64,000 bases of DNA, from NCBI GenBank assembly GCA_030065985.1, contig JASJCM010000012.1, positions 136-64,135 of the forward strand, given 5' to 3'. The translations under genes were made by a program, and so were the position numbers. This document shows, piece by piece, positions 1 through 64,000 of this stretch. Origin of the DNA: Woeseiaceae bacterium (GTDB lineage Bacteria; Pseudomonadota; Gammaproteobacteria; Steroidobacterales; Woeseiaceae). Position 1 is the stretch's first letter. Every line of letters begins with the position of its first letter. The notes beneath the pieces were generated by a model. That model ran no database searches, was not told the DNA's origin, and was given only the letters and a program-made list of their open reading frames with translations.

Positions 1-1583
1 GCTTCTTCGGCAGCGCGCTGCAGCTCCTCCTGAAGCGCCTGCAGGTCTTCTTCACTCATGTCTTCCTCACCGCGCTGCATCGAATCGCTGTCCTGGGACT
101 GCTGGTCGGTGTCCGATGAACCTTCACTGCCTTCCTGGTTCTGCTCACCGTCACCATCGGCCTGCTGTCCATCGCCGCCAGGGTTTTGCGTCGACTGCTG
201 GTCGTCGCCCTGCGTTTGCTGATCCTGTTGTTGCTGCTGCTGCAGCTCCTTCACATAGTCGAGATTGTATTGCGCGTCCTCGTTGTCCGGCTCTCGCTGA
301 AGGACCTGCTCGTAGGCATCAATCGCCGCGTCGAAATCACCCTTCTGCGCCATCGCATTGCCGAAGTTGTAAAGGTTGCGCGTGTCGTCACCTGTCTCGA
401 ATTCCTCGGCGCTGCCCGAATAGTCACCTGCGCGATAACGCGCAACGCCTCGCCACTCGGTGTCCTCGAAGAGCGCTGCCGCGTCCGCCGCATCGCCGTT
501 CTCGAGCGCCTTCTGCGCCTGCTGATCCTTGTTGAGCCAGAGGTCATCCCAGAAAGAGGCCTGTGCGGGAAGTGGCGCAATGAAAATGACGAGCACGAGC
601 ACCCACCCCTTGCGGAATGCGAGCGCTGCCAGCGGCAGTAACAACAACACGAGCCAGGGACCCTCCTCGCGCCACTGGTCTGTCGCGAGTGCATCGTCTC
701 CGGCCGCCGCGGCCGCGGCAACCTCACCGGACAGCAGGTGATCCAGATCCCGGTCATCCGGCGACAGCACAGCGAAGCGGCCGCCACCGGCGGTCGCGAG
801 ATCACGCAGACCCCGCTCCTCGAGTCGCGCCACAGCGATCTTGCCGCGGTTGTCGGTCACGAAACCGCCCGCGAGTCGAGGGATCGGCGCGCCTTCACGC
901 GTGCCGACACCCATTACGGATAGCGTGTAGCCCGCATCTCGCAGGTCGCGTGCCGCTTTCTCGGCCGCCGGAGATGCACCACCGTCGGCGATCAGCAGCA
1001 CCTCCCCGAAACCGACGCCCGACTGCTCCAGCAATGACTGACCCTTGCGGATACCGACCTCCGGGTAGCTGCCGCGACTGGGCATGATGTCGGTGCTCAG
1101 GCTGTTAACGAGTGCAGCGATCGTGTCCGCGTCGTCGGTCAGCGGCGTAACCGTAAACGCGTTCGAGGTATACACGAGCAGCGCCGTCTGGCCGCCCTCG
1201 CGCCGATCGAGGGCGCCAAGGATCTTCAGCTTCGCGCGAGATAGCCGGCTGGGCTCAATATCGCGGGCGTCCATTGATCGGGACAGGTCCAGCGCAATCA
1301 CGAGCGCCTGCTCAGCCCGGAATACGGGCGTATCGATTCGTTGCCATGCGGGTCCGGCCAGCGCAGCCGCGGCGACGACTCCGGCGAGACCAAACAACCA
1401 CCATCTGTGGTCGTGTCCACGACCTGGCGTTCGCGACAGAACGTGCGGCATGAGCTCGGGGTCGACGATGTCACGCCAGTTGCCTGCGCCGAGCTGCCGG
1501 CGCGCGAGCATTACCGCGAAAACCACAATCACGGGAATCGCGAGCAGCCAGGCAGGACGCAGCCAGTGGAAGTCAGCCAGCAT
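1..1583 (-). CDS. BatB-like von Willebrand factor A + TPR membrane protein (partial; 3' end lies beyond the left edge)
   Basis: Absent from the ORF track because no stop codon lies inside the window. Hand translation from the ATG at 1583 overlaps the upstream gene's stop by 11 nt and stays open to position 3. It reads MLADFHWLRPAWLLAIPVIVVF.., then the VWA MIDAS-like block ALVIALDLSRSMDARD, a second hydrophobic segment, TPR-like GNAMAQKGDFDAAIDAYEQVLQREPDN, and a Q/D/E-rich tail. Confidence 0.8.
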   Translation of the reverse strand, partial: MLADFHWLRPAWLLAIPVIVVFAVMLARRQLGAGNWRDIVDPELMPHVLSRTPGRGHDHRWWLFGLAGVVAAAALAGPAWQRIDTPVFRAEQALVIALDLSRSMDARDIEPSRLSRAKLKILGALDRREGGQTALLVYTSNAFTVTPLTDDADTIAALVNSLSTDIMPSRGSYPEVGIRKGQSLLEQSGVGFGEVLLIADGGASPAAEKAARDLRDAGYTLSVMGVGTREGAPIPRLAGGFVTDNRGKIAVARLEERGLRDLATAGGGRFAVLSPDDRDLDHLLSGEVAAAAAAGDDALATDQWREEGPWLVLLLLPLAALAFRKGWVLVLVIFIAPLPAQASFWDDLWLNKDQQAQKALENGDAADAAALFEDTEWRGVARYRAGDYSGSAEEFETGDDTRNLYNFGNAMAQKGDFDAAIDAYEQVLQREPDNEDAQYNLDYVKELQQQQQQDQQTQGDDQQSTQNPGGDGQQADGDGEQNQEGSEGSSDTDQQSQDSDSMQRGEEDMSEEDLQALQEELQRAAEE

Positions 1584-2607
1584 GTGCCTGCACCTCCGCT
1601 TTGCGGCGCAGCGTGACACGCTGCATCAGGCTCGCGACGCACAGCAGGCCTGCGAGCGCGAGCGCGGCACCGAGCGGCCAGTAGAAATAGGATTTGACCG
1701 GTCGGAAGCCCGATTCGGGTTCCTCAACCGGCTCGAGTTCATCAACGAGCGCGTAGATGTCCTGCAGACTCGCCGTATCGGTGGCCCGGAAGTACCGCCC
1801 GCCAGTCAGCTGTGCAATGCGCGTCAGCGTTGTCTCATCAAGATCCGCAGACGGGTTGATCGAACGACGGCCGCCCAGTAATGACGAGACGTCCATCGAC
1901 TCAGCACCGATGCCGATCGTGTAGACCCTGAGCCCCACCTGCTGCGCGAGCTCGGCGGCTTTGAGCGGCATGACTTCGCCCGCGGTATTGGCGCCGTCGG
2001 TGAGCAGGACCAGCACCTGCTCGCCGGCGTCGGCGTCCTGCTCGTGCACGCGCCGCACGGCCAGCGTAATCGCATCGCCAATCGCCGTCTTTTCGCCGGC
2101 AAGTCCGATCTCGGCTTCGAGCAGAAGAATCTTCACAGTATCGCGATCGAGCGTCAGCGGTACCTGAAGGTAGGCTCGCTCGCCGAACAGGATGAGGCCG
2201 ATACGATCGCCTTCGCGACGCGCGATGAAGTCACTCGCGACAGCCTTGGTCGCGGTCAGGCGATCGACTCGGCGCCCGCCCAGTTCGAAGTCTTTCTGGT
2301 CCATGCTGCCCGACAGATCGACAGCCATCATCAGGTTGCGGCCGGCGACCGGCACATCGAGTTCGTCGCCAATGCGCTCGGGGCGAGCCGCGGCAAATAC
2401 CAGCAGGAACCAGGCAAGCACCGCTACCCAGAACCGCCAATTCAGCATCTTCTCGGCATCCGAGCGATCGCGCAGCGACTCGAATCCTGACAGGTTAGGC
2501 ACCTTGAGACCGGCCTCGGCGAGGCCACGGGCTTCGGGCAGCAGTTTTCGCATCAGCCACGGCAGCGGCAGCGCGAGCAAGGCATAAGGCCAGGCAAGCG
2601 ACCACAT
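1573..2607 (-). CDS. BatA-like VWA domain membrane protein
   Basis: 344 aa. N-terminal TM segments, a VWA MIDAS block LMMAVDLSGSMD and a C-terminal TM. Start overlaps the stop of the DUF4381 gene. Confidence 0.85.
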   Translation of the reverse strand: MWSLAWPYALLALPLPWLMRKLLPEARGLAEAGLKVPNLSGFESLRDRSDAEKMLNWRFWVAVLAWFLLVFAAARPERIGDELDVPVAGRNLMMAVDLSGSMDQKDFELGGRRVDRLTATKAVASDFIARREGDRIGLILFGERAYLQVPLTLDRDTVKILLLEAEIGLAGEKTAIGDAITLAVRRVHEQDADAGEQVLVLLTDGANTAGEVMPLKAAELAQQVGLRVYTIGIGAESMDVSSLLGGRRSINPSADLDETTLTRIAQLTGGRYFRATDTASLQDIYALVDELEPVEEPESGFRPVKSYFYWPLGAALALAGLLCVASLMQRVTLRRKAEVQAHAG

Positions 2608-3098
2608 CAGGCGGTCTCCCGCAACGGGATGCTGAGGCGCATCCGCACGGCGGACACAAGCGCACCGATGTCAGTATCCGAAAAATCGCCGTCCGGATCG
2701 CGGTACGGCAGGGTCAGAAGACTCTTGCCACCCTCGGTATGGAAATAAGGCAATGGCATGCCCTGATCGAGCCAGGCAAGCCACGCATCGCCCGTGAGCC
2801 CGGCGACGTCGGCGCGCGGTGCGTAGGCGAGCATCCCGCGGCGCAGCAGTTCGGAGAGCTGCTTGCCCAGCGTCACAGGATTGCGATGCTCGAGGTAGGC
2901 AGCCTCCAGTTTCGAGAGCTCGCGCAGCGCATACCGACGCGGCGCATTAAAACGCCAGGCCCTGGACCAGCGCCAGGCCAGGTAGGCGCATCCGATGACA
3001 AACAGCGCGATAAGCACCCACCAGCCCGGTGCCAGCGGCCACCACCCGACCGTCTCGGGCAGCTGCAAATCCCTGAGTGGCAATGCGTCGTCGTTCAT
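2607..3098 (-). CDS. DUF4381 domain membrane protein
   Basis: Start trimmed to the ATG at 3098, 2 nt after the DUF58 stop. Motif WWPLAPGWWVLIALFVI is followed by a conserved helical region. This is the usual position in MoxR/DUF58/VWA operons. Confidence 0.7.
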   Translation of the reverse strand: MNDDALPLRDLQLPETVGWWPLAPGWWVLIALFVIGCAYLAWRWSRAWRFNAPRRYALRELSKLEAAYLEHRNPVTLGKQLSELLRRGMLAYAPRADVAGLTGDAWLAWLDQGMPLPYFHTEGGKSLLTLPYRDPDGDFSDTDIGALVSAVRMRLSIPLRETA

Positions 3099-3100
3099 CG

Positions 3101-4039
3101 CTAGTGGGTCCTGCGGCCGAGGGCCGTCTGCAGCGCGCTCACCGGGTCTTCGTCGGTCGACATTGGCATCAGGTGCACGTGATAGGTCTGGCAAAAACGC
3201 TCGAGCGTATGCAGTCGATCGTCAAATGACTTTGCGTAGTCGCGACGCGCGGGTGCCGCGTAAGTGTCGATGGACAGTTCATCGTCATCGGACACAAGTC
3301 GATAACGGCCCGGCGGTGGCAGCTCGCGTTCGATCGGATCGTTCATGAATATCGCCAGCACTTCACTGTGGCGGGCAACGCTCGACAGGTAGGACTGTGC
3401 GGCACGATCGAAGCCTGCGAAGTCGCTGACAACGACAACGAGGCTGCCGGGGCGTGCGACCCGACGCAGCGCCGACATCGCCTGCAGCAGAGGATCGATA
3501 CCATTCGGTTCTGCCTCCCGCTTTTGCCAGTCACGATGTTCGGCAAGCTCGTGCACGAAACGGAGCGCCGAGCGCCTCCCGAGGCGCGGTTTGAGCTCGC
3601 GATGCGACGTGTCGCCGAAGATCAGGCCACCCAGGCGGTCACCACGATGGTGGGCAGCCCAGGCCAACAGTGCGGCAGCGCGGCTCGCGTTAACCGACTT
3701 GAAGCAGCCGCGCGTAGCAAAATGCATGTTCGAGCGCAGGTCGACCGCAACCAGTACCGGTCGTTCGCGCTCTTCACGGAACAGCTTGGTATAGGCCGTT
3801 GTACTGCGGGCCGTCACGCGCCAGTCGATGCTGCGCGGGTCATCACCGGGCTGGTACGGCCGGGATTCATCGAACTCCATGCCACGACCGCGGAAGCGCG
3901 AAACGTAAGCGCCTGTCTGCAGCGAGTTGACGCGCAGGACGTCGAGCGCTATGGCGCGGGCAGGCCCGGAGAGCCGGATCAGGCCAGGCTGGCTGACACT
4001 GACCGGGGATGCGCCTTCGTAGATGTGGTCGAGACGCAT
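3101..4039 (-). CDS. DUF58 family protein (MoxR-associated, VWA-like)
   Basis: 312 aa. Motif SRPYQPGDDPRSIDWRVTAR matches the DUF58 signature as I recall it. Lies immediately downstream of the MoxR ATPase. Confidence 0.85.
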   Translation of the reverse strand: MRLDHIYEGASPVSVSQPGLIRLSGPARAIALDVLRVNSLQTGAYVSRFRGRGMEFDESRPYQPGDDPRSIDWRVTARSTTAYTKLFREERERPVLVAVDLRSNMHFATRGCFKSVNASRAAALLAWAAHHRGDRLGGLIFGDTSHRELKPRLGRRSALRFVHELAEHRDWQKREAEPNGIDPLLQAMSALRRVARPGSLVVVVSDFAGFDRAAQSYLSSVARHSEVLAIFMNDPIERELPPPGRYRLVSDDDELSIDTYAAPARRDYAKSFDDRLHTLERFCQTYHVHLMPMSTDEDPVSALQTALGRRTH

Positions 4040-4047
4040 GCCGGAAC

Positions 4048-5019
<972 letters not shown>

Positions 5020-5108
5020 TTACTCCGTTCGGCAAAGCGCGTGTCAGTAAAGCAGCTCGACATTTTAGTACTATTGTCCGGAATTTCGACCATGGATGAC
5101 CTCAGACA

Positions 5109-5672
5109 TTGCATCTATTAAGGGATTCCCTTGGAATCAGTTTCGTCGCACTGGCCCTTGCTGGCTGTGCGGAGGACGAATCGCCACCTGCGCCAGCGGA
5201 GCCTGAACCCGCAGTGGCAGCGTCCACGTGCGGCGAGGCTGGCTACCTGCGCGCCACGCTGTCTGGCGCCCTGACCGCCGAGCTGGACTGGCCTGACGCG
5301 GCTTTGCGCTGCGAGAGCATGCGCCGCCCGGACGACCGCGGCGTGCGGCTGCGTCTGTCGGGCGAGATAGGCAATGAACGTCTCGCATTTATTATCGCCG
5401 TGCCGGAGCTCGAAGCCGATGAAACGGGCGCCGAGTTCGATAGCGTCGTCACGATTACGGTCGCTGGCAGCGGCCGCTTCTTCAGCACGGCCAATCTTGG
5501 CGCCTGCTGGACCGACGTCGAAAAGAACACGCCACTGGATGACACAGACGGTCCCCGTATTGTCGCCGGCAGCGTGACCTGCGTCGGGCCACTCGGTGAA
5601 TTCAATGGTGATGCCTACGTCGACGTTCGCAGCCTGGTATTTTCGGGTATCGCCGACTGGAATGCCACGTGA
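5109..5672 (+). CDS. hypothetical lipoprotein
   Basis: TTG start. Signal peptide with lipobox LAGC. No recognised domain. Confidence 0.55.
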   Translation: MHLLRDSLGISFVALALAGCAEDESPPAPAEPEPAVAASTCGEAGYLRATLSGALTAELDWPDAALRCESMRRPDDRGVRLRLSGEIGNERLAFIIAVPELEADETGAEFDSVVTITVAGSGRFFSTANLGACWTDVEKNTPLDDTDGPRIVAGSVTCVGPLGEFNGDAYVDVRSLVFSGIADWNAT

Positions 5673-6142
5673 GGGCGTGGATTGTTGTCCTGGCTTTGTC
5701 GCTCGCGGCCTGCAGTCCCCCGACCACAACGCCCCGAACCGGCACCGTGCCGGATCTCGATGCGAGATTTGCATTCGATTCACTGACCGTCATCAATGAT
5801 CATGGCGAGGAACTCGAGTTCGACGCTTACCTTGCAACGGACTTCGAGCAGCACCGTCGTGGGCTTATGTTCGTGCGAGGCATGCCGGAGCGCACCGGCA
5901 TGCTGTTTATCTACGACACCGAAGAGATACGGTCGATGTGGATGAAGAACACCTACATACCGCTGGACATGGTGTTCGCACGCACGGATGGCTCAGTGAT
6001 CAATGTCGTCACCGACACGGTGCCACAAACGCTGAACTCGCATCGCTCTGCCGAACCTGCGCGCTACGTGCTTGAGCTCAACGCGGGCACGGCCAGACGT
6101 CTCGGTATTGGTATTGCCAGTCGAATTGTAAGGGACGACTGA
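5669..6142 (+). CDS. DUF192 domain protein (exported or lipoprotein)
   Basis: GTGA start/stop overlap with the upstream gene. Lipobox LAAC. The block MLFIYD..MWMKNTYIPLDMVF..YVLELNAG fits DUF192 as I recall it. Confidence 0.75.
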   Translation: MRAWIVVLALSLAACSPPTTTPRTGTVPDLDARFAFDSLTVINDHGEELEFDAYLATDFEQHRRGLMFVRGMPERTGMLFIYDTEEIRSMWMKNTYIPLDMVFARTDGSVINVVTDTVPQTLNSHRSAEPARYVLELNAGTARRLGIGIASRIVRDD

Positions 6143-6729
6143 TGAGCAGAAACGACAGACAGAACATTCAAACCTTCGTTGGCGTCGTGGCACTGATTGG
6201 GGGTTTGGCAGCGCTCTGGCTGGCGAGCGTCGGCGCAAACGACGAACAGATTCGCTTTACGATGCGCGAAAGCGCCTTCATTGCTTTCGCGCTCTATGTC
6301 GTAGTGCTGGTCGCTCGACCGCTGCAGCAATTACTGCGCAAGGACTGGACGGCGAAGCTGCTGCGCAACCGGCGCCTGCTTGGCGTTGCGTTCGCCGCGG
6401 CGATGACCGCGCACCTGGGACTGATCGCTTACCGCTTCGGGACGCAGCCGGAACTCGAGTTTTCGCCGGACCCGTTCGGTGTGGGCGCCTACGCCGTGTT
6501 CTACGTGATGCTCATCACATCGTTTGACGCGCCGAAGAAAGCGCTGGGCCCCAGGGCCTGGAAGTTGCTGCATCGCATCGGTCTGCTCTACGCAGCAGTC
6601 ATCTTCGCCGTGCCGCGGCCACTCGAAACCGTGACCGAACCCGAATACCTCAGGTACGGCATACCGTTTGCGATCGCGGTTCTGATTCGGTTTACAGCGT
6701 GGCGGCGATCGAGTCGGCAAGATAGTTGA
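6142..6729 (+). CDS. membrane protein, ferric-reductase-like / MsrQ-like transmembrane domain
   Basis: TGATG overlap with the DUF192 gene. Five to six TM helices with conserved His residues (AAAMTAHLG, LLHRIG). Family assignment is tentative. Confidence 0.5.
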   Translation: MSRNDRQNIQTFVGVVALIGGLAALWLASVGANDEQIRFTMRESAFIAFALYVVVLVARPLQQLLRKDWTAKLLRNRRLLGVAFAAAMTAHLGLIAYRFGTQPELEFSPDPFGVGAYAVFYVMLITSFDAPKKALGPRAWKLLHRIGLLYAAVIFAVPRPLETVTEPEYLRYGIPFAIAVLIRFTAWRRSSRQDS

Positions 6730-7873
6730 CGTTGTGCGCGGTTATGCCGGCCGTATTGATGCGGCTGGACCCAACCATGTAGACGCCGTACTCCTTTTTG
6801 AGGCGATTGACCTGTTCTTCGCTGATGCCCAGGAAGCAGAACATGCCTACAGCTCGCACAAGGTGCGAGAAGTCATGTTCAGGCGCCTTCGTTTTCAACG
6901 CGTCATGCAGCATCTCACGCATCTCGCGAAGTCGACCACGCATTTCGGCGAGTTCGACGCGCCAGGCGGCCTTGAGATCGGGGTCGCCAAGGATCATCGC
7001 CACGACGACAGCACCGTGGTCTGGCGGCACGGAGTAGATCGTGCGCACAACGTTGTTCATCTGGCTATTGACGATGTCTCGTGATGCCTGGTCGGGCGCG
7101 AGCACCGACAGGCTGCCAACGCGATCGCGATACAGGCCGAAGTTCTTCGAACACGAATTCGATACGATCATCTCGGGGACGCGAGCTGCAAGGTGCCGCA
7201 CGATAAACGCATCGTCCGTCAGGCTGCGCGCGAACCCCTGGTAGGCCATGTCGACAAAAGGCACGAGATCGCGCTCGACAATGACATCCGCGATAGCGCG
7301 CCACTCATCTTCAGACGGATCAACGCCGGACGGGTTGTGGCAGCAGGCGTGCAGCAGGACGATGTCACCTTTGTCGACCTTGCTGAGCGTGTCGAGCATC
7401 TCGTCAACTTTGATGACGTGCTTCTTCGCGTCGTAATAAGGGTGCGTCGCGAGCTCGAGTCCCGCCCCACCGAGCAGCGGGATGTGATTTGCCCACGTCG
7501 GATCCGAAACCCAGACCTTTGCATTGGGGCGTGCGCGCAGAATCAGGCTCGCGGCTACGCGCAAGCTGCCTGAGCCACCGGGGGCCTGGATCGTCACCAG
7601 CCTGTCCGCATCAACCGAGTCGGCAAACGTGAGCTCCTGCATCGCCGCATTGAAGTCCGGGTCGCCAGCCGTGCCGATGTAGGCTTTGCTGGCCTGCGTG
7701 TCGACCAGACGTTGCTCAGCGAGCTTGACGACGTCGAGTACGGGGGTCTCCCCCTCCGCAGTTCGAAAAACACCAACACCGAGATCGATCTTTTCGGGGC
7801 GCGGGTCGTTCCTGTGCTCGGCAATGAGGCCGAGGATCGCATCGGCCGGTGCGGCCTTGAGAGTTTCAAACAC
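6692..7873 (-). CDS. aspC: aspartate/aromatic amino acid aminotransferase (AspC/TyrB family)
   Basis: Start trimmed to the GTG at 7873, preceded by GGAG. N-terminus VFETLKAAPADAILGL resembles AspC. PLP-lysine motif SKNFGLYRDRVG. Confidence 0.9.
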   Translation of the reverse strand: MFETLKAAPADAILGLIAEHRNDPRPEKIDLGVGVFRTAEGETPVLDVVKLAEQRLVDTQASKAYIGTAGDPDFNAAMQELTFADSVDADRLVTIQAPGGSGSLRVAASLILRARPNAKVWVSDPTWANHIPLLGGAGLELATHPYYDAKKHVIKVDEMLDTLSKVDKGDIVLLHACCHNPSGVDPSEDEWRAIADVIVERDLVPFVDMAYQGFARSLTDDAFIVRHLAARVPEMIVSNSCSKNFGLYRDRVGSLSVLAPDQASRDIVNSQMNNVVRTIYSVPPDHGAVVVAMILGDPDLKAAWRVELAEMRGRLREMREMLHDALKTKAPEHDFSHLVRAVGMFCFLGISEEQVNRLKKEYGVYMVGSSRINTAGITAHNVNYLADSIAATL

Positions 7874-7923
7874 GGCGGGTCTCCAAAGTGAACCCGGATT
7901 GTATAAATGAAAGGGGCACAAAT

Positions 7924-7949
7924 GAAAACGCCGGCGTGATAGCCGGCGT
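7924..7949 (-). terminator. rho-independent terminator after the HiPIP gene
   Basis: On the minus strand, ACGCCGGC-TATCAC-GCCGGCGT (perfect 8-bp GC stem) is followed by TTTCATTT. It lies 26 nt after the HiPIP stop. Confidence 0.7.
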
Positions 7950-7974
7950 CTTCGTTACCTGAGTAATGGTCGGA

Positions 7975-8298
7975 TCAGGCCTTAGGCGCCCACACGGAAC
8001 ACCAGCCGGCCGCGTTAACGACTTTCCCCGGGAAGATCTGGCACGGACGCCAGGCATCACCGTCGGCACCCTGGATCAGTGCGCAGTTGGCGCAGTTCTG
8101 CTCAGGCGCGGGGTTGTTACGGGTGGCCGGGTCGACTGTCGAAGCGTCGTGCACATACTTCATGGCCTTCGCCATCGGGTCGTCTTCCGTAAGCTGCGGA
8201 AGGTCACCGGCGACGGCTTCGCGACCGGGGTTGATGAAACAGCCTGCTGCGGCAACAGCAGACAGCTGAATGAATTGGCGACGTGCAATCTTGCTCAA
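7975..8298 (-). CDS. high-potential iron-sulfur protein (HiPIP), Tat-exported
   Basis: Start trimmed to the TTG at 8298, 6 nt after AGGAGA. Twin-arginine signal SKIARRQFIQ. Four-Cys pattern CANC..WRPC..GWCSVW. Confidence 0.85.
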   Translation of the reverse strand: MSKIARRQFIQLSAVAAAGCFINPGREAVAGDLPQLTEDDPMAKAMKYVHDASTVDPATRNNPAPEQNCANCALIQGADGDAWRPCQIFPGKVVNAAGWCSVWAPKA

Positions 8299-8459
8299 GG
8301 GAATCTCCTGCAAAGTGTGGTGCGGTGCTATGGCGCAAATTCTATAAAGAAAGTCGCAGCGCACTCCAAGTCCTTTTTGTAACAGGATATTCTCGCGCTT
8401 GAGACTCATTCGCATTACGTCCTGAAGGCCGCGTCACTGCGATATACTGGCTTGCCGAA

Positions 8460-9299
8460 TTGCCGGAAAAACGCCGCATGACAGGCCGAAGCCAGGCAGT
8501 AGACGTAGCAAGAATGCGCGCCCATTTGCGCGAATCCGTCGACGACAGGGTCGCCATCGAGGAGCCCCTGGAGATTCGGCTTGGCTACAGCGCGGGCGGC
8601 GAGCGACGAACTTCGAGTGTTTCGATCACGATGCGCACGCCCTGCGACGATGAGGACCTCGCGACCGGCTTCCTGTTCACGGAAGGTATCGTGCGATCCC
8701 GGGACGATATTGCGATCGTCAAACCCTGCCGCGGCGACAACACCATACGCGTTGAGCTCGAGGACGATGTCGCCGTGGATCTCGAGCGCCTGCAACGTCA
8801 CTTCTATACGACGTCGAGCTGCGGCGTCTGCGGAAAAGCCTCGCTCGAGGCTCTGTACGCTCAGGGCGCAGAGGCGCCCGTCCTCCCTGGCACAATATTC
8901 GCGCGGGACGTGCTCACCGCGATTCCCGGGAAACTGCGCGAAAAACAGGCAACGTTCGAAGAGACCGGCGGTCTGCACGCGGCTGCGGCATTTACGCCAC
9001 AGGGTGAACTCGTTGTCGTTCGCGAGGACGTCGGCCGCCACAATGCCGTCGACAAGGTCATCGGTGCGCTGTTGATGCAGGATGAAGTGCCCGCAGCATC
9101 GCTCGGACTGATGGTCTCGGGTCGCGCCAGTTTCGAACTGATGCAAAAGGCATTGCTCGCCGGCATGCCGTTGCTTGCGGCCGTCAGCGCGCCGTCAAGT
9201 CTTGCAGTGCAATTGGCGCGGGAGTTCAATGTAACGCTGATCGGATTCCTGCGTGGCGACACGTTTAATGTCTACGCCGGTGAGGAGCGGCTGGCCTGA
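8460..9299 (+). CDS. fdhD: formate dehydrogenase accessory sulfurtransferase FdhD (FdsC)
   Basis: Motifs SSCGVCGKASLE, GGLHAAA and DVGRHNAVDKV. The true start may be the ATG at 8478. Confidence 0.9.
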   Translation: MPEKRRMTGRSQAVDVARMRAHLRESVDDRVAIEEPLEIRLGYSAGGERRTSSVSITMRTPCDDEDLATGFLFTEGIVRSRDDIAIVKPCRGDNTIRVELEDDVAVDLERLQRHFYTTSSCGVCGKASLEALYAQGAEAPVLPGTIFARDVLTAIPGKLREKQATFEETGGLHAAAAFTPQGELVVVREDVGRHNAVDKVIGALLMQDEVPAASLGLMVSGRASFELMQKALLAGMPLLAAVSAPSSLAVQLAREFNVTLIGFLRGDTFNVYAGEERLA

Positions 9300-9748
9300 T
9301 GAGCGCAAACTCAATTGACAAGGCGTCGGTGTCTGACATCGTCGACCGCTTCGGCAGCAGGCCGGAAATGCTCGTGCAGATTCTGCAGTCGATCGTGCAG
9401 GTGCATGGCTGGATATCTGAGGACGTTATCCGCCAGCTGGCCAGCGACCTCAACCTGTCCCGTGCCGACGTCCATGGCGTAGTCGAGTACTACCACGACT
9501 TCCGAACGTCACCGCCCGGCAAACACATCGTAAAGGTTTGCCAGGCCGAGGCCTGCCAGGCGATGGGCAGTCGTGAACTAACCTCTCACGCAGAGCAGGC
9601 CGTCGGCAAAGACACGACGCTCGAAGACGTGTACTGCCTCGGCAACTGTGCATGCGCGCCCGCGGTGATGGTCAACGGTCGTACTCACGGCCGCGTCGAT
9701 GCCGAGCGATTCGATACGCTCATCGGTGCATTGGAGGGTCGGGACTGA
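9299..9748 (+). CDS. fdsG: NAD-dependent formate dehydrogenase gamma subunit (NuoE-like 2Fe-2S)
   Basis: 149 aa. Cys pattern CQAEAC ... CLGNCACAP. TGATG overlap with fdhD. Confidence 0.88.
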   Translation: MSANSIDKASVSDIVDRFGSRPEMLVQILQSIVQVHGWISEDVIRQLASDLNLSRADVHGVVEYYHDFRTSPPGKHIVKVCQAEACQAMGSRELTSHAEQAVGKDTTLEDVYCLGNCACAPAVMVNGRTHGRVDAERFDTLIGALEGRD

Positions 9749-11292
9749 TGGCAGCCGTGAAGATCTACGTCCCGCGAGACACAACCGCCGTATCCGTTGG
9801 CGCGGACGACGTCGCGCTCGCCATTGCCCAGGCCGCGAAAGCACGCAGCGCTCAGATCGAGATTGTGCGCAACGGCTCATGGGGCGCTTGCTGGCTGGAG
9901 CCCATGGTCGAGGTGCTCGTAGGCGAGCAACGTATCGCGTATGGCAACGTCGCGCCCGAGGACGTACCCGGCCTGTTCGATGCCGGTCTGCTCGAGGGCG
10001 GCGAGCATGAGAAGCGACTTGGCCCCGTCAATGAAATCGACTACCTGATCTCGCAGGATCGCTGGACCTTCTGGCGCGTCGGCCTGACCGAATCACTGTC
10101 GCTCGACGATTTCCTCGCGCACCAGGGCTTCAAGGCTCTGCAAAAGGCCTGGGAGACGGGTCCGGATGCGGTCATCGAGGCAGTCACGCAGTCCGGCCTG
10201 CGCGGTCGCGGCGGCGCCGGCTTCCCGACGGGCATCAAGTGGCGCACTGTAGCCGACACAGAAGCGGACCAGAAGTACATCGCGTGCAATGCCGACGAAG
10301 GCGACAGCGGTACGTTCTCTGACCGCATGCTGATGGAGGGCGACCCGTTCGGGCTGATCGAAGCGCTCGCCATTGCGGGCTTCGCGGTTGGCGCCGACAA
10401 GGGCTATATCTACCTCCGATCCGAATACGCGCTCACGCATACGATCCTGTCGCGGGCGATCGATACGGCGCGCGATGCAGGCTGGCTCGGCGAGAACATC
10501 CAGGGCAGCGGCTTCGACTTCGACATCGAGCTGCATCTTGGCGCCGGGTCATACGTCTGTGGTGAAGAGACGGCCATGCTCGAAAGCCTCGAGGGCAAGA
10601 AAGGCATCGTGCGCTACAAGCCGCCGCTGCCTGCCATCGAGGGCCTGTTCGGCAAGCCGACGGTCGTCAATAACGTTGTGACGCTTGCGTCGGTCCCCAA
10701 CATTGTCAATCTAGGCGGCGAACGCTATGCCGACATGGGCGTGAATCGCTCGAAAGGCACGCTCGCATTCCAGCTGGCCGGCAACATCAGGCGCGGCGGT
10801 CTGGTTGAAAAGGCGTTCGGCATCACGTTGCGGGAACTTATCGAAGGCTACGGGGGCGGCACCGCGAGCGGTCGGCCGCTCAAGGCCGTGCAAGTCGGCG
10901 GGCCGCTGGGGGCTTACCTGACCGCGGACCAGCTCGACACGCCGCTCGACTATGAGGCCTTTGTCGACATCGGGGCACTGATCGGGCATGGCGGTATCGT
11001 CGTATTTGACGACACAGCGAACATGGCGCTGCAGGCACGGTTTGCGATGGAATTCTGCGCGATTGAGTCCTGCGGCAAGTGCACGCCCTGCCGTATCGGC
11101 TCTACCCGCGGCGTGGAAGTCATTGATCGGCTGATCGGGGGTGAGAATCGCGAAGAGAATTACGATTTGCTGGTCGAACTCTGCGATACGATGGAAGACG
11201 CGTCGCTTTGCGCTATGGGGGGCATGACGCCCTACCCCGTTCGGAGCGTCCTCAGGCACTTTGCGGAAGACTTCGCGGAGGGTAAACAGTGA
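9748..11292 (+). CDS. fdsB: NAD-dependent formate dehydrogenase beta subunit (NuoF-like, FMN/NAD/4Fe-4S)
   Basis: Start trimmed to the ATG at 9748, which overlaps the fdsG stop. Motifs GLRGRGGAGFPTGIKW and ESCGKCTPCRIG. Confidence 0.9.
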   Translation: MAAVKIYVPRDTTAVSVGADDVALAIAQAAKARSAQIEIVRNGSWGACWLEPMVEVLVGEQRIAYGNVAPEDVPGLFDAGLLEGGEHEKRLGPVNEIDYLISQDRWTFWRVGLTESLSLDDFLAHQGFKALQKAWETGPDAVIEAVTQSGLRGRGGAGFPTGIKWRTVADTEADQKYIACNADEGDSGTFSDRMLMEGDPFGLIEALAIAGFAVGADKGYIYLRSEYALTHTILSRAIDTARDAGWLGENIQGSGFDFDIELHLGAGSYVCGEETAMLESLEGKKGIVRYKPPLPAIEGLFGKPTVVNNVVTLASVPNIVNLGGERYADMGVNRSKGTLAFQLAGNIRRGGLVEKAFGITLRELIEGYGGGTASGRPLKAVQVGGPLGAYLTADQLDTPLDYEAFVDIGALIGHGGIVVFDDTANMALQARFAMEFCAIESCGKCTPCRIGSTRGVEVIDRLIGGENREENYDLLVELCDTMEDASLCAMGGMTPYPVRSVLRHFAEDFAEGKQ

Positions 11293-14123
11293 ACCGGACA
11301 CGACAGGCAGATCTCGGCACACCGGCGAGCCCCGCGACGGAGACCGTCGACGTAGAAATTGACGGCTTGCCGGCAACGGTCAAGGCCGGCACCAGTATCC
11401 TGCGCGCGGCGCGCGAATCGGGCGTGGACATCCCGAAACTGTGTGCGACCGATTCGCTGAAACCATTCGGCTCCTGTCGCCTCTGCCTCGTCGAGATCGA
11501 AGGTCGCAACGGCTATCCGGCATCGTGTACGACGCCCGTCGAAGACGGCATGAAGATTCGTACGCAGACCAACAAGCTGTCGCAGCTGCGCCGCAACGTG
11601 ATGGAGCTGTATATCTCCGATCACCCGCTTGACTGCCTGACCTGCTCGGCAAACGGTGACTGCGAATTGCAGGACATGGCGGGAGGCGTTGGTCTGCGCG
11701 AAGTCCGCTACGGCTTCGATGGTGAAAACCACCTCGATGCCCCGGTAGATGCCAGTAACCCCTATTTCCAGTTCGACGCGTCGAAGTGCATCGTTTGCTC
11801 CCGTTGCGTGCGGGCCTGCGACGAGGTCCAGGGAACGTTCGCGCTGACGATCGAGGGGCGCGGTTTCAAGTCCAAAGTATCGGCCGGCATCAGCGAAGAC
11901 TTCCTCGACTCCGAATGTGTGTCTTGCGGCGCCTGTGTGCAGGCCTGCCCGACGGCAACGCTCATGGAGAAGAGCATCGTCGACCACGGTCTGCCGGATC
12001 ACAAAGTCATCACGACCTGCGCGTACTGCGGCGTCGGCTGTTCCTTCCAGGCCGAAATGAAGGGCGACCAGGTCGTCCGCATGACACCGTGGAAGGACGG
12101 CCAGGCAAACCACGGACATTCGTGCGTAAAGGGGCGCTTTGCCTGGGGTTATGCGTCACACCGCGACCGCGTCATGAAGCCCATGATTCGCGAGAACACG
12201 TCTGACCCATGGCGTGAAGTCGAGTGGGATGAAGCGATTCAATACACGGCGCAGCGCTTCAAGGACATCCAGGCAGAACACGGCCGCAAGTCGATCGGTG
12301 GCATCACCTCGTCGCGCTGCACGAATGAGGAAGTCTACGTCGTGCAGAAACTCGTGCGCGCCGCATTCCTGAACAACAACGTCGATACGTGTGCGCGTGT
12401 CTGCCACTCGCCGACCGGTTACGGTCTGAAGACGACGCTCGGTACGTCGGCCGGCACACAGCCGTTCGACAGCGTCATGGATGCCGACGTCATCATGGTA
12501 ATCGGCGCCAACCCAACCGAAGGGCATCCGGTATTCGCATCGCAGATGAAACGGCGCCTGCGCGAGGGCGCCAAACTGATCGTGGTCGATCCACGCGAGA
12601 TCGGTCTGGTCAGGTCTCCGCACATCGAGGCCGAGCATCACTTGCCGCTACTGCCTGGCACGAACGTGCCGATCATCAATGCGCTCGCGCATGTCATCGT
12701 CAGCGAAGGACTGACTGACGAACAGTATATACGGGAACGCTGCGACCTCGAGTCGTGGGAGTCCTGGAAGACGATGATCCTGAAACCGGAAAACTCACCC
12801 AAAGCCGTGGGCGAGGTCTCAGGCGTCGATGCCGATGCCATTCGTGCGGCAGCAAGGCTTTATGGATCAGCCGATAACGCCGCGATCTACTACGGGCTCG
12901 GGGTTACCGAGCACAGCCAGGGCTCGACAATGGTCATGGGCATGGCCAATCTTGCGATGGCGACCGGAAACATCGGACGCTCTGGCGTCGGCGTGAACCC
13001 GCTCAGGGGCCAGAACAACGTGCAAGGTTCTTGCGATATGGGTTCGTTCCCGCATGAACTCGCGGGGTATCGCCATGTCTCCGGCGAAGAGGTGCGCACG
13101 CAGTTCGAGCAGCACTGGGGCGTCAAGATCGATGCCGAGCCGGGCTATCGCATTCCGAACATGTTCGACGCCGCCGTCGCGGGTGAATTCCGCGGCATGT
13201 ACATCCAGGGCGAAGACGTCGCGCAGTCTGATCCGAACACGCACCACGTCGAGGCTGCGCTGAGCAACCTCGACTGTCTCGTCGTACAGGACCTGTTTCT
13301 GAACGAGACCGCCAAATTCGCACACGTATTCCTTCCCGGAACGTCGTTTCTCGAGAAGGACGGCACGTTTATCAATGCTGAACGTCGCATCAATCGCGTG
13401 CGGCCGGTGATGGAACCACAGCAAGGCAAGGACGAATGGCGCATCACCCAGGAAATTGCGCAGGCGCTTGGCTATGACATGGACTATCCAAGTGCGGCCG
13501 CAGTAATGGATGAGATCGCCGAACTCACACCGACCTTCAATAACGTCAGTTTCAAGTTCCTCGACGAAGTCGGCAGTGTGCAATGGCCCTGCAATGACAA
13601 CGCGCCAATGGGGACGCCGATCATGCACGTCGACGCTTTCGTTCGCGGCAAGGGCCTGTTCGTTGAGACCGACTACGTGCCGACCGAGGAGCGCACGAAC
13701 CGCAGGTTCCCGCTGTTGCTCACGACGGGGCGAATCCTCTCGCAATACAACGTGGGCGCGCAGACGCGACGAACCGCGAATAACATCTGGTATGACGAGG
13801 ACCTGCTCGAAGTGCACCCGTCGGATGCGGAAGCGCGCGGTATCAAGGAAGGCATGCTCGTCTCACTGGCGAGCCGCAAAGGCGATATCACGCTTCGTGC
13901 AACGATCACCGAGCGCGTGAAACCCGGTGTCGTCTACACAACCTTCCACAATCCCGAGACCGGTGCCAATGTCGTGACGACCGAGCACAGTGACTGGGCC
14001 ACCAACTGCCCCGAGTACAAGGTCACAGCAGTACAGATCGCGCCGGCATCGCATCGCTCGCAGTGGCAGGATGAGTTTGCGGAACGTGCCGCGGAACAGG
14101 GAAAGATCGCGGAAACGAACTAG
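11289..14123 (+). CDS. fdsA: NAD-dependent formate dehydrogenase alpha subunit (NuoG-like Fe-S domains + Mo-bisPGD catalytic domain)
   Basis: 944 aa. GTGA overlap with fdsB. Fe-S motifs CRLCLVEIEG, CIVCSRCVRAC, CVSCGACVQACP and TTCAYCGVGCSF. The active-site region SSRCTNEE uses Cys (TGC at 12318-12320), not a UGA codon. Confidence 0.92.
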   Translation: MNRTRQADLGTPASPATETVDVEIDGLPATVKAGTSILRAARESGVDIPKLCATDSLKPFGSCRLCLVEIEGRNGYPASCTTPVEDGMKIRTQTNKLSQLRRNVMELYISDHPLDCLTCSANGDCELQDMAGGVGLREVRYGFDGENHLDAPVDASNPYFQFDASKCIVCSRCVRACDEVQGTFALTIEGRGFKSKVSAGISEDFLDSECVSCGACVQACPTATLMEKSIVDHGLPDHKVITTCAYCGVGCSFQAEMKGDQVVRMTPWKDGQANHGHSCVKGRFAWGYASHRDRVMKPMIRENTSDPWREVEWDEAIQYTAQRFKDIQAEHGRKSIGGITSSRCTNEEVYVVQKLVRAAFLNNNVDTCARVCHSPTGYGLKTTLGTSAGTQPFDSVMDADVIMVIGANPTEGHPVFASQMKRRLREGAKLIVVDPREIGLVRSPHIEAEHHLPLLPGTNVPIINALAHVIVSEGLTDEQYIRERCDLESWESWKTMILKPENSPKAVGEVSGVDADAIRAAARLYGSADNAAIYYGLGVTEHSQGSTMVMGMANLAMATGNIGRSGVGVNPLRGQNNVQGSCDMGSFPHELAGYRHVSGEEVRTQFEQHWGVKIDAEPGYRIPNMFDAAVAGEFRGMYIQGEDVAQSDPNTHHVEAALSNLDCLVVQDLFLNETAKFAHVFLPGTSFLEKDGTFINAERRINRVRPVMEPQQGKDEWRITQEIAQALGYDMDYPSAAAVMDEIAELTPTFNNVSFKFLDEVGSVQWPCNDNAPMGTPIMHVDAFVRGKGLFVETDYVPTEERTNRRFPLLLTTGRILSQYNVGAQTRRTANNIWYDEDLLEVHPSDAEARGIKEGMLVSLASRKGDITLRATITERVKPGVVYTTFHNPETGANVVTTEHSDWATNCPEYKVTAVQIAPASHRSQWQDEFAERAAEQGKIAETN

Positions 14124-14129
14124 GGGTTG

Positions 14130-15992
14130 CTACCAGTAGTAACCCACGGAAAGCGATGCCGATTCGGTGCGATTGTCGTGCCACCCCAGTCGCAGATCCC
14201 AATCGCGTGAAACTTCGTAACGCGCGTCAAACGACATCACGTCTTCTGCTTCGAACGCACTATCGAAGTGGTACCGGTACTCGTAACGGGCGGTGAAAGA
14301 CAGACGCTCGCCCACACTCGCATTGACGTAGCCACTGGCGCGCGCGAACAGGTTGCCATAGTCATTGCGATTGTCCTGGGCAGCGCCACCGACGTAAGCC
14401 CCTATCGTCGTGTTGCCGATGAACGGCATCGAGCGGCCAATATCACCGTCGAACCGCGTTACGAGGCAGTCCTCGCAGCCCGGGTACTGCTCGTAGACGC
14501 CGAACCCCATCCGCCATGAACGACCCGCATCGCCGGGCAGCCCCGAGACAGCTCCGTTCACGGCTTCGACGCGGAACAGGCTCGCCTGCCGCAGTCGCAC
14601 ATCGCCGTCCAGTACATCGACGATGATTTCTCCCATCGACAATTCGGAGTTAGGCACATGGCTGACCGAAGAGTCTAGGACATCGTAATAGGCCGGGCGA
14701 ATTCGCAACGAGCCACCGCTGCCCAACTCCGAGTTGTGAGCGTAGCCAAACGAAAAGTAGCCCGGCGCCCGATCCTTCTCGGGGCCGACTTGCGGCTCGG
14801 CGGGTGCATCTCTGTCGCTACCAGGTAACTGGAATCGCAAACCGAGCATCTTCTTGTAGCGCTGGCTCAGCTCGCTGTCGGACGGCTCGTCCTTGGGTAT
14901 CAGGTAACCGTAGTAATCGATCGCTGCATCGACGACGCGCTGCTGACCGCCGACAGGCAGCGCCCCGAGGGAGGGCGCCGTGGCAGGATCGGCGACAAGT
15001 TCAGTCAGCGCATCCTGTTCGCGCTTGTCGAGCTTGGCATAGCTGTCGTAGAACACGGATTGCCGCGACGGATGCCAGCGAACGCTGCGAACAAGTTCTT
15101 TGCCATCGCGGCTCAGGGCGTCCGCGGCCGAAACCAGGGACTGAGGCACAGTCCACGGGCGACTTGGCGGAATGATTTTGACGCCGTCGATGATCTCAAC
15201 GACCTCGGCCATGCGATACGCGCAGTTCTTGCGGAAGAAGTAATAAACGAACTCACGTCCCAGAACTTCCCAGGCATGCGCCATGACGAAGTTGACTTCG
15301 TCCTGACTGAGATTGAGTTCGTACTCCCAGAGGTCGCGAAGCTCAAGCTCACCGTAATTGTAGTCGTGAAAGTAATACTCGATATGACTGAAGCCGGCGT
15401 TGAAGCCACCCGTCGCGCCGTTATAGATGTAGGACAGCGGTCCGACATTGGGCGGAATGATCGCGCCGTAGTTCACCGTCACGTCGAGCAGGTCGGTAGT
15501 GACGCGGCGCTCCGACGAGTTGAACTTCAGCAGCGTGTGCCCGTAGTACGAGGCCGGGTTTCCCAGGTAACCGGTAGCGAAAATGATGCTGATCGAATCG
15601 GTCGCTTCGCCGAAGATCCACTCGTCAAATAACGGACAGGTGATATCGGCGACGCCCGGGAGCAGCGTCTTTTCCTGCAACCACAGGTAGCGCGCCGGAT
15701 AGCGGCATTGGGCATGCTCGTTGGGGTCTCCGTCCAGAGGTTTGGACATCGCGGCAATCGTCGCTTCGAGCTCGCTTTGCGGACTGGTTTTACCGTCGGG
15801 CGAGAGGAAGAATTCCTCGGTCAGGACCACGCTTTCGTAACGGTCGCTCGAAAACCGTGCTTGCTCGTACTTGCCGAGTTTCAGCCAGGTCGTCTCGGTC
15901 GCGACGTCAGCGATATCGACAGCAGCCGATGCTGCGCCTGCACCGAGGAGCAGCATCATGAGAATCAGGGGGTTGAATACTCTGTCTTGCAT
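14130..15992 (-). CDS. DUF4105 (Lnb N-terminal periplasmic domain-like) protein with a C-terminal beta-barrel-like region
   Basis: 620 aa. Signal peptide. Motif ASYYGHTLLKF fits DUF4105 as I recall it. The C-terminal third has alternating strands and ends SVGYYW, which is outer-membrane-protein-like. Confidence 0.7.
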   Translation of the reverse strand: MQDRVFNPLILMMLLLGAGAASAAVDIADVATETTWLKLGKYEQARFSSDRYESVVLTEEFFLSPDGKTSPQSELEATIAAMSKPLDGDPNEHAQCRYPARYLWLQEKTLLPGVADITCPLFDEWIFGEATDSISIIFATGYLGNPASYYGHTLLKFNSSERRVTTDLLDVTVNYGAIIPPNVGPLSYIYNGATGGFNAGFSHIEYYFHDYNYGELELRDLWEYELNLSQDEVNFVMAHAWEVLGREFVYYFFRKNCAYRMAEVVEIIDGVKIIPPSRPWTVPQSLVSAADALSRDGKELVRSVRWHPSRQSVFYDSYAKLDKREQDALTELVADPATAPSLGALPVGGQQRVVDAAIDYYGYLIPKDEPSDSELSQRYKKMLGLRFQLPGSDRDAPAEPQVGPEKDRAPGYFSFGYAHNSELGSGGSLRIRPAYYDVLDSSVSHVPNSELSMGEIIVDVLDGDVRLRQASLFRVEAVNGAVSGLPGDAGRSWRMGFGVYEQYPGCEDCLVTRFDGDIGRSMPFIGNTTIGAYVGGAAQDNRNDYGNLFARASGYVNASVGERLSFTARYEYRYHFDSAFEAEDVMSFDARYEVSRDWDLRLGWHDNRTESASLSVGYYW

Positions 15993-15994
15993 AT

Positions 15995-16028
15995 GAAAAC
16001 GGGTGCTGCCGATTGCCCGACAGCACCC
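15995..16028 (-). terminator. terminator-like hairpin after the DUF3015-like gene
   Basis: On the minus strand, GGGTGCTG-(12 nt)-CAGCACCC is followed by GTTTTCAT. The U-tract ends directly at the ATG of the DUF4105 gene. Confidence 0.6.
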
Positions 16029-16050
16029 GCTATTCAGCTTACGATGATTC

Positions 16051-16566
16051 TTAGGCGGTGCAGCTCGCGCTGAACGTGCCGCGAACCTCGGCGTCGACTA
16101 CTTCGAAGTAGCTCTCAGCCTTTTCGACCTGCGAGAGCTCGTCATAGCTTTCTGCACTGACGATTTCGCTGACGTCGCCACGAATCGCATCAACAATGTC
16201 GCCCTGAACGGCTTTTTCGCAGCCGTAGATCTCCAGCAGCGTTGCAACGTACTCGCCGTCACCACGTGCCGTGTCTTCGATCACGCTGTCATAGGTATCG
16301 TTGATGAACTTTGCTGCCTGAGCCGAACTTCCGGAGCAGGTTTCCGGACTGGCCGTCGCAGAAATCACAGCCGTCGTACCAACGTCCCAGATTACGTTTG
16401 ACGTTACGGCTGCCCAGTCTGTGTTTGGAAACAGCGCGGCGCCAATACCGCAATCAGTAAACGGATTCGGGCCACTGCCGGGCGCCTTATCCTGTGCAAG
16501 CGCGCTGCCCGAGAAACAAACTCCGACGGCGGCAACCCCAAGCAACATTGCTTTGACTTTTTTCAC
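16051..16566 (-). CDS. DUF3015-like exported protein
   Basis: Start trimmed to the GTG at 16566, after GGGGAGAG. Signal peptide VKKVKAMLLGVAAVGVCFSGSALA. Conserved Cys residues and the block INDTYDSVIEDTARGDGEYVATLLEIYGC resemble DUF3015 from memory. Confidence 0.55.
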   Translation of the reverse strand: MKKVKAMLLGVAAVGVCFSGSALAQDKAPGSGPNPFTDCGIGAALFPNTDWAAVTSNVIWDVGTTAVISATASPETCSGSSAQAAKFINDTYDSVIEDTARGDGEYVATLLEIYGCEKAVQGDIVDAIRGDVSEIVSAESYDELSQVEKAESYFEVVDAEVRGTFSASCTA

Positions 16567-16649
16567 AATCACTCTCCCCGTTGTTGTGATGAAATGTCCA
16601 CAAGCATGATTCCCGAATTCGAGCACCTTGTCAAAATGACAGTGTTAAT

Positions 16650-17846
16650 TTATCGGCACGAAACCTGCAGGAGCGCGAAATCCTGCACATAGGCATGTGA
16701 CGTAGAGATGCTTCGACCAACGTTGCCGTTGCTTACACCACCGTCCGGCGACTGGCGCATCCAGCGACCTACCTTGGATTTGCCGTCGACTGTGTAAGTT
16801 GGACGCACGGTCCAGTAAAGATCGCCGCAGGATTCGAGCGGTACGTTGGGGGTATGACTCGTGCCGCGGATGCGGCTGGCTGAGTAGATGGGACGTTGCC
16901 GGTCATAGATTTCGATATCCCAGGTTATGTTCGCAGGATCGATGGCCGGATCGTTCAGATCACTGCTCCATACCAGTGTCGGCGTTCTCGTCTTCGTTTT
17001 GCCCTGCCAGATGTTCTTCTTGTTCGCCTTGATCGAGGCGCTTTTATCGGGTGCAATGTCGTGACTAACGTCGATTCGCTCGAATAGCGCTGAGGAGATT
17101 TCGCGTCCAATGTAGTGGCGCGCGAAGTTGCGATACTCGCGCCACAGAATTGCGTTGTTCTTGGTCCAGTTCGATAGCGTGTCACGATCCTGGTACGTGA
17201 TCTCGCTGCGGTAGAGCGTCGATCCGTCCCTGAAACGCTCGAGCCGTGCCAGCGCGGTCGTCGAGATTATCGCTTCGTTCTTTTGCACGTTGATGCTGAG
17301 GTCGGTAATCGCCACGTACAACAGTGCCTCAGTATCTTCGGGGATTGGCGTGGTCACGGCGAACAGCTTCGGCTGCAGCTCGCCGACCCGCCGCAGACCC
17401 CAGTACACGTCATTGGCGAGCGCGTCGTTGGTCAGCGGCTGATCCACCGCGTCCCTGAGGTCTTCGGTGAGACTGTCGCGAAACTCCTGCAGCTTGCGAT
17501 CCGTGCCTCCGGCGATCGCGCCCGCAATCATGCCGAGCTCTCGCAGGATCGGAATAGGAATGCCAATAGGAACCGGGCCGACCTCGACCGGAATCGTACC
17601 CATACCGGCGCCCTTCGCCATACCGCCGAGTACACCGTCGGTCTTGCGGTCGTATGTGCCTTTGACGGACTCACTGCTCAAGCCGTCTGTCGGCAGAATG
17701 ATGATCCTGGAAACTGACGTCCGCACGGACTCCGGCATGTGCGGGACGGCCGCCTGGCCGAGAACATTCTCTGCCGCAGCAACAGACACATTCGCGAGGG
17801 CGAAGTGCAAAATCAGAATCGAAACGAGTGTTCTCTGCATACCCAT
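16650..17846 (-). CDS. hypothetical secreted protein
   Basis: Start trimmed to the MGMQRTLVSILILHFALANVSVAAA signal peptide. No recognised domain. The C-terminus has a TWDIEIYD...YWTVRPTY block. Confidence 0.55.
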   Translation of the reverse strand: MGMQRTLVSILILHFALANVSVAAAENVLGQAAVPHMPESVRTSVSRIIILPTDGLSSESVKGTYDRKTDGVLGGMAKGAGMGTIPVEVGPVPIGIPIPILRELGMIAGAIAGGTDRKLQEFRDSLTEDLRDAVDQPLTNDALANDVYWGLRRVGELQPKLFAVTTPIPEDTEALLYVAITDLSINVQKNEAIISTTALARLERFRDGSTLYRSEITYQDRDTLSNWTKNNAILWREYRNFARHYIGREISSALFERIDVSHDIAPDKSASIKANKKNIWQGKTKTRTPTLVWSSDLNDPAIDPANITWDIEIYDRQRPIYSASRIRGTSHTPNVPLESCGDLYWTVRPTYTVDGKSKVGRWMRQSPDGGVSNGNVGRSISTSHAYVQDFALLQVSCR

Positions 17847-17950
17847 AATTGTAGCTCGTCTGGCGTGGAGCCTACGATCTGGCCGTGTATCCACGTTTTC
17901 ATGGCACTTCGACAATGAAAGAGCAGTAAATACTCAATGACTGCGGGCGT

Positions 17951-18346
17951 CTATTTCCCTTTGCCGGGCTCTTCGATGACGTCTGGCTCGTCCTGAAACA
18001 TCCACCGTTCGATCGGCTTCTTCAGGGTTGTCGGGAACAACCAGTAGGCGACGCCGAGACCGATCGCGCCCCAGGGTGGCGCGTACTGCACGGCGTAGAC
18101 CGGCCACATAAATGCCTTCAGCGTGTTCATCAGCGAGTCCATCAGGAAGTTGAGGAAGAACTCGATCGCCTGACCAGTGAAGATCGCGCCGATACCAAGG
18201 ACGTCGTCGGCGAGGGAGCCTACTTCAAGTACAACGAACGTCACTGCGAATCCGCAGGCGTACAGACCGCCACCGCGGACTCTCCATACCTTGCGGAACC
18301 ACTGACGAAACCAGCCGTGCCCCTTGTCGACGAAACCGTTGACCAT
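17951..18346 (-). CDS. hypothetical small membrane protein
   Basis: 131 aa with 3 predicted TM helices. Its start codon overlaps the stop of the SYLF gene by 1 nt. Confidence 0.55.
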   Translation of the reverse strand: MVNGFVDKGHGWFRQWFRKVWRVRGGGLYACGFAVTFVVLEVGSLADDVLGIGAIFTGQAIEFFLNFLMDSLMNTLKAFMWPVYAVQYAPPWGAIGLGVAYWLFPTTLKKPIERWMFQDEPDVIEEPGKGK

Positions 18347-18888
18347 TAGCTCTTGTCGACTTTGGTGAACTTCGTACCTTCGAGTGTGAGGTTGTACATC
18401 AGGCCTTTCGAGCCAAAGATGAAACCAACGACGGGGTCACGAATATTGTCGGAATCGATCGTCTTGCCTACGCCTAGATCGATCAGCGCGACGGACCCAT
18501 CGACACCGACCCGCCATCCTTCAGAGTTGCGGAAGCGATCCAGGGCCTCACGGGTCATGAAAGCGATGACGATCGATTTGGCTTGCGCACCAAACTGAAA
18601 GCCGATCGAGCCGCTGGTTGTACGGTAGTAGCCCACCGTCGATCCGCCGACACGCAGGACGCCTTCACCGGACTCGCCCCCGACACCAACGCCGGCCTTA
18701 ATCACGCGAGGAAAGACGAGATAACCGGCCGCCTGGTTGAGAAAGACCTCCGAGCCATTCACCTGCTCGGAAAAAACGCCAAGCGTGTGGTCGGCCTGTC
18801 GATTCAGGCTTCCGGATGAGCTTGCGCAGCCGTTCAGGCTTACACCGAAGAGCAGTAACAGCACAGCAAACAGGGTTTTTCTGATCAT
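18346..18888 (-). CDS. SYLF (YSC84-like) lipid-binding domain lipoprotein
   Basis: Lipobox LNGC. The block KAGVGVGGESGEGVL..GSIGFQFGAQ fits the SYLF domain as I recall it. ATGA overlap with the hutG stop. Confidence 0.75.
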   Translation of the reverse strand: MIRKTLFAVLLLLFGVSLNGCASSSGSLNRQADHTLGVFSEQVNGSEVFLNQAAGYLVFPRVIKAGVGVGGESGEGVLRVGGSTVGYYRTTSGSIGFQFGAQAKSIVIAFMTREALDRFRNSEGWRVGVDGSVALIDLGVGKTIDSDNIRDPVVGFIFGSKGLMYNLTLEGTKFTKVDKS

Positions 18889-19679
18889 TGGTTTTTCCCC
18901 ATATTTCTTGCAGATTCGAGGTATCCCCTCAGCATGGCCCGGAGCGTATCACGAAGATGCAGCGCTTTTTCAGCATCGAACATCCGGGTCTGCTCGTCCA
19001 TATAGACACGTTGTGAAATCTCAAGTTGCACGGCATGAATTCCATTGTCCGGGTCACCGTAGTGCCGCGTGATGTAGCCGCCGCGAAAGCGACCGTTCAG
19101 GACCGAGCTGAAAGCGCTCGCCTCCGCAACAGCGTTTACCGCCTCCTCCAACGCACTGTCGCAGCTGGCACCGCCGTTCGTGCCAATATTCAGCGCCGGT
19201 AGCTCGCCGTCAAAGAGCCGCGGAACCCGGCTTGGAATCGAATGCGCATCCCAGAGCAACGCGTACCCGTGTCGCTCGCGAATCGCGTCGAGCGTGGCTC
19301 GAATCTTGTCGTGGTAGGGCTGCCAGAAAACCTGGACCCGGGCCGGCCTGTCGAACTCAGCGTCGTCAGCGTAAATCGCATCGCCGGCAAACGTCTCGGT
19401 CGGGCAGAGCCCTGTCGCCAGCTGTCCAGGATAAAGCGCCTCGTCGGTCGCCGGCCGGTTCAGGTCGACGACGTAGCGCGAATAGTTGGCGACCAGAATG
19501 CTTGCACCAAGATCGCCCGCGAACTCGTAGAGCTGGGCGACATGCCAGTCGGTGTCCGGCAACTCCGTGCCGGCTGGCGTCATCTGCGCTCGCATGTCGG
19601 CGGGCAGGTGACAGCCGTCGTGCGGGACGCTGATCAACAGCGGTGCACTACCCTCCCGGAAGCCAAAGACATCGATCAC
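18885..19679 (-). CDS. hutG: N-formylglutamate amidohydrolase
   Basis: 264 aa. N-terminus GSAPLLISVPHDG. GTGA overlap with hutH. Confidence 0.88.
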   Translation of the reverse strand: MIDVFGFREGSAPLLISVPHDGCHLPADMRAQMTPAGTELPDTDWHVAQLYEFAGDLGASILVANYSRYVVDLNRPATDEALYPGQLATGLCPTETFAGDAIYADDAEFDRPARVQVFWQPYHDKIRATLDAIRERHGYALLWDAHSIPSRVPRLFDGELPALNIGTNGGASCDSALEEAVNAVAEASAFSSVLNGRFRGGYITRHYGDPDNGIHAVQLEISQRVYMDEQTRMFDAEKALHLRDTLRAMLRGYLESARNMGKNQ

Positions 19680-21205
19680 TGTGCGAAGCTCGGCAGCACG
19701 GACTCCGCGTAACGGCAGTACTCGCCGTTATCGATCGTCGCAGCAATCCGGCGAATGTCTGACGACAATGACCGGTCCTCTTCGTACGCCGGCGAAATCT
19801 CGCGAATGGCGGCCATCACGTCTTCAACAGGCGGCGAACTCCGCTTCGGGTGATGGAACTCGATACCCTGAGCTGCGGCCAGCAATTCGATCGCGACAAT
19901 GTCCGCGACATTGTCGAGCATCGTATGCAGGCGCCTGCTTGCGTAGGTTGCCATGCTGACGTGATCTTCCTGGTTGGCAGAGGTCGGCAGGCTGTCGACA
20001 CTGGCCGGATGCGCGTGCGATTTATTTTCTGATGCAAGTGCCGCGGCCGTGACCTGCGCCATCATGAAGCCGCTGTTCAGGCCGCCTTCCTTGACGAGGA
20101 AGGCAGGCAGGCCGCTGAGATGCTCATCGATCAGCAAGGCGATACGACGCTCTGACAGCGCTCCGATCTCAGCGATCGCGAGCGCAAGGTAGTCGGCCGC
20201 GAGTGCAACGGACTCCGCGTGGAAATTCCCGCCCGACAGAATCACCTTGGAGTCGGTGAACACAAGTGGGTTGTCCGTTACGGCATTTGCCTCTGTCTCG
20301 AGGACCTTGCAGACGTGCCGCAACACGTCGAGGCAAGCACCAATGACCTGCGGCTGGCAGCGAATTGAATAGGGATCCTGCACGCGATCACAGCCAACGT
20401 GCGACGCCCGGATACCGCTTTCGCGCATCAGGTCACGCAGCACAGCCGCAACCGCTATCTGGCCGCCGTGGCCGCGGACGCTCTGGATGCGCCGGTCGAA
20501 CGGCGTGTCGCTTCCCTTGACCGCATCCGACGACATGGCCCCCGCCATGAGCGCGGCTGAGAGCACGTTTTCAGTTCGGAACACGGCACCCAGTGCCAGC
20601 GCCGTAGACACCTGAGTGCCGTTCAACAGTGCGAGTCCTTCCTTGGGCGCCAGCCGGACGGGCTCGATTCCGGCTTCGCGCAGCGCGATTGGCGCGGGCA
20701 CGAGATTGCCGTTCACGCGAACCTCGCCGATCCCGATCAATGCCCCCGCCATATGCGCGAGAGGTGCGAGGTCGCCCGATGCACCAACCGAGCCGCGTGA
20801 AGGCACGCGCGGGTAAATGTTGGCGTTGATTAGCGCGCACAAGGTCTCGACGAGCTTCAGGCGCACGCCCGAGAATCCTTCGGCCAGCGCGATGACCTTC
20901 ATTAGCATGATCAGGCGCACGGTGTCATCGTCGAGGTCCTCGCCTACGCCGACCGCGTGCGAACGAACCAGGTTCTCCTGCAGATGTGCGAGTTCGTCGT
21001 CGCTGACACGCACCGTGGCGAGCTGGCCGAACCCGGTATTCACGCCGTACACCGTATCGCCATGAGCCACGACGTCGTCGACGAGTTCATGCGACTCCGC
21101 AATAGCTCGCTGGGCGTCCTCTCCGAGCATTACCGTGACCGGCTCGCGCCATACCTGGCGCAGCTCCTGCAGCGTTACCAACTGGTTATTGATCGTCAGA
21201 TTCAT
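19676..21205 (-). CDS. hutH: histidine ammonia-lyase
   Basis: Start trimmed to the ATG at 21205, 1 nt after the hutU stop. MIO-forming motif GSVGASGDLAPLAH. Confidence 0.93.
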   Translation of the reverse strand: MNLTINNQLVTLQELRQVWREPVTVMLGEDAQRAIAESHELVDDVVAHGDTVYGVNTGFGQLATVRVSDDELAHLQENLVRSHAVGVGEDLDDDTVRLIMLMKVIALAEGFSGVRLKLVETLCALINANIYPRVPSRGSVGASGDLAPLAHMAGALIGIGEVRVNGNLVPAPIALREAGIEPVRLAPKEGLALLNGTQVSTALALGAVFRTENVLSAALMAGAMSSDAVKGSDTPFDRRIQSVRGHGGQIAVAAVLRDLMRESGIRASHVGCDRVQDPYSIRCQPQVIGACLDVLRHVCKVLETEANAVTDNPLVFTDSKVILSGGNFHAESVALAADYLALAIAEIGALSERRIALLIDEHLSGLPAFLVKEGGLNSGFMMAQVTAAALASENKSHAHPASVDSLPTSANQEDHVSMATYASRRLHTMLDNVADIVAIELLAAAQGIEFHHPKRSSPPVEDVMAAIREISPAYEEDRSLSSDIRRIAATIDNGEYCRYAESVLPSFAQ

Positions 21206-21206
21206 A

Positions 21207-22859
21207 TCAGGACCCCACCATCGGCAGGTTGAGACCGTGTTCGCGCGCGCAGTCGATAGCGATGTCGTAGCCCGCATCGGCATGCCGCATTACGCCGCTG
21301 GCCGGATCGTTCCACAGGACTCGCGCGATGCGCCGGTCGGCCGCTTCGGTACCGTCGCAGACTATGACGAGCCCCGCATGCTGCGAATAACCCATGCCAA
21401 CACCGCCGCCATGGTGCAGCGACACCCACGTTGCGCCGCCAGCAGTACTCAGCAGTGCGTTGAGTAACGCCCAGTCGGACACGGCGTCACTGCCATCCTG
21501 CATCGACTCGGTTTCGCGGTTTGGGCTTGCAACCGAGCCACTGTCGAGGTGGTCGCGTCCGATGACGACCGGTGCTTTCAGTTCGCCGCTGCGTACCATT
21601 TCGTTGAATGCGAGACCGAGCTTGTCGCGCTGACCCAGGCCAACCCAGCAGATCCGCGACGGCAGGCCCTGGAAGTGGATGCGTTCCCGCGCCGCATCGA
21701 GCCACTGGTGCAGGTGTGCATCATCCGGAATCAGCTCCTTCACCTTGGCGTCGGTCTTATAGATGTCCTCCGGATCACCCGACAGTGCTGCCCAGCGGAA
21801 CGGACCAACGCCACGACAGAACAGCGGCCGAACATACGCGGGCACAAAGCCGGGGAAGTCGAACGCGTTCTCGACACCTTCGTCGAACGCGACCTGGCGA
21901 ATGTTGTTGCCGTAATCGAACGTCGGAATTCTCTGCGCCTGAAACTCAAGCATCGCCTTGACGTGCGTTGCCATCGACTTGGTCGCCTCGGCAACCACGG
22001 CGTCGGGGCTGGACTCGCGCTTCGCAATCCACTCCTCGACGGTCCAGCCGATCGGCAGGTAGCCGTTGGCCGGGTCATGTGCCGACGTCTGGTCGGTCAC
22101 CGCATCCGGCCGGACACCGCGCTCGATTAACTCAGGCAGCACCTCGGCGGCGTTCCCAAGCAGACCCACCGACACGGCGCGCTTGCTCGCGACGGCGTCG
22201 TCGATTATCGCGAGCGCATCATCGATCGTGTCGGCACGTCTGTCGAGATACCCGGTGTCGAGTCGCATCTGGATGCGATCAGCCTGGCACTCGACTGCGA
22301 GCATCGATGCGCCCGCCATCGTCGCAGCCAACGGCTGCGCCCCACCCATGCCGCCCAGGCCGGCCGTCAGGATCCACCGACCGGCAAGGTCGCCGTCGTA
22401 ATGCTGCCGACCCATTTCGGCAAAGGTCTCGTAGGTTCCCTGGACGATGCCCTGGCTGCCGATGTAGATCCATGAGCCCGCCGTCATCTGGCCGTACATC
22501 ATCAGACCTTTGCGATCGAGCTCGCGGAAGTGCTCCCAGTTTGCCCAGGCCGGCACCAGGTTCGAATTGGCAATCAGTACGCGTGGCGCGTCGGCATGCG
22601 TTTTGAATACGCCGACCGGTTTCCCCGACTGCACCAACAGCGTTTCGTCGTCATCGAGCGTCCGCAGCGTCTCGACGATCTTGTCGAAGCACTCCCAGTT
22701 GCGCGCCGCCTTGCCGATGCCGCCGTAGACGACGAGATCCTGTGGCCGCTCGGCGACCTGCGGATCGAGATTGTTCATCAGCATCCTGAGCGGCGCTTCG
22801 GTGAGCCAGCTCTTTGCCTGCAACTCGTTGCCCGTAGGGGCTTTGATCGTTCTGCTCAT
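21207..22859 (-). CDS. hutU: urocanate hydratase
   Basis: 550 aa. NAD-binding motif [14 protein letters not shown]. Urocanase-like along its full length. Confidence 0.93.
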
Positions 22860-23620
22860 TGTTCCAACTGCTCCAGTTGCACGACGTCGGGCGACGTCGA
22901 GCGCGATGTTCCGGGTGGCGTGTAGTGGGCGGTCAGCTCGTACCGGCTGCCGGGGTGGTGCAGGCGCGAAAAGGTCACCGGTCGGCCCTGCGACCAGGTG
23001 CGACGAATCACGACGAGCGCCGGTTCGCCTTCGTCCATATGCAGACGTTGTTTAATCGCCGGATTTGGCATGGCGGCGCGGACGACCTGCTCCGCTTCCT
23101 GCAGCGGCGCCACGGCGGTCAGGTAAGCGCTTGGAGTGACCTGCTCAAAATCCTGCTCGAGGCAGTGCGGCGCGAAACTGGCCAGCACGTGACGGTCCTC
23201 GACTTGCACTGGCGCACCGTTCTCGTAATGCACAAGCATCAGGTGGAATACGTCGGTCCCCTGTTCGACGTGCAGCGCCTTCGCGACCTCGCCTCGCGCG
23301 TGCTGCCGCGACTGCCGAACCACGGTGCTGGTATGCGAGTGGCCGCGCCCGGCAATCTCGTCGGCGATGTTCTGCACCTCGAGGAGATGCGACTGCGAAC
23401 GGAAATCGGCAACGAACGTGCCGCGTCCCGCGATGCGTTCAACGTAGCCTTCATCGTGCAGCTCTCGCAATGCGCGGTTGGCCGTCATCCGCGACACCTG
23501 CATCGACTCGACGAGCTCGTTCTCCGAGGGCACGCGATCCGCCGGTTGCAACTCGCCGGTTGAGATCCGACCAATGATCAGGTCCTTGAGCTGCTGGTAG
23601 CGTGGCTTGCCCGTATTCAT
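22856..23620 (-). CDS. hutC: histidine utilisation repressor (GntR/HutC family)
   Basis: wHTH motif [25 protein letters not shown] plus a UTRA effector domain. ATGA overlaps on both sides, inside the hut operon. Confidence 0.88.
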
Positions 23621-24969
23621 AAGCCAACCTGCTCGAGCGCCGCGATAAACGCGTCACGCGCGCGATCGCGGTCGACGTGGACCGCATCTTCGACGCACCA
23701 GTTGCCATCAACCATCACTCGTTCGATCGGCAGCGGGTAACCGGAGAACACGAGCGCGTCGAGACGGGAATCGTCATCGTGGCCGACAAGCATCGGGTCG
23801 TCACCGCCAAGCGCGACAAGATCTGCAGGTGCTCCGGCCACAATACCGACCACATCCTGCCCGCTGGCGCGCGCGCCACCTTCGAGCGCTCGCGCAAATA
23901 GCTCGCTGCCGACATGCCCTTCGCGCAGCGAGACGATATTGCGGGTCTGCGTCGCGAGACGTTGTCCGTATTCGAGCCAGCGAAGCTCTTCGAATGGATT
24001 GATCGAGATGTGGCTGTCCGAGCCAATAGCGATGCGCCCGCCACCAACGAGGAAGTCGTGCAGCGGAAACAGGCCATCGCCGAGATTTGCCTCGGTGCTG
24101 GGGCAAAGGACGACGACAGCGCCGCTCCGGGCCAGGGCCTCTGTCTCCTCGACATTCATGTGAGTGGCGTGCACGAGACTCCAGTTGGCATCGACAGAGA
24201 AGCTATCGAGCAGCCATTCGACCGGTCGCAGACCATAGGATGCGCGGCACTCGGCGACTTCACGCTGTTGTTCGGCGATGTGCAGATGAATCGGGAGACC
24301 GTCCTGCGACGCGACGTCGACGATGCGGTGCAATGACGAGGCACTGACAGCTCGCAGGCTGTGCGCGCCCACGCCGAGGTTGACCGATCCGGCGCAGCGC
24401 CGTGCAGCGCGCTCGACGTGTGCGAGGAAATCATCAACCGACATCGCGAAACTCGACTGTCGGCTGGTCGGCTCGGGATCCTCAAAGCCGGCGCGTTCGT
24501 AATGCACGGGCACGTAGGTCAGACGAATGCCGCTGTCGCGCGCGGCGCCAGTAATCGCGTCGAACATGGTATCGACAGCTTTGCTGTCGGTCGGATCGCG
24601 GTGCAGATAATGAAACTCCGCCACCGACGTGTAGCCCGAGCGGAGCATTTCGCAGTAGGCCTGGCGGGCAATCGCTTTTAATGCCTCGGCGCTGACACGG
24701 CCGGCCAGCTCGTACATCCGCTCGCGCCAGGTCCAGAAGTTGTCCCGCCCCTCCGGCGAACGCTGCTCGGTGTGCCCGGCAAGTGCGCGCTGAAATGCAT
24801 GGCTGTGTGCATTGCACAGGCCGGGAATGACGTAGCCAAGCTGCTCGTCAGCCGACTCCGGCTCAACGCCGGTCTCGACCTTCGCGATGCACCCGTCGTG
24901 AAGATGCAATCGAACGCGTTCGTTCCAACCATCGGGTAGCAAAGCTTTTTGGGCAAAGAGCGTCGTCAT
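23617..24969 (-). CDS. hutF: formimidoylglutamate deiminase
   Basis: Start trimmed to MTTLFAQKALLPDGW (ATG at 24969). Amidohydrolase HxH motif (CNAHSHAF). Confidence 0.85.
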   Translation of the reverse strand: MTTLFAQKALLPDGWNERVRLHLHDGCIAKVETGVEPESADEQLGYVIPGLCNAHSHAFQRALAGHTEQRSPEGRDNFWTWRERMYELAGRVSAEALKAIARQAYCEMLRSGYTSVAEFHYLHRDPTDSKAVDTMFDAITGAARDSGIRLTYVPVHYERAGFEDPEPTSRQSSFAMSVDDFLAHVERAARRCAGSVNLGVGAHSLRAVSASSLHRIVDVASQDGLPIHLHIAEQQREVAECRASYGLRPVEWLLDSFSVDANWSLVHATHMNVEETEALARSGAVVVLCPSTEANLGDGLFPLHDFLVGGGRIAIGSDSHISINPFEELRWLEYGQRLATQTRNIVSLREGHVGSELFARALEGGARASGQDVVGIVAGAPADLVALGGDDPMLVGHDDDSRLDALVFSGYPLPIERVMVDGNWCVEDAVHVDRDRARDAFIAALEQVGL

Positions 24970-24985
24970 TCGGGGCCTCTCAAGT

Positions 24986-24995
24986 TGTATATACA
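24986..24995. promoter_or_regulatory. putative HutC operator (perfect palindrome TGTATATACA)
   Basis: A perfect 10-bp palindrome centred in the 53-bp hutF/hutI divergent intergenic region. It fits the GntR/HutC-family GT..TA..AC operator pattern. Confidence 0.65.
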
Positions 24996-25022
24996 GGTTA
25001 GTGCATGATACGGTGCGATGCA

Positions 25023-26225
25023 ATGGACCTGCTACTGACCAACCTGCGTATCGCGACCATGGCCGGGCCCGATTACGGCGTTATCGAGAACGCCGCGATC
25101 GCGATCGAAGGTGGCAGGATTACCTGGTTGGGCCCGCTGGCCGATGTGCCCGATGTTGACGCGACTGAACGCAGATCCCTCGACGGCCGCTGGGTCACAC
25201 CAGCGCTGATTGACTGCCACACACACCTCGTTTTTGCCGGCGACCGCTCCGGCGAGTTTGAACAGCGGCTGCGCGGTGCGAGTTACGAAGACATCGCCCG
25301 TGCAGGCGGCGGCATCATGTCGACCGTCAAGGCAACGCGCGATGCATCGGCCGACGAGCTCTACTCCGCGGCTCTGCCTCGCGTCCTGGCCCTGCAGGCC
25401 GAGGGCGTCGGCACGATCGAGATCAAGTCCGGTTATGGGCTCAATATCGAGAGTGAGCTGAAAATGCTATCGGTCGCACGACAGCTCGGCGATGCGACCA
25501 GTGCGACGATCCGCACTACCCTGCTCGCCGCCCATACCGTGCCACCCGAGTTTGCCGACGATGCGGACGGCTATATCGACCTGATCTGCAACGAGTTACT
25601 GCCTGAAGTCGTGGCGGGTCGCCTGGCCGATGCCGTTGACGCGTACTGCGAGTCCATCGCGTTCTCCGCAGACCAGGTTGCCAGGGTTTTCGCACGCGCC
25701 GCGGAACTGGGCCTGCCGGTCAAGCTGCACGCCGACCAGCTCAGTGATAGCAGCGGCGCTGCGCTCGCCGCCGAGTTCGGCGCATTGTCAGCCGATCACC
25801 TCGAGTACGCGTCTGCCGATGGCATCAGGTCGATGGCCAGGGCCGGCGCAGTGGCCGTACTCCTCCCTGGCGCATTCCTTACGCTCGGCGAGACCCAGCT
25901 GCCGCCGATCGATGCGCTGCGAGCCGCGCGCGTGCCGATTGCGGTTGCGTCCGACTGCAACCCCGGGACATCGCCTATCTGCAGCATTCGCAACGCGATG
26001 ATGCTCGGTGCCCGACTCTTTCGCTTAACGCCCGAAGAATGTCTTGCAGGCGCCACGCGCGAGGCTGCCCGGGCACTGGGACTCGAGGATCGCGGCACCG
26101 TGGAGGTTGGCAAGCGCGCCGACCTCGCCGTTTGGGAGATCAGTCATCCACGAGAGCTGGCTTACTGGATCGGAACGCCGCAACTGGCGGAGTTAGTGAC
26201 AGGCGGGCACACTACGCCTCCCTAG
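25023..26225 (+). CDS. hutI: imidazolonepropionase
   Basis: Start trimmed to MDLLLTNLRIATM. Motifs DCHTHLVFAG and GGGIMSTVKATR. Confidence 0.92.
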   Translation: MDLLLTNLRIATMAGPDYGVIENAAIAIEGGRITWLGPLADVPDVDATERRSLDGRWVTPALIDCHTHLVFAGDRSGEFEQRLRGASYEDIARAGGGIMSTVKATRDASADELYSAALPRVLALQAEGVGTIEIKSGYGLNIESELKMLSVARQLGDATSATIRTTLLAAHTVPPEFADDADGYIDLICNELLPEVVAGRLADAVDAYCESIAFSADQVARVFARAAELGLPVKLHADQLSDSSGAALAAEFGALSADHLEYASADGIRSMARAGAVAVLLPGAFLTLGETQLPPIDALRAARVPIAVASDCNPGTSPICSIRNAMMLGARLFRLTPEECLAGATREAARALGLEDRGTVEVGKRADLAVWEISHPRELAYWIGTPQLAELVTGGHTTPP

Positions 26226-26244
26226 ATTCCGCGGCAGTGCCGTA

Positions 26245-27471
26245 TTGAACGCCGACCTCGCCCACCGTAAGAGCTTTGTCATCACGCTCGGTCTGCTAAC
26301 AGCCGTAGCGGCGCTGACCGTTGATCTTAGCTTGCCCGCTATTCCCGCGATGGTCGAGGCGCTCGACACGACGCTGCAGCGTGGCCAGAAGATTGTCGGT
26401 ATCTTCATGGTCGGCATGGCGTGCGGACAGATCCCGGCCGGTCTGTTCGCCGATCGGTACGGACGCCTGCCGACGCTCTACGTCGGCCTGGCGATATTCA
26501 CGATCTCGGCAACCGTGGCCGCCATGGCCAATGACATGGAGCTCCTGCTCGCAGCACGCTATGTGCAGGGCATAGGTGCCGCATCGACGATCGTGCTCTC
26601 CCGCGCCATCGTGCGCGACGTTGCGTCCGGCAAGGACGCTGCACGCCTGATGTCCCTCATGACGATGATCTTCACGGCGGCGCCAGTCGTCGCACCGACC
26701 TTCGGCGCGCTGCTTGTCGCCGCCTGGGACTGGCGCGCGCCGTTCATTGCCATCGCACTGTGTGGCTTTCTGATCGTTATCGGCGTGCGCGCCAATATCC
26801 CGGAGACGCACGAGCCACAAGTCAACGAACATCCAGTCCGCCAGCTGCTCTCGAGCGTGCGCGAGTTCTTCTCACACAGGCAGTCGATCTTCGGACTGCT
26901 GCTTATCGTCATGCCGCCGGCGGGCTATATGTCGATCATTGCCGTATCGGCGGCCCTGACCGTCGAGATCTACGGGTTTTCGATCCAGCAGTACGGCCTG
27001 ATCTTCGCCTGCGCCGGCATCTCGATCCTTCTTGGCTCGGCCGCTAATCGCTGGCTCGTCATGCGTTTTGACCAGCTGCAGCTGATCGGTGTGGGCGTCG
27101 GCCTCATCTTTGCTGCAAGCGCCCAGCTCACTGTCATCGCCTGGCTGAATACTGCTCCATTCTGGTGGGTCTGGTTCAGCGTCTGCCTCTTCATGTTCAC
27201 GATCGCGATCCTCATGTCGAACGCGACCGTGCTCGCGCTGGATCCGCTGCCGCGAATTGCCGGTGTCGCTTCATCCATTCTCGGCACACTGCAGAACATT
27301 ATGGCCGCGACCGGTGCGCTGATTGGCGCAATAATCTACGACGGGACCGTGCGTAACTCGGTGTTGATTATGGCGACTGTCGGGTTGCTCTCGACGGTCG
27401 TGTTCCTGCTGCGTCCACTGATCGCCCCCGGCGATCTCGTGCATCACCCGGACGAGCTCGCGCGGGACTGA
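26245..27471 (+). CDS. MFS transporter, Bcr/CflA family
   Basis: 408 aa with 12 TM helices. Motif GLFADRYGR (MFS motif A). N-terminus is Bcr/CflA-like. Lies 19 nt downstream of hutI. Confidence 0.8.
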   Translation: MNADLAHRKSFVITLGLLTAVAALTVDLSLPAIPAMVEALDTTLQRGQKIVGIFMVGMACGQIPAGLFADRYGRLPTLYVGLAIFTISATVAAMANDMELLLAARYVQGIGAASTIVLSRAIVRDVASGKDAARLMSLMTMIFTAAPVVAPTFGALLVAAWDWRAPFIAIALCGFLIVIGVRANIPETHEPQVNEHPVRQLLSSVREFFSHRQSIFGLLLIVMPPAGYMSIIAVSAALTVEIYGFSIQQYGLIFACAGISILLGSAANRWLVMRFDQLQLIGVGVGLIFAASAQLTVIAWLNTAPFWWVWFSVCLFMFTIAILMSNATVLALDPLPRIAGVASSILGTLQNIMAATGALIGAIIYDGTVRNSVLIMATVGLLSTVVFLLRPLIAPGDLVHHPDELARD

Positions 27472-27479
27472 CCGATACG

Positions 27480-28061
27480 CTAGGGAAGTTTCGTTAGTAC
27501 GTCGTCGACCGGCTGGCGCACCTGCGATGGGGTGATTTTCGGGTAGCCGAACCAGATCATGCCCACGACGAACTCTTTGGCCGGATCGGCACCGATAATC
27601 TCGAAGAGACCTTCGTCGCGCGTTATCGGACCCGACGTCCACTTCGAACCGATACCCGCCTTCCACAGATACAACATGAAATTCTGCACAGCGGCGCTAC
27701 ACGCAGCATAGTCCTCACGCTCACGCAGCTTGTCGTCATCGTAGCGGCATGTGACCACGAGCCAGCCCGGCTTCTCGCTCCAGGTCTTGCGCTTGTGCTC
27801 GCCCAGCTCCGGCCCTTTCTGGGCGCAAACAATCTCGGCGCACAGATCGATTACGCGACCAACCGTTTCCCTGCCGAGCAGAATGAAACGCCACGGTTCG
27901 GTCATGTAGTGATTCGGTGCCCAGGTGGCCACCTCGATGGCCTCGTGTACGAGATCTTCGGGCACCGGCGTCTGGATGTACTGGTCGATCGTGCGGCGCC
28001 CGCGCAGCACTCGTGCGAACTCTCTCAGCTCCTGCGTTTCGTAGCTCGGTGCTTTCTTCAC
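27480..28061 (-). CDS. nitroreductase family protein (YdjA-like)
   Basis: Start trimmed to the GTG at 28061, which forms a GTGA overlap with the upstream transporter's stop. Motifs RRTIDQY and APNHYMTEPWRF. Confidence 0.8.
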   Translation of the reverse strand: MKKAPSYETQELREFARVLRGRRTIDQYIQTPVPEDLVHEAIEVATWAPNHYMTEPWRFILLGRETVGRVIDLCAEIVCAQKGPELGEHKRKTWSEKPGWLVVTCRYDDDKLREREDYAACSAAVQNFMLYLWKAGIGSKWTSGPITRDEGLFEIIGADPAKEFVVGMIWFGYPKITPSQVRQPVDDVLTKLP

Positions 28062-29353
28062 CCGTCGCCGCCTTGATTGTATTTTCGGCCGAGCATTACA
28101 CCGACGGCCACCCAGATTGCTGCAATCACGGCACCGACTGCCGCGACCCCTGTCAGAGTGAGTCCGAAAGCGCCGACTATGCCCGTGTAGAACCACGCCG
28201 TCATGACATCACCGCCCCTGTAGACAACAGTATCGATCACAGGTTTCGCTTTGTATCGAGTTTCAGAGTCAACGAGCGTAAACAGCATTTCGCGGGCCGG
28301 GCGCGTGATCGCGTAGTTGCCTGCTCGACGAACAACTTGTACGACAAAGACAGTCAGCGCTGTCGGATTGACCGAGACTACTGTCCACGCCACAACCATA
28401 ATCGCCGGAACGAGAGCGAGGGTCCTCGGCATTCCCGCTTTTGTTGTAAGTCGACTCGTTGCGAATAATGCAGTCACCGCCGCGAGCACATTCACGGCAA
28501 GGTCGATATTCGCCCAGATCTGAGATCTGCGTACCTGATCCAGGTCGCCTAACGGCTTACGAATCTCGTAGTACAGGAACGTGCTCATCGTTACGTACAG
28601 CAGAATGAACACGCCAATCCAGAGCAGATACGGGCTGCCGACAAACTCCTTGAACCCTGAGAATGGGTTGGCGCCAAGTCGATCGTCTCGCACGAGATCT
28701 TTGGCTGTGTCCGGGTTCCCGAGAGCCGTCGAACGTAATTTATTGAGTGCCACCATGATCGGAAGTGGCGTGAGCAAGAGAACAGCGCTAACGAACAGCA
28801 TGTTCAGTGATCCGATGTTATCCGCAAACGCGCTAACAAAAGCCGGACCTGCGATTGCCCCGGTCGTGGCACCAACGGCGATGACACCGAACAGACGTTC
28901 GGCCTGGCGACTGTTGTACAGCCCGGACATGAAGGTCCAGAAGACGGACAGGTGGAACAGCCCGAATACACTTGTCCAGACATAGTAGATGCGGTTGACG
29001 ATGTCGTTCCCGCTCATCGTCGCGCCGGCTATATAGAATCCAATGAACGAGAACGCGAAGAATACGTAGACGCTCGGGACGATGAGATTGAAGCGGACTC
29101 GCGAGATGACCGCCCCGTAAATGCTCACTGCTACCGCACTGAAGAAGAACGTTGACGTCCACAACCAGCTCAGCTGCTCGTTGGTCCAATCGGATGACAA
29201 TGAGTCCCGGACCGGTCGCAGGATGTACCAGGCGCACATGACAAAAAACACCCAGAGGAACGACAGAACCGTCGCCCGGATCTCGTTCGCTTCTACATTG
29301 GCTGCAGACTTGAAGATGCGCTTCAGCGCGCCAGATTGTTCAGCGTCATCCAT
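28058..29353 (-). CDS. Npt1/TLC-like (ATP:ADP antiporter family-like) MFS-type transporter
   Basis: 431 aa with about 12 TM helices. N-terminal block LSFLWVFFVMCAWYILRPVRDSL resembles the Npt1/Npt2/TLC family from memory. Substrate unknown. Confidence 0.5.
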   Translation of the reverse strand: MDDAEQSGALKRIFKSAANVEANEIRATVLSFLWVFFVMCAWYILRPVRDSLSSDWTNEQLSWLWTSTFFFSAVAVSIYGAVISRVRFNLIVPSVYVFFAFSFIGFYIAGATMSGNDIVNRIYYVWTSVFGLFHLSVFWTFMSGLYNSRQAERLFGVIAVGATTGAIAGPAFVSAFADNIGSLNMLFVSAVLLLTPLPIMVALNKLRSTALGNPDTAKDLVRDDRLGANPFSGFKEFVGSPYLLWIGVFILLYVTMSTFLYYEIRKPLGDLDQVRRSQIWANIDLAVNVLAAVTALFATSRLTTKAGMPRTLALVPAIMVVAWTVVSVNPTALTVFVVQVVRRAGNYAITRPAREMLFTLVDSETRYKAKPVIDTVVYRGGDVMTAWFYTGIVGAFGLTLTGVAAVGAVIAAIWVAVGVMLGRKYNQGGDG

Positions 29354-29409
29354 CGGTAGCTCCGGGTCCGCACCTCAAATGAGAGCCAGAAGCCTACCAT
29401 CTGCGGGAC

Positions 29410-30084
29410 TTAGTCTGCAGCCGCCATCCGCTTCGCGACCGCGAGCAGCTCGTCAGCCGGCAGACGCGTCTTGTACTCGGGGTTCACGTAGCTGAATGCG
29501 ATCGAGCCGCCGGAGTCAACGGCGAAAACGGCCGGCACGGGCAGCACGCCATGGCGTTCCATAGACGACCCGCGGTATCCGTCGCCCTTCTTCTTTACGT
29601 AGTCGACAGTGCGCTGCCCGGACTTGAAAGCGATGCCAAGCGCAATTGCTGCCTGAGCGTCAGCGTCCGACAGGATTGTATAGTCGAGCCCTTCTATATC
29701 TTCGCGGGCCTGGTTCTCGAGACTCTCGTAGAGCAGCTCCGGGCGGTCGCCGCTGAGGAACAGAACATCGATGCCGAGTTCGCTGATTTCCGGGACCACG
29801 TGCCGCATGTCAGACAGATAGACGTTGCAGTAAGGGCACCAACCACCGCGGAACACGATAATCAGAGCGGGCTTGTCGAGCTCTTGCGGATTGAAGTCGA
29901 AGGGCTGCCCCTCGACGTTGCGCACGATGAACCGAGGAGCCGGGTCACCTGCGACAAGCGGCTGAATGTCGTCAGCGGTGGCTGCGACAGGCACATCGGC
30001 GTGGCCCTGGCGAATCGCATGACTGCATACGAGACTGAAGGCCATGACGGCAGCCAGTATGGCGGGAATAAGTGAACGGGGCAT
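29410..30084 (-). CDS. exported thioredoxin-fold / peroxiredoxin-like (AhpC/TSA) protein
   Basis: Signal peptide. Redox motif GGWCPYCN. Confidence 0.75.
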   Translation of the reverse strand: MPRSLIPAILAAVMAFSLVCSHAIRQGHADVPVAATADDIQPLVAGDPAPRFIVRNVEGQPFDFNPQELDKPALIIVFRGGWCPYCNVYLSDMRHVVPEISELGIDVLFLSGDRPELLYESLENQAREDIEGLDYTILSDADAQAAIALGIAFKSGQRTVDYVKKKGDGYRGSSMERHGVLPVPAVFAVDSGGSIAFSYVNPEYKTRLPADELLAVAKRMAAAD

Positions 30085-30091
30085 ATTGGTG

Positions 30092-30120
30092 TCTCCGGTA
30101 TTTGAGGAAGAGACCGGAGA
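30092..30120 (-). promoter_or_regulatory. hairpin whose 3' arm contains the Shine-Dalgarno of the peroxiredoxin-like gene
   Basis: On the minus strand, TCTCCGGT-(13 nt)-ACCGGAGA. The GGAG in the 3' arm lies 9 nt upstream of the ATG at 30084. Confidence 0.35.
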
Positions 30121-30133
30121 TCAGACGAAACTA

Positions 30134-32092
30134 TTACATCGCTTTTTCGAGCAGATCCTCGGCACTGATAGAGGCGACGCCACGACTGCGCGCTTTGGCG
30201 CGGTACATGGCCTGGTCTGCCTCGCGCAGCAACCCGGTCAGGGTGTTGGCGTTGTCCGGATAAAGCGCGAGTCCGATGCTCGCAACGCAGACGAGCTTCT
30301 CGCCCTTGATGCCGTAGGGTGCCTCGAGCGCGCTCGTCAGTCGCCTCGCAAGCTTCTCCGCGGTGTCATGATCGACGTCCGGAACTAGCGCAACAAACTC
30401 GTCACCGCCGGGGCGTCCGATAATGTCACGCGAACGCAGGCCCGTGCGCAGACGTCCAGCCGCAATTTTTAGTAGCTCGTCGCCGACTTCATGACCGAAC
30501 TGGTCATTCACGCCTTTGAACTCGTTGAGGTCGATAAACAGCAGCGCTCCGGTCGCATCGTCTTCGCTCTGACTCAATCGCTTCGAAGCATTGCGCTCGA
30601 AGCCACGGCGATTCAGCACACCGGTGAGCGGATCCGACATCGCGATCGAATCCATGTGTCGTTCTTTGGCCTTGCGGTCGGTGATGTCGATGAAGGTCGC
30701 GGCGATATCGTCACCAACAGGCTCGCAGATGACACGCAACCAGCGCTGGGGCGTGTCACCGTTTTTCTGGCGGACTTCTACATCCAGAACCTGACCGTTC
30801 GCGGCTGCGTTTGCAAAGCGATCCACGAGGCTGGTCGCCTCTTGATCGTCCATGCCGGTTACCGCCCGACGCATGACCTGAGTCGCCGAGCAGTCGACTA
30901 TGTCCTCGACCGGTACGCCAAGGAATCTGCCAGCGGCCGGGTTTGCGAAATTGCTGCGCAGCTTGCGTTCGCCGTCAGCGCCTCCGGACCACCTGAACCG
31001 AACGACACCATTCACTGAATGGTCGATGAGTGTGCGCAGCAATTCCTCGCTCTTGCGAACTTCGCTCTGCGCTCTTTCGACATCGCTGACATCGCGGAAC
31101 ATGAGTACCTGCCCGCCGCGCGCCGACGTCCTGTGAGTATCGATCTTCGATACCTGCACATGCAGGAAACGCCCGGTATCGGTGAGCATCTTCTGCGGCT
31201 CACCTGAGTCCAGCGCTTCGTAAACTTCGTGGGCACCGGTGCCGAACAAGGTCTCGAGAGGCGTGCGCAGCGCTCTGGCCTCGTCAACGGATAACATGGT
31301 CTCGGCAGTGTGGTTAAGCCCGATGACGCGGCGATGCTCGTCGATCACGACGACCGGGTCCTGCATGTTCTGGAAGACCGTCTCGTACGCAAGCGGCGTG
31401 AACTCGATGATTTGCTCGCCGATGATCAGCCACGCGTAGATCGGCAGCATCGCCGCAAAGACCAGTGGCACGTAGGAAATGGTGTTCGGACCGACGCCCA
31501 GGTCATAGGCCACCGTCGTACAGATCGGCAGCACACAGGCAGCGACCAGTAAGAAGAGTCCGCGACGGTGTGCCGGTGCGACTGCAGAGCTGTGCGCAAG
31601 AAGCGTCAGGATCGCGGCACCGATCAGGAGATAGCTGTACGGCAGATGGACAAAGAGAAACCACGGTCCCCATTTCGCGGGACGTGTCAGGTACTCGCCG
31701 GATTCGTTGACGAACGGCGCGTACCACATGAATTCATGGTGGACATTGGTCGCGGCGAGCCCGATTGATACGAGCGGAACGAAGCTCAGGATCGCAAGCC
31801 GGACTGCCGACGTTTCTGTGCCCGTGTACTCACGAAAGCAGACATAGGCGACGACAGGTACTAAAGCCGTGCCGACGAAGTGCCCCGTTCGGCCGATCGA
31901 AAAGCCCACGAAGGTCGTCGACAGGAGTTCGATGCTGCCACCGACCACCCAGAGGCTGACTACGATGAACAGCACGCCGATGGGAACGGTGCCAACGTCT
32001 CGTCTGAGAACGACAAGACGCAGCCCGAGCAGCGCGTAGCACGCTGCCGCGAAGAGCAGAATTCCTGCGATGGCGACGTCGAGATTCATCAA
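30134..32092 (-). CDS. sensor diguanylate cyclase (N-terminal 7TM domain, 2 PAS, GGDEF)
   Basis: 652 aa with seven N-terminal TM helices and PAS-like segments. Active site GRPGGDEFV, with an RxxD I-site (RSRD) five residues upstream. Confidence 0.88.
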   Translation of the reverse strand: MMNLDVAIAGILLFAAACYALLGLRLVVLRRDVGTVPIGVLFIVVSLWVVGGSIELLSTTFVGFSIGRTGHFVGTALVPVVAYVCFREYTGTETSAVRLAILSFVPLVSIGLAATNVHHEFMWYAPFVNESGEYLTRPAKWGPWFLFVHLPYSYLLIGAAILTLLAHSSAVAPAHRRGLFLLVAACVLPICTTVAYDLGVGPNTISYVPLVFAAMLPIYAWLIIGEQIIEFTPLAYETVFQNMQDPVVVIDEHRRVIGLNHTAETMLSVDEARALRTPLETLFGTGAHEVYEALDSGEPQKMLTDTGRFLHVQVSKIDTHRTSARGGQVLMFRDVSDVERAQSEVRKSEELLRTLIDHSVNGVVRFRWSGGADGERKLRSNFANPAAGRFLGVPVEDIVDCSATQVMRRAVTGMDDQEATSLVDRFANAAANGQVLDVEVRQKNGDTPQRWLRVICEPVGDDIAATFIDITDRKAKERHMDSIAMSDPLTGVLNRRGFERNASKRLSQSEDDATGALLFIDLNEFKGVNDQFGHEVGDELLKIAAGRLRTGLRSRDIIGRPGGDEFVALVPDVDHDTAEKLARRLTSALEAPYGIKGEKLVCVASIGLALYPDNANTLTGLLREADQAMYRAKARSRGVASISAEDLLEKAM

Positions 32093-32254
32093 ATTTCTGG
32101 CTATTTAACGAAATCCGGCGCCCATGTTAGCTGGCGTAAGCCTCTGATTCGCGGAACTGTTTCTCAGCTTGCGGACTTCAGAGGCCACAGCAACGGCCGA
32201 TAAGGGAATAGAGGCGTATACTCAGTCCAATTATTGTCAAATCGATCCAGTGCC

Positions 32255-32728
32255 ATGTCTGACGACCTGAAGAAAACGATTCGCCTGGTGCGCAAGAACA
32301 AATGCATTACCGACGATCGCGGCAGGACAGTATGGAACGTGCCGATCGAGAATACTGAGCTCGAGCTCGTGTCGACCGAGCGACTCGAGCAGATGATTGC
32401 GGCAGATGGGAAGCGCGCAAAGGAGCGTATCGCCCAGGTCGCCGATCAGAAGGATGGCATTCTCGCGCACAACGCGGCCGATGATCGCTTCCAGATTATC
32501 GATGACGACGATCTGATGGCCGCGCTCGACAGCGCGTCTGACACCAAGGATCGTGAGGTCATGCTCGCCAGTGAGGACGCGCCGGAATTCGACGACGCAA
32601 GCGGTGGCGATGAAGAACTGTCGCTCGTCAGCACGCAGATGCTGAAGAAGCTTCTCGATGTGGAGGACGCGGACGAAGAAGAGGCGCCGCCAGCGGAATC
32701 AGGCTTCAACCCCTACGATCACAACTGA
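32255..32728 (+). CDS. hypothetical acidic protein
   Basis: Start trimmed to the ATG at 32255 (MSDDLKKTIRLV). About 30% D/E. Internal repeat ELELVSTERLEQMI / ELSLVSTQMLKKLL. Confidence 0.5.
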   Translation: MSDDLKKTIRLVRKNKCITDDRGRTVWNVPIENTELELVSTERLEQMIAADGKRAKERIAQVADQKDGILAHNAADDRFQIIDDDDLMAALDSASDTKDREVMLASEDAPEFDDASGGDEELSLVSTQMLKKLLDVEDADEEEAPPAESGFNPYDHN

Positions 32729-33744
32729 TCGAAACCTGCGAGAAATCGCTCCCTGCCGAGTTCATCCAGCGCTACCAGGAACGCAATGGCGCTTTGCTCC
32801 GTCGCGAGCAGCTTGTTGCGGTATTCATCATCGGGATCGCGCTCACGCAACCGCCAGTAGAAAAGGGTAATCGACGTCGCCAGGCGCGCCCGAATCAGAT
32901 CGAACAGTAGCTGCAGCTCGTCGTTCTGCAGTGGTAACACCGCATGGAAGGCCTCGATGAACGGCACAATCAGATCGAACGGCTTCTCTGCACGCAGGTA
33001 GGAGGCCGCGATCGCGACCTCGAAGACCAGCGGCGCCCTCATCATATCTCCGAAGTCGATAAAACCGATGCCACTGTCACAAAGCAGAACATTCTCCGGA
33101 TTGGCGTCGGAATGAATGACCTGCGCACGCATCCGGTCCATCCCGGGTGCGACGCGCGCATCAAAGTCGTCAATAACGGTCTCGACCCTTCGGCGGAGAT
33201 CTTCGTCATCGATGAAATCGAGCAGGTGACGAACTTCACCGGTGCGCTGCATATCCCATAGCAGCAATGGGCTTTGGCCCGGATGAGAGAATCCACCAAG
33301 AGCGAGGTCAAACATCGCAAGCGCTGCGCCGAAACGGCCGGCCATATCCGGCATCATGTCGAACTCATCGAGCGGCTGTCCCTCGACGAAGTCTACGATA
33401 CGCAATCGGCACGCCGAACCGCCAACGTCAATCGTCCCGGAGGTCTTGCCATCGAGCGCTCGGACAACACGTGGCAACGGCAGATTGTCCTCGCGTTCAA
33501 GATGCAGCAGCGCCGCAATCTGAAAATCGGTCACGGCACTGTCTTCAAGGGAACTTGTCACCTTGACGACGAAACGGCGCCCATCTGAAGTTGTCAGGCG
33601 GAAGTTCTGGTCACGCTCGCTGACCAGTGGCAGGTAGTCGCCCTGCAAGCCGAACTGTGCCAGCACCCGCGCCGCGACATCGGCGACGTCGGCCTGTGGC
33701 GGCGCGATGGCAATGGCAGAAAGAGAAGTCTTGCGCGGCGTCAT
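32719..33744 (-). CDS. aminoglycoside-phosphotransferase-fold kinase (APH / hydroxylysine-kinase-like)
   Basis: 341 aa. Catalytic loop VIHSDANPENVL and metal-binding motif IDFGD. Confidence 0.8.
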   Translation of the reverse strand: MTPRKTSLSAIAIAPPQADVADVAARVLAQFGLQGDYLPLVSERDQNFRLTTSDGRRFVVKVTSSLEDSAVTDFQIAALLHLEREDNLPLPRVVRALDGKTSGTIDVGGSACRLRIVDFVEGQPLDEFDMMPDMAGRFGAALAMFDLALGGFSHPGQSPLLLWDMQRTGEVRHLLDFIDDEDLRRRVETVIDDFDARVAPGMDRMRAQVIHSDANPENVLLCDSGIGFIDFGDMMRAPLVFEVAIAASYLRAEKPFDLIVPFIEAFHAVLPLQNDELQLLFDLIRARLATSITLFYWRLRERDPDDEYRNKLLATEQSAIAFLVALDELGRERFLAGFDQL

Positions 33745-33881
33745 GACCTGGCTAGCCGGTCAGGCCCCGCGATCCGCTCTCCGGCGAGCCTTCGAACAAC
33801 CGGCGCATCGCTCAGGAGGAACGGCCGCAGAATCAGACGTGTCGTGTCAATGGATGGCTGGGGCATGTAGAACAGAGGCGT

Positions 33882-33915
33882 AAAACCCATTCGCCCGGGC
33901 GGTTGCCCGGGCGAA
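33882..33915 (-). terminator. rho-independent terminator after the DUF2846 gene
   Basis: On the minus strand, TTCGCCCGGGC-AACC-GCCCGGGCGAA (perfect 11-bp stem) is followed by TGGGTTTTA. Confidence 0.75.
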
Positions 33916-33938
33916 CAGGATGCGAATCAAACCAGCTG

Positions 33939-34373
33939 TTATTCGCCCGCGTATTTGGTCTTCTTGATTTCTTCCTTGCCTACGGAAGCTTCGACCAGAA
34001 CAGGCTTAACGTGACCGACGAATGCGCCCATCTTCATCTCAAGCCGCACGTACATCTCTTCGCCCGCGTCGAGCGTGACGTCGAGACTGCGCTTGGCTTC
34101 AGTTGATGCGGCGATCGTGTAGTCACCCGGCGGAAGGTCTACATAGAAAAAACCTTTTGCGGACGAGGTCCCGACCGCATCACCGTTGACGCGAATGGCG
34201 GGTTTCACCGCAGCACCCAGCGAAGATGGCCGGTACATGTAGATGCGTCCTTTGCCATCACCGACCGCTTGCATTTGCGATTCGTATTCCTCAAAAGCCG
34301 GGCCTGACGCGCAGCCTGCGAATGCGACTACGGTGGCCAGCAATGCTAGAAGACCAGCTTTTCTTGTTTTCAT
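33939..34373 (-). CDS. DUF2846 domain lipoprotein
   Basis: Lipobox FAGC. The block GRIYMYRP...AIRVNG...GFFYVDLPPGDYTI fits DUF2846 as I recall it. Confidence 0.7.
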   Translation of the reverse strand: MKTRKAGLLALLATVVAFAGCASGPAFEEYESQMQAVGDGKGRIYMYRPSSLGAAVKPAIRVNGDAVGTSSAKGFFYVDLPPGDYTIAASTEAKRSLDVTLDAGEEMYVRLEMKMGAFVGHVKPVLVEASVGKEEIKKTKYAGE

Positions 34374-34376
34374 GAG

Positions 34377-34751
34377 TTACTCCACTTTGACGAATTCGAG
34401 AGGTACCGGCCGGGTGGCGACGAAGGCTTTGGCGACCTTGGGGTAGTAACCGACGATATTCCCGTCCTTGACAACAATCGCAGCCTCATAGACGTTGAAG
34501 CTATTCACGATAATCACCTGATCCTTGGTGTCGAATACCCGACCATGGCTGATTGTGCCGATGTGAGACCACTGCGTGTCCGCACGCAGTTTGAGATCTG
34601 CTGTACGCGGTGCCTCGATGGTGATGGCCTCGGCCAGGCGGTAACGAGTCGGATCGAGATCCGATTCGTCCATAGCTTCGGCAAGGTTAACGACGGTCGC
34701 AGAACAGGCGACCAGTGTCAGAGCAATACTAACGAGCAAAGCGATACGCAT
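34377..34751 (-). CDS. hypothetical lipoprotein
   Basis: 124 aa. Lipobox LVAC. Lies 3 nt upstream of the DUF2846 gene. Confidence 0.55.
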   Translation of the reverse strand: MRIALLVSIALTLVACSATVVNLAEAMDESDLDPTRYRLAEAITIEAPRTADLKLRADTQWSHIGTISHGRVFDTKDQVIIVNSFNVYEAAIVVKDGNIVGYYPKVAKAFVATRPVPLEFVKVE

Positions 34752-34847
34752 AGTGCCGTAGACAGCCAGTGGCCGTCCCTCCCATACAGCCTACCTGTGA
34801 TCTTAGCGCCCGTACCCCGTACTTGTCATCAACGTTCGCGCCGGCAT

Positions 34848-34934
34848 TTAGACGGGGCTGGCACCATAGAAGTAAGCGAGCATTGCGATTATCAGGGCAA
34901 GAACAACGAATACGAGGACTCTTACTTTGATCAT
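34848..34934 (-). CDS. possible 28-aa single-TM micropeptide
   Basis: Hand-found and below the ORF-track cutoff. GGAGGGAAAA precedes an ATG that encodes MIKVRVLVFVVLALIIAMLAYFYGASPV. No further support. Confidence 0.3.
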   Translation of the reverse strand: MIKVRVLVFVVLALIIAMLAYFYGASPV

Positions 34935-35150
34935 TTTTCCCTCCTCAGCAGGTTGGTCGCTGCTTTTATTCTTTTGACGGAGAACCGTCGTCACTGGTCA
35001 TTCTAGACTAGTGAGTGCGCTTCTTCACTCTCGTCGCAATGAAGTCGTCCACCTTGGCGACGTAGCGGTCGGGCATCTCGATGCGGAAAACGAAAGAATA
35101 ACCGCTACCAGAAAGATGTTGGCGACCGGGCTTGGCCAAGAAGATATTTG

Positions 35151-35636
35151 TCAGCCTCCACCTAGAACTTTCTGATACTCCGCCGCTGTAATGAACTGAC
35201 CGAATGACTCACACCAGACTATCGCCGTGCTGAAAGCTGCCGGGTCCACAGAGTCCGGCACAGACACCATGAAGTTCTCGAATGTCCGAATCGGCCCAAC
35301 CTCAACCATCTGCGACTTCAATGCCTCGAAAGCCGCTTCGGTTTCGACGAACTCCGGCGACAGATACAAGCGGTAATCCGGCCCGGGAGCCAGTTGACCA
35401 TCGAGCGCAATGGTGTCGGGACCAACGTAAAGTGTGCCCTCACCCCAATGCAGCGCATCGCTGTCCTCGAGATCACGACGAAATTCTGCCGTGAACTCAG
35501 AGTTGTTGGCGGCCGACTGGACCTCTTGCTCTCCGGGTCCTTCAGGTGCGATCAGAATCGGCAGCATGTAGATACCCAGCACGAATCCAACACCGACCGC
35601 CGCTGCGTGTGTACCGATACGAATTAGCCACTTCAT
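35151..35636 (-). CDS. DM13 domain protein (membrane-anchored)
   Basis: N-terminal TM anchor. The block ALHWGEGTLYV...LAPGPDYRLYL fits the DM13 domain pattern. Confidence 0.6.
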   Translation of the reverse strand: MKWLIRIGTHAAAVGVGFVLGIYMLPILIAPEGPGEQEVQSAANNSEFTAEFRRDLEDSDALHWGEGTLYVGPDTIALDGQLAPGPDYRLYLSPEFVETEAAFEALKSQMVEVGPIRTFENFMVSVPDSVDPAAFSTAIVWCESFGQFITAAEYQKVLGGG

Positions 35637-35725
35637 TGCATTTCTCCAGGCTCAGGTAAAGAGGGTCAATTTGCTTCAAGGACCCTTGCGGCTGGAGAGT
35701 TATTACAGCAGATAAGCCGTGTCGC

Positions 35726-36700
35726 CTAGAATCTCACGGTCGCGTTTATGCCGAAGGCATCCTGGTCAGCGCTCCCCCCGGTTGGCGGAGCGGCAACTGT
35801 CACGTTGCCAAGATAATCCACGTCATCGACTCGATAGCGTGCGGAGAGCTTGAAATTCGGCCGCACGAACCAGCTCGCGAATCCCTCGAATCCGAGACTG
35901 TCCGATCCTGGCAGGTCGCTCGATCCGTCCTGGATGGCAATCCCGAATTCGACGTCCCTGTTCGGATACATCGAGACTGCAGCGCGCCAGGTATCGACAT
36001 CCGGTCCGCCATCGGCATCAACGCGGTTGTATCCAAGATCGACAGCGTACTGCCATTGGTCGTTGAAGTTACCGAGATGCTCGAATGTCACGCCAAATGC
36101 CGAAGCGTCAGACCCGCCGTCAGCATCGACCTGACTAATCTCCAGTTCGAGCGTCGTATTCTCGGCAATGTACTTGCCGAATCCGAGCCCCCAGCCTGTT
36201 GCATCGAAAGACGAATTTATGGGCGCGCCCACCGTGACTTCCGTGGTCACCAGGCCGATACTTCCGATCCAGCCGCTGTCCTTGCCGACATAGCGAAAAT
36301 TGGCTGCGAACGTGTCGTCGTCTGAATCGATCCTCGAGTCAATCGGTGGAAACGGAAACGCGGGATCGGTGCTGGTAAAAACCGTCGAGAACGTGCTGTC
36401 TGTCTGTGAGTACCCGATCGCTAAAGAAGAGGCTCTGTCGACGAGCGTCGCTCGTGCTCGTGGCCCGTTGTCATCAGACAGCCCATTGAAGTACCAGGTC
36501 CCTGACAGGCTCAGTTCATCAGTCTCGATTTCATTCGAATTGAAGATTGTTCCGGCATTCGTCGTAATCGTCTGGCTGCCGTCGAAGTTCAGGCTCGAGA
36601 AACCAACATCGAACTCGAAGTCATAGTCTTCAGCCATCGTCGGCTGTGCAACGAGTAGGCCTGCCATCAGTGAGCTCGCAACGGCAATTCTGGGCGTCAT
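35726..36700 (-). CDS. outer-membrane beta-barrel (porin-like) protein
   Basis: Start trimmed to the ATG at 36700, 7 nt after AGGAGA. Signal peptide ..AQPTMA. Alternating beta-strand pattern and a C-terminal ..NATVRF. Confidence 0.65.
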   Translation of the reverse strand: MTPRIAVASSLMAGLLVAQPTMAEDYDFEFDVGFSSLNFDGSQTITTNAGTIFNSNEIETDELSLSGTWYFNGLSDDNGPRARATLVDRASSLAIGYSQTDSTFSTVFTSTDPAFPFPPIDSRIDSDDDTFAANFRYVGKDSGWIGSIGLVTTEVTVGAPINSSFDATGWGLGFGKYIAENTTLELEISQVDADGGSDASAFGVTFEHLGNFNDQWQYAVDLGYNRVDADGGPDVDTWRAAVSMYPNRDVEFGIAIQDGSSDLPGSDSLGFEGFASWFVRPNFKLSARYRVDDVDYLGNVTVAAPPTGGSADQDAFGINATVRF

Positions 36701-36840
36701 CAATACGTCTCCTGGGTCCAGTGTCGACGCAGTCGAAACGACGTCGGCATCGATAGTCGAAAGGAATGTACTTATTTACGTCGATGCACCGCTTTCTGCA
36801 ACTGTTGCACCGCAAACGGACTGCGGACTCGCGCTATTTG

Positions 36841-38943
36841 CTATTGTTGCCGGGCCCAGGCTTTGTGAGCAGCCTCTATGACAAAGGCTTGCACTGCCTG
36901 GCTGTCGTTCACATCGAAGATCGTGGCAAATGCGGGCATGCCCCGATCACGGCGCGCACCGCCCAGGACGATCGCGTCCCAGGCGTCGTGCACATCAGCG
37001 CCTGAATGCCGCAGGTCAGGCGTAATACCGCCACTCGCAACGTCGATGCCGTGGCACACGACACAGCGCTGGTAGTAGAGCCGCTTGCCGTGCTCAATCG
37101 TCTCCGTGCTCGCGGTTTGCTCGGGCGGCTCGGGTATCGGCATCGGCTCGCGTGGCTCTGGCGCCGGCAGGCTGGCGGTCCCACCGTGCTTGAATGCGAG
37201 GATGCGACTCTTGTTTTCCAGTCCTATGCTTGCTGTTGCTTCACCGCCCAGCATGGCGAAGATCGTTCCCCAGCCGGCCGCGACGGCAATGTGTTGCTCG
37301 CCGTTCACAGAATACGTTGACGGCGCAGCTGCGATCCCGGTCTGTACCGGGAACGCCCATAATCGTTCTCCGGACGTCGCGTCGTAGGCAGCAAACTCAC
37401 CGATCAGGCTGCCCTGAAAGACGAGACTCCCTGCTGTCGATAACGTGCCACCGTTCCACGGGCCAAGATGCTGGTAGCGCCACACCTCCTTCTGCGCCAC
37501 CGGGTCCCAGGCAACGAGCTGGCCTCGAACCATCGCCGCGACTTGCGCTGCTACGGCCGGATCTTCAGGTGTTTCGAGCGTCCGGAAGTCGATCCCGGTG
37601 TTCCAGAATCCTTCGGCAAATTCGAAGCCCGCGTCCTCGAGCGCCAGCGCCGGAAGATCCTGCGACGGCAGGTAGACGAGTCCTGTCTCCGGGTTGAACG
37701 ACATTGGGTGCCAGTTATGACCGCCGAGGCCTGACGGGATGATCAGGAAAGGCGCGTCCGCATAGCGGGCGCCCGGTGCCTCAATGGGCCGTCCAGTAGT
37801 CTTGTCGACTCCCTCAGCCCACGTAATCGCGACGTAAGGCTCCGCAGAGATCAGGCTGCCGTCAGTCCGGTCGAGGACGTAGAAGAAGCCGTTCTTGGGC
37901 GCCTGCATAAGCACTTTGCGTGACTCGCCTTCGATTTCCAGGTCGGCAAGCACAATGTGCTGCGTAGCCGTGAAGTCCCATGTGTCACCCGGTGTCGTCT
38001 GGTAGTGCCAGACGTACTCGCCGCTGTCAGGGCGAAGCGCGATGATCGACGACAGGAACAGGTTGTCCCCGCCATCCGGGCTGCGCAGCCGCTGGTTCCA
38101 CGGCGACCCGTTACCGACGCCGATATAAAGGAGATCCAGTTCCGGATCGTAGGCCATCGAGTCCCATACCGTCCCGCCACCACCATGCTCCCACCAACTG
38201 CCTGTCCAGGTGTTCGCCGCCTTCTCCAGGACAGCGTTCTCGAAACCGTCCGCCGGGTTACCGGGTACCGTGTAGAAACGCCATGTCATGTCACCGGTTT
38301 CGGCGGCGTAGGCGCTGACGTAGCCACGCACGCCCAGATCGGCGCCGCCGTTCCCAATGATGACATTGCCTTTGATCACGCGCGGTGCGCCCGTAATCGT
38401 GTAAGGGGTCTGGCGGTCGATCGTATCGACTTTCCAGTTGACCGCGCCCGTTTCTGCATCGAGTGACACGAGGTAACCATCGAGCGTGCCGACAAATACA
38501 CTGTCACCCCATAGCGCAACACCACGGTTGACGACGTCACAGCACGCGTACTGCGCCCACGCTTTCGGCACTTCCGGGTCATAGCGCCACAGCAAGGCGC
38601 CGGTCGCGGCATCAAGCGCATAGACCATGCTCCACGAACCGGTCACGTACATGCGTCCATCCACAACGATCGGCGTTGCTTCCATGCCCCGCTCGGTCGG
38701 AACATCGAAGTACCAGGTGAGACCCAGGTCGCCGACATTGCCGGAGTTAATCGACTCGAGCGGGCTAAAGCGCATCTCGGAGTAGTCACGGCCGTGCGAT
38801 AGCCAGTTGCCAGACTCCCCCGCGACGATGCGGGCGTGATCGACGTTGGCGGCCGCCGATTCCGCCTGATCTTCTGATTTGGAGCCGCAGCCGTTCAACA
38901 CGACGGCGCAGGCGAGTCCGTACAGGCAGTACTTGCTGTTCAT
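36841..38943 (-). CDS. PQQ-dependent quinohemoprotein alcohol dehydrogenase (type II ADH-like)
   Basis: Start trimmed to MNSKYCLYGLACAVVLNGCG. Vicinal-Cys motif YACCDVVNRG, propeller W-motifs, the WDFT catalytic-Asp region and a C-terminal cytochrome c motif CVVCHG. Confidence 0.88.
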   Translation of the reverse strand: MNSKYCLYGLACAVVLNGCGSKSEDQAESAAANVDHARIVAGESGNWLSHGRDYSEMRFSPLESINSGNVGDLGLTWYFDVPTERGMEATPIVVDGRMYVTGSWSMVYALDAATGALLWRYDPEVPKAWAQYACCDVVNRGVALWGDSVFVGTLDGYLVSLDAETGAVNWKVDTIDRQTPYTITGAPRVIKGNVIIGNGGADLGVRGYVSAYAAETGDMTWRFYTVPGNPADGFENAVLEKAANTWTGSWWEHGGGGTVWDSMAYDPELDLLYIGVGNGSPWNQRLRSPDGGDNLFLSSIIALRPDSGEYVWHYQTTPGDTWDFTATQHIVLADLEIEGESRKVLMQAPKNGFFYVLDRTDGSLISAEPYVAITWAEGVDKTTGRPIEAPGARYADAPFLIIPSGLGGHNWHPMSFNPETGLVYLPSQDLPALALEDAGFEFAEGFWNTGIDFRTLETPEDPAVAAQVAAMVRGQLVAWDPVAQKEVWRYQHLGPWNGGTLSTAGSLVFQGSLIGEFAAYDATSGERLWAFPVQTGIAAAPSTYSVNGEQHIAVAAGWGTIFAMLGGEATASIGLENKSRILAFKHGGTASLPAPEPREPMPIPEPPEQTASTETIEHGKRLYYQRCVVCHGIDVASGGITPDLRHSGADVHDAWDAIVLGGARRDRGMPAFATIFDVNDSQAVQAFVIEAAHKAWARQQ

Positions 38944-39084
38944 AGATTTCCCCAAGTAGCTTCGACAGCTCGAAATCCGTGGACGTCCGATCATCGTACC
39001 CCAAACGTGTTACCGGTGTTTCGTGGCGGAACTGTCGATTACGTCGCGTACTCTTGAACATAATTGCGCGAGAATTACACTGCT

Positions 39085-40251
39085 ATGGATCGCCTGCTCA
39101 AAATAGCCCGGGGCGCGACGCCGCAGTCCGGTGTCAGATTCCGCAAAGACGCGTACGGAAACGCCGGCGTCGGCGACTTCCTGCGTGACGTCCTGGCGCT
39201 CGCAAACGCGTCCGTGGAGGGTCACCGCTACATCGTTGTCGGCGTCGACTTCGATGCCAACGGCGCGCGGCGCAACTTCGAGATCGACAAGAGCGATTTC
39301 TCCGGCAAACCCTCGTACCAGGCGCTGGCCAACGAGTTCATCGAGCCTCCGATCCGGCTGCGCTACAAACCGGTCGCGATCGACGGTACCCAGGTTGGCG
39401 TTTTCGAAATCGGCGACTGCCAGGATCGTCCTTACATGATGCGTATCGACCACTCTGAAAAGCTGCGGCGCGGCGATGCGTACACGCGTATCAAGCAGAC
39501 GATCGTCAAAATGGGACGCCGGCAGCTGCAGGAGCTGTTCGAACGCAAGTTCCGCGACTCCGTGTCCGCAGGCGACATTGAAGTTGGTTTCCCTGGTGAA
39601 ATCATCCACAAGGTCCTGGACGTGCAGACGTGCGACCTGTCGCAGATGCCATCGGCGCAAGCCTCGACGAAGCTCGAACAAATGCTCGATATTCGGGATG
39701 GTGCGGCCAACTCTGGCGCAACAACAACACTCGTGCGCCTGACACATGCGCGCCTTTACGGATCCGACGATCCCTACGTCGCACGAACGCCGGCGGACCT
39801 CATCGCGGAACTCGAGCAGATCCGGCACAAGTACCAGGATGAGGACAGCTTCTTTCTCTTTGAGCAGCAGGCCCAGCCCGTGCGCGTCGTGGTCTTTCAC
39901 GATGGCAGCGAGGAGATCCGCGATGCGTCACTGACGCTGACGTTGCCAAACCACCAATCACTCTACGTCGCGACGGAGTTGCCGAAACGGCCCAAAAACG
40001 GGCGTTTCGTTGCCCGTTCCCCGGACGAGATCGCCACTTACCCGTCAGTTGCCGTCCGCGACAATAAGTTCGAGGTCAATTGCAAGATCGGCAATATCCC
40101 GGCCGGCGAACCGGTCGAGGTGCTCTCAATGCCACTTCGGGTTTGCGTTGCGTCGGAACTCGCGGGGCAGCGCTGCCGCATGAACTATGCGTTGCACGCG
40201 CAGAACTTGCGCGCGCCGGTCTCGGGGCAGTTGAAGCTGAAGTTCCGCTAA
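39085..40251 (+). CDS. AlbA_2 / Schlafen-like putative nucleic-acid-binding domain protein with an uncharacterised C-terminal half
   Basis: The N-terminal 160 aa fit the AlbA_2 pattern (LRDVLALANASVEGHRYIVVGVD...GVFEIGDCQDRPYMM...AYTRIKQTI). GC3-rich codons on the plus strand. The overlapping minus-strand ORF was rejected. Confidence 0.6.
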   Translation: MDRLLKIARGATPQSGVRFRKDAYGNAGVGDFLRDVLALANASVEGHRYIVVGVDFDANGARRNFEIDKSDFSGKPSYQALANEFIEPPIRLRYKPVAIDGTQVGVFEIGDCQDRPYMMRIDHSEKLRRGDAYTRIKQTIVKMGRRQLQELFERKFRDSVSAGDIEVGFPGEIIHKVLDVQTCDLSQMPSAQASTKLEQMLDIRDGAANSGATTTLVRLTHARLYGSDDPYVARTPADLIAELEQIRHKYQDEDSFFLFEQQAQPVRVVVFHDGSEEIRDASLTLTLPNHQSLYVATELPKRPKNGRFVARSPDEIATYPSVAVRDNKFEVNCKIGNIPAGEPVEVLSMPLRVCVASELAGQRCRMNYALHAQNLRAPVSGQLKLKFR

Positions 40252-40252
40252 C

Positions 40253-40822
40253 TCAGGCGGTCCATTTCTCCACGTGCGGCGCGGTATAGCGCTCGAACTG
40301 CTGTATCAGTCCCGCAGGTTCACTATCGACCAGGAGCATGTCGCGGTTCTCGCGGCGCAGGAATCCTTCCCTGTTGGCGTGGTCGAGATAGGCCAGCAGG
40401 TGATCGAAGTAGCCGTCCGTGTTCAGCAGACCACAGGGCTTGTCATGAAAGCGCAGCTGGCCCCAAGTAATGATCTCGATGATCTCCTCGAGCGTGCCGT
40501 AGCCGCCGGGCATCGCTATGAAACCGTCCGAGAGGGCCGCCATCATGGTCTTGCGTTCGTGCATTGACGCAACGACATGGAGTTCAGTCAGACTCTGATG
40601 GGCCAGTTCCTTTTCGGTGAGCATCTTCGGAATGACGCCATGGACCTTGCCGCCAAGCTCCAGCATCGTGTCGGCAATGATGCCCATGATGCCTTTGTCG
40701 GCACCGCCGTAGACAAGCTCGAGTTCGTGCCGCACCAGCACATCGGCCAGTTCTCGCGCAGCATTAGCGTAGTTGGGCCGCTTACCCGTGTTCGAGCCGC
40801 AGTAGACACAAACGCGGCGCAT
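40253..40822 (-). CDS. LOG family nucleotide 5'-monophosphate nucleosidase (TIGR00730)
   Basis: 189 aa. Motifs VYGGADKGIMG and PGGYGTLEE. Confidence 0.88.
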   Translation of the reverse strand: MRRVCVYCGSNTGKRPNYANAARELADVLVRHELELVYGGADKGIMGIIADTMLELGGKVHGVIPKMLTEKELAHQSLTELHVVASMHERKTMMAALSDGFIAMPGGYGTLEEIIEIITWGQLRFHDKPCGLLNTDGYFDHLLAYLDHANREGFLRRENRDMLLVDSEPAGLIQQFERYTAPHVEKWTA

Positions 40823-40825
40823 TGC

Positions 40826-41398
40826 TCAGGCCGACTTCTTCGGTGACTTCACGCGATGCACGATATCGGCGATTTCAGGGCGGTGTTCCTGCAGCTCTTC
40901 GGGAGAGAGCGCATCCAGCTCGTGCGGAAAGACCAGCCATTCTTCGGTCTCGCGCAGGAAATAATCGGGCGTCAGATCGGTCTCGTTGCGACTTGGCTTG
41001 AACCAGGGCACCGCAACCCGGACATCGTCGGGCGTGTTGTCGCGCGCCCGTTTCCGGAGCTCGTCAATGACAGCCTTGATTGTGTTGCCCGTGTCGAAGA
41101 CATCATCGACGATCAGTACGCGATCGTCGTAGTTGATCTTCTTGATGATGTAGTTGAGGCCATGTACGGCTACGTGGCCACGCTGGTCGACGCCTGTGTA
41201 CGAAGACGTACGAATTGCAATGTGGTCGGATGCAATGCCGCAGTAGGCCAGCGTCTCCTGCAGCGCCATACCAACCGGGGTCCCGCCGCGCCAGATTGCA
41301 ATGATCAGGGTTGGCTCGAAACCACTCTCAAGAATCTGGATCCCGAGTTCGATGGAGTCTTCAAGGAGGTCCTGCGCGGAAATTACGGTCTTGTGCAT
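40826..41398 (-). CDS. phosphoribosyltransferase (purine PRT-like), paralogue A
   Basis: 190 aa. PRPP-binding motif VLIVDDVFDTGNT. Confidence 0.8.
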   Translation of the reverse strand: MHKTVISAQDLLEDSIELGIQILESGFEPTLIIAIWRGGTPVGMALQETLAYCGIASDHIAIRTSSYTGVDQRGHVAVHGLNYIIKKINYDDRVLIVDDVFDTGNTIKAVIDELRKRARDNTPDDVRVAVPWFKPSRNETDLTPDYFLRETEEWLVFPHELDALSPEELQEHRPEIADIVHRVKSPKKSA

Positions 41399-41457
41399 TT
41401 TTGTTATCTATAATGGCCGTCCACATTCTAGCGCAGCACGCCCCGGGTACAAGAACA

Positions 41458-42063
41458 ATGAATGAGCGATTTATCGCAGCCGACGACCTGCTCCGGGATT
41501 CGTTCCAGCTGGCAGCCAATATCTACGCGGCGGGGTTCAAGCCCGATTTCCTGGTTGGCTTGTGGCGTGGCGGCAGCTCCGTCGGCATCGCCGTACAGGA
41601 AGGCCTCGACTACTTTGGCATCAAGACCGATCACATTGCGATTCGTACGTCGTATACGGGGGCCCGTGATTACTCGCAGATGGTCAGCAAAGCGGACTCG
41701 ATTCGCGTTCATGGCCTGCAGTACCTGCTCGAAAACCTGTGTTCGCACCACTCCATGCTGATCATCGACGATGTCTACAGTACGGGGTCCAGCGTCAATG
41801 CCGTGATCCAGCAATTGACGCGCAAGACACGCCGCAACCTGCCGCACGACATCCGCATCGGCACAGTCTGGTACCGGCCGTCTGACAAGACCTTACGCAC
41901 GCCGGAGTATTTCGTGCATGAAACCGATGACTGGCTCGTGCTGCCGTACGAGATGTCGGGCTTCTCAATCGCGGAACTTCGGGAAAATCGCCCGGAGATG
42001 GCTGGCCTGTTCAAGCGCCTCGCACCGCACGTCGGCAACGAGGACGACCTTCCCGTCGGATGA
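41458..42063 (+). CDS. phosphoribosyltransferase (purine PRT-like), paralogue B
   Basis: Start trimmed to the ATG at 41458 (MNERFIAADDLL). PRPP motif MLIIDDVYSTGSS. Colinear with paralogue A and roughly 40% identical by eye. Confidence 0.78.
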   Translation: MNERFIAADDLLRDSFQLAANIYAAGFKPDFLVGLWRGGSSVGIAVQEGLDYFGIKTDHIAIRTSYTGARDYSQMVSKADSIRVHGLQYLLENLCSHHSMLIIDDVYSTGSSVNAVIQQLTRKTRRNLPHDIRIGTVWYRPSDKTLRTPEYFVHETDDWLVLPYEMSGFSIAELRENRPEMAGLFKRLAPHVGNEDDLPVG

Positions 42064-43205
42064 GCGACAACCGCGAGTTCCTGCGTTTCCTGTTCGATGC
42101 AGCGGTCGTTGCCGCGAGTCCGGCCGCGTGTATGCCACTCTGGCTGGAAGAACGACCGAAAGGTAACGTGGTCGTCGTCGGCGCGGGCAAAGCGGCGGCG
42201 AGTATGGCGGCGATTGTCGAACAACAGTGGGCCGCGCCGCTCTCGGGCCTGGTCATCGTTCCTTATGGCCACGGCGCAGACTGCGATCAGATCGAGGTAG
42301 TCGAGGCCGCCCACCCGGTGCCCGACGACAGCGGCGTCGCGGCGACACGACGCATTCTGGAGCTCGTTTCGGACCTCGGCGATGAAGACACCGTTCTCTG
42401 CCTGCTCTCCGGCGGAGGCTCGTCGCTGCTGTGCGCGCCTGCCGAGGGAATTACGCTTGCCGAGAAACAGGCGGAGACTCAGGCACTGCTCAAGAGCGGA
42501 GCAGCGATTCACGAGATCAATGCCAGGCGCCGTGAGCTCTCGGCCGTCAAGGGCGGCAAATTGGCGGAAGCCTGCGAACCCGCATCCGTAATCACATTGA
42601 TCATCTCGGACGTGCCCGGCAATGATCCGTCAGTCGTTGCGTCGGGACCTACCATCGTGGACGCGGTGAGTGCGCGGGATGCCGACGTACGTATTCTCGC
42701 AACGAGCGACGATGCGTTGCAGGCTGCGGCTTTGCGTGCGCTCGAGCAGGACATCAACCCATACATACTCGGCGACCTCGCCGGCGACGCCCGGGAACTG
42801 GCCGAGGAACATGCGGAACTCGCCCTCGATATTGCTGCGGGCAATGGCCCCGTCGAACCACCTTGCGTAATCCTCTCTGGCGGCGAAACGACCGTACACG
42901 TCACCGGAACCGGCCGAGGCGGTCGCAACAGCGAGTACGGGTTGGCGCTTACAGTTGCGTTGGACGGTCACCCGGGGATTTCGGCCATTGCTTGCGACAC
43001 CGACGGCATCGACGGTGCCGGCGACAATGCGGGAGTTTTTGTGCTGCCTGACACACTCGCTCGCACTGCCGATGACGCCCGCGCGATGCAGGCCAATAAC
43101 GATAGCTATGCGTTCTTCGAGCGCGTCGGCGATCTCGTGATGACGGGGCCGACGCGCACCAACGTCAACGACTTTCGCGCGATTCTCGTCCGTTCAGAAG
43201 GCTAG
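42060..43205 (+). CDS. glycerate 2-kinase / hydroxypyruvate reductase-like (DUF4147 + MOFRL)
   Basis: 381 aa. Motifs VVVGAGKAAASMA, LLSGGGSSLL, SGGETTV and GGRNSE. ATGA overlap with PRT-B. Confidence 0.78.
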   Translation: MSDNREFLRFLFDAAVVAASPAACMPLWLEERPKGNVVVVGAGKAAASMAAIVEQQWAAPLSGLVIVPYGHGADCDQIEVVEAAHPVPDDSGVAATRRILELVSDLGDEDTVLCLLSGGGSSLLCAPAEGITLAEKQAETQALLKSGAAIHEINARRRELSAVKGGKLAEACEPASVITLIISDVPGNDPSVVASGPTIVDAVSARDADVRILATSDDALQAAALRALEQDINPYILGDLAGDARELAEEHAELALDIAAGNGPVEPPCVILSGGETTVHVTGTGRGGRNSEYGLALTVALDGHPGISAIACDTDGIDGAGDNAGVFVLPDTLARTADDARAMQANNDSYAFFERVGDLVMTGPTRTNVNDFRAILVRSEG

Positions 43206-43795
43206 AGCGACACCGAGTCACCGCTCTCGCGGACCTCCTCGAGCGCCTTTATCAGCACCGTGTGTTCGCGGTCGGCCATGCCGCTGCGAATATAACGCTC
43301 GGCCGCATCACAAACAGCCTGCAGTCGCCGATTGCTCTCGACCAGCGAGCCAATGCCCTCTTCCGATCCCTCGATAATGCTGCCGTCGCCGACCGGCAGG
43401 GTCTTGAGCAGTGCATCGATCAGGTCGCTCGACGTGACGATGCCGACGATCTCGCGATCGCCCTGCACGACGGGCAAGGCATGGAAGCCGCTGCCATAGA
43501 GAATTTCGGCCGCGTCGCGCAGATTGGCGCTGACGTCGATGACCACGGGTCGTTCGTGCATGATCTGGCCGACCGTCGCGTTGGCCGTTGCGGTCGCATG
43601 GTCTTGCAGCAGATACAGCTTGTGCAGGTCAGCGGACGACAGCATGCCAACCAGCTTGCCCTCGTCGACCACGGGCAAGTGGTGAATCTTCTTCAACGCA
43701 AACAGCTTGCGCGCGTCGGCAACGCTGTCCCCATGCCCGATGACAACCGGGTCGGGCGTCATGATTCGATCGATGGACTGATCTCGCATAGTCAC
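43202..43795 (-). CDS. CBS-pair domain protein
   Basis: Two CBS repeats (HHLPVVDEGKLVGMLSSADL and HALPVVQGDREIVGIVTSSDL) plus a roughly 50-aa C-terminal tail. Confidence 0.8.
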   Translation of the reverse strand: MTMRDQSIDRIMTPDPVVIGHGDSVADARKLFALKKIHHLPVVDEGKLVGMLSSADLHKLYLLQDHATATANATVGQIMHERPVVIDVSANLRDAAEILYGSGFHALPVVQGDREIVGIVTSSDLIDALLKTLPVGDGSIIEGSEEGIGSLVESNRRLQAVCDAAERYIRSGMADREHTVLIKALEEVRESGDSVSL

Positions 43796-43885
43796 TTCCG
43801 TTTCGGTAATCCGAGACTATGAATTCATTGCAACGCCTCCATCTAGTCGGGAACATACGTACAAAAGCTCCAGATGAGGCTCGTC

Positions 43886-44323
43886 ATGCAGGATCTACCG
43901 CATCTCTACACTGTCACTGCCAGCGCCGCCGGCAGCAATAACGTCATTCTCGCCAGCGCAGGCGTATCCGATATCGAGTCGGCCGGACCGCCCGAATTTG
44001 GGGGCCCTGGCGATGTCTGGTCGCCCGAAGGCCTGCTCGTGGCCGCGGTTGCCGATTGTTTCGTCCTGACATTCCGCGGCATCGCCCGGGCAGCGAAACT
44101 CGACTGGCTGACGCTCGAATGTCGGGCCGACGGCACGCTCGACAAGCTCGATGGCATGACCCAGTTCACCGAGTTCAGGGTGACGGCCGAGCTGACCGTG
44201 CCGCCGGGCACGAATGAGAAGAAAGCCGCGACGATCCTGCAGAAGGCCGAGAAGTACTGCCTGATCACGAATTCCATGAAAGCCGAGTCACATCTCGACG
44301 CCAGCGTAATAGTTGGAGACTGA
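43886..44323 (+). CDS. OsmC/Ohr family protein
   Basis: Start trimmed to MQDLPHLYTV. Contains SPEGLLVAAVADCF plus a second conserved Cys (KYCLITNS). Confidence 0.75.
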   Translation: MQDLPHLYTVTASAAGSNNVILASAGVSDIESAGPPEFGGPGDVWSPEGLLVAAVADCFVLTFRGIARAAKLDWLTLECRADGTLDKLDGMTQFTEFRVTAELTVPPGTNEKKAATILQKAEKYCLITNSMKAESHLDASVIVGD

Positions 44324-44353
44324 CGCCAGTCCAAACTGGTATCGTAGGCGCCG

Positions 44354-44944
44354 ATGGCGACTGCGGAAAAACTGCTGCACGAAGCGTACTTCGCGTTTAA
44401 CAGCATCAGCTACGGCGAGACGCCGGACAACAAGCGCAATAAACGGCGCGCCACACGGCTGTGCCACAGAATCCTGCGCAAGTTTCCGGGAACCACGGAG
44501 GCCGCCGAAGCGCATGCAATCCTGATGCGCCTCGGCGAAGAAGCCTATACGTCGCTGCTGACAGAACAGCACAAGCACGTTAGCCAGACACAACATCACG
44601 CAGCGCAGCCCGGAGACAGGCATCGCCACAATTCCCAGCGCGAGCACCATCGTCCTCTAACAGCGCCGCAGACGCTTGTTTCTGCAAACGACCAGTCGGT
44701 TGAGACGGTCAATTGGGCAGGACTGATCGGCTGGCTCGTGTCGCTACCCCGCTTCGTTCTCGCAATCATACTGATCGGCGGGTTCTACCTGTTCGGTCTT
44801 TTCGGGCCGCTGCTGTTCGTGCCACTGATCCTGCTCGTATTATTCACCGGTCCGTTTCGCGGCATGCTCAAGCCTGAACAGCGACTACAGATCGACGACA
44901 TGGTCGCGCGGATCAATAGCGCCATCGAGGAGCGCAGCGGGTAA
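44354..44944 (+). CDS. hypothetical membrane protein
   Basis: 196 aa. Soluble N-terminal domain, a His/Gln-rich linker and two C-terminal TM helices. Confidence 0.45.
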   Translation: MATAEKLLHEAYFAFNSISYGETPDNKRNKRRATRLCHRILRKFPGTTEAAEAHAILMRLGEEAYTSLLTEQHKHVSQTQHHAAQPGDRHRHNSQREHHRPLTAPQTLVSANDQSVETVNWAGLIGWLVSLPRFVLAIILIGGFYLFGLFGPLLFVPLILLVLFTGPFRGMLKPEQRLQIDDMVARINSAIEERSG

Positions 44945-45475
44945 TCCCTGATCAACGCCGCAACAGAAGTTTGCCTCGCTTACGTTAATGCCATCTCGTA
45001 ACTTGAATGCGTCGCGAAAGTCTTGCGGCGACTGCAAATAGTATTCACACAGTCTCTCCGCCGTGCCGGCCAGCGTAAATTGATCTGCGTAGTAACCGTG
45101 AAATGTCCTGTCCCGGAAACTCCAGTAGTAAGTTCGGCCTCCCGTCAAAACTCGGAAATGTGGGTCTCGCCACACCGGGTTGAGTCTCGGTGTTCGATCT
45201 TGTAGTGCCCTGCGCAGCATCCTCCCGACATTCAGCTGGTCTGGCGAAGCCACGAAAATACTCTGGCTGTCATCGAAGATGCAGGCGTTCTCGGAATCGG
45301 GGAGCTTTGCCAATTCAGTCGCTACGATGTCGCCAAAATCGGTCTCGTACAAAAGCCTCGCGATGGGCGTACCCCACCTCGGGAGCGTCAACACCGCCAG
45401 CGCGAGCGAGGCCAGGAGCGCCATCGACGCAACGGCCCAAAGTACCGCTTTGCTTAGCCAGTGCATGCGTCGCAA
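44885..45475 (-). CDS. hypothetical signal-anchored protein
   Basis: 196 aa with an N-terminal hydrophobic anchor. Its 3' end overlaps the convergent gene by 60 nt. Confidence 0.45.
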   Translation of the reverse strand: MRRMHWLSKAVLWAVASMALLASLALAVLTLPRWGTPIARLLYETDFGDIVATELAKLPDSENACIFDDSQSIFVASPDQLNVGRMLRRALQDRTPRLNPVWRDPHFRVLTGGRTYYWSFRDRTFHGYYADQFTLAGTAERLCEYYLQSPQDFRDAFKLRDGINVSEANFCCGVDQGLPAALLDGAIDPRDHVVDL

Positions 45476-45479
45476 CGAC

Positions 45480-45962
45480 TCAGTTCAGGAACGGCGAGTC
45501 CGTAAACAGCCGCCGCTCATGTTTTGCTGCCCGACCGAACAGCCACCCGGACAGTAGCCAGAACACCGAGAAGATCCCGGTCAGCACGAGTATGTCCCGT
45601 GGCCAGATCGGACCCGACGCACCAAGGTCGGTCGCGATCGCAAACGCCGCCACAGACACCTGCGCAAGCGCGGTCGCATACAGCGCCAATGCCATGCCCC
45701 TGGCGCGGAACCGGGCGATGAACGAACCCAGCGCAGCGACGGCAAGCACGCCGAAGAACAACAGGTTAGCGTCGTTCTCCTCGTTACCAATAATGCCAAC
45801 GGCGCCGTTAACCCAGGCAAGGAAGAACGCGCCTAGCACCGCAATGACCGCGGCACTGCGGTAAGCACGATTGCGCGACCGTCGTCGCGCCATTAGCACA
45901 ATGGCCAGCACGACGGTCACCATCGTGCCAAACGTCAGAATATCGAGCAGATCCCAGTTCAT
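45480..45962 (-). CDS. hypothetical membrane protein
   Basis: 160 aa with four to five TM helices. Lies 4 nt upstream of the next gene. Confidence 0.5.
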   Translation of the reverse strand: MNWDLLDILTFGTMVTVVLAIVLMARRRSRNRAYRSAAVIAVLGAFFLAWVNGAVGIIGNEENDANLLFFGVLAVAALGSFIARFRARGMALALYATALAQVSVAAFAIATDLGASGPIWPRDILVLTGIFSVFWLLSGWLFGRAAKHERRLFTDSPFLN

Positions 45963-46080
45963 TCCGTTCTCCTCACGAGCCAGTCACCCTCGAGTTTCCC
46001 GCTCCAATATGGCGATGACCTGCCCGAAAAGTGGCGCGCGAATGACAACCACTGCTGCTGCGCCCCAAGGGCAGGCGCCG

Positions 46081-46557
46081 CTATTTCCCGGGCCGCCACT
46101 CGACTCCGCCCAGGTACTTCGAGATCTCCGACCTCAGGTAACTGGCGCCCCAGAATTTCATTCTGTACCAATAGATAGCGGTTCCAGACGCGATCACGGC
46201 GGCCACAGCATTGAAATACTCTCGCAAGTAGACAAGGTATATCGCTAACGCCAGCAAGAAAACAGCTGCTACGACTAACGTCCCAAGTGGCCAGGCGCCG
46301 AATGTCGTAGTCAAGAACACGACGGACCCGCCCCCATCGTCGTCAGCAACCTTTCCGGATGCGACAACAGTCGAACCCATCCCGGCCGTTCTCGAGACCT
46401 GGAACTGGTCGCCATCCACGCGCGTATAGGTTCGATTAACGGCACCGGCGACAATCCTGCCGGCCATGAATCCAGACCCTCGTTCCTTGGGCATGCTGTC
46501 CAGCGCGCTTATGACCTCAGCCGCTGACATTGTGGACCTAGCCGTATGCTTCATCAC
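46081..46557 (-). CDS. hypothetical membrane protein
   Basis: 158 aa with two C-terminal TM helices. The start is either 46557 (20-nt overlap with the guaD stop) or the ATG at 46530. Confidence 0.45.
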   Translation of the reverse strand: MMKHTARSTMSAAEVISALDSMPKERGSGFMAGRIVAGAVNRTYTRVDGDQFQVSRTAGMGSTVVASGKVADDDGGGSVVFLTTTFGAWPLGTLVVAAVFLLALAIYLVYLREYFNAVAAVIASGTAIYWYRMKFWGASYLRSEISKYLGGVEWRPGK

Positions 46558-47827
46558 CCAGGATCCAGGTGCTTGCTACGTTTCGATCGTCGGCGAGTGT
46601 CATTAGCGCGAACAGCTTCTCGTCGATCGAAGCAGCGGCGCGCATGCGCCGCGCGGTCAGCGGCGAGCCCTCGAAATCAAGCATAGTGAAGTCCGCTTCC
46701 TTGCCGGGTACGAAGTTGCCAATCTTGTCATCAAGGTACAGCGCCTCCGCGGCACCCAGTGTCGCAAGGTAGAGGGCGCGCATCGCAGGCAGCGCGTGTT
46801 CCTGAAGGTGGAGCACCTTGTATGCTTCGCTGGCCGTCGCCAGCAGGGACAGGCTCGTGCCACCGCCAACATCGGTGCCAAGACCGCAGCGGATGCCGGC
46901 GGCACGCATCGCTGGCAGGTCAAACAGGCCGCTGCCGAGGAACAGGTTGGACGTGGGACAGAACGCTGCCGCACCGCCCTTCTTCGACATCGTCGCACGA
47001 TCTTCGTCGTCCATATGCAGGCAATGTGCGAACACTGCACGCTCGCGAAGCAGGTCGAACTGGTCGTAAACGTCGAGGTAACTGCGGCTGTCCGGAAACT
47101 GCCGCGCGATTTCCTCGATTTCGTCGTGATTCTCGGCGAGATGCGTGTGGATCCAGACGTCGGGATGCTCGGCGGCAAGCCGGCCGGCCATCGCGAGCTG
47201 CTCCGCCGACGAAGTCAGAGCAAACCGCGGCGTGATCGCATAACCCAGCCTGCCGTTGCCGTGCCAGCGATCGATCAGCGCTTTGCTTTCCGCGTAACCG
47301 GTTTCCGAATCGTCGCGCAGTTCGTCCGGGCAATTGCTGTCCATCAGTACCTTGCCGGCAACCAGGCGCATGCCCCTGGCGCCTGCGGCTTCGAAGATCG
47401 CATCGGCCGAATGCGCGTGCACGGTGCCGAATACGAGCGCCGTCGTGGTGCCGTTGCGCAGCAGTTCGTCGACGAAAGCATGCGCAACATCGCGCGCGTA
47501 GCCAGGGTCAGCGAACTTCATCTCGGCCGGGTAGGCGTACTGGTTCAGCCAGTCGAGCAACTGCGCGCCGTACGAACCAATAATGTCGAGCTGTGGAAAG
47601 TGCACGTGGCAGTCAATGAATCCGGGAACGATCAGCTTGCCGGTGTGATCGAGTACCTGTGAATCCGCTGGAAGCCTGCCCAGCAGCACGTCGGTCGGGC
47701 CGACTTCCGCAACATGACCTGCGTCAACAACAAGCAAGCCGTCTTCGAAGTATTCGAATGCGGCCGGATTGGACTTCTCCCCGGGGTCTGCGAGGCAGTG
47801 AAGCACCGATGCTCGCAGCGCCTGCAC
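46538..47827 (-). CDS. guaD: guanine deaminase
   Basis: 429 aa with a GTG start. Motifs IDCHVHFPQ and GTDVGGGTS. Confidence 0.82.
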   Translation of the reverse strand: MQALRASVLHCLADPGEKSNPAAFEYFEDGLLVVDAGHVAEVGPTDVLLGRLPADSQVLDHTGKLIVPGFIDCHVHFPQLDIIGSYGAQLLDWLNQYAYPAEMKFADPGYARDVAHAFVDELLRNGTTTALVFGTVHAHSADAIFEAAGARGMRLVAGKVLMDSNCPDELRDDSETGYAESKALIDRWHGNGRLGYAITPRFALTSSAEQLAMAGRLAAEHPDVWIHTHLAENHDEIEEIARQFPDSRSYLDVYDQFDLLRERAVFAHCLHMDDEDRATMSKKGGAAAFCPTSNLFLGSGLFDLPAMRAAGIRCGLGTDVGGGTSLSLLATASEAYKVLHLQEHALPAMRALYLATLGAAEALYLDDKIGNFVPGKEADFTMLDFEGSPLTARRMRAAASIDEKLFALMTLADDRNVASTWILGDEAYG

Positions 47828-48315
47828 TACACGCTCTCCAGCATCACGGTCTCGTCGAGCATGTGTTCCTCACAGTTCGGCTCAATCCCACCACGATCGA
47901 CAATCAGGAACTCCTGGCCAGCATCGAATGCGATTAGCGGCATATGCCAGGTACCGCGATGGTAGTTAATGCCCTGCTTGCCGTTGGTCACGAACGCGCG
48001 TAAATCCGCGGCGTCCACGCTTTCGCCCGGTGGCGCCACGACGACGACCATGCGACAGGGCGTGAGAGGCACGAACGCCTGGCTGCCGCGCGGGTGGCGC
48101 TCAACCATGTCGACACGCAACGGCAGCAACGTTGGCGTACGGCACCGCGTGACGCTGATCGCAACATCGCCCTCGATATTTACGTTGCACAGGTTATCGA
48201 ACCGCTCAAAGCGCGCTTCGTTCATCGCGCTCGCAGCCTGGTGCGATGATTCAATGACGTCGCCGTAGGGCGCGAACCTTTCTCGGGTCAGGGGCTCCGG
48301 GCGCAACGAGATCAC
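47827..48315 (-). CDS. allA: ureidoglycolate lyase
   Basis: 162 aa. N-terminus EPLTRERFAPYGDVIE is AllA-like. Confidence 0.8.
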   Translation of the reverse strand: MISLRPEPLTRERFAPYGDVIESSHQAASAMNEARFERFDNLCNVNIEGDVAISVTRCRTPTLLPLRVDMVERHPRGSQAFVPLTPCRMVVVVAPPGESVDAADLRAFVTNGKQGINYHRGTWHMPLIAFDAGQEFLIVDRGGIEPNCEEHMLDETVMLESV

Positions 48316-48321
48316 AATCTG

Positions 48322-49290
48322 CTAACCGTGAACCTGGCCAAACAGGCGAATTCGACTCACACCGCCGTCCGGGTAAATCGACATCCGGACATGGCTGACA
48401 TCGCCGATGTCGTTGAGCACATCGTCGAAGTAGTGTTGCTGGTCCATCTTGAGCCTGGCCTCCGGCAGCAGCGTCTGCCACTTCGGCGAATCGTTGCTCG
48501 CGTCTTCATCCGACTCGAACAGTGCGGCTTCCAGCGACACTCGATCAGGGTAGTTTCCCTTGAAGTGCGCCGTGTCGATCTCGGCACGTTCGATGGTGGC
48601 GGGCCGCCCAAGAGCAATGATGACCCAATCGTTGCCGGGGCCGCGGCGCCGCGCCGTCTCCCAGCCATCTCCCATGTTCAGACCGCGCCCTGGCGCAGTC
48701 AGGTTGTGCACGCTACCGTAGTGCTCGTCGCTGCACGCGATCGGTCGGCCACCATGCTCAACGGCTGCCAGGTCGACATAGCCGTCGATACCCGTGAAGT
48801 CCGCACGCACTTCGCCGAAGACGCGGAGCCTGGCTACGCCGCCATCGGGATAGATATGCAGCCTGACGTGCGTGAAGATCATGTCGCTACGTACATCAAG
48901 ATAATGATGTGCGTTGCCGGACGTCGGAGTCTTCGGCACCAGCTCGATCCAGCCGTCATCGGGTTCATCGGTATCGCTGACGCACCCCTCTATCGAGATC
49001 TTCGGTGCATAGTTGCCTGTGAAGTGACTCGTATCGACATCGAAACCGTGGATGATGCCCGGCACGCCGAGCCGCACGATGCACCAGTCATGCCCTGGCT
49101 CTCGTTTGCGGCGACTCTCCCAGCCGTCCATCCACTTGCCGTGGTCGTCATACTTGTCTTCGATAAACACCGGCTCAGCAGGATCGATCAGGCGTTCCTT
49201 CGCGCCGAAAAAATCATCGGTCGCGAACGTAACCCGTGAACCGAGTCGCGGATGCTCGAGTTGCACCCATTTGCGAACCTCATGACTCAT
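48322..49290 (-). CDS. alc: allantoicase
   Basis: 322 aa. Two internal allantoicase repeats (..FTGNYAP../..FKGNYPD..). Confidence 0.85.
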   Translation of the reverse strand: MSHEVRKWVQLEHPRLGSRVTFATDDFFGAKERLIDPAEPVFIEDKYDDHGKWMDGWESRRKREPGHDWCIVRLGVPGIIHGFDVDTSHFTGNYAPKISIEGCVSDTDEPDDGWIELVPKTPTSGNAHHYLDVRSDMIFTHVRLHIYPDGGVARLRVFGEVRADFTGIDGYVDLAAVEHGGRPIACSDEHYGSVHNLTAPGRGLNMGDGWETARRRGPGNDWVIIALGRPATIERAEIDTAHFKGNYPDRVSLEAALFESDEDASNDSPKWQTLLPEARLKMDQQHYFDDVLNDIGDVSHVRMSIYPDGGVSRIRLFGQVHG

Positions 49291-49778
49291 GCGTTGCCCT
49301 CCATCGCCTCGAGGCGCAGGCGCGCAATCTTGTGAATCTCCTCGAGTGCCGTCTCAAATTCGAGATCGTAATCGTTCTTCAGGCGCGCGCTGAACGCGTC
49401 GAGAATTTCGTCACGACTACTGTCCCGAACCGCCATGACAAACGGGAAGCCGAACTTGTTCTTGTAGGCATCGTTCAGGGCCTGGAAGCGCTCATACTCG
49501 ACCTTCGAGCACTGGTCGAGTCCCGCGCTGGCCTGTTCCGCTGTTGAATCGGCCGTCAGTTCGCCCGCAATCTGCGCTTTGCCCGCGAGGTCGGGGTGCG
49601 CCCGGATCAGTGCGAGTTGCTGCTCAGACCCTGCGTTATCGACGCAATCGGCCATCAGCGTCGCGAGGCACTCGACATCGTCCGATTCGGCCGCAAGTGG
49701 CGCGACCTGCTCGGCAACCCATGGCGAGTGTTCGTAGATGCCGCCGTAGCGCGCAATGAAATCGTGTGTGTCCATCAT
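49287..49778 (-). CDS. uraD: 2-oxo-4-hydroxy-4-carboxy-5-ureidoimidazoline (OHCU) decarboxylase
   Basis: Start trimmed to the ATG at 49778, which forms an ATGA overlap with the puuE stop. Motifs YGGIYEHSPWVAE, IRAHPDLAG and FGFPFVMAV. Confidence 0.85.
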   Translation of the reverse strand: MMDTHDFIARYGGIYEHSPWVAEQVAPLAAESDDVECLATLMADCVDNAGSEQQLALIRAHPDLAGKAQIAGELTADSTAEQASAGLDQCSKVEYERFQALNDAYKNKFGFPFVMAVRDSSRDEILDAFSARLKNDYDLEFETALEEIHKIARLRLEAMEGNA

Positions 49779-50680
49779 GTTGTCGTTCCCGGCGGATGAT
49801 GTTCGCGCCAGTGGCGAGCGATGTCGAGACGGGTCGCAATCCAGACGTCGTCCTGCTTGCCGACGTAGTCGAGGAATTTCGCGACGGCTGCCGCGCGCCC
49901 GGGTCGGCCCGCAAGGCGGCAATGCAGACCAATCGACATCATGCGACCACCTTCTGCATGCAGCGTTCTGAACGTGTCCTTGAGGTAGCGCAGGAATTGC
50001 TTGCCGGTATTGAAACCCTGTGCCGTCGCGAATCGCATGTCATTGGCGTCGAGCGTATACGGCACCATCAGTTGCGGTTCGCCATGCGTCGTGTCCCAGT
50101 AAGGCAGGTCATCGGCATAAGTGTCCGCGTTGTAGACAAAGCCTCCCTCTTCCGCAACAAGGCGATGTGTATTCGGGCTACAGCGCCCGAGGTACCAGCC
50201 GAGCGGTCGCTCACCCGTCACCCGCTCGTGAATCGCGATCGCCTTGAGCAGATGATCACGCTCGGTATCTTCGTCGACGTGCTGGTAATCGACCCAGCGA
50301 TAGCCGTGACTTGCGATCTCCCAACCGGCGTCGCGCATTGCAGCGACGGCATCCGGGTTGCGCTCGAGCGCCATCGCCACGCCAAACACCGTTACTGGCA
50401 GACCGCGCTGCGTGAACAGGCGATGCAGGCGCCAGAATCCGGCCCTTGACCCGTATTCATAGATTGACTCCATGTTCATATGACGCTGCCCTTCGATCGG
50501 CTGGGCGCCAACGATTTCCGAGAGAAAAGCCTCGGATGCGGAGTCGCCGTGCAGCACACAATTCTCGCCGCCTTCTTCGAAGTTGATTACGAACTGCACC
50601 GCCGTCCGGGCACCGCCGGGCCACGCAGCGGCGGGTGGCGTGCGGCCGTAACCGCGCATGTCCCTTGGATAGTCGCTCAT
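49775..50680 (-). CDS. puuE: allantoinase PuuE (polysaccharide-deacetylase fold)
   Basis: Start trimmed to the ATG at 50680, which forms an ATGA overlap with the puuD stop. N-terminus MSDYPRDMRGYGRTPP..VQFVINFEEGGE. Confidence 0.85.
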   Translation of the reverse strand: MSDYPRDMRGYGRTPPAAAWPGGARTAVQFVINFEEGGENCVLHGDSASEAFLSEIVGAQPIEGQRHMNMESIYEYGSRAGFWRLHRLFTQRGLPVTVFGVAMALERNPDAVAAMRDAGWEIASHGYRWVDYQHVDEDTERDHLLKAIAIHERVTGERPLGWYLGRCSPNTHRLVAEEGGFVYNADTYADDLPYWDTTHGEPQLMVPYTLDANDMRFATAQGFNTGKQFLRYLKDTFRTLHAEGGRMMSIGLHCRLAGRPGRAAAVAKFLDYVGKQDDVWIATRLDIARHWREHHPPGTTT

Positions 50681-51867
50681 TCGGCGCCCCGCAGTTCCTG
50701 GTACCACATGTCGAGTATCTGCCGCTCTTCGTCCGTCATCGCCGTCAGGTTGCCAATCGGCATGACACGGGTAACAACAGCTTGCTGATAAATGCGGTCG
50801 GCGTCGTTAGTGATCTGTTCTTCGGTGTCGTACACGATGCCCAACGGCGCGACCGGGAATGCCGGGTGTACGGGGGCAGCGGAATGGCAGCTTGTGCAGC
50901 GCGCATTGACGACATTGCGGACCTGGTCAAACGATACGCTGCCCTCGCGGGTCTCGCCGGCACGCGGCGCGATCGCGATCGCTATGGCGGCCAGAATCAT
51001 GATGGCAACCGCGGCGGGCAGCAGGGACGCCTCGCCAGAGTGCCGGTTGACGAAGTAGATGCGGACCAACGCGCCTGCGAGCGCTATGCCAACGAGAATC
51101 AGCCAGTTGTACTCGTGACCATAGGCCATCGCGTAGTGGTTACTCGTCATGACAAACAGGACGGGCAACGTGAAATACGTGTTGTGCACCGACCGTTGCT
51201 TGGCGGTGATGCCGGGGCCCGGGTCAGGCGCCTCGCCACGCTCGGCTGCAGCGACCATCAGTTTCTGTCCCGGAATGATGACGAAGAACACGTTGGCGAC
51301 CATGATCGTGCCAAGGACGGCACCGAAATGCAGATAGGCGCCACGGCCACCGAAGAGCTCGCACAGCCCCCATGCGAGCGCGGCGGTCAGCACGAGCAGC
51401 ACGCCGGCAAACACACGCGTGTCATTAGCGAGCGGTGACTTGCAAAGCAGGTCATAGATCACCCACCCGCCAATAATGAACGCGATCGCGATGCCAACGG
51501 CGGCAGGAACAGACAAGTCGGCTACCGAGGGATCGATCAGGTAGATCTCTGCGCCGTACCAGTAGATGAGGGCAGTCAGGAAGATGCCGGACAGCCAGGT
51601 CGTGTATGCCTCCCACTTAAACCAGTGCAGCCTGTCCGGCAGGCGTGCAGGCGCTACCTTGTACTTCTGTGCGTGGTAGAAGCCGCCGCCGTGGACGGAC
51701 CAGACCTCACCGCCGACGCCCTTTTCATCGTCCGCTGCCTCCCGCGGCGCCTCGAGATGGTTATCGAGCCAGATGAAATAGAACGACGATCCTATCCACG
51801 CAACGCCGGCAATGAAATGCAGCCAGCGAATGAGCAGATTGAGCCAGTCGGCAATGTACGCTTCCAT
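50677..51867 (-). CDS. puuD: membrane-bound cytochrome c urate hydroxylase PuuD
   Basis: 396 aa, polytopic. N-terminus WLNLLIRWLHFIAGVAWIGSSFYFIWLDNHL. C-terminal heme c motif CTSCHS. Confidence 0.75.
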   Translation of the reverse strand: MEAYIADWLNLLIRWLHFIAGVAWIGSSFYFIWLDNHLEAPREAADDEKGVGGEVWSVHGGGFYHAQKYKVAPARLPDRLHWFKWEAYTTWLSGIFLTALIYWYGAEIYLIDPSVADLSVPAAVGIAIAFIIGGWVIYDLLCKSPLANDTRVFAGVLLVLTAALAWGLCELFGGRGAYLHFGAVLGTIMVANVFFVIIPGQKLMVAAAERGEAPDPGPGITAKQRSVHNTYFTLPVLFVMTSNHYAMAYGHEYNWLILVGIALAGALVRIYFVNRHSGEASLLPAAVAIMILAAIAIAIAPRAGETREGSVSFDQVRNVVNARCTSCHSAAPVHPAFPVAPLGIVYDTEEQITNDADRIYQQAVVTRVMPIGNLTAMTDEERQILDMWYQELRGAE

Positions 51868-51868
51868 G

Positions 51869-52912
51869 CTAACGACCTATCGGGTGCACGTTGTCCGGAT
51901 ACTCGGCCTCGGCCGATTGTGCGCGCTCGCGCAGCTTGAGGATCTCGGCGGCGACGGCAACCGCGATTTCCGCCGGTTTCTTGCCGTTGATGCCATCGAC
52001 GCCGATCGGGCAAACCAGTGAGTCGATGACATCCTGCGACATGCCCTGCTGCCGATACCGCTTCTCGAAGCGGCGGCGTTTGGTGACACTACCGATTAGC
52101 CCGCAGTAGTGCGCGTCGCCGCGCCGCAGAATACGATCGACGATATCGAAATCGAGCGCGTGACTGTGCGTCATAACGAGGTAGTAGCTGTCCGGGGGCA
52201 ATGCGGCCACCTCGAGAGCCGGCTCTGCCGACTCGATGGCACGCACATTACGGGGCACATCGCGGAAGATATTGCGACGGTTGTCGATCCAGCGAATATT
52301 GCAGTCGAGGCTCGCGAGCGCCGCAACGACCGCCGAACCGACATGCCCGGCGCCGAATACGGCGATGTTGAGATCCGGCATGACAGCCGGCTCATAGAAT
52401 TCCTGCACGTTACGTTGCGCCGACCGGTCGCCCGCCAGGATGTCCCGGGCTCGCGTCACCATCGCCTCATCAGCGCCGGCCTCGCCTTCGCCGAAGACCG
52501 CGTCCCGTGTCACAACGAATTTCGCCGGCGCCGATCGAGAGATGCGTGTCGCAACGATCGCCGGTTCGCGCTGCCCATAAAGCGCGCCGAGATCGCGCAG
52601 CCACGCCGGCATTCCACCCGCGATAGGTTCGAACAGTATTTCGACCACGCCACCACAGCATTGGCCCATTGATGAACCCAGCGGGAAACTGCGCAGCGCG
52701 AGCTGATCATCCTCGAGCATGTCGACCGCGACGCGGGTGCTTTGGTACTCGAGCTGACCGCCACCGATCGTCCCGATCGTCTCCGTGCGAGTCACAATCA
52801 TCTTCGCGCCAATCTCTCGTGGCGCTGAACCACGAATACCCGCGACCGTTACAAGCACGGCCGGCTCGTCCGCGGCGCTGAGATCGGTCAGTTCCTCGAT
52901 CCATTCATTCAT
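51869..52912 (-). CDS. xdhC: xanthine dehydrogenase accessory protein XdhC
   Basis: Start trimmed to MNEWIEEL (ATG at 52912, 8-nt overlap with xdhB). Contains VTVAGIRGSAPRE and a Rossmann motif AVFGAGHVG. Confidence 0.85.
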   Translation of the reverse strand: MNEWIEELTDLSAADEPAVLVTVAGIRGSAPREIGAKMIVTRTETIGTIGGGQLEYQSTRVAVDMLEDDQLALRSFPLGSSMGQCCGGVVEILFEPIAGGMPAWLRDLGALYGQREPAIVATRISRSAPAKFVVTRDAVFGEGEAGADEAMVTRARDILAGDRSAQRNVQEFYEPAVMPDLNIAVFGAGHVGSAVVAALASLDCNIRWIDNRRNIFRDVPRNVRAIESAEPALEVAALPPDSYYLVMTHSHALDFDIVDRILRRGDAHYCGLIGSVTKRRRFEKRYRQQGMSQDVIDSLVCPIGVDGINGKKPAEIAVAVAAEILKLRERAQSAEAEYPDNVHPIGR

Positions 52913-55193
52913 TGGGATCTTCCTGCAGAGCCCGCAGAATCGACTCTGGTGTTGCCGGCGCCCGGAGATCGGGCAGCGGTCGATCTTCAGTCGCCAGCGC
53001 GTCGCGCAACGCATGAAACGCGGAAAGCGCCAGCATGAACGGCGGTTCCCCAACAGCCTTCGAGCGGTAGATCGTCTTTTCGGTGTTTGCGTGGTCGCGA
53101 GTCAACTCAACCCGAAAATCGGGCGCGAGGTCCGAGCAGGTCGGAATCTTGTAAGTTGACGGCGCATGCGTGCCCAGCTCACCGCGGTCGTTCCACCACA
53201 GCTCTTCGGTCGTGAGCCAACCAACCCCCTGAACGTAACCACCTTCGACCTGGCCAAGATCGATAGCCGGGTTCAGCGAGTCGCCGCAGTCATGGAGAAT
53301 GTCGACGCGCAGGATGCGATGCTCGCCCGTCAATGTATCGACAATGACCTCGGTGACTGCAGCGCCCCAAGCGTAGTAGAAGAACGGCCGCCCGCTGAAC
53401 GTGCTGCGGTCGTAGTTGATCTTGGGCGTGCGGTAGTAGCCCGCTGCCGACAGGGACAGACGGGCGGCCCAGGCTTCGCAGACGAGCTCAGGAAAATCGA
53501 CGATGCGCTCGGCGATGTAGACCTTGTTGCTGCGGAAGTCGACCTCGGCTTCGGAGATGCCGTACTTGTGGGCGGCGAATGCCGTAAGGCGCTTGCGGAT
53601 CTTGGCGGCTGCTTTCTGCGCTGCCTTGCCGTTCATGTCAGAGCCACTCGACGCCGCTGTCGCAGAAGCGTTTGGTACTTTGCTCGTATCGGCAGCCGTG
53701 GTGCGCACCTTGTCGATCGTGACGCCGAGCTCATCAGCAACGATTTGCGCGACCTTGATATAAAGGCCCTGCCCCATCTCGGTACCACCGTGATTGAGCA
53801 TTACCGTGCCGTCCTTGTAGAGATGCACGAGCGCGCCAGCCTGGTTGAGCATCGTATTCGTAAACGAGATGCCAAATTTCACGGGCGTTATTGCTATACC
53901 GCGTCGCAGCACCCGGTTCGAAGCATTGAATTCGCGGATCTCGGCGCGCCGTTTCGCGTAGTCGCTGCTTTCGAGCAACCGATCGAACAGCGTCTCGGCA
54001 TAGTTCTCTGCGACAACCTGGTGATAGTGCGTGACGTTGCGTTCGTCCTCACCGTAGAAATTGCGGCGCCTTACCTCGAGCGGATCCTTGCCGAGCGTGC
54101 GCGCAATGTCCTCAATGACGTGCTCGATCGCGAACATGCCCTGCGGCCCGCCGAAACCGCGGAACGCCGTGTTCGACACCGTGTTCGTCTTGCAGCGATG
54201 CGACAGGATACGCACGTTCTCGAGGAAATACGCGTTGTCACAATGGAACATGGCCCGGTCGCTGATCGGACCGGACAGATCGGCCGACATGCCACACCGC
54301 GCTGCGAACTCGAAATCGATACCGAGAATACGTCCCGTGTCGTCGAACCCGACGTCATAGTCGATAACAAAGTCGTGGCGCTTACCCGTCATGACCATGT
54401 CATCGTCACGATCCAGTCGCAGCTTGCACGGTCGGCCTGTCTTGTCTGCCGCGATCGCGGCAATGGTCGCGATCAACGACGCCTGGCTTTCCTTGCCCCC
54501 GAAAGCGCCGCCTATGCGACGGCAGATAACGACGATGTCCTTTGCGTCGCGGCAAGTTGCGTGCGCAATGATCGCTTGCACTTCGTCGGGATGCTGCGTC
54601 GAGCTGTAAACGAGCATGCCACCGTCTTCCTGGGGCAATGCCATCGCGACATGGCCCTCCAGATAGAAATGGTCCTGACCGCCAACGTACAAACGATCCT
54701 GCTTGCGATACGGCGACTGTTCGAGCGCAGTATCCGGTTCGCCTCGCACGAGCGTCTCACTCGGTAGAACGAAGGACCCTTTCTCGACGGCGGTCAGAGG
54801 GTCGAAGATGGCTTCGAGTTCGTCGCAGGCGATGTCGGCTTTGCGTGCCGCCTTGCGCGCCGCGTCGACCGACATTGCGGCGACGGCAAAGACCGGCTGG
54901 CCGACATACTGTACGACGTCACCGGCGAAAACCGGATCGTCTTTGACGATACACCCATAATTGTTCTCGCCCGGAATATCCACGGATGTGCAGACGTCGA
55001 CAACGCCCTCCGCTGCCAGCACGGCGGACAGATCCACGTCTCGGATTCGGCCATGCGCAATCGTGCTCATACCGACCGCGAGATGCAGCAAGTCACGAGG
55101 TTCCGGCAGGTCATCCGTATAGGCCGCCTGGCCGGAGACATGCAGATGTGCGCTGTCGTGAGGCAGCGGTCTGCCGACAGCCCTAGCGTCCAT
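52905..55193 (-). CDS. xdhB: xanthine dehydrogenase molybdopterin-binding large subunit
   Basis: Start trimmed to MDARAVGRPLPHDSAHLHVSGQAAYTDD (ATG at 55193). Motifs GGAFGGKE and RGFGGPQG. Confidence 0.9.
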   Translation of the reverse strand: MDARAVGRPLPHDSAHLHVSGQAAYTDDLPEPRDLLHLAVGMSTIAHGRIRDVDLSAVLAAEGVVDVCTSVDIPGENNYGCIVKDDPVFAGDVVQYVGQPVFAVAAMSVDAARKAARKADIACDELEAIFDPLTAVEKGSFVLPSETLVRGEPDTALEQSPYRKQDRLYVGGQDHFYLEGHVAMALPQEDGGMLVYSSTQHPDEVQAIIAHATCRDAKDIVVICRRIGGAFGGKESQASLIATIAAIAADKTGRPCKLRLDRDDDMVMTGKRHDFVIDYDVGFDDTGRILGIDFEFAARCGMSADLSGPISDRAMFHCDNAYFLENVRILSHRCKTNTVSNTAFRGFGGPQGMFAIEHVIEDIARTLGKDPLEVRRRNFYGEDERNVTHYHQVVAENYAETLFDRLLESSDYAKRRAEIREFNASNRVLRRGIAITPVKFGISFTNTMLNQAGALVHLYKDGTVMLNHGGTEMGQGLYIKVAQIVADELGVTIDKVRTTAADTSKVPNASATAASSGSDMNGKAAQKAAAKIRKRLTAFAAHKYGISEAEVDFRSNKVYIAERIVDFPELVCEAWAARLSLSAAGYYRTPKINYDRSTFSGRPFFYYAWGAAVTEVIVDTLTGEHRILRVDILHDCGDSLNPAIDLGQVEGGYVQGVGWLTTEELWWNDRGELGTHAPSTYKIPTCSDLAPDFRVELTRDHANTEKTIYRSKAVGEPPFMLALSAFHALRDALATEDRPLPDLRAPATPESILRALQEDPNE

Positions 55194-56631
55194 AGTTGTA
55201 CACCGTCGTTTCGACTTCGCCCTGTGTTTCAAGCCAGAATCGTCGCAGAAGATTTTGCACCGCAACCAGGCGGAAATCGGCAGACGCCCGCATGTCGGTG
55301 ATCGGAGTGAAGTCCTCCGCTAGTGCTTTGCAGGCTGCTTCGATCGTCGCTTCGTTCCACGTCGCCCCAGTCACGGCGGCTTCGCAACGTTCGGCTCTCT
55401 GAACAGTCGCTGCCAGACCGCCGCAAGCCATGCGGAAATTGGCGACCTTGTCACCATCAAGCCGCAGACGATAGGCCGTGCAAACGGCCGAAATATCCTG
55501 ATCGAAACGCTTCGACCACTTCTGACTGCTGACGATGACACCGTCTTCGGCCAACGGAACGCGAATGCGTGCGAGGAACTCGCCAGGCTGTAAATCGTTA
55601 ACCTGGTAGTCGTGATAGAACTTGTCGAGCGACAGCTCGCGTTCGCTAAAACCGCGTTGCAGCACAAGTGATGCGCCGACCACCATGAGCGCCGGCATTG
55701 AATCACCGATGGGCGAGCCGTTGGCTATATTGCCGCCAAGCGTGCCGGCATTGCGGATCGGTGGCGAGGCATAGCGCTGGAACATCTCCGTCAGACCCGG
55801 ATATTGCTCGAGCAGCGCAGGAATCGCGTTCGTAAGAGTTACCGCAGCGCCGATTTCGAGGTGCGTGCCGGTCACCTCGACGTCGAGCATTTCCGCGACT
55901 TTGCCCGAATAGATGATTGTGCCGAGATCGCGATGCTGCTTCGTGACCCAGAGACCGATATCGGTTCCACCCGCGAGGATCGTCGCATCGGGATACTTTC
56001 CGTACAGTTTTGCAAACGTCACAATATCCTTGGGCGCATAGAAGTCACTGTCGCCGCAATCGATACCGAGGTTTTCGTCCCGCGCGATCTCGCGCAGCGT
56101 CTTGCTGTGCGCTGCCGCATCCCAGTTATCACCCTCGCCTGCCATCTTCTGCGCGGCAGCAACGATTGGCCGATATCCCGTGCACCGGCAGAGGTTGCCG
56201 GACAGCGCGTCATCGATTTCGCGACGGGTTGGCTTCGGATTGTTTCGGTACAGCTCGTACAGCGACATAACGAATCCAGGTGTGCAGAAACCACACTGCG
56301 AACCGTGCTCGTCAACCAGTGCCTGCTGCACCGGGTGCAAGGCTCCGTCTTCCCCGCGCAGACCCTCCACCGTGATGAGCTCTTTGCCATCGAGCGTCGG
56401 GAGAAACTGAATACACGAGTTGATAGTACGTGCCTCGACGCCGTCGCCACTGCTGTCGACCTCGACGACCACAACCGTGCAGGCGCCGCAGTCACCTTCC
56501 GCGCAGCCTTCCTTGGTACCGGTGAGGCGCAGATCCTCGCGCAGGAACTGCAGCACGGTGCGCGTCGGATCCGTGACGATGGTCTCGATGACCTCGCCGT
56601 TGAGTACAAAGCGAATCGTGCCGGCCGTCAT
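55183..56631 (-). CDS. xdhA: xanthine dehydrogenase small subunit (2x 2Fe-2S + FAD)
   Basis: Start trimmed to MTAGTIRFVLNGE (ATG at 56631). Motifs GCAEGDCGACTV and CRCTGY, plus an FAD-binding domain. Confidence 0.9.
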   Translation of the reverse strand: MTAGTIRFVLNGEVIETIVTDPTRTVLQFLREDLRLTGTKEGCAEGDCGACTVVVVEVDSSGDGVEARTINSCIQFLPTLDGKELITVEGLRGEDGALHPVQQALVDEHGSQCGFCTPGFVMSLYELYRNNPKPTRREIDDALSGNLCRCTGYRPIVAAAQKMAGEGDNWDAAAHSKTLREIARDENLGIDCGDSDFYAPKDIVTFAKLYGKYPDATILAGGTDIGLWVTKQHRDLGTIIYSGKVAEMLDVEVTGTHLEIGAAVTLTNAIPALLEQYPGLTEMFQRYASPPIRNAGTLGGNIANGSPIGDSMPALMVVGASLVLQRGFSERELSLDKFYHDYQVNDLQPGEFLARIRVPLAEDGVIVSSQKWSKRFDQDISAVCTAYRLRLDGDKVANFRMACGGLAATVQRAERCEAAVTGATWNEATIEAACKALAEDFTPITDMRASADFRLVAVQNLLRRFWLETQGEVETTVYNYGR

Positions 56632-56635
56632 TTCT

Positions 56636-56983
56636 TCAGCTACCTCGGTATGTCGAGTAGGACCAGGGAGATGCGAGCAGCGGCACATGGTAATCCTCGG
56701 CCGAATTAACGGCGAAGCGAATCACTACCGTGTCAAGAAATGCCGGGTCGGCAAGGGTCACGCCGCGGCCCCGGAAATAGACGCCGATGTCGAACTCGAG
56801 TTCGTAGGTCCCGGTGACAAAGACCTCATCCTCAAGCAACGGATAAGGCGTTCGTCCGTCTTCGTTCGTGGTCGCGCTCGCGAGAAGTTCGCGAGTATCG
56901 CGCACACTGAAAAGTCTTACGTCGACATTCGCCGCCGGCCCCCCGTGTGACGTATCGAGAATGTGCGTCGTCAATCGACCCAT
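56636..56983 (-). CDS. uraH: 5-hydroxyisourate hydrolase (transthyretin-like)
   Basis: Start trimmed to MGRLTTHILDTSHGGPA (ATG at 56983, after a GGGGG run). C-terminal signature YSTYRGS. Confidence 0.88.
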   Translation of the reverse strand: MGRLTTHILDTSHGGPAANVDVRLFSVRDTRELLASATTNEDGRTPYPLLEDEVFVTGTYELEFDIGVYFRGRGVTLADPAFLDTVVIRFAVNSAEDYHVPLLASPWSYSTYRGS

Positions 56984-57097
56984 TCTGCCCCCTTTATTCA
57001 CATCGTCTTGTTGCGATCGATTATACGCTGAAGGCGGCACTGCGCGGGCCTTCTGCCTGTGGTAGTTTGATCGAAAGAACAAGAACGGGGGGCTCGG

Positions 57098-57679
57098 ATG
57101 AAGAACTCCGACGCGATATCCAGACGTGGGTTTCTGAGGTCAGCCGGCGCGCTGGCCGGCTCGTCGCTGTTTCGACTAAGCGGAACGTCCCTGGCGGCAA
57201 TCGCGCAGGCCGCCTGCTCCGCGCGCGACGACGCGGCCGCGTTTGTGACGCTCGATAAGGCCGAGGCACGAGACTATGCCGCCGCAATTGCCCGGCTGAT
57301 ACCAACCACCGATACGCCGGGCGCCGGCGATGCCGGCGTGATCTGGTTTTGGGACAACGTCCTCGGCAATTACTACGCCCATCTTCTTGAGCCCGTGCGT
57401 GGCCTTCGCGACCGGCTGCTCACTGAGACTGATGGTCGTTTTGCGGATCTCGACGCGGATTCTCAAGATGCGGCTCTCAAGGCAATCGAAGACGACGGTC
57501 GATTCGAAATCTGGCGCATCCTGACGTTCTTTGGTTTCTTTGCGATGGCAAAGCACGGTGGCAACAAAGACCATCTGAGCTGGGACCTGGTCGGCTACAA
57601 CGGTCACCATGCCGCCTGGCAGCCGCCTTTCGGGTATTACGATGCCGAATACCTGAAGGAGCGCGCCGATGACGGGTAA
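57098..57679 (+). CDS. gluconate 2-dehydrogenase subunit-3-like small subunit, Tat signal
   Basis: 193 aa. Twin-arginine signal SRRGFLRSAGALAG. Directly precedes, and overlaps, the GMC flavoprotein gene. Confidence 0.75.
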   Translation: MKNSDAISRRGFLRSAGALAGSSLFRLSGTSLAAIAQAACSARDDAAAFVTLDKAEARDYAAAIARLIPTTDTPGAGDAGVIWFWDNVLGNYYAHLLEPVRGLRDRLLTETDGRFADLDADSQDAALKAIEDDGRFEIWRILTFFGFFAMAKHGGNKDHLSWDLVGYNGHHAAWQPPFGYYDAEYLKERADDG

Positions 57680-59330
57680 CGTCACGTTCCCTGAGCGCGA
57701 GCCCGTCGATTTCGTCGTCATTGGCTCGGGCGCCGCCGGCGGCATCATTGCCAAAGAACTGTCCACGGCCGGGTTCGACGTCGTCGTGTTTGAGCAGGGC
57801 CCGTATCGCAGAGCCGAGGACTTCACTCACGATGAGTACTCGGTCCTGTTCGAGGATGAATTGCTCGGCGGTGGTCCGCAGCTTAGCGGCCAGACCTATC
57901 GCGAGTACGAGCATGAGGAAGCGACGATGCCGGGGCTGCAACCGGTCCGCTATGCGCAGACGGTTGGCGGCAGCAGCGTGCACTTCACGGGAAACTTCTG
58001 GCGATTTCGCGAGCTCGATTTCAATGAACGCAGCATGCTCGGGCCGATCAGCGGGACTAACTTCGCCGACTGGCCGATAACCTACAGGGAGCTTGAACCC
58101 TATTACACGCGCGTCGACTGGGAGATCGGCGTATCCGGCGAGCCTGGGCCCAATGACTCGTTTCGCTCGAAGCCGTTCCCAATGCCGCCATTGCCAATCA
58201 AGTCATCCGGCGTACTGCTCGAGAAAGCGGCGAAGAAACTCGGCCTCACCGCCCAGCAGGAACCGCATGCGATTCTGTCGCAGCCGTTTAACGGCCGCAG
58301 CCCGTGCATGCATTGCGGTCACTGCATGTGGTTTGGCTGCGAATTCGGCGCCAAATCGTCGACGCTTGCGGCCATGATCCCGCTCGCCGAGGCAAGCGGC
58401 CATTGCGAAATACGCGATCGCTCTGCCGTTTTCGGTATTGAAACGGATGAGAGCGGCCGGGCCAGCGAAGTGATGTATTACGACAAGGACGGCAACGAAC
58501 GCTCGCAAAAAGCAAAAGCCGTTATCGTCTCGGCCAACGGCGCCGAAACAGCGCGCCTTCTCCTGCTCTCGGCCAACGAACAACACCCTGACGGACTGGC
58601 CAACTCGTCGGGATTCGTCGGGCGCAACCTGATGTTCAATGCGCATTCCGCCGTTGACGGCGTATTCGAACACCCGCTCAACGACTACCGAAGTGTGCAG
58701 GTCTCGAAAATCATTCACGATTTCTACGAAAACGATGAACAGCGAGGCTTCTACGGCGGCGGCGGCATCGATGCACGCCCACTCTGGGTCACAACGCCGA
58801 TTATTCACGCGATGATGGGCATGCCGCCAGACGTGCCGAAATGGGGCGCCGCGTGGAAGCAGGAAATCGCCCACAACTTCACCCGCCAGATGTCGATCAT
58901 CGGCTCGACGACGTCGCTGGCACTCGATCGCAACAACATCACGCTGCATCCGGAGAACACCGACCAGTGGGGTCGGCCGGCGTTGCGCCTGACGTATCGC
59001 GACCACGACGACGACCTTTCGATGGCGCGGTTCCTGCGCGACCGTTCGCTGGAACTCTTCGACGCCGCCGGCGCGAAGAAATTCTGGGCGCACCCGGTCG
59101 TTCCGACCAACGGTGGCGAGCACCTGCTCGGCACCGCCCGCATGGGTGACGACCCGACGTCGTCTGTCGTTGATCGCTACCACCGCAGCCACGACGTGCC
59201 CAACCTGTTTATTTGCGACGGCAGCAGCTTCGTCACGTCGGGACGCGGCCAGCCAACCATGACGATCATGGCGTTGGCCTTCCGCGCCGCCGAACACATT
59301 GCCGCCGCCGCCCGTTCCAACCAGATCTAG
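57669..59330 (+). CDS. GMC-family FAD-dependent oxidoreductase (large subunit)
   Basis: 553 aa. FAD motif DFVVIGSGAAGG and a conserved C-terminal GMC block HLLGTARMG. It has no signal peptide of its own. Confidence 0.85.
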   Translation: MTGNVTFPEREPVDFVVIGSGAAGGIIAKELSTAGFDVVVFEQGPYRRAEDFTHDEYSVLFEDELLGGGPQLSGQTYREYEHEEATMPGLQPVRYAQTVGGSSVHFTGNFWRFRELDFNERSMLGPISGTNFADWPITYRELEPYYTRVDWEIGVSGEPGPNDSFRSKPFPMPPLPIKSSGVLLEKAAKKLGLTAQQEPHAILSQPFNGRSPCMHCGHCMWFGCEFGAKSSTLAAMIPLAEASGHCEIRDRSAVFGIETDESGRASEVMYYDKDGNERSQKAKAVIVSANGAETARLLLLSANEQHPDGLANSSGFVGRNLMFNAHSAVDGVFEHPLNDYRSVQVSKIIHDFYENDEQRGFYGGGGIDARPLWVTTPIIHAMMGMPPDVPKWGAAWKQEIAHNFTRQMSIIGSTTSLALDRNNITLHPENTDQWGRPALRLTYRDHDDDLSMARFLRDRSLELFDAAGAKKFWAHPVVPTNGGEHLLGTARMGDDPTSSVVDRYHRSHDVPNLFICDGSSFVTSGRGQPTMTIMALAFRAAEHIAAAARSNQI

Positions 59331-59345
59331 ACCGGAGACACCGAG

Positions 59346-59798
59346 ATGAAACACCTCCTTCTGCTGCTGCCGCTACTCATGCTCATGGGCTGTGAAGTCA
59401 AAGTCGACAAGGATGCCGATGTTGAGTACCTGCTGATGCCAGGCATGGAAGACCTGGACCTGCCGTTCTCGTCCGCGGTCCGCGTCGACAACACGCTGTA
59501 TCTGTCCGGCAACCTCGGCAACATGCCGGGCACCATCGAACTCGCCGAGGGCGGCATTGCCGGTGAGACGCGTCAGACGATGGAGAACATCAAGGCCGTG
59601 CTCGAGCAATTCGGCTCGTCGATGGATGAGGTCGTCAAATGCACCGTGTTCCTCGCGGACATGGCCGAATGGGGCGCAATGAACGAGGTCTACAAGACCT
59701 ACTTCGAGAACCCGCCAGCGCGCAGCGCACTTGGCGCAAACGGCCTCGCACTCGGGGCGCGCGTCGAGATCGAGTGTATTGCGGTCCTGCAGCCCTGA
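59346..59798 (+). CDS. RidA/YjgF family protein with a lipoprotein signal peptide
   Basis: Signal peptide MKHLLLLLPLLMLMGC, followed by a full RidA fold (..VKCTVFLADM..PARSALG..VEIECIA). Confidence 0.78.
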   Translation: MKHLLLLLPLLMLMGCEVKVDKDADVEYLLMPGMEDLDLPFSSAVRVDNTLYLSGNLGNMPGTIELAEGGIAGETRQTMENIKAVLEQFGSSMDEVVKCTVFLADMAEWGAMNEVYKTYFENPPARSALGANGLALGARVEIECIAVLQP

Positions 59799-59801
59799 CG
59801 T

Positions 59802-61595
59802 TTACTGCTTGAGCAACTCGTCGCGGCGCTGCCTGAGCGACCTGAGCCGGCGCCGGTCGAGAACGTCGCTCAGGTTCTCCGAGAGGACCTCATCGCCAAG
59901 GGCCGCGAGTGCCTCGCGCCAGCCGTCGGTAATCTCGAGTTTGACGGTCTTCAGGTGAGGCGGTCGGGACCGCGTAGCCTTGAAGGCTCGCTCGTGTTCG
60001 ACGAGGATCAGGCTCCAGTCAGACGGCTCGTACATCATGCGCTCCAGGCTGCGACCCTCGTTGTGGATCAGCGTATCGAATACGTACATCGCGTCCCACT
60101 GCGATGGCAATGCGCAGGGCGCGCTGCTGCCGCGCCCGCTCGTTGAGCGTTGTGCTTCATCGCTCGCGCGATTCGGCACGAACTGCAGCGAACCGTCCTC
60201 GCCATTGACGGTGCGAATGACGGAAACGGGCACCATATCCAGATCGATCAGTCGATCGATTCGATAAGCAGCGACATCAGGATAAAAACCCTTGCCGGTT
60301 CGCCTGGCGAAGAGCGCCGAGACCGTATGCGTGCCGTCGCTGACACGAACGACCGTACGCTCGGACTCTTCATCTTTGGTTGACTCCACGATATCGCCGT
60401 TTCGGAGCAGGACCTGCAGTTGCTCCGGCGACATCTTGCCGGGGCGTGCACCGACCTGACGCGGATGTGCGATCGGCGAATAAGGCTCACTGCCGTCCTC
60501 GTTGTGAACGAGAAGCTCGCCGTCTTGCAGCACGAGCGCGTTACCGCTGCCCTTGTAGTAGAAACCGAGCATGCCCGTATCGACCTCGACCACCAGCCCG
60601 TCGAAGCGCTGCAGTACCCTGCGGTTAGGCGTCGGCGTATGGCCAACGACGACGCGATCCGCGCCGATCGACTCGAGTGCATCCTCGAGCCGATGTTTCT
60701 CGATCAATCCGCTGCACTTGACGTTGCCGCGATACCACAGCGGGCCGTCGCTGCTCAGTACGGCTGAGTCGCTAAGTCTCTGCACGGCCTTGATCGCGTC
60801 GAGCACATCACGCGACTCGTCGAGCGCGGGAACGTAGTTGGTGACGAGCCGTTCATGGTCGTAAAAGCTGTCGGTCGGCAACAGGACGCCGGCATCGGTC
60901 AGCGTTTCGAGCGCATGCACGTAGGTCGAGAGGTTCTTTCTCAGGTTCTTGTTGACGCCTTCGAGCCCCATCTCAATGACGACAGGCGGCAGCCCCCCAT
61001 GCACAAAGGCAGCACGATTGATCACCGCAATAATCGGCTTGTCGAGTAACCACTTACCGTACTTGCCGTCGGCGCTGAACGCCTCGGCCAGGGCAAAGTA
61101 ACCCTGCGGGAACGTGTTGTCGAAACTGTCCCTGAGCGGCGTGGACGCTCCGCCACGGCGGGCTGCCCAGGCCTCGAACCAGCGATCGCGTTCGCGAGAG
61201 GTCTCATCCTTCGCAAACGCGGCATACTCGGCTTTGCTAACGTAACGAAGGTCGCCAATCATGTTCATCATTTCATGATTGCCGATCAGGACATGAACAT
61301 GGCCGCCGGCCTCCTCGGCCTCGCCTTCGAGCCGCATCATGAGATCCATGGCGTCGCGCGAGCGCGGCCCGCGATCGAGCAGATCACCGATGACGACGAG
61401 ATGCGTATCGCCACCAGCCCAGTTGAGCTCGTCATCCAGGATGTCGACGTTGCGCAGCGTCTGGACCATTGCGTCGAAGGCGCCGTGCACATCGGAGATC
61501 GCGACCACCCTGCTGGCACCCTCTACAGGTCCGTCCTCTGCGAATGTGACAGGGGTCGCGAGTATCACGAACAGGAAGGCAGCGAGCATGCGCAT
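59802..61595 (-). CDS. exported metallophosphoesterase (PPP/calcineurin-like) fused to a Fam20/CotH/PI3K-PI4K-like kinase-fold domain
   Basis: Start trimmed to MRMLAAFLFVILATPVTFA (the ORF-track start at 61616 is a TTG). MPE motifs occur in order: ISDVHG, GDLLDRG, GNHE, VHGG, GHTP. The C-terminal 200 aa carry AAYRIDRLIDLDMVPVSV, VFDTLIHNEGRS and LILVEHERAF. Confidence 0.7.
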   Translation of the reverse strand: MRMLAAFLFVILATPVTFAEDGPVEGASRVVAISDVHGAFDAMVQTLRNVDILDDELNWAGGDTHLVVIGDLLDRGPRSRDAMDLMMRLEGEAEEAGGHVHVLIGNHEMMNMIGDLRYVSKAEYAAFAKDETSRERDRWFEAWAARRGGASTPLRDSFDNTFPQGYFALAEAFSADGKYGKWLLDKPIIAVINRAAFVHGGLPPVVIEMGLEGVNKNLRKNLSTYVHALETLTDAGVLLPTDSFYDHERLVTNYVPALDESRDVLDAIKAVQRLSDSAVLSSDGPLWYRGNVKCSGLIEKHRLEDALESIGADRVVVGHTPTPNRRVLQRFDGLVVEVDTGMLGFYYKGSGNALVLQDGELLVHNEDGSEPYSPIAHPRQVGARPGKMSPEQLQVLLRNGDIVESTKDEESERTVVRVSDGTHTVSALFARRTGKGFYPDVAAYRIDRLIDLDMVPVSVIRTVNGEDGSLQFVPNRASDEAQRSTSGRGSSAPCALPSQWDAMYVFDTLIHNEGRSLERMMYEPSDWSLILVEHERAFKATRSRPPHLKTVKLEITDGWREALAALGDEVLSENLSDVLDRRRLRSLRQRRDELLKQ

Positions 61596-61694
61596 CGACG
61601 AGTTCAGCACGTTCAAGGTGTCCGTTACGAAGGAAGCTCAGTGTAGTGGCTATGCTAGACTTTGACCACCAAAGCAACGGACAGATCAACAACA

Positions 61695-62747
61695 ATGACA
61701 CCGCTGCGAATCGTTCTCATTCTGATCCTTGGTATGACTCCGCTTGTCTTGCAGGCGGATGACGAGGAGAAGAAGGTCGCGCCGCTGTTCGCGAGCAACG
61801 ATGTGCTTGCGATCACCATAACCGCGCCGTTCTCCGAGATCATGGAAGACCGTGAGTCTGACGAGGAATTTCCCGCCACCCTGACTTACACCGACGCGGA
61901 GGAAGAAGAGGTCAGCGTCGATCTCGAGCTACGAACCCGTGGACGCTATCGGCGCCAGTCCCGCACCTGTAGCTTCGCTCCGCTCCGGCTCAACTTCAAA
62001 AAATCTGCGGTCAAGGAAACTGTCTTCGCAAAATCCGACAAACTCAAACTCGTGACGCATTGTCGTGACAGGTCACGTCGCCATCAGCAGTCCCTTATCA
62101 CCGAGTATATTGCGTATCGGACGTTTAATATCGTCACCGACCTCAGCTTTCGTGTGCGACCGCTGCTGGTCAGGTACGTAGACTCCAGCGGCGAGGAGAA
62201 GGACCGCGAGGCCTTTGCTTTTGTCATTGAGCATCGCGACCAGCTTGGCAAGCGAATCGGGTTAAACACCAACGAGATTGAAAAGACCAGCATCGAGGCA
62301 CTGGACGGCGCTCACACCAACCTCGGCTCCATGTTCCAGTACCTGATTGGCAACACGGACTTCTCGCCGATACGCGGTGCCGACGGCGAGCCCTGTTGTC
62401 ACAACAACATGCTGTTCGGCGATACGAAAGGCGAGATTCTGGCCATTCCCTACGACTTTGACATGTCCGGTCTCGTGAATGCTCCCTACGCCACCCCGAA
62501 CCCGCGCTTCAAATTGCGCAACGTAAGGCAGCGGCTTTATCGTGGCCGCTGCGCCAACAAAGAGCACATCGACGGATCGGCGGAGACATTCATCCGTCAC
62601 AAAGCCGAAATTTATGCGTTGCTCGACAAGCACTCAGACCTGTCCACTAAAACCAGGATAGTAACGGTTCAGTACCTCGACCAGTTTTACGCCATTCTCG
62701 AGAACGACAGGAGACGCACGTCGCTGCTCACGGACAGGTGCATTTGA
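61695..62747 (+). CDS. exported CotH-like atypical kinase family protein
   Basis: Start trimmed to MTPLRIVLILILGMTPLVLQA. CotH-like blocks: LRTRGRYRR..APLRLNFKK, KLKLVTHC, EYIAYRTFN, FQYLIGNTDFS and IPYDFDMSG. Confidence 0.6.
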   Translation: MTPLRIVLILILGMTPLVLQADDEEKKVAPLFASNDVLAITITAPFSEIMEDRESDEEFPATLTYTDAEEEEVSVDLELRTRGRYRRQSRTCSFAPLRLNFKKSAVKETVFAKSDKLKLVTHCRDRSRRHQQSLITEYIAYRTFNIVTDLSFRVRPLLVRYVDSSGEEKDREAFAFVIEHRDQLGKRIGLNTNEIEKTSIEALDGAHTNLGSMFQYLIGNTDFSPIRGADGEPCCHNNMLFGDTKGEILAIPYDFDMSGLVNAPYATPNPRFKLRNVRQRLYRGRCANKEHIDGSAETFIRHKAEIYALLDKHSDLSTKTRIVTVQYLDQFYAILENDRRRTSLLTDRCI

Positions 62748-62751
62748 TTCG

Positions 62752-63708
62752 CTAAGTCTTGGCGAGCCAGTCGATGATGATCTTCGTCAGGCGTGGGTGG
62801 ATGAAGTAGCCGATCGAACTGTGCGGGTTCGCCTTGCCGTACCGCACCGCAAGATTGAAGATTCGATAGTCATGCACGGCACTGACTTGCCGTTTGCGCA
62901 GCATCGTCCTGAAATCATCTGCAAGCGTTGCATCGTGGCAGGTGTAGTCATCCTCGGCTGACAGGTTGTGCCAGGAGATGACGTTACTCGGGAAACGCGC
63001 TTCTTCACGCTCCTGTGCGCCAAGCAGACGCTTCTGCACGATGCGATCGCCGAGCGGTGAGCCGAGCGTCACCCACTGATCGACCTTGCAATCGCCGTAC
63101 TCGGGACACGTCTCCGTGTCGTTCGACAATTCCCACAGCACATCGTACGCGACCACACTGCCGGTGCCGTGCGTTACAAGCATGATGTGTTTGTTGGCGT
63201 CCATGAGTTCGCAGATCTTGTCGCGTACTCGCGCGCGAGCCTCGTCGGCGAAACCGTCTTCGTTGTTCAGATAAGCAGCGAAGTCCTTCGCCATCCTGCC
63301 GATGACCGGCATTCGCATCCCGACCACGCTGGAAACCGTCGCGCCGATATCCATGAAGAATTCGGGGAGTGCCGACTTGCCGGGCAGCTTGTCGTACATG
63401 CGAATGCCGAATTTTTTGCGCGGCGCTATCTGCGACAGGGACTGCAGCACGTTGCGACGATCACCAACGTCGAGTTTCTCGTCGTACGTTTTGCCCCTGG
63501 CCGCGAGTACGCCCGCGTTGAGATCGCCGTACCAGGCAACGTCGACCGGCAACGCATCGAAACCAGCCACCTGCTCCGGGTAGTCGCGCTCAACGCCCTT
63601 GCGCAAGGCAGTGCGAGCAAGCTCCAGGTAGGTCTCTGCGGCCGGCTTGAAATCCCGACCATGCACGATGAGAAGACTGAAGTCCTTTTGTTCCTCTACG
63701 GCCGCCAT
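62752..63708 (-). CDS. alpha/beta-hydrolase-like protein lacking the canonical GxSxG elbow
   Basis: 318 aa with no signal peptide. Contains LLIVHG, then LVTHGTGSVVAY where GHSxG would be expected, then TLGSPLG. Confidence 0.45.
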   Translation of the reverse strand: MAAVEEQKDFSLLIVHGRDFKPAAETYLELARTALRKGVERDYPEQVAGFDALPVDVAWYGDLNAGVLAARGKTYDEKLDVGDRRNVLQSLSQIAPRKKFGIRMYDKLPGKSALPEFFMDIGATVSSVVGMRMPVIGRMAKDFAAYLNNEDGFADEARARVRDKICELMDANKHIMLVTHGTGSVVAYDVLWELSNDTETCPEYGDCKVDQWVTLGSPLGDRIVQKRLLGAQEREEARFPSNVISWHNLSAEDDYTCHDATLADDFRTMLRKRQVSAVHDYRIFNLAVRYGKANPHSSIGYFIHPRLTKIIIDWLAKT

Positions 63709-63716
63709 TGTAATCC

Positions 63717-64000
63717 CTACTGGTAGTCGTCCTCGCCGCCGTCACGCCGCGTCATCATGGTCAGGAATGGCCCGGACAAGGTCTTGCCATATTCAAGCTT
63801 CCAGATGATAAGCGTCGCCCAGACAAACGTGAACGATATCACCCCGGCAATACCGAGTGCCCCGATGCCGGAACCCAGCCCGACACCGATTGCGACAAAT
63901 ATGTACATGGCGTCGGATGGCTGATTGAGCGTAAAGCGAAAACGCACCGCGGCAACCACGCCGGCGAGACTGAACGCCAGCGCGATGCTGTTGACGACGA
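63717..64000 (-). CDS. DUF4956 domain membrane protein (partial; 5' end lies beyond the right edge)
   Basis: The frame stays open to the window edge (..VVNSIALAFSLAGVVAAVRFRFTLNQPSDAMYIFVAIGVGLGSG..). The (A/I)VRFR..(k/n)(d/q)P.D..(f/y)(l/i)F.AI..G block matches DUF4956 from memory. Confidence 0.6.
   Translation of the reverse strand, partial: VVNSIALAFSLAGVVAAVRFRFTLNQPSDAMYIFVAIGVGLGSGIGALGIAGVISFTFVWATLIIWKLEYGKTLSGPFLTMMTRRDGGEDDYQ

Follow-up and report, generated by a model that had tools for sequence, protein, structure and literature searches.

The cold-active protein-tyrosine phosphatase PPI of Shewanella (PDB 1V73 and 2Z72), a Shelph/SLP-type enzyme, carries the PPP motifs together with (I/L/V)D(S/T)G, a motif of bacterial-like PPPs (PMC535813), and its chains stop after the catalytic domain (336-342 residues). 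Fam20-type kinases are regarded as eukaryote- or animal-specific (PMC9758233), and bacterial relatives go unmentioned in both a Fam20 review and a Fam20 structure-evolution paper. The Fam20 family has a pseudokinase member kept by selection, FAM20A, in which the alphaC Glu alone is missing and ATP binding persists. Type II PI 4-kinases (PI4K2A/B) are cytosolic palmitoylated lipid kinases, and HipA_2 and SCO1664 are bacterial PI3/PI4-kinase-like families for which neither export nor fusion to a phosphatase is described. In bacteria, extracytoplasmic phosphorylation tends to be discounted on the view that the periplasm has no ATP. We found no description in the literature of the fusion reported here, in which an exported phosphatase is joined to a Fam20-like kinase fold, or of bacterial Fam20-like proteins.

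We examined such a fusion in a 64,000-nucleotide stretch of DNA (the window) from a Woeseiaceae bacterium (contig JASJCM010000012.1). The gene occupies 59802..61595 on the minus strand, stop codon counted in, and encodes 597 aa from an ATG start. TTG/GTG start options were noted upstream as far as 61616 and would lengthen the protein by 5-7 residues. The product is laid out as a signal peptide, a Shewanella-like PPP phosphatase domain and a 206-aa C-terminal domain. A promoter and terminator scan of positions 59300-62000 gave no signal above shuffled expectation. A search for homologues found 2857 sequences, and the alignment used for conservation comprised the best 120, all of about 600 aa. 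The source organism is a marine-sediment bacterium, and the organisms concerned are sediment heterotrophs.

The window protein is predicted to be Sec-exported, judging from its N-terminus by eye and from a hydrophobicity heuristic. The signal peptide, read from the sequence, covers aa 1-19 (MRMLAAFLFVILATPVTFA, followed by EDG; 61539..61595, minus strand) and shows the n, h and c regions expected in a Sec signal peptide; TFA stands ahead of the cleavage point, and there is no lipobox Cys. By the same heuristic, a hydrophobic N-terminal stretch was found in 65 of the 72 full-length family representatives (~90%).

The N-terminal domain (aa 26-375; 60471..61520, minus strand) was assigned to the SLP/Shelph PPP metallophosphatases from its PDB match and from Pfam Metallophos (48.2 bits against a cut-off of 21.5). 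Its closest solved relatives are the Shewanella structures 2Z72/1V73 (E = 5e-33), with Rhilph 5VJV next (E = 0.006). The ordered PPP motifs GDxHG, GDxxDRG, GNH[ED], HGG and GH are all present, at verified minus-strand coordinates, as SDVHG (aa 34-38; 61482-61496), GDLLDRG (aa 70-76; 61368-61388), GNHE (aa 105-108; 61272-61283), VHGG (aa 198-201; 60993-61004) and GHTP (aa 318-321; 60633-60644). The metal-ligand residues of these motifs are invariant across the best 120 homologues, and the first Gly of GDxHG is replaced by S/A. The (I/L/V)D(S/T)G motif shared with the Shewanella enzymes reads VDTG (aa 338-341; 60573-60584, minus strand), and its D, T and G were found in 120/120 of the best homologues. 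Compared with the Shewanella phosphatases, the window protein has additional inter-motif inserts and a Cys inserted after WYRG, and it continues past the catalytic domain with the 200-aa kinase-fold domain. By these matches and motifs, the N-terminal domain is a Shewanella-like PPP phosphatase with a complete dimetal active site. The preliminary description had proposed an exported protein with all PPP motifs in order; the motifs hold, export is likewise predicted here, and every motif string that it quoted is present at its verified position.

The C-terminal domain (aa 392-597; 59805..60422, minus strand) was characterised through AlphaFold2, Foldseek and a family profile. Modelling with a 70-sequence alignment gave a pLDDT of 96.9 and a pTM of 0.92, and this run replaced an earlier one with 23 close homologues (pLDDT 66, below 50 in the catalytic region). 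The best Foldseek matches of the model were PI4KII beta/alpha (E = 4e-7, probability 1.0), and the top 50 of 128 PDB matches at E <= 1e-3 were all PI4K, PI3K, VPS34 or Mec1 kinase domains. The type II PI 4-kinases (4WTV, 4PLA, 4HNE, 9HHM; E = 4e-7 to 1e-5) align with a TM-score of 0.55-0.68 on the query at an identity of just 12-16%, and they share the DRxxxN and IDx motifs with intact members of the bacterial family. Unlike these cytosolic enzymes, the window domain is predicted to be exported and is without catalytic residues.

By sequence, the best matches among solved structures were Fam20 proteins. The 70-sequence family profile matched FAM20A (E = 3.5e-9), FAM20B (2.8e-8), FAM20C (1.1e-5) and C. 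elegans Fam20 (0.004), and FAM20A (PDB 5WRR, 5YH2) was its best sequence match among solved structures; a profile built from the window's clade alone was not significant against Fam20 (E = 0.42). The Fam20 blocks xFKP, E-x-AA[FY]xLDR-x-L-x(3)-VP, FDxLIGNxDR and xD[NH]xRxF are collinear with those of the bacterial family, and both groups are extracytoplasmic, by prediction on the bacterial side. They differ in that the bacterial domain measures ~200 aa against ~400 aa in Fam20 and is fused to a phosphatase.

No Pfam kinase model reached its cut-off on the window C-domain, and sub-threshold matches among family members were to HipA_2, PI3_PI4_kinase, Fam20C and FAM198. Among the Pfam kinase families, HipA_2 (PF20613) drew matches from the largest number of members (18/70), with 12-14.6 bits on the window protein and no more than 25 bits on intact members against a curated cut-off of 27. 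Fam20C (PF06702) appeared at E <= 1 in 12 of the 70 members (best 6e-4) and gave at most 14.6 bits on ten intact members (cut-off 26.8). PI3_PI4_kinase returned nothing on the window protein and at most 22 bits on ten intact members (cut-off 27.1), SCO1664 (TIGR03843) gave 13.3 bits on the window protein against a cut-off of 172, and Pfam CotH matched 0/70 C-domain sequences. The modelled C-terminal domain shows a two-lobed protein-kinase-like fold in the neighbourhood of Fam20, type II PI4K and HipA_2.

Residue equivalences to intact relatives and to Fam20 were drawn from profile alignments. The beta3 strand reads ALFARR (60300..60317, minus strand) and places A430 at the ATP-binding Lys position of the family's intact members and of Fam20 (A-x-F-K), a position that is N, S, A or T in the close clade and never K. 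The motif AAYRIDR follows at aa 442-448. The catalytic loop, N-x-D-R-x-x-x-N in intact relatives, survives as the remnant NEGRSLER (aa 512-519; 60039..60062, minus strand), in which G514 stands for the catalytic Asp and R519 for the metal-binding Asn; NEGR is unchanged in 120/120 of the best homologues. The DFG equivalent is E533-H534 (59994..59999, minus strand), aligned to FAM20A LDNARGFG and corresponding to (I)DH in intact relatives and (L)DN in Fam20, and it was conserved as E in 117/120 and H in 120/120 of the best homologues. In place of the kinase catalytic set (beta3 Lys, DRxxxN and metal-binding Asp) the window protein has A430, G514, R519 and E533, so that Lys, catalytic Asp, Asn and DFG-Asp are all lost, compared with the single loss in FAM20A. 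With its kinase fold, its missing catalytic Lys/Asp/Asp and persisting purifying selection, the domain has the marks of a pseudokinase and is predicted to be inactive.

These results refine the preliminary description, which had called the domain Fam20/CotH-like, with two substituted Asp positions, in a fusion not described before. The kinase fold was borne out by AlphaFold and Foldseek, with type II PI 4-kinases as its nearest solved relatives by fold. By sequence, the Fam20 part of the label is retained, the profile matching in the same blocks that had been quoted, and the CotH part is not (hhalign probability 2%). Both Asp substitutions recur at G514 and E533, are conserved as given above, and are accompanied by the loss of the beta3 Lys and the loop Asn. 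The fusion itself still appears undescribed. The domain is common, but no characterisation of it was found, so it does not count as an already characterised accessory domain of these phosphoesterases.

Proteins with this fusion form a large bacterial family without a kinase annotation, comprising at least 1842 clusters at 50% identity (E <= 1e-3). The phosphatase (SLP) domain accompanies the C-domain in 85 of the 86 representatives of at least 450 aa. Among the 150 best representatives, about 40% keep the kinase Lys, DRxxxN and IDH, and the loop Asp, Asn and metal-binding Asp are all present in 59. A neighbour-joining tree separates an intact subfamily from a degenerate one, to which the window's Woeseiaceae clade belongs, and the substitutions are correlated. 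Among homologues of the window protein, mean pairwise identity is 69.2% in the C-domain against 70.4% in the N-domain, and on this sequence measure purifying selection on the degenerate C-domain is shown to match that on the phosphatase.

We also assessed residues that could connect the two domains. Cys294 in the phosphatase domain (WYRGNVKC; 60714..60716, minus strand), present in 120/120 close homologues, co-varies with Cys494 in the kinase-like domain (SSAPCALP; 60114..60116, minus strand). Across 74 representatives, 63 have both residues, 11 have neither and none has a single one (Fisher test; p = 2e-13, with the losses sitting in one or two clades and representing few independent events). 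The perfect co-variation suggests a putative C294-C494 interdomain disulfide, and the pair fits an oxidising compartment.

The intact subfamily and the window's clade were found to differ in their gene surroundings. A TLC ATP/ADP-transporter gene (PF03219; 37-80 bits, cut-off 21) adjoins intact members in 13 of the 23 loci that are flanked by 1.5 kb or more on each side, in contrast to 0/83 loci of the window's Woeseiaceae clade (p = 7e-11). Within the window, a TLC/MFS-like gene at 28058-29353 was considered as part of such a module and set aside, as it lies 30 kb off among unrelated genes.

We consider it somewhat probable that the window protein is a working exported phosphatase and that its dead kinase domain has a binding or regulatory function. 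Its ancestor would have been an extracytoplasmic kinase-phosphatase enzyme with both activities directed at one substrate, supplied with ATP by the adjacent TLC nucleotide transporter and having its two domains locked together by the C294-C494 disulfide. In the window lineage, the kinase half would have ceased catalysis. The columns of Fam20C Lys271 and Asp478 hold A430 and E533 in the window protein. Because the Fam20C mutants K271A and D478A cannot bind ATP (PMC5413348), the window C-domain would most likely be past normal Mg-ATP binding. It may persist as a non-catalytic part, fixed rigidly to the phosphatase, whose task is to recognise a substrate or ligand for that enzyme or to gate access to its site. 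The protein would then act as a phosphatase, periplasmic or secreted, with a pseudokinase as its guide. The exported CotH-like kinase that is divergently encoded beside it is a candidate opposing kinase in trans, and candidate substrates include a protein, a lipid head group or a sugar phosphate.

This CotH-like gene (61695..62747, plus strand) encodes a predicted exported kinase of 350-361 aa (350 aa counted from the ATG at 61695) with Lys, Glu, N-x-D and DFD motifs retained. Pfam CotH matches 9 of the 19 members of its family (best E = 2.3e-7); the window copy itself gave no Pfam CotH match, and a PDB sequence search with the family profile gave no matches. The two divergent genes are spaced less than 100 bp apart, and the CotH-like gene adjoins the target in 72 of the 83 Woeseiaceae loci, at target identities down to about 48%. 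It is followed by a conserved 318-aa gene without a signal peptide (62752..63708, minus strand) and by a DUF4956 membrane-protein gene that runs off the window end, leaving its 3' part (63717..64000, minus strand). Full DUF4956 genes at two other loci (L001 and L002) carry PF16316, and the DUF4956 synteny was seen in 60/83 loci. A gene set of CotH, polyphosphate polymerase and DUF4956 is known beside Gram-positive pel loci (bioRxiv 10.1101/768473), and CotH-like and DUF4956 genes are conserved near the target too. In contrast to that set, no VTC gene was found here, and the unrelated 318-aa gene sits between the DUF4956 and CotH-like genes; its identity as a polyphosphate polymerase (VTC) was unsupported, with weak alpha/beta-hydrolase signals instead.

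The conserved pairing raises a different reading, in which the C-domain would be a Fam20A-type pseudokinase that binds and allosterically activates, or localises, the CotH-like kinase, with the phosphatase as a built-in antagonist. The close spacing of the pair, its retention in most Woeseiaceae loci, and the Pfam CotH matches and catalytic-type residues of the neighbour's family would agree with this, as would the precedent of FAM20A, a pseudokinase that activates a related secreted kinase (PMC5413348). We nevertheless regard it as unlikely, given that FAM20A partners a close paralogue and not a remote relative. The possibility that the target C-domain and the CotH-like neighbour are close paralogues was dropped because BLASTP gave nothing significant and the profile-profile comparison by hhalign was non-significant (probability 2%, E = 0.025); the C-domain, moreover, has no Pfam CotH match of its own. 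The synteny is limited to one bacterial family and could reflect plain inherited gene order, and the CotH-like gene is absent from one Woeseiaceae locus (L082), from L090, the sole other degenerate member with an upstream flank, and from intact members. Three degenerate-subfamily members outside the Woeseiaceae whose context was looked up lie on contigs of 2.5-4.8 kb, which are too short to inform on gene surroundings.

The invariant polar residues of the remnant loop (N512, E513, R515, E533 and H534) would also fit a non-canonical catalytic site, and they would form the active site if the C-domain were alive as a non-canonical enzyme, comparable to the AMPylating SelO and the glutamylating SidJ, or as a kinase with relocated residues. 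New chemistries have been found in pseudokinases (references cited in PMC7948968), and for the window protein the (near-)invariance of the candidate residues, a C-domain as conserved as the phosphatase and a Lys at position 431, adjoining the lost Lys position, in 94/120 of the best homologues would be in keeping with such an activity. It seems improbable to us, since none of the four canonical residues for nucleotide and metal binding is left, position 431 is R in the window protein and E in 14/120 of the best homologues, and the link to a nucleotide transporter seen in the intact subfamily is missing here. Within the degenerate subfamily, G, A, R, S, P, L or Q stands at the Asp position and G, E, A, N or S at that of the DFG-Asp, and this variety points to relaxed identity rather than to a fixed new set of catalytic residues. 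A further reading takes as its model periplasmic UshA, in which an exported metallophosphoesterase is combined with a binding domain at the C-terminus. The window protein would then be a nutrient-scavenging periplasmic phosphoesterase of the UshA/5'-nucleotidase kind, its C-module holding a small phosphorylated or nucleotide substrate with no signalling role. The domain layout is parallel by analogy, kinase folds bind nucleotides, the hosts are sediment heterotrophs, and some relatives are named CpdA in IMG. Such a role is unlikely given that the catalytic domain falls in the PPP/Shelph clade, where the enzymes characterised are protein phosphatases, that the ATP-binding Lys and Asp are missing, and that the target's surroundings showed no phosphate-regulon or transporter genes.

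The preferred reading, that of a phosphatase with an attached pseudokinase, makes the window protein the family's natural loss-of-catalysis variant and a clean system for the role of a conserved pseudokinase welded to an opposing enzyme. The intact members appear to be periplasmic relatives of Fam20, the secreted kinase of animals, and their tie to a nucleotide-transporter gene offers a route, open to testing, to ATP in the periplasm and to phosphosignalling outside the cytoplasm. A broader proposal, possible but doubtful in our view, is that the family is a bacterial sister or forerunner of eukaryotic Fam20 and represents a new Gram-negative periplasmic phosphorylation system. Under that tentative proposal, a disulfide-stapled exported kinase-phosphatase would write and erase an extracytoplasmic phosphate mark, ATP would be exported by a dedicated TLC transporter under cyclic-nucleotide (Crp-like) control, and the window protein would be a Fam20A-like pseudokinase offshoot re-partnered with a CotH-like kinase. 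It was noted that database names for the family proteins are only "metallophosphoesterase" or "hypothetical", apart from the relatives that IMG calls CpdA, and that thousands of such entries hold an unannotated kinase-fold domain.

The fusion gene occupies 59802-61595 on the minus strand and reads from an ATG as a protein of 597 aa; translation confirmed these coordinates and recovered every motif string quoted in the preliminary description. Upstream TTG or GTG starts would add 5-7 residues. A charged stretch, a hydrophobic stretch and a small-x-small motif follow one another at the N-terminus (MRMLAAFLFVILATPVTFA, then EDG), as in a Sec signal peptide, and there is no lipobox. The signal peptide that had been proposed is supported by this heuristic call, and a hydrophobic N-terminal stretch of this type was found in approximately 90% of the full-length family members. 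Among named homologues, the nearest belong to Woeseiaceae and further gammaproteobacterial metagenome-assembled genomes, where their labels go no further than "metallophosphoesterase" or "hypothetical protein". The G+C content near the gene (60%) is the same as in the remaining window.

The phosphatase domain (aa 26-375) scored 48 bits against Pfam Metallophos (cut-off 21.5), and its best solved relatives were 2Z72 and 1V73, the Shewanella cold-active protein-tyrosine phosphatase (E 5e-33), while the next PPP group reached only E 0.006. The domain carries [S/A]DVHG, GDLLDRG, GNHE, VHGG and GHTP, plus VDTG, a motif defined by Andreeva and Kutuzov for bacterial-like PPPs (PMC535813). The metal-binding residues of the PPP motifs are invariant among 120 homologues. 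These matches bear out the five-motif PPP phosphatase first described and, by sequence, place the domain among the Shewanella-like (Shelph/SLP) PPP phosphatases, with its active site intact; within the Shelph clade it is unremarkable.

The C-terminal domain (aa 392-597) matched no Pfam or NCBIfam model above cut-off, with only traces of HipA_2 (E 0.11) and SCO1664 (E 0.038). A profile of 23 close homologues reached the pseudokinase FAM20A at only E 0.42, yet with three collinear blocks. An exhaustive profile search with this domain across 1.84 billion representatives recovered 1842 clusters at E<=1e-3, 960 of them also passing E<=1e-10. When 70 diverse family members were aligned (A2), the resulting profile matched FAM20A (3.5e-9), FAM20B (2.8e-8) and FAM20C (1.1e-5 and 7e-5), with weaker matches to C. 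elegans Fam20 (0.004) and PI4K2B (0.12). The parallel to Fam20 drawn at the outset therefore holds at the family level. Individual Pfam scans of the 70 members returned HipA_2 in 18 (best 6e-7), PI3_PI4_kinase in 13 (best 4e-9), Fam20C in 12 (best 6e-4) and FAM198 in 8, all of which are kinase-fold families. AlphaFold2 gave a poor model from a shallow alignment (pLDDT 66) and, with A2, one of pLDDT 96.9 and pTM 0.92. Searched against the PDB with Foldseek, the domain model had 128 matches at E<=1e-3. Type II PI 4-kinases took the first twelve places (TM-score on the query 0.54-0.68, E 4e-7 to 1.4e-5, probability 1.0), ahead of PI3K, VPS34, PI4KIII-beta and Mec1. Because the Pfam and profile matches, the predicted model and the Foldseek matches agree, the domain is assigned a compact protein-kinase-like fold, as had been suspected, with Fam20 proteins as its nearest relatives by sequence and type II PI4Ks by structure.

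It was noted that the domain fails Pfam membership for Fam20C, PI3_PI4_kinase, HipA_2 and CotH, and the likeness to CotH drawn in the preliminary description was not upheld. Ten scanned members that keep the kinase catalytic residues (intact members) all scored under the cut-offs as well (HipA_2 <=25 bits vs 27; PI3_PI4_kinase <=22 vs 27.1; Fam20C <=14.6 vs 26.8), which explains why the domain is unannotated. By sequence comparison it represents a new, uncurated family within the protein-kinase-like superfamily that is, as a family, significantly similar to Fam20. Bacterial relatives go unmentioned in a Fam20 review and in a paper on structure evolution, and in a kinome survey the FAM20 cluster is called specific to eukaryotes or Metazoa (PMC9758233). 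Among open-access papers and bioRxiv preprints we found no account of an SLP phosphatase fused to a kinase, of Fam20-like proteins in bacteria or of this type of periplasmic kinase, in line with the earlier claim that such an exported fusion was undescribed.

We mapped the catalytic residues through profile alignments, both of family members with one another and with Fam20. The beta3 ATP-binding Lys (A-x-F-K in intact members and Fam20) is A430 in the window protein (ALFA), and the catalytic-loop Asp and Asn (N-x-D-R-x-x-x-N) are G514, in NEGRSLER, and R519. The metal-binding, DFG-equivalent Asp, within (I)DH in intact members and (L)DN in Fam20, is E533 (VEH). Both Asp substitutions first noticed were thus confirmed, with the Lys and Asn positions substituted too. 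In Fam20C, the mutations K271A and D478A abolish ATP binding (PMC5413348); K271 and D478 are the equivalents of A430 and E533. Among the best 150 of the 1842 clusters, a sample biased towards the query profile, 59 representatives retained three residues, the Asp and Asn of the catalytic loop and the metal-binding Asp, with the beta3 Lys also present wherever that strand was alignable; the remaining 91 lacked one or more of those three, and all three were missing in 59 of the 91. In a neighbour-joining tree, intact and degenerate members fall on opposite sides, with the window protein among the degenerate ones.

NEGR is invariant in 120/120 homologues of the window clade, as is H534, and E533 is found in 117. 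Mean pairwise identity is 69.2% in the kinase-like domain vs 70.4% in the phosphatase, and 41% vs 42% of columns are >=95% conserved. Judged by the usual sequence criteria, the domain is a selectively maintained pseudokinase, not a decaying remnant.

The SLP phosphatase was detected with a local N-domain HMM in 85 of the 86 representatives of >=450 aa, intact and degenerate, so the fusion is a family-wide trait. Two representatives differ in layout: in P0154 (671 aa) the kinase-like domain spans residues 142-296, in two matched stretches, without an SLP phosphatase, and P0159 (898 aa) has additional sequence C-terminal to it. Only two cysteines occur in the mature window protein, one per domain (C294 in the phosphatase, C494 in the kinase-like part), and neither varies among the 120 homologues. 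Of 74 full-length representatives, 63 carry the pair, 11 lack it entirely and none has a single one (Fisher p 2e-13); the representatives without either fall into one or two clades, so few independent events lie behind this co-variation. The pair reads as a predicted interdomain disulfide, which fits export and implies that the two domains would form one rigid unit.

The genomic context of intact members differs from that of the window clade. The sole recurrent neighbour in 84 metagenomic loci of intact members (L084-L087 and L091-L170) was a TLC ATP/ADP-transporter-family gene (PF03219; 37-80 bits vs cut-off 21), present in 30/84 loci and in 13 of the 23 with >=1.5 kb on both sides, compared to 0/83 Woeseiaceae loci (0/83 vs 13/23; p 7e-11). 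In one form it encodes ~450-570 aa convergently with the fusion gene, and the 3' ends usually overlap by ~30-50 nt, consistently across many unrelated contigs (L086 6715-6762, L095 5747-5794; also L101, L107, L114, L133 and L136). A divergent Crp-like cNMP-binding regulator often lies ~40 bp upstream in these loci, giving a three-gene module of regulator, fusion gene and downstream, convergent TLC gene (L086 4159-8055, L095 3159-7195, L136 5884-9851). Other loci carry a 920-1060-aa TLC-HEAT-cNMP_binding fusion.

In the 83 window-clade loci, the order, given in reverse of the window orientation, is DUF4956 (+), a 318-aa protein (+), a ~350-aa protein (-) and the fusion gene (+). The arrangement was seen wherever the flank was long enough (350-aa gene in 72 loci, 318-aa gene in 66, DUF4956 in 60) and may be inherited gene order. 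The ~350-aa gene (61695-62747, + in the window) lies on the opposite strand and is therefore divergently transcribed; its product has its own signal peptide, and the window copy is unannotated. It belongs to a divergent CotH-kinase-like family of at least 5693 homologues, in which 9/19 members matched Pfam CotH (best E 2.3e-7), and it retains the Lys, Glu, N-x-D and DFD motifs (KLKLV, E-Y-x-A-Y-R, IGNTDF, HNN, PYDFD).

We are highly confident in the structural and evolutionary description of the fusion protein and its family. We take as shown the intact-site phosphatase, the kinase fold without its catalytic set, strong selection on both domains, the family-wide fusion, the co-variation of the two Cys and the differing genomic contexts. 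An extracytoplasmic enzyme combining kinase and phosphatase, with ATP delivered by the neighbouring transporter, may have been the ancestor. Within Woeseiaceae, the kinase half would have lost nucleotide binding and catalysis and survived as a module for substrate recognition, ligand recognition or gating, held to the phosphatase by the disulfide; the protein would therefore act as an exported phosphatase guided by a pseudokinase. We put this recognition role forward tentatively, as falling somewhat short of probable. The divergently encoded CotH-like kinase may supply the activity opposing the phosphatase. The kinase-like domain could instead act as a Fam20A-like activator of this adjacent kinase, which we consider unlikely. 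Similarly improbable are a non-canonical enzyme, given the substitutions at A430, G514, R519 and E533, and a UshA-like scavenging phosphoesterase, in which the intact exported phosphatase would be the working part.

Beyond the CotH-like gene, the window carries the gene for the conserved, cytoplasmic 318-aa protein (62752-63708, -), with only weak alpha/beta-hydrolase signals (LCAT, Abhydrolase_6, PGAP1) and a nucleophile-elbow-like motif, THGTGS, in which an invariant Gly stands where Ser or Asp is expected. The 3' part of the DUF4956 membrane-protein gene (63717-64000, -) runs off the window end. CotH, DUF4956 and a polyphosphate polymerase form a known accessory gene set in Gram-positive bacteria (bioRxiv 10.1101/768473); no polymerase gene was seen beside the DUF4956 and CotH-like genes at the window locus. 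In two related Woeseiaceae loci (L001 1-1476, L002 1-2062), the stretch a few kb past the DUF4956 gene, which is outside the window, holds an aldehyde dehydrogenase gene and genes for bacterial microcompartment shell proteins (BMC, EutN/CcmL).

Four genes lie downstream of the fusion gene (56636-59798). Convergent with the fusion gene, 3 nt from its stop, is the gene (59346-59798) for a RidA/L-PSP protein whose N-terminus resembles that of a lipoprotein; the others encode a GMC oxidoreductase (57669-59330), a gluconate-2-dehydrogenase subunit-3-like protein with a TAT signal (57098-57679) and a transthyretin/HIU-hydrolase-like protein. In relatives, the GMC pair between the RidA and hydrolase genes is present in some loci and absent from others (25/83 loci). 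A 431-aa MFS/TLC-like transporter (28058-29353, -; TLC 23.8 bits vs cut-off 21) was rejected as a TLC partner of the fusion gene, from which it lies 30 kb away; the adjoining genes encode an AhpC/TSA peroxiredoxin-like protein (29410-30084) and a 7TM-PAS-GGDEF diguanylate cyclase (30134-32092).

Follow-up and report, generated by a model that had tools for sequence, protein, structure and literature searches.

Four genes at one end of this Woeseiaceae stretch raise the question of whether they act together in transferring phosphate outside the cytoplasm, and from which donor. The original prediction, made from the 64,000-nucleotide sequence (the window) alone, had proposed such a system. The gene layout proved to be as it described: a fusion gene and a CotH-like gene are transcribed divergently from a spacer of 99 bp (61596-61694), and convergently to them runs a two-gene operon, in which a DUF4956 gene is followed after 8 nt by the gene of a 318-aa lipase/DDHD-like protein. 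The features are:

59802-61595, minus strand: exported fusion gene, 597 aa from its ATG, with signal peptide, PPP/Shelph-type metallophosphoesterase (MPE) and predicted C-terminal pseudokinase (open reading frame and gene call)
59805-60464, minus strand: Fam20/HipA_2/PI3-4K-like protein-kinase-like domain of the fusion, predicted pseudokinase (profile against PDB, Pfam, census of catalytic columns)
60633-61511, minus strand: MPE domain of the fusion, all catalytic motifs kept (Pfam Metallophos, E 2.4e-12)
61539-61595, minus strand: signal-peptide-like N-terminus of the fusion, MRMLAAFLFVILATPVTFA followed by ED (hydrophobic core and AXA-like site)
61639-61671, no strand: conserved intergenic element within the 99-bp spacer, CAGTGTAGTGGCTATGCTAGACTTTGACCACC (comparison of 43 spacers)
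61695-62747, plus strand: exported divergent CotH-family kinase-like protein, 350 aa, with signal peptide (AF2 model, Foldseek, Pfam on homologues)
62752-63708, minus strand: cytoplasmic lipase/DDHD-like alpha/beta-fold protein, 318 aa (AF2, Foldseek)
63717-64000, minus strand: 3' part of the DUF4956 membrane-protein gene (full length recovered from the scaffold)

The divergent exported pair

Both proteins of the divergent pair carried the predicted signal-peptide-like N-termini, with a basic n-region, a hydrophobic core and an AXA-like site. These were kept in 36/36 orthologues of the fusion and 71/73 of the CotH-like protein, as judged by a crude heuristic and not by SignalP. The open reading frame of the fusion reaches 61616, beyond the ATG-started gene.

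The expected joining of an MPE to a kinase-like domain was borne out, the latter belonging to the Fam20/HipA/PI3-4K group, but this domain has lost its catalytic residues. The MPE motifs are DVHG (35-38), GDLLDRG (70-76), GNHE (105-108), VHGG (198-201) and GHT (318-320). The C-terminal part of the MPE domain matched the Shewanella cold-active protein-tyrosine phosphatase (1V73/2Z72, E 3.5e-5). With these Shelph phosphatases the fusion shares the character of a bacterial PPP-type metallophosphatase (GDxHG/GDxxDRG/GNHE), whereas its signal peptide and its kinase-fold extension of 220 aa set it apart.

FAM20A was the top kinase-like PDB match of the C-terminal domain profile (E 2.7e-4), in an alignment running through an AAYR(L/I)DRL motif. 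Pfam HipA_2, PI3_PI4_kinase and Fam20C matched members of the fusion family, above the cut-offs in P0333. The domain reads FDTLIHNEGR at 506-515 and LVEHERAF at 531-538. Since the Lys, the catalytic Asp, the Asn and the DFG-like Asp are all gone, the domain in the Woeseiaceae-like clade is, as read from its sequence, a pseudokinase. None of 71 clade orthologues had the canonical residues and 67 had lost all three of those counted, versus 62/138 representatives of the whole fusion family in which they were canonical. The fusion architecture (~600-650 aa) was the commonest form among the best 150 of 3466 representative clusters; in other lineages MPE and kinase-like domain also occur as separate neighbouring genes.

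The CotH-like protein resembled Bacillus CotH in its fold. Its AF2 model (pLDDT 79, pTM 0.81) found B. cereus CotH as top Foldseek match (5JDA/5JD9, E 4.6e-10, probability 1.0), with a structural TM-score of just 0.48 and 14% identity. The original assignment to CotH thus stood by fold and by orthologues that pass the Pfam CotH model, but not by the window protein itself, which gave no Pfam match at E<=1. PF08757 matched 13/38 homologues, of which five exceeded the gathering score, and orthologues passing it scored 26-31 bits (cut-off 23.8), their N-lobe motif fitting the Pfam family. A search of PDB sequences with the CotH-like profile found nothing. CotH has Asp/Asn/Asp equivalents of PKA D166/N171/D184 (PMC12189002), and candidates for such residues exist among the invariant columns N220-x-D222, H236-N237 and D254-x-D256, although no residue-by-residue alignment of CotH D228/D251 onto the protein was obtained. 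Differently from Bacillus CotH, the protein has a Sec signal peptide and six Cys, all invariant, which predict a periplasmic location; its catalytic loop is longer and contains Cys-Cys, and CotB/CotG-like substrates are absent here. The motif said to be common to both exported proteins is indeed shared, in the form F..LI.N (FDTLIHN and FQYLIGN) and not in the exact pattern first written.

The spacer between the two genes is short throughout, ~65-170 bp with a single locus as exception. Its conserved element contains an imperfect inverted repeat, AGTGTAG-N8-CTAGACT, and 34/43 spacers matched the 16-nt reference TGGTCAAAGTCTAGCA at 10/16 positions or more, the core GTCTAGCA being the best-kept part. 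The element is a candidate shared operator or promoter of the divergent pair. It occurs once in the window and so gives no link to the DUF4956 operon.

The DUF4956 operon

The DUF4956 gene runs off the window by 367 nt. Its full length (651 nt, 216 aa) was taken from the same scaffold (L001, 7435-8085), where the overlap with the window was 100% identical. The fragment in the window scored 26.4 bits against PF16316, under the threshold of 30.6, and the full-length protein reached 35.0 bits, which upholds the original assignment. The match covered only profile positions 7-110 of 169: the protein has ~5-6 hydrophobic segments and lacks the cytoplasmic tail, the C-terminal part of the Pfam model.

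The 318-aa protein had been called an atypical hydrolase. Its fold is indeed alpha/beta-hydrolase-like (lipase/DDHD), but Gly181 takes the nucleophile position (VTHGTGS) and no Ser stands there. Pfam assigned it to no family, and a scan for transmembrane segments or a signal peptide saw neither. The AF2 model, of moderate confidence (pLDDT 65.6), matched best the Nir2 DDHD domain (9JYX, E 9e-5), in which Gly likewise replaces the nucleophilic Ser (PMC12582312). It differs from Nir2 in giving no Pfam DDHD match, in sharing only 14% identity, and in being a free-standing bacterial protein whose gene is co-transcribed with that of a membrane protein. With 1787 homologues the protein is highly conserved, and its many invariant Asp/His residues hint that binding of a metal or ligand may have been retained.

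Conservation of the neighbourhood and alternative explanations

Linkage was assessed in 80 species-level loci, all from marine Woeseiaceae-like MAGs of one family-level clade. The four genes stay together in ~90% of them, so the neighbourhood is conserved, within this one clade. Counting loci with room, the fusion was adjacent in 67/73, the 318-aa gene in 64/71 and DUF4956 in 60/67.

These numbers could reflect synteny without shared function, with the fusion, the CotH-like gene and the DUF4956/318-aa operon being independent envelope genes whose neighbourhood was inherited whole. The unrelated PfkB gene, which lies right of DUF4956 and precedes an uncharacterised gene and a microcompartment operon, is kept as well as the core (58/64), and RidA is kept in 39/72 loci. 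Because PfkB is just as syntenic, we infer the functional linkage of the four genes rather than show it. All 80 loci come from one clade, CotH-like paralogues stand alone elsewhere beside hemolysin-III-like and malic-enzyme genes, none of the CotH-like, 318-aa and DUF4956 genes neighbours the canonical fusions of other lineages, and in Chondrinema DUF4956 adjoins HlyD, not CotH. On the other hand, the core is unbroken where flanks vary: roughly every second locus lacks RidA, and in five loci DUF4956 and PfkB are separated by insertions of 0.9-1.1 kb. The short spacer and its element, too, persist across loci whose proteins are just 43-67% identical, and in Firmicutes and Actinobacteria CotH and DUF4956 are again linked, independently (PMC7112168). 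We consider synteny alone a serious, though rather unlikely, explanation.

Less probable still, in our estimate, is a set for phosphorus scavenging or for glycan or lipid modification. The exported MPE would be a nutritional phosphatase or diesterase, for which its intact motifs and export speak; the dead kinase fold would bind substrate or nucleotide, and the CotH-like protein would phosphorylate a polysaccharide or lipid. Fam20-type folds include sugar kinases, and Fam20B phosphorylates xylose. Membrane lipid would be handled by the lipase-like/DUF4956 pair; Nir2 DDHD, the closest structural match, is a non-catalytic binder of the headgroups of phosphatidic acid and phosphatidylserine (PMC12582312), and Pel polysaccharide loci have CotH modules attached to them (PMC7112168). 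However, no pho box or Pho-regulon context was recognised, polysaccharide genes are absent nearby, and the dead kinase domain is under strong purifying selection, which agrees better with a specific partner than with scavenging in bulk.

The original prediction had further stated that CotH, VTC and DUF4956 genes recur together. This is documented: CotH, a VTC-like polyphosphate polymerase and DUF4956 (plus DUF4832) form a module accessory to the pel loci of Gram-positive bacteria (Whitfield 2020, PMC7112168), as in S. intermedius SIR_1592-1594 (bioRxiv 10.1101/2024.04.20.589940). Like this module, the Woeseiaceae cluster belongs to a bacterium that does not sporulate and sets the gene of a secreted CotH-type kinase-like protein beside that of a DUF4956 membrane protein. 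It differs in its Gram-negative host, in lacking the VTC polymerase, pel genes, DUF4832 and the C-terminal (ACT-like) part of DUF4956, and in adding the MPE-pseudokinase fusion and the serine-less lipase-like protein. Although any periplasmic kinase requires a donor, and none was identified in the cluster locus, it is very improbable that a VTC-like polymerase makes polyphosphate which DUF4956 passes on as phosphoryl donor to the exported kinase-like proteins: the VTC/CYTH gene predicted past 64000 is absent from the 7.8 kb beyond the window, no VTC gene lies to the left (window 11-64 kb, ~50 kb), which leaves the idea without support here, this DUF4956 has no C-terminal part, and its partner gene encodes a lipase/DDHD-like and not a triphosphate-tunnel fold.

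Nucleotides rather than polyphosphate are indicated by a sister branch of the fusion family, exported and with intact kinase residues, in which an NTT-HEAT ATP/ADP transporter (Major, Embley & Williams 2017, PMC5381601) directly adjoins the canonical gene in 27/80 loci. NTT-HEAT fusions are absent from the Woeseiaceae locus, where the DUF4956 operon and the CotH-like gene occupy the neighbourhood; their adjacency in the sister branch supports the wider idea that exported kinases have a donor supply of their own.

A putative periplasmic writer and eraser

The reading we prefer makes the exported pair a periplasmic writer and eraser. An envelope substrate, protein or glycan, would be phosphorylated by the CotH-like enzyme, and the fusion phosphatase would take the mark off again; its dead-kinase domain would direct it either to that substrate or to the kinase, by analogy with the FAM20A-FAM20C pair. 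FAM20A is a pseudokinase and FAM20C a secretory kinase. Here, too, an extracytoplasmic dead kinase fold lies beside an atypical kinase, active in that pair and putatively so in Woeseiaceae; the pseudokinase, however, is fused to a phosphatase, its putative active partner is CotH-like and no paralogue of it, and their interaction is hypothetical. The element in the 99-bp spacer would co-regulate both genes. The DUF4956/318-aa operon might form an inner-membrane and cytoplasmic arm for donor delivery or signalling, a role suggested only by the DUF4956-CotH recurrence in Gram-positive pel loci and by NTT-HEAT beside the intact sister branch.

In conclusion, we tentatively regard the region, at a confidence somewhat short of even, as a four-gene cluster that is conserved in, and specific to, a clade of Woeseiaceae-like Gammaproteobacteria and that works by this mechanism. 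The data suggest that the cluster encodes reversible phosphorylation outside the cytoplasm.

Layout and conservation of the gene cluster

An ORF listing gave four genes, and a separate gene call on the same scaffold agreed. Locus L001 (ENA ERZ23486730 scaffold_122), which overlaps the right end of the window and continues beyond position 64000, matched it with 100% identity (L001 7802-19050 for window 64000-52752) and contained the DUF4956 gene in full. Scaffold_122, 66631 nt long, was the only public contig found whose sequence is identical; the window begins 5170 nt outside its start and ends 7.8 kb short of its other end, so that it stems from another assembly of the same organism. Both listings bore out the arrangement claimed in the original prediction, with a 99-bp divergent spacer between the fusion and CotH-like genes and an 8-nt gap between the DUF4956 and 318-aa genes. 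The closest named relatives were Woeseiaceae / Gammaproteobacteria MAGs.

Genes of the cluster (window coordinates, strand, product, support)
59802-61595, minus strand, 597-aa fusion of a metallophosphoesterase (MPE) with a C-terminal kinase-like domain; ORF listing and gene call
61695-62747, plus strand, 350-aa CotH-like protein; ORF listing and gene call
62752-63708, minus strand, 318-aa protein, gene converging on that of the 350-aa protein; ORF listing and gene call
63717 to beyond 64000, minus strand, DUF4956 protein (216 aa in L001), gene 8 nt upstream of the 318-aa gene

Scanning one genome for each GTDB species yielded 584 loci that encode a relative. The best 80 of these were all from Woeseiaceae-like MAGs, with 43-67% identity, and among them the four-gene neighbourhood foreseen by the original prediction was clearly conserved when adjacency was counted only in loci with enough flanking sequence.

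Neighbouring genes among the best 80 of 584 loci (loci with adjacency / loci with room)
Fusion, 67/73
318-aa gene, 64/71
DUF4956, 60/67
PfkB, 58/64
RidA, 39/72

With a single exception, the loci had a short divergent spacer of about 65-170 bp. It held a conserved non-coding element, CAGTGTAGTGGCTATGCTAGACTTTGACCACC (window 61639-61671), containing an imperfect inverted repeat of the form AGTGTAG-N8-CTAGACT. The element occurred a single time in the window, and likewise in L001, and was kept across loci sharing only 43-67% protein identity. Of 43 spacers, 34 agreed with a 16-nt reference, TGGTCAAAGTCTAGCA, in 10 or more of its positions, the best-kept part being the GTCTAGCA core. A reading of the element as a sigma-54 site (TGG-N9-AGCA) was rejected, the GG being lost in more distant loci, and a sigma-70 scan of the spacer gave nothing above shuffles.

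This conservation suggests that the four genes are functionally linked. Linkage can only be deduced, however, because a single clade supplies all the evidence and a flanking gene, PfkB, is equally conserved there (58/64). For the same reason, synteny inherited without any shared function is a possible explanation, albeit one that we consider somewhat unlikely.

Several features surround the cluster. A RidA/L-PSP gene (window 59346-59798, plus strand; Pfam E 6e-33) is separated by 3 nt from where the fusion gene ends, a position that it also holds in 39 of 72 related loci, and its product starts with a lipoprotein-type N-terminus (LLMLMGC). Export of a RidA protein is unusual. Immediately to the left of the cluster, at about 46500-57100, a complete purine-catabolism block, syntenic in the related loci L002/L003, encodes XdhC, the large and small subunits of xanthine dehydrogenase, HIU hydrolase (transthyretin-like), a member of the urate oxidase N-terminal family, OHCU decarboxylase, allantoicase, ureidoglycolate lyase and an amidohydrolase. 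Past the window end follow PfkB on the opposite strand, a conserved protein of ~194-230 aa without assigned function and then a bacterial microcompartment operon (L001 349-5646, about 2.2-7.5 kb past the window end) with BMC-H/T shell proteins, three EutN/CcmL proteins, an aldehyde dehydrogenase and a DeoC+RpiB fusion. The operon resembles one for a metabolosome of the sugar-phosphate or deoxyribose type. Elsewhere, the window encodes a 620-aa DUF7843/Lnb_N/DUF7840 protein (14130-15992, minus strand) and a 7TM-HisKA/PAS/GGDEF signalling protein (30134-32092, minus strand). PADLOC returned no defence-system match and Rfam no relevant match.

Predicted properties of the four proteins

Residues 29-321 of the fusion matched the calcineurin-like metallophosphoesterases (PF00149, E 2.4e-12, 48.1 bits for a cut-off of 21.5) and carried all the phosphatase motifs intact, DVHG, GDLLDRG, GNHE, VHGG and GHT. 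Together with the HMM match, these motifs (GDxHG, GDxxDRG, GNH[ED], H and GH in the family) place the predicted domain in PF00149, and its tail matched a cold-active protein-tyrosine phosphatase from Shewanella (E 3.5e-5).

In the C-terminal 220 residues, kinase-like signals were weak but consistent. HipA_2 was matched by 13 of 31 homologues, PI3_PI4_kinase by three and Fam20C by one. The domain of the window itself stayed below the HipA_2 cut-off (12-14 bits vs 27), and P0333, a distant representative of the family, scored above the cut-offs for both HipA_2 (29.8) and Fam20C (29.4). The domain profile further matched the pseudokinase FAM20A (E 2.7e-4) through an AAYR(L/I)DRL motif. These signals weakly suggest kinship with the Fam20 / HipA_2 / PI3_PI4 group, at the level of the fold only. 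When 1.84 billion representatives were searched with the profile, 3466 clusters with this kinase-like domain were retrieved; most of the best ones were about 600-650 aa long with the domain at the C-terminus, and the top proteins tested carried Metallophos at the N-terminus.

The catalytic columns of the domain were aligned for 138 representatives and 71 orthologues from the clade. The canonical signature K...FD.LI.N.DRN..N...IDH was present in 62 of the 138 representatives, and in 46 all three catalytic residues were gone. Of the 71 orthologues from the Woeseiaceae clade none was canonical, and 67 lacked all three residues and also the Lys. The window sequence reads LFARR, NEGRSLER and VEH at these positions, which puts A/G/R/E in the columns of Lys, Asp (N-x-D-R), Asn and the DFG-like Asp and makes the domain a predicted pseudokinase. 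Since the degenerate domain is still well conserved, it would be one under selection. The proposed fusion of an MPE with a kinase-like domain thus stands as far as phosphatase and fold are concerned, but not for the kinase catalytic residues.

For the CotH-like protein, the window sequence itself had no match in Pfam (E<=1) or NCBIfam, but its relatives and its predicted structure support the original assignment to CotH. The family is very large (>5693 matches), 13 of 38 aligned homologues matched PF08757 and five orthologues with 55-57% identity scored above the gathering score of that family (26-31 bits vs 23.8), in the N-lobe only. Foldseek placed the AlphaFold2 model (pLDDT 79, pTM 0.81) closest to CotH from B. 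cereus (5JDA/5JD9; E 4.6e-10, prob 1.0, TM 0.48), followed by PI4K/PI3K with E about 1e-3. The predicted fold is that of a CotH-type atypical kinase.

Invariant across the 38 homologues were N220-T-D222, C234-C235-H236-N237 and Y253-D254-F-D256, as were all six cysteines, and a heuristic found a signal-peptide-like N-terminus in 71 of 73 orthologues. CotH retains equivalents of PKA D166/N171/D184 (PMC12189002) and is inactivated by D228Q and D251A (PMC7821199). Searches of PDB sequences with the CotH-like profile and with the single sequence returned nothing and gave no residue-level alignment to CotH; the Asp/Asn/Asp of the CotH-like protein are putative counterparts of the CotH catalytic residues. 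We take the protein for an exported, probably active enzyme of the CotH family. A specific kinship between this family and the C-terminal domain of the fusion was not supported by hhalign (prob 0.2%), although the F..LI.N motifs aligned.

CotH-like proteins also occur in other settings. In eight loci paralogues stand alone, for example beside hemolysin-III-like and malic-enzyme genes. A paralogous exported subfamily has a conserved context of its own (L074 9302-11023, L077 9239-10957, L082 138-3748), with a hemolysin-III-like membrane protein upstream in L074 and L077. A malic-enzyme-like gene follows downstream in all three, as the next gene in L077 and after one intervening gene in L074 and L082, and partners of the MPE, DUF4956 or 318-aa kind are missing. 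The related genome of L072 has the usual divergent copy and also a second, more divergent one (6931-8082; ~39% identity to the listed homologues), which directly follows the fusion gene. A plasmid database contained no match to the CotH-like protein and showed DUF4956 in unrelated contexts only.

The DUF4956 assignment was confirmed once the full-length protein was compared with PF16316 (35.0 bits vs a gathering score of 30.6). The match covers profile positions 7-110 of 169 only, leaving the C-terminal third of the model unmatched, and the protein has several hydrophobic segments. None of the other three proteins is as conserved as the 318-aa protein, which keeps at least 70% identity where the CotH-like one has ~55%. 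It has 1787 homologues, no Pfam family, and neither a signal peptide nor a TM segment. The only significant Foldseek match of its AF2 model, which is of moderate quality (pLDDT 65.6), was the DDHD domain of Nir2 (9JYX, E 9e-5); cutinases, LCAT/LPLA2 and thioesterases followed at E>0.1, consistent with weak Pfam matches to DUF900, LCAT and PGAP1 (E>=0.04). The DDHD HMM (PF02862) did not match the protein even at E<=10 and its profile found only chance matches among PDB sequences. The resemblance to DDHD is thus structural only and concerns a predicted fold. The G-x-S-x-G nucleophile elbow of alpha/beta hydrolases is absent; the strand-turn-helix V-T-H-G181-T-G-S has an invariant Gly at the nucleophile position instead. 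Nir2, a non-catalytic, headgroup-binding lipase fold, likewise has Gly (G565) for the nucleophilic Ser (PMC12582312). The term atypical hydrolase was therefore apt for this lipase/DDHD-like predicted fold, with the stress on atypical. That the cluster would be a scavenging or a glycan/lipid-modifying set appears doubtful to us.

Donor supply and the catalytically intact relatives

The original prediction speculated that polyphosphate could feed exported kinase-like proteins and that a VTC-like gene may lie just beyond position 64000. The association that it named is correct for Gram-positive pel loci, which repeatedly combine CotH and DUF4956 with VTC-type polymerases (PMC7112168; bioRxiv 10.1101/2024.04.20.589940). 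No VTC/CYTH gene (PF09359) was found, however, among the genes called from about 11 kb of the window to 7.8 kb past its end, where PfkB, the gene without assigned function and the microcompartment operon lie instead, and none was seen in L002/L003. Lacking the adjacent polyphosphate polymerase of the CotH-VTC-DUF4956 module, the Woeseiaceae locus is not that Gram-positive module.

The sister branch, which comprises relatives of the fusion's kinase-like domain with intact kinase residues, either free or MPE-fused, has another context. Metagenomes scanned with catalytically intact fusions as seeds gave 80 loci (L086-L165), none of which had a CotH-like, 318-aa or DUF4956 neighbour. A recurrent protein of ~920 aa in these loci consists of a TLC ATP/ADP transporter (PF03219) joined to HEAT repeats (NTT-HEAT). 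Its gene was directly beside the kinase-like gene in 27/80 loci (examples in L117 2844-6276, L122 1867-7261, L145 6147-11195 and L105 7953-12997), and in 13 of the 26 loci whose flank measured 3 kb or more. The arrangements were of three types: kinase then NTT-HEAT, MPE then NTT-HEAT with the kinase converging, and fusion then NTT-HEAT. The genomic context of P0195, a stand-alone canonical relative, was uninformative. Most of the fusion or kinase-like proteins sampled from the sister branch had a signal-peptide-like start. Taken together, the findings on the sister branch support the general idea that the family acts outside the cytoplasm and depends on a donor supply.

NTT-HEAT fusions are a known, widespread clade of uncharacterised function (PMC5381601). 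Supply of ATP to an exported kinase is a possible role for them. With no VTC gene in the stretch searched and the sister-branch context pointing to nucleotides rather than polyphosphate as donor, the polyphosphate model is now very improbable.

A candidate periplasmic writer/eraser system

Our preferred, if tentative, reading is that of a periplasmic writer/eraser pair. The CotH-like kinase would be the writer and the MPE phosphatase, guided by its dead kinase fold, the eraser, and the spacer that their genes share would regulate both. A membrane and cytoplasmic arm would be formed by the DUF4956/lipase-like operon. The domain assignments behind this reading stem from tool results and the localisation from a heuristic and the cysteine pattern; substrates, donors and interactions of the cluster proteins we infer. 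Each component is of a known kind (CotH, PPP/Shelph, Fam20-like fold, DUF4956, DDHD-like fold). A limited literature search found no description of their combination, of the conserved pseudokinase state of the fusion, of the absence of VTC from the cluster or of the NTT-HEAT association of the sister branch.

A broader scenario, which is speculative and rather unlikely to hold as a whole, would have bacteria use dedicated periplasmic phosphorylation systems, in which an atypical kinase and a PPP phosphatase, both exported, work with a donor conduit in the inner membrane. Ancestrally, one Fam20-like kinase, free or phosphatase-fused, would be fed by an NTT-HEAT ATP/ADP transporter. In Woeseiaceae the fused kinase would have died and turned into a domain for regulation or targeting, like FAM20A, a CotH-type enzyme would have taken over catalysis and the DUF4956/lipase-like pair would have replaced the transporter.

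Whether Gram-negative bacteria phosphorylate in a regulated way outside the cytoplasm, and where the phosphoryl donor would come from, are questions that have largely not been addressed. The locus provides a concrete, widely conserved candidate, with a predicted exported CotH-type kinase, a likewise exported phosphatase to which a conserved dead kinase fold is fused, and a membrane/cytoplasmic pair. The intact relatives, encoded beside ATP/ADP-transporter-HEAT proteins, make the donor question directly testable, and the comparison suggests what two large families without characterised members may do, namely the MPE-kinase-like fusions with their 3466 representative clusters and the NTT-HEAT transporters.
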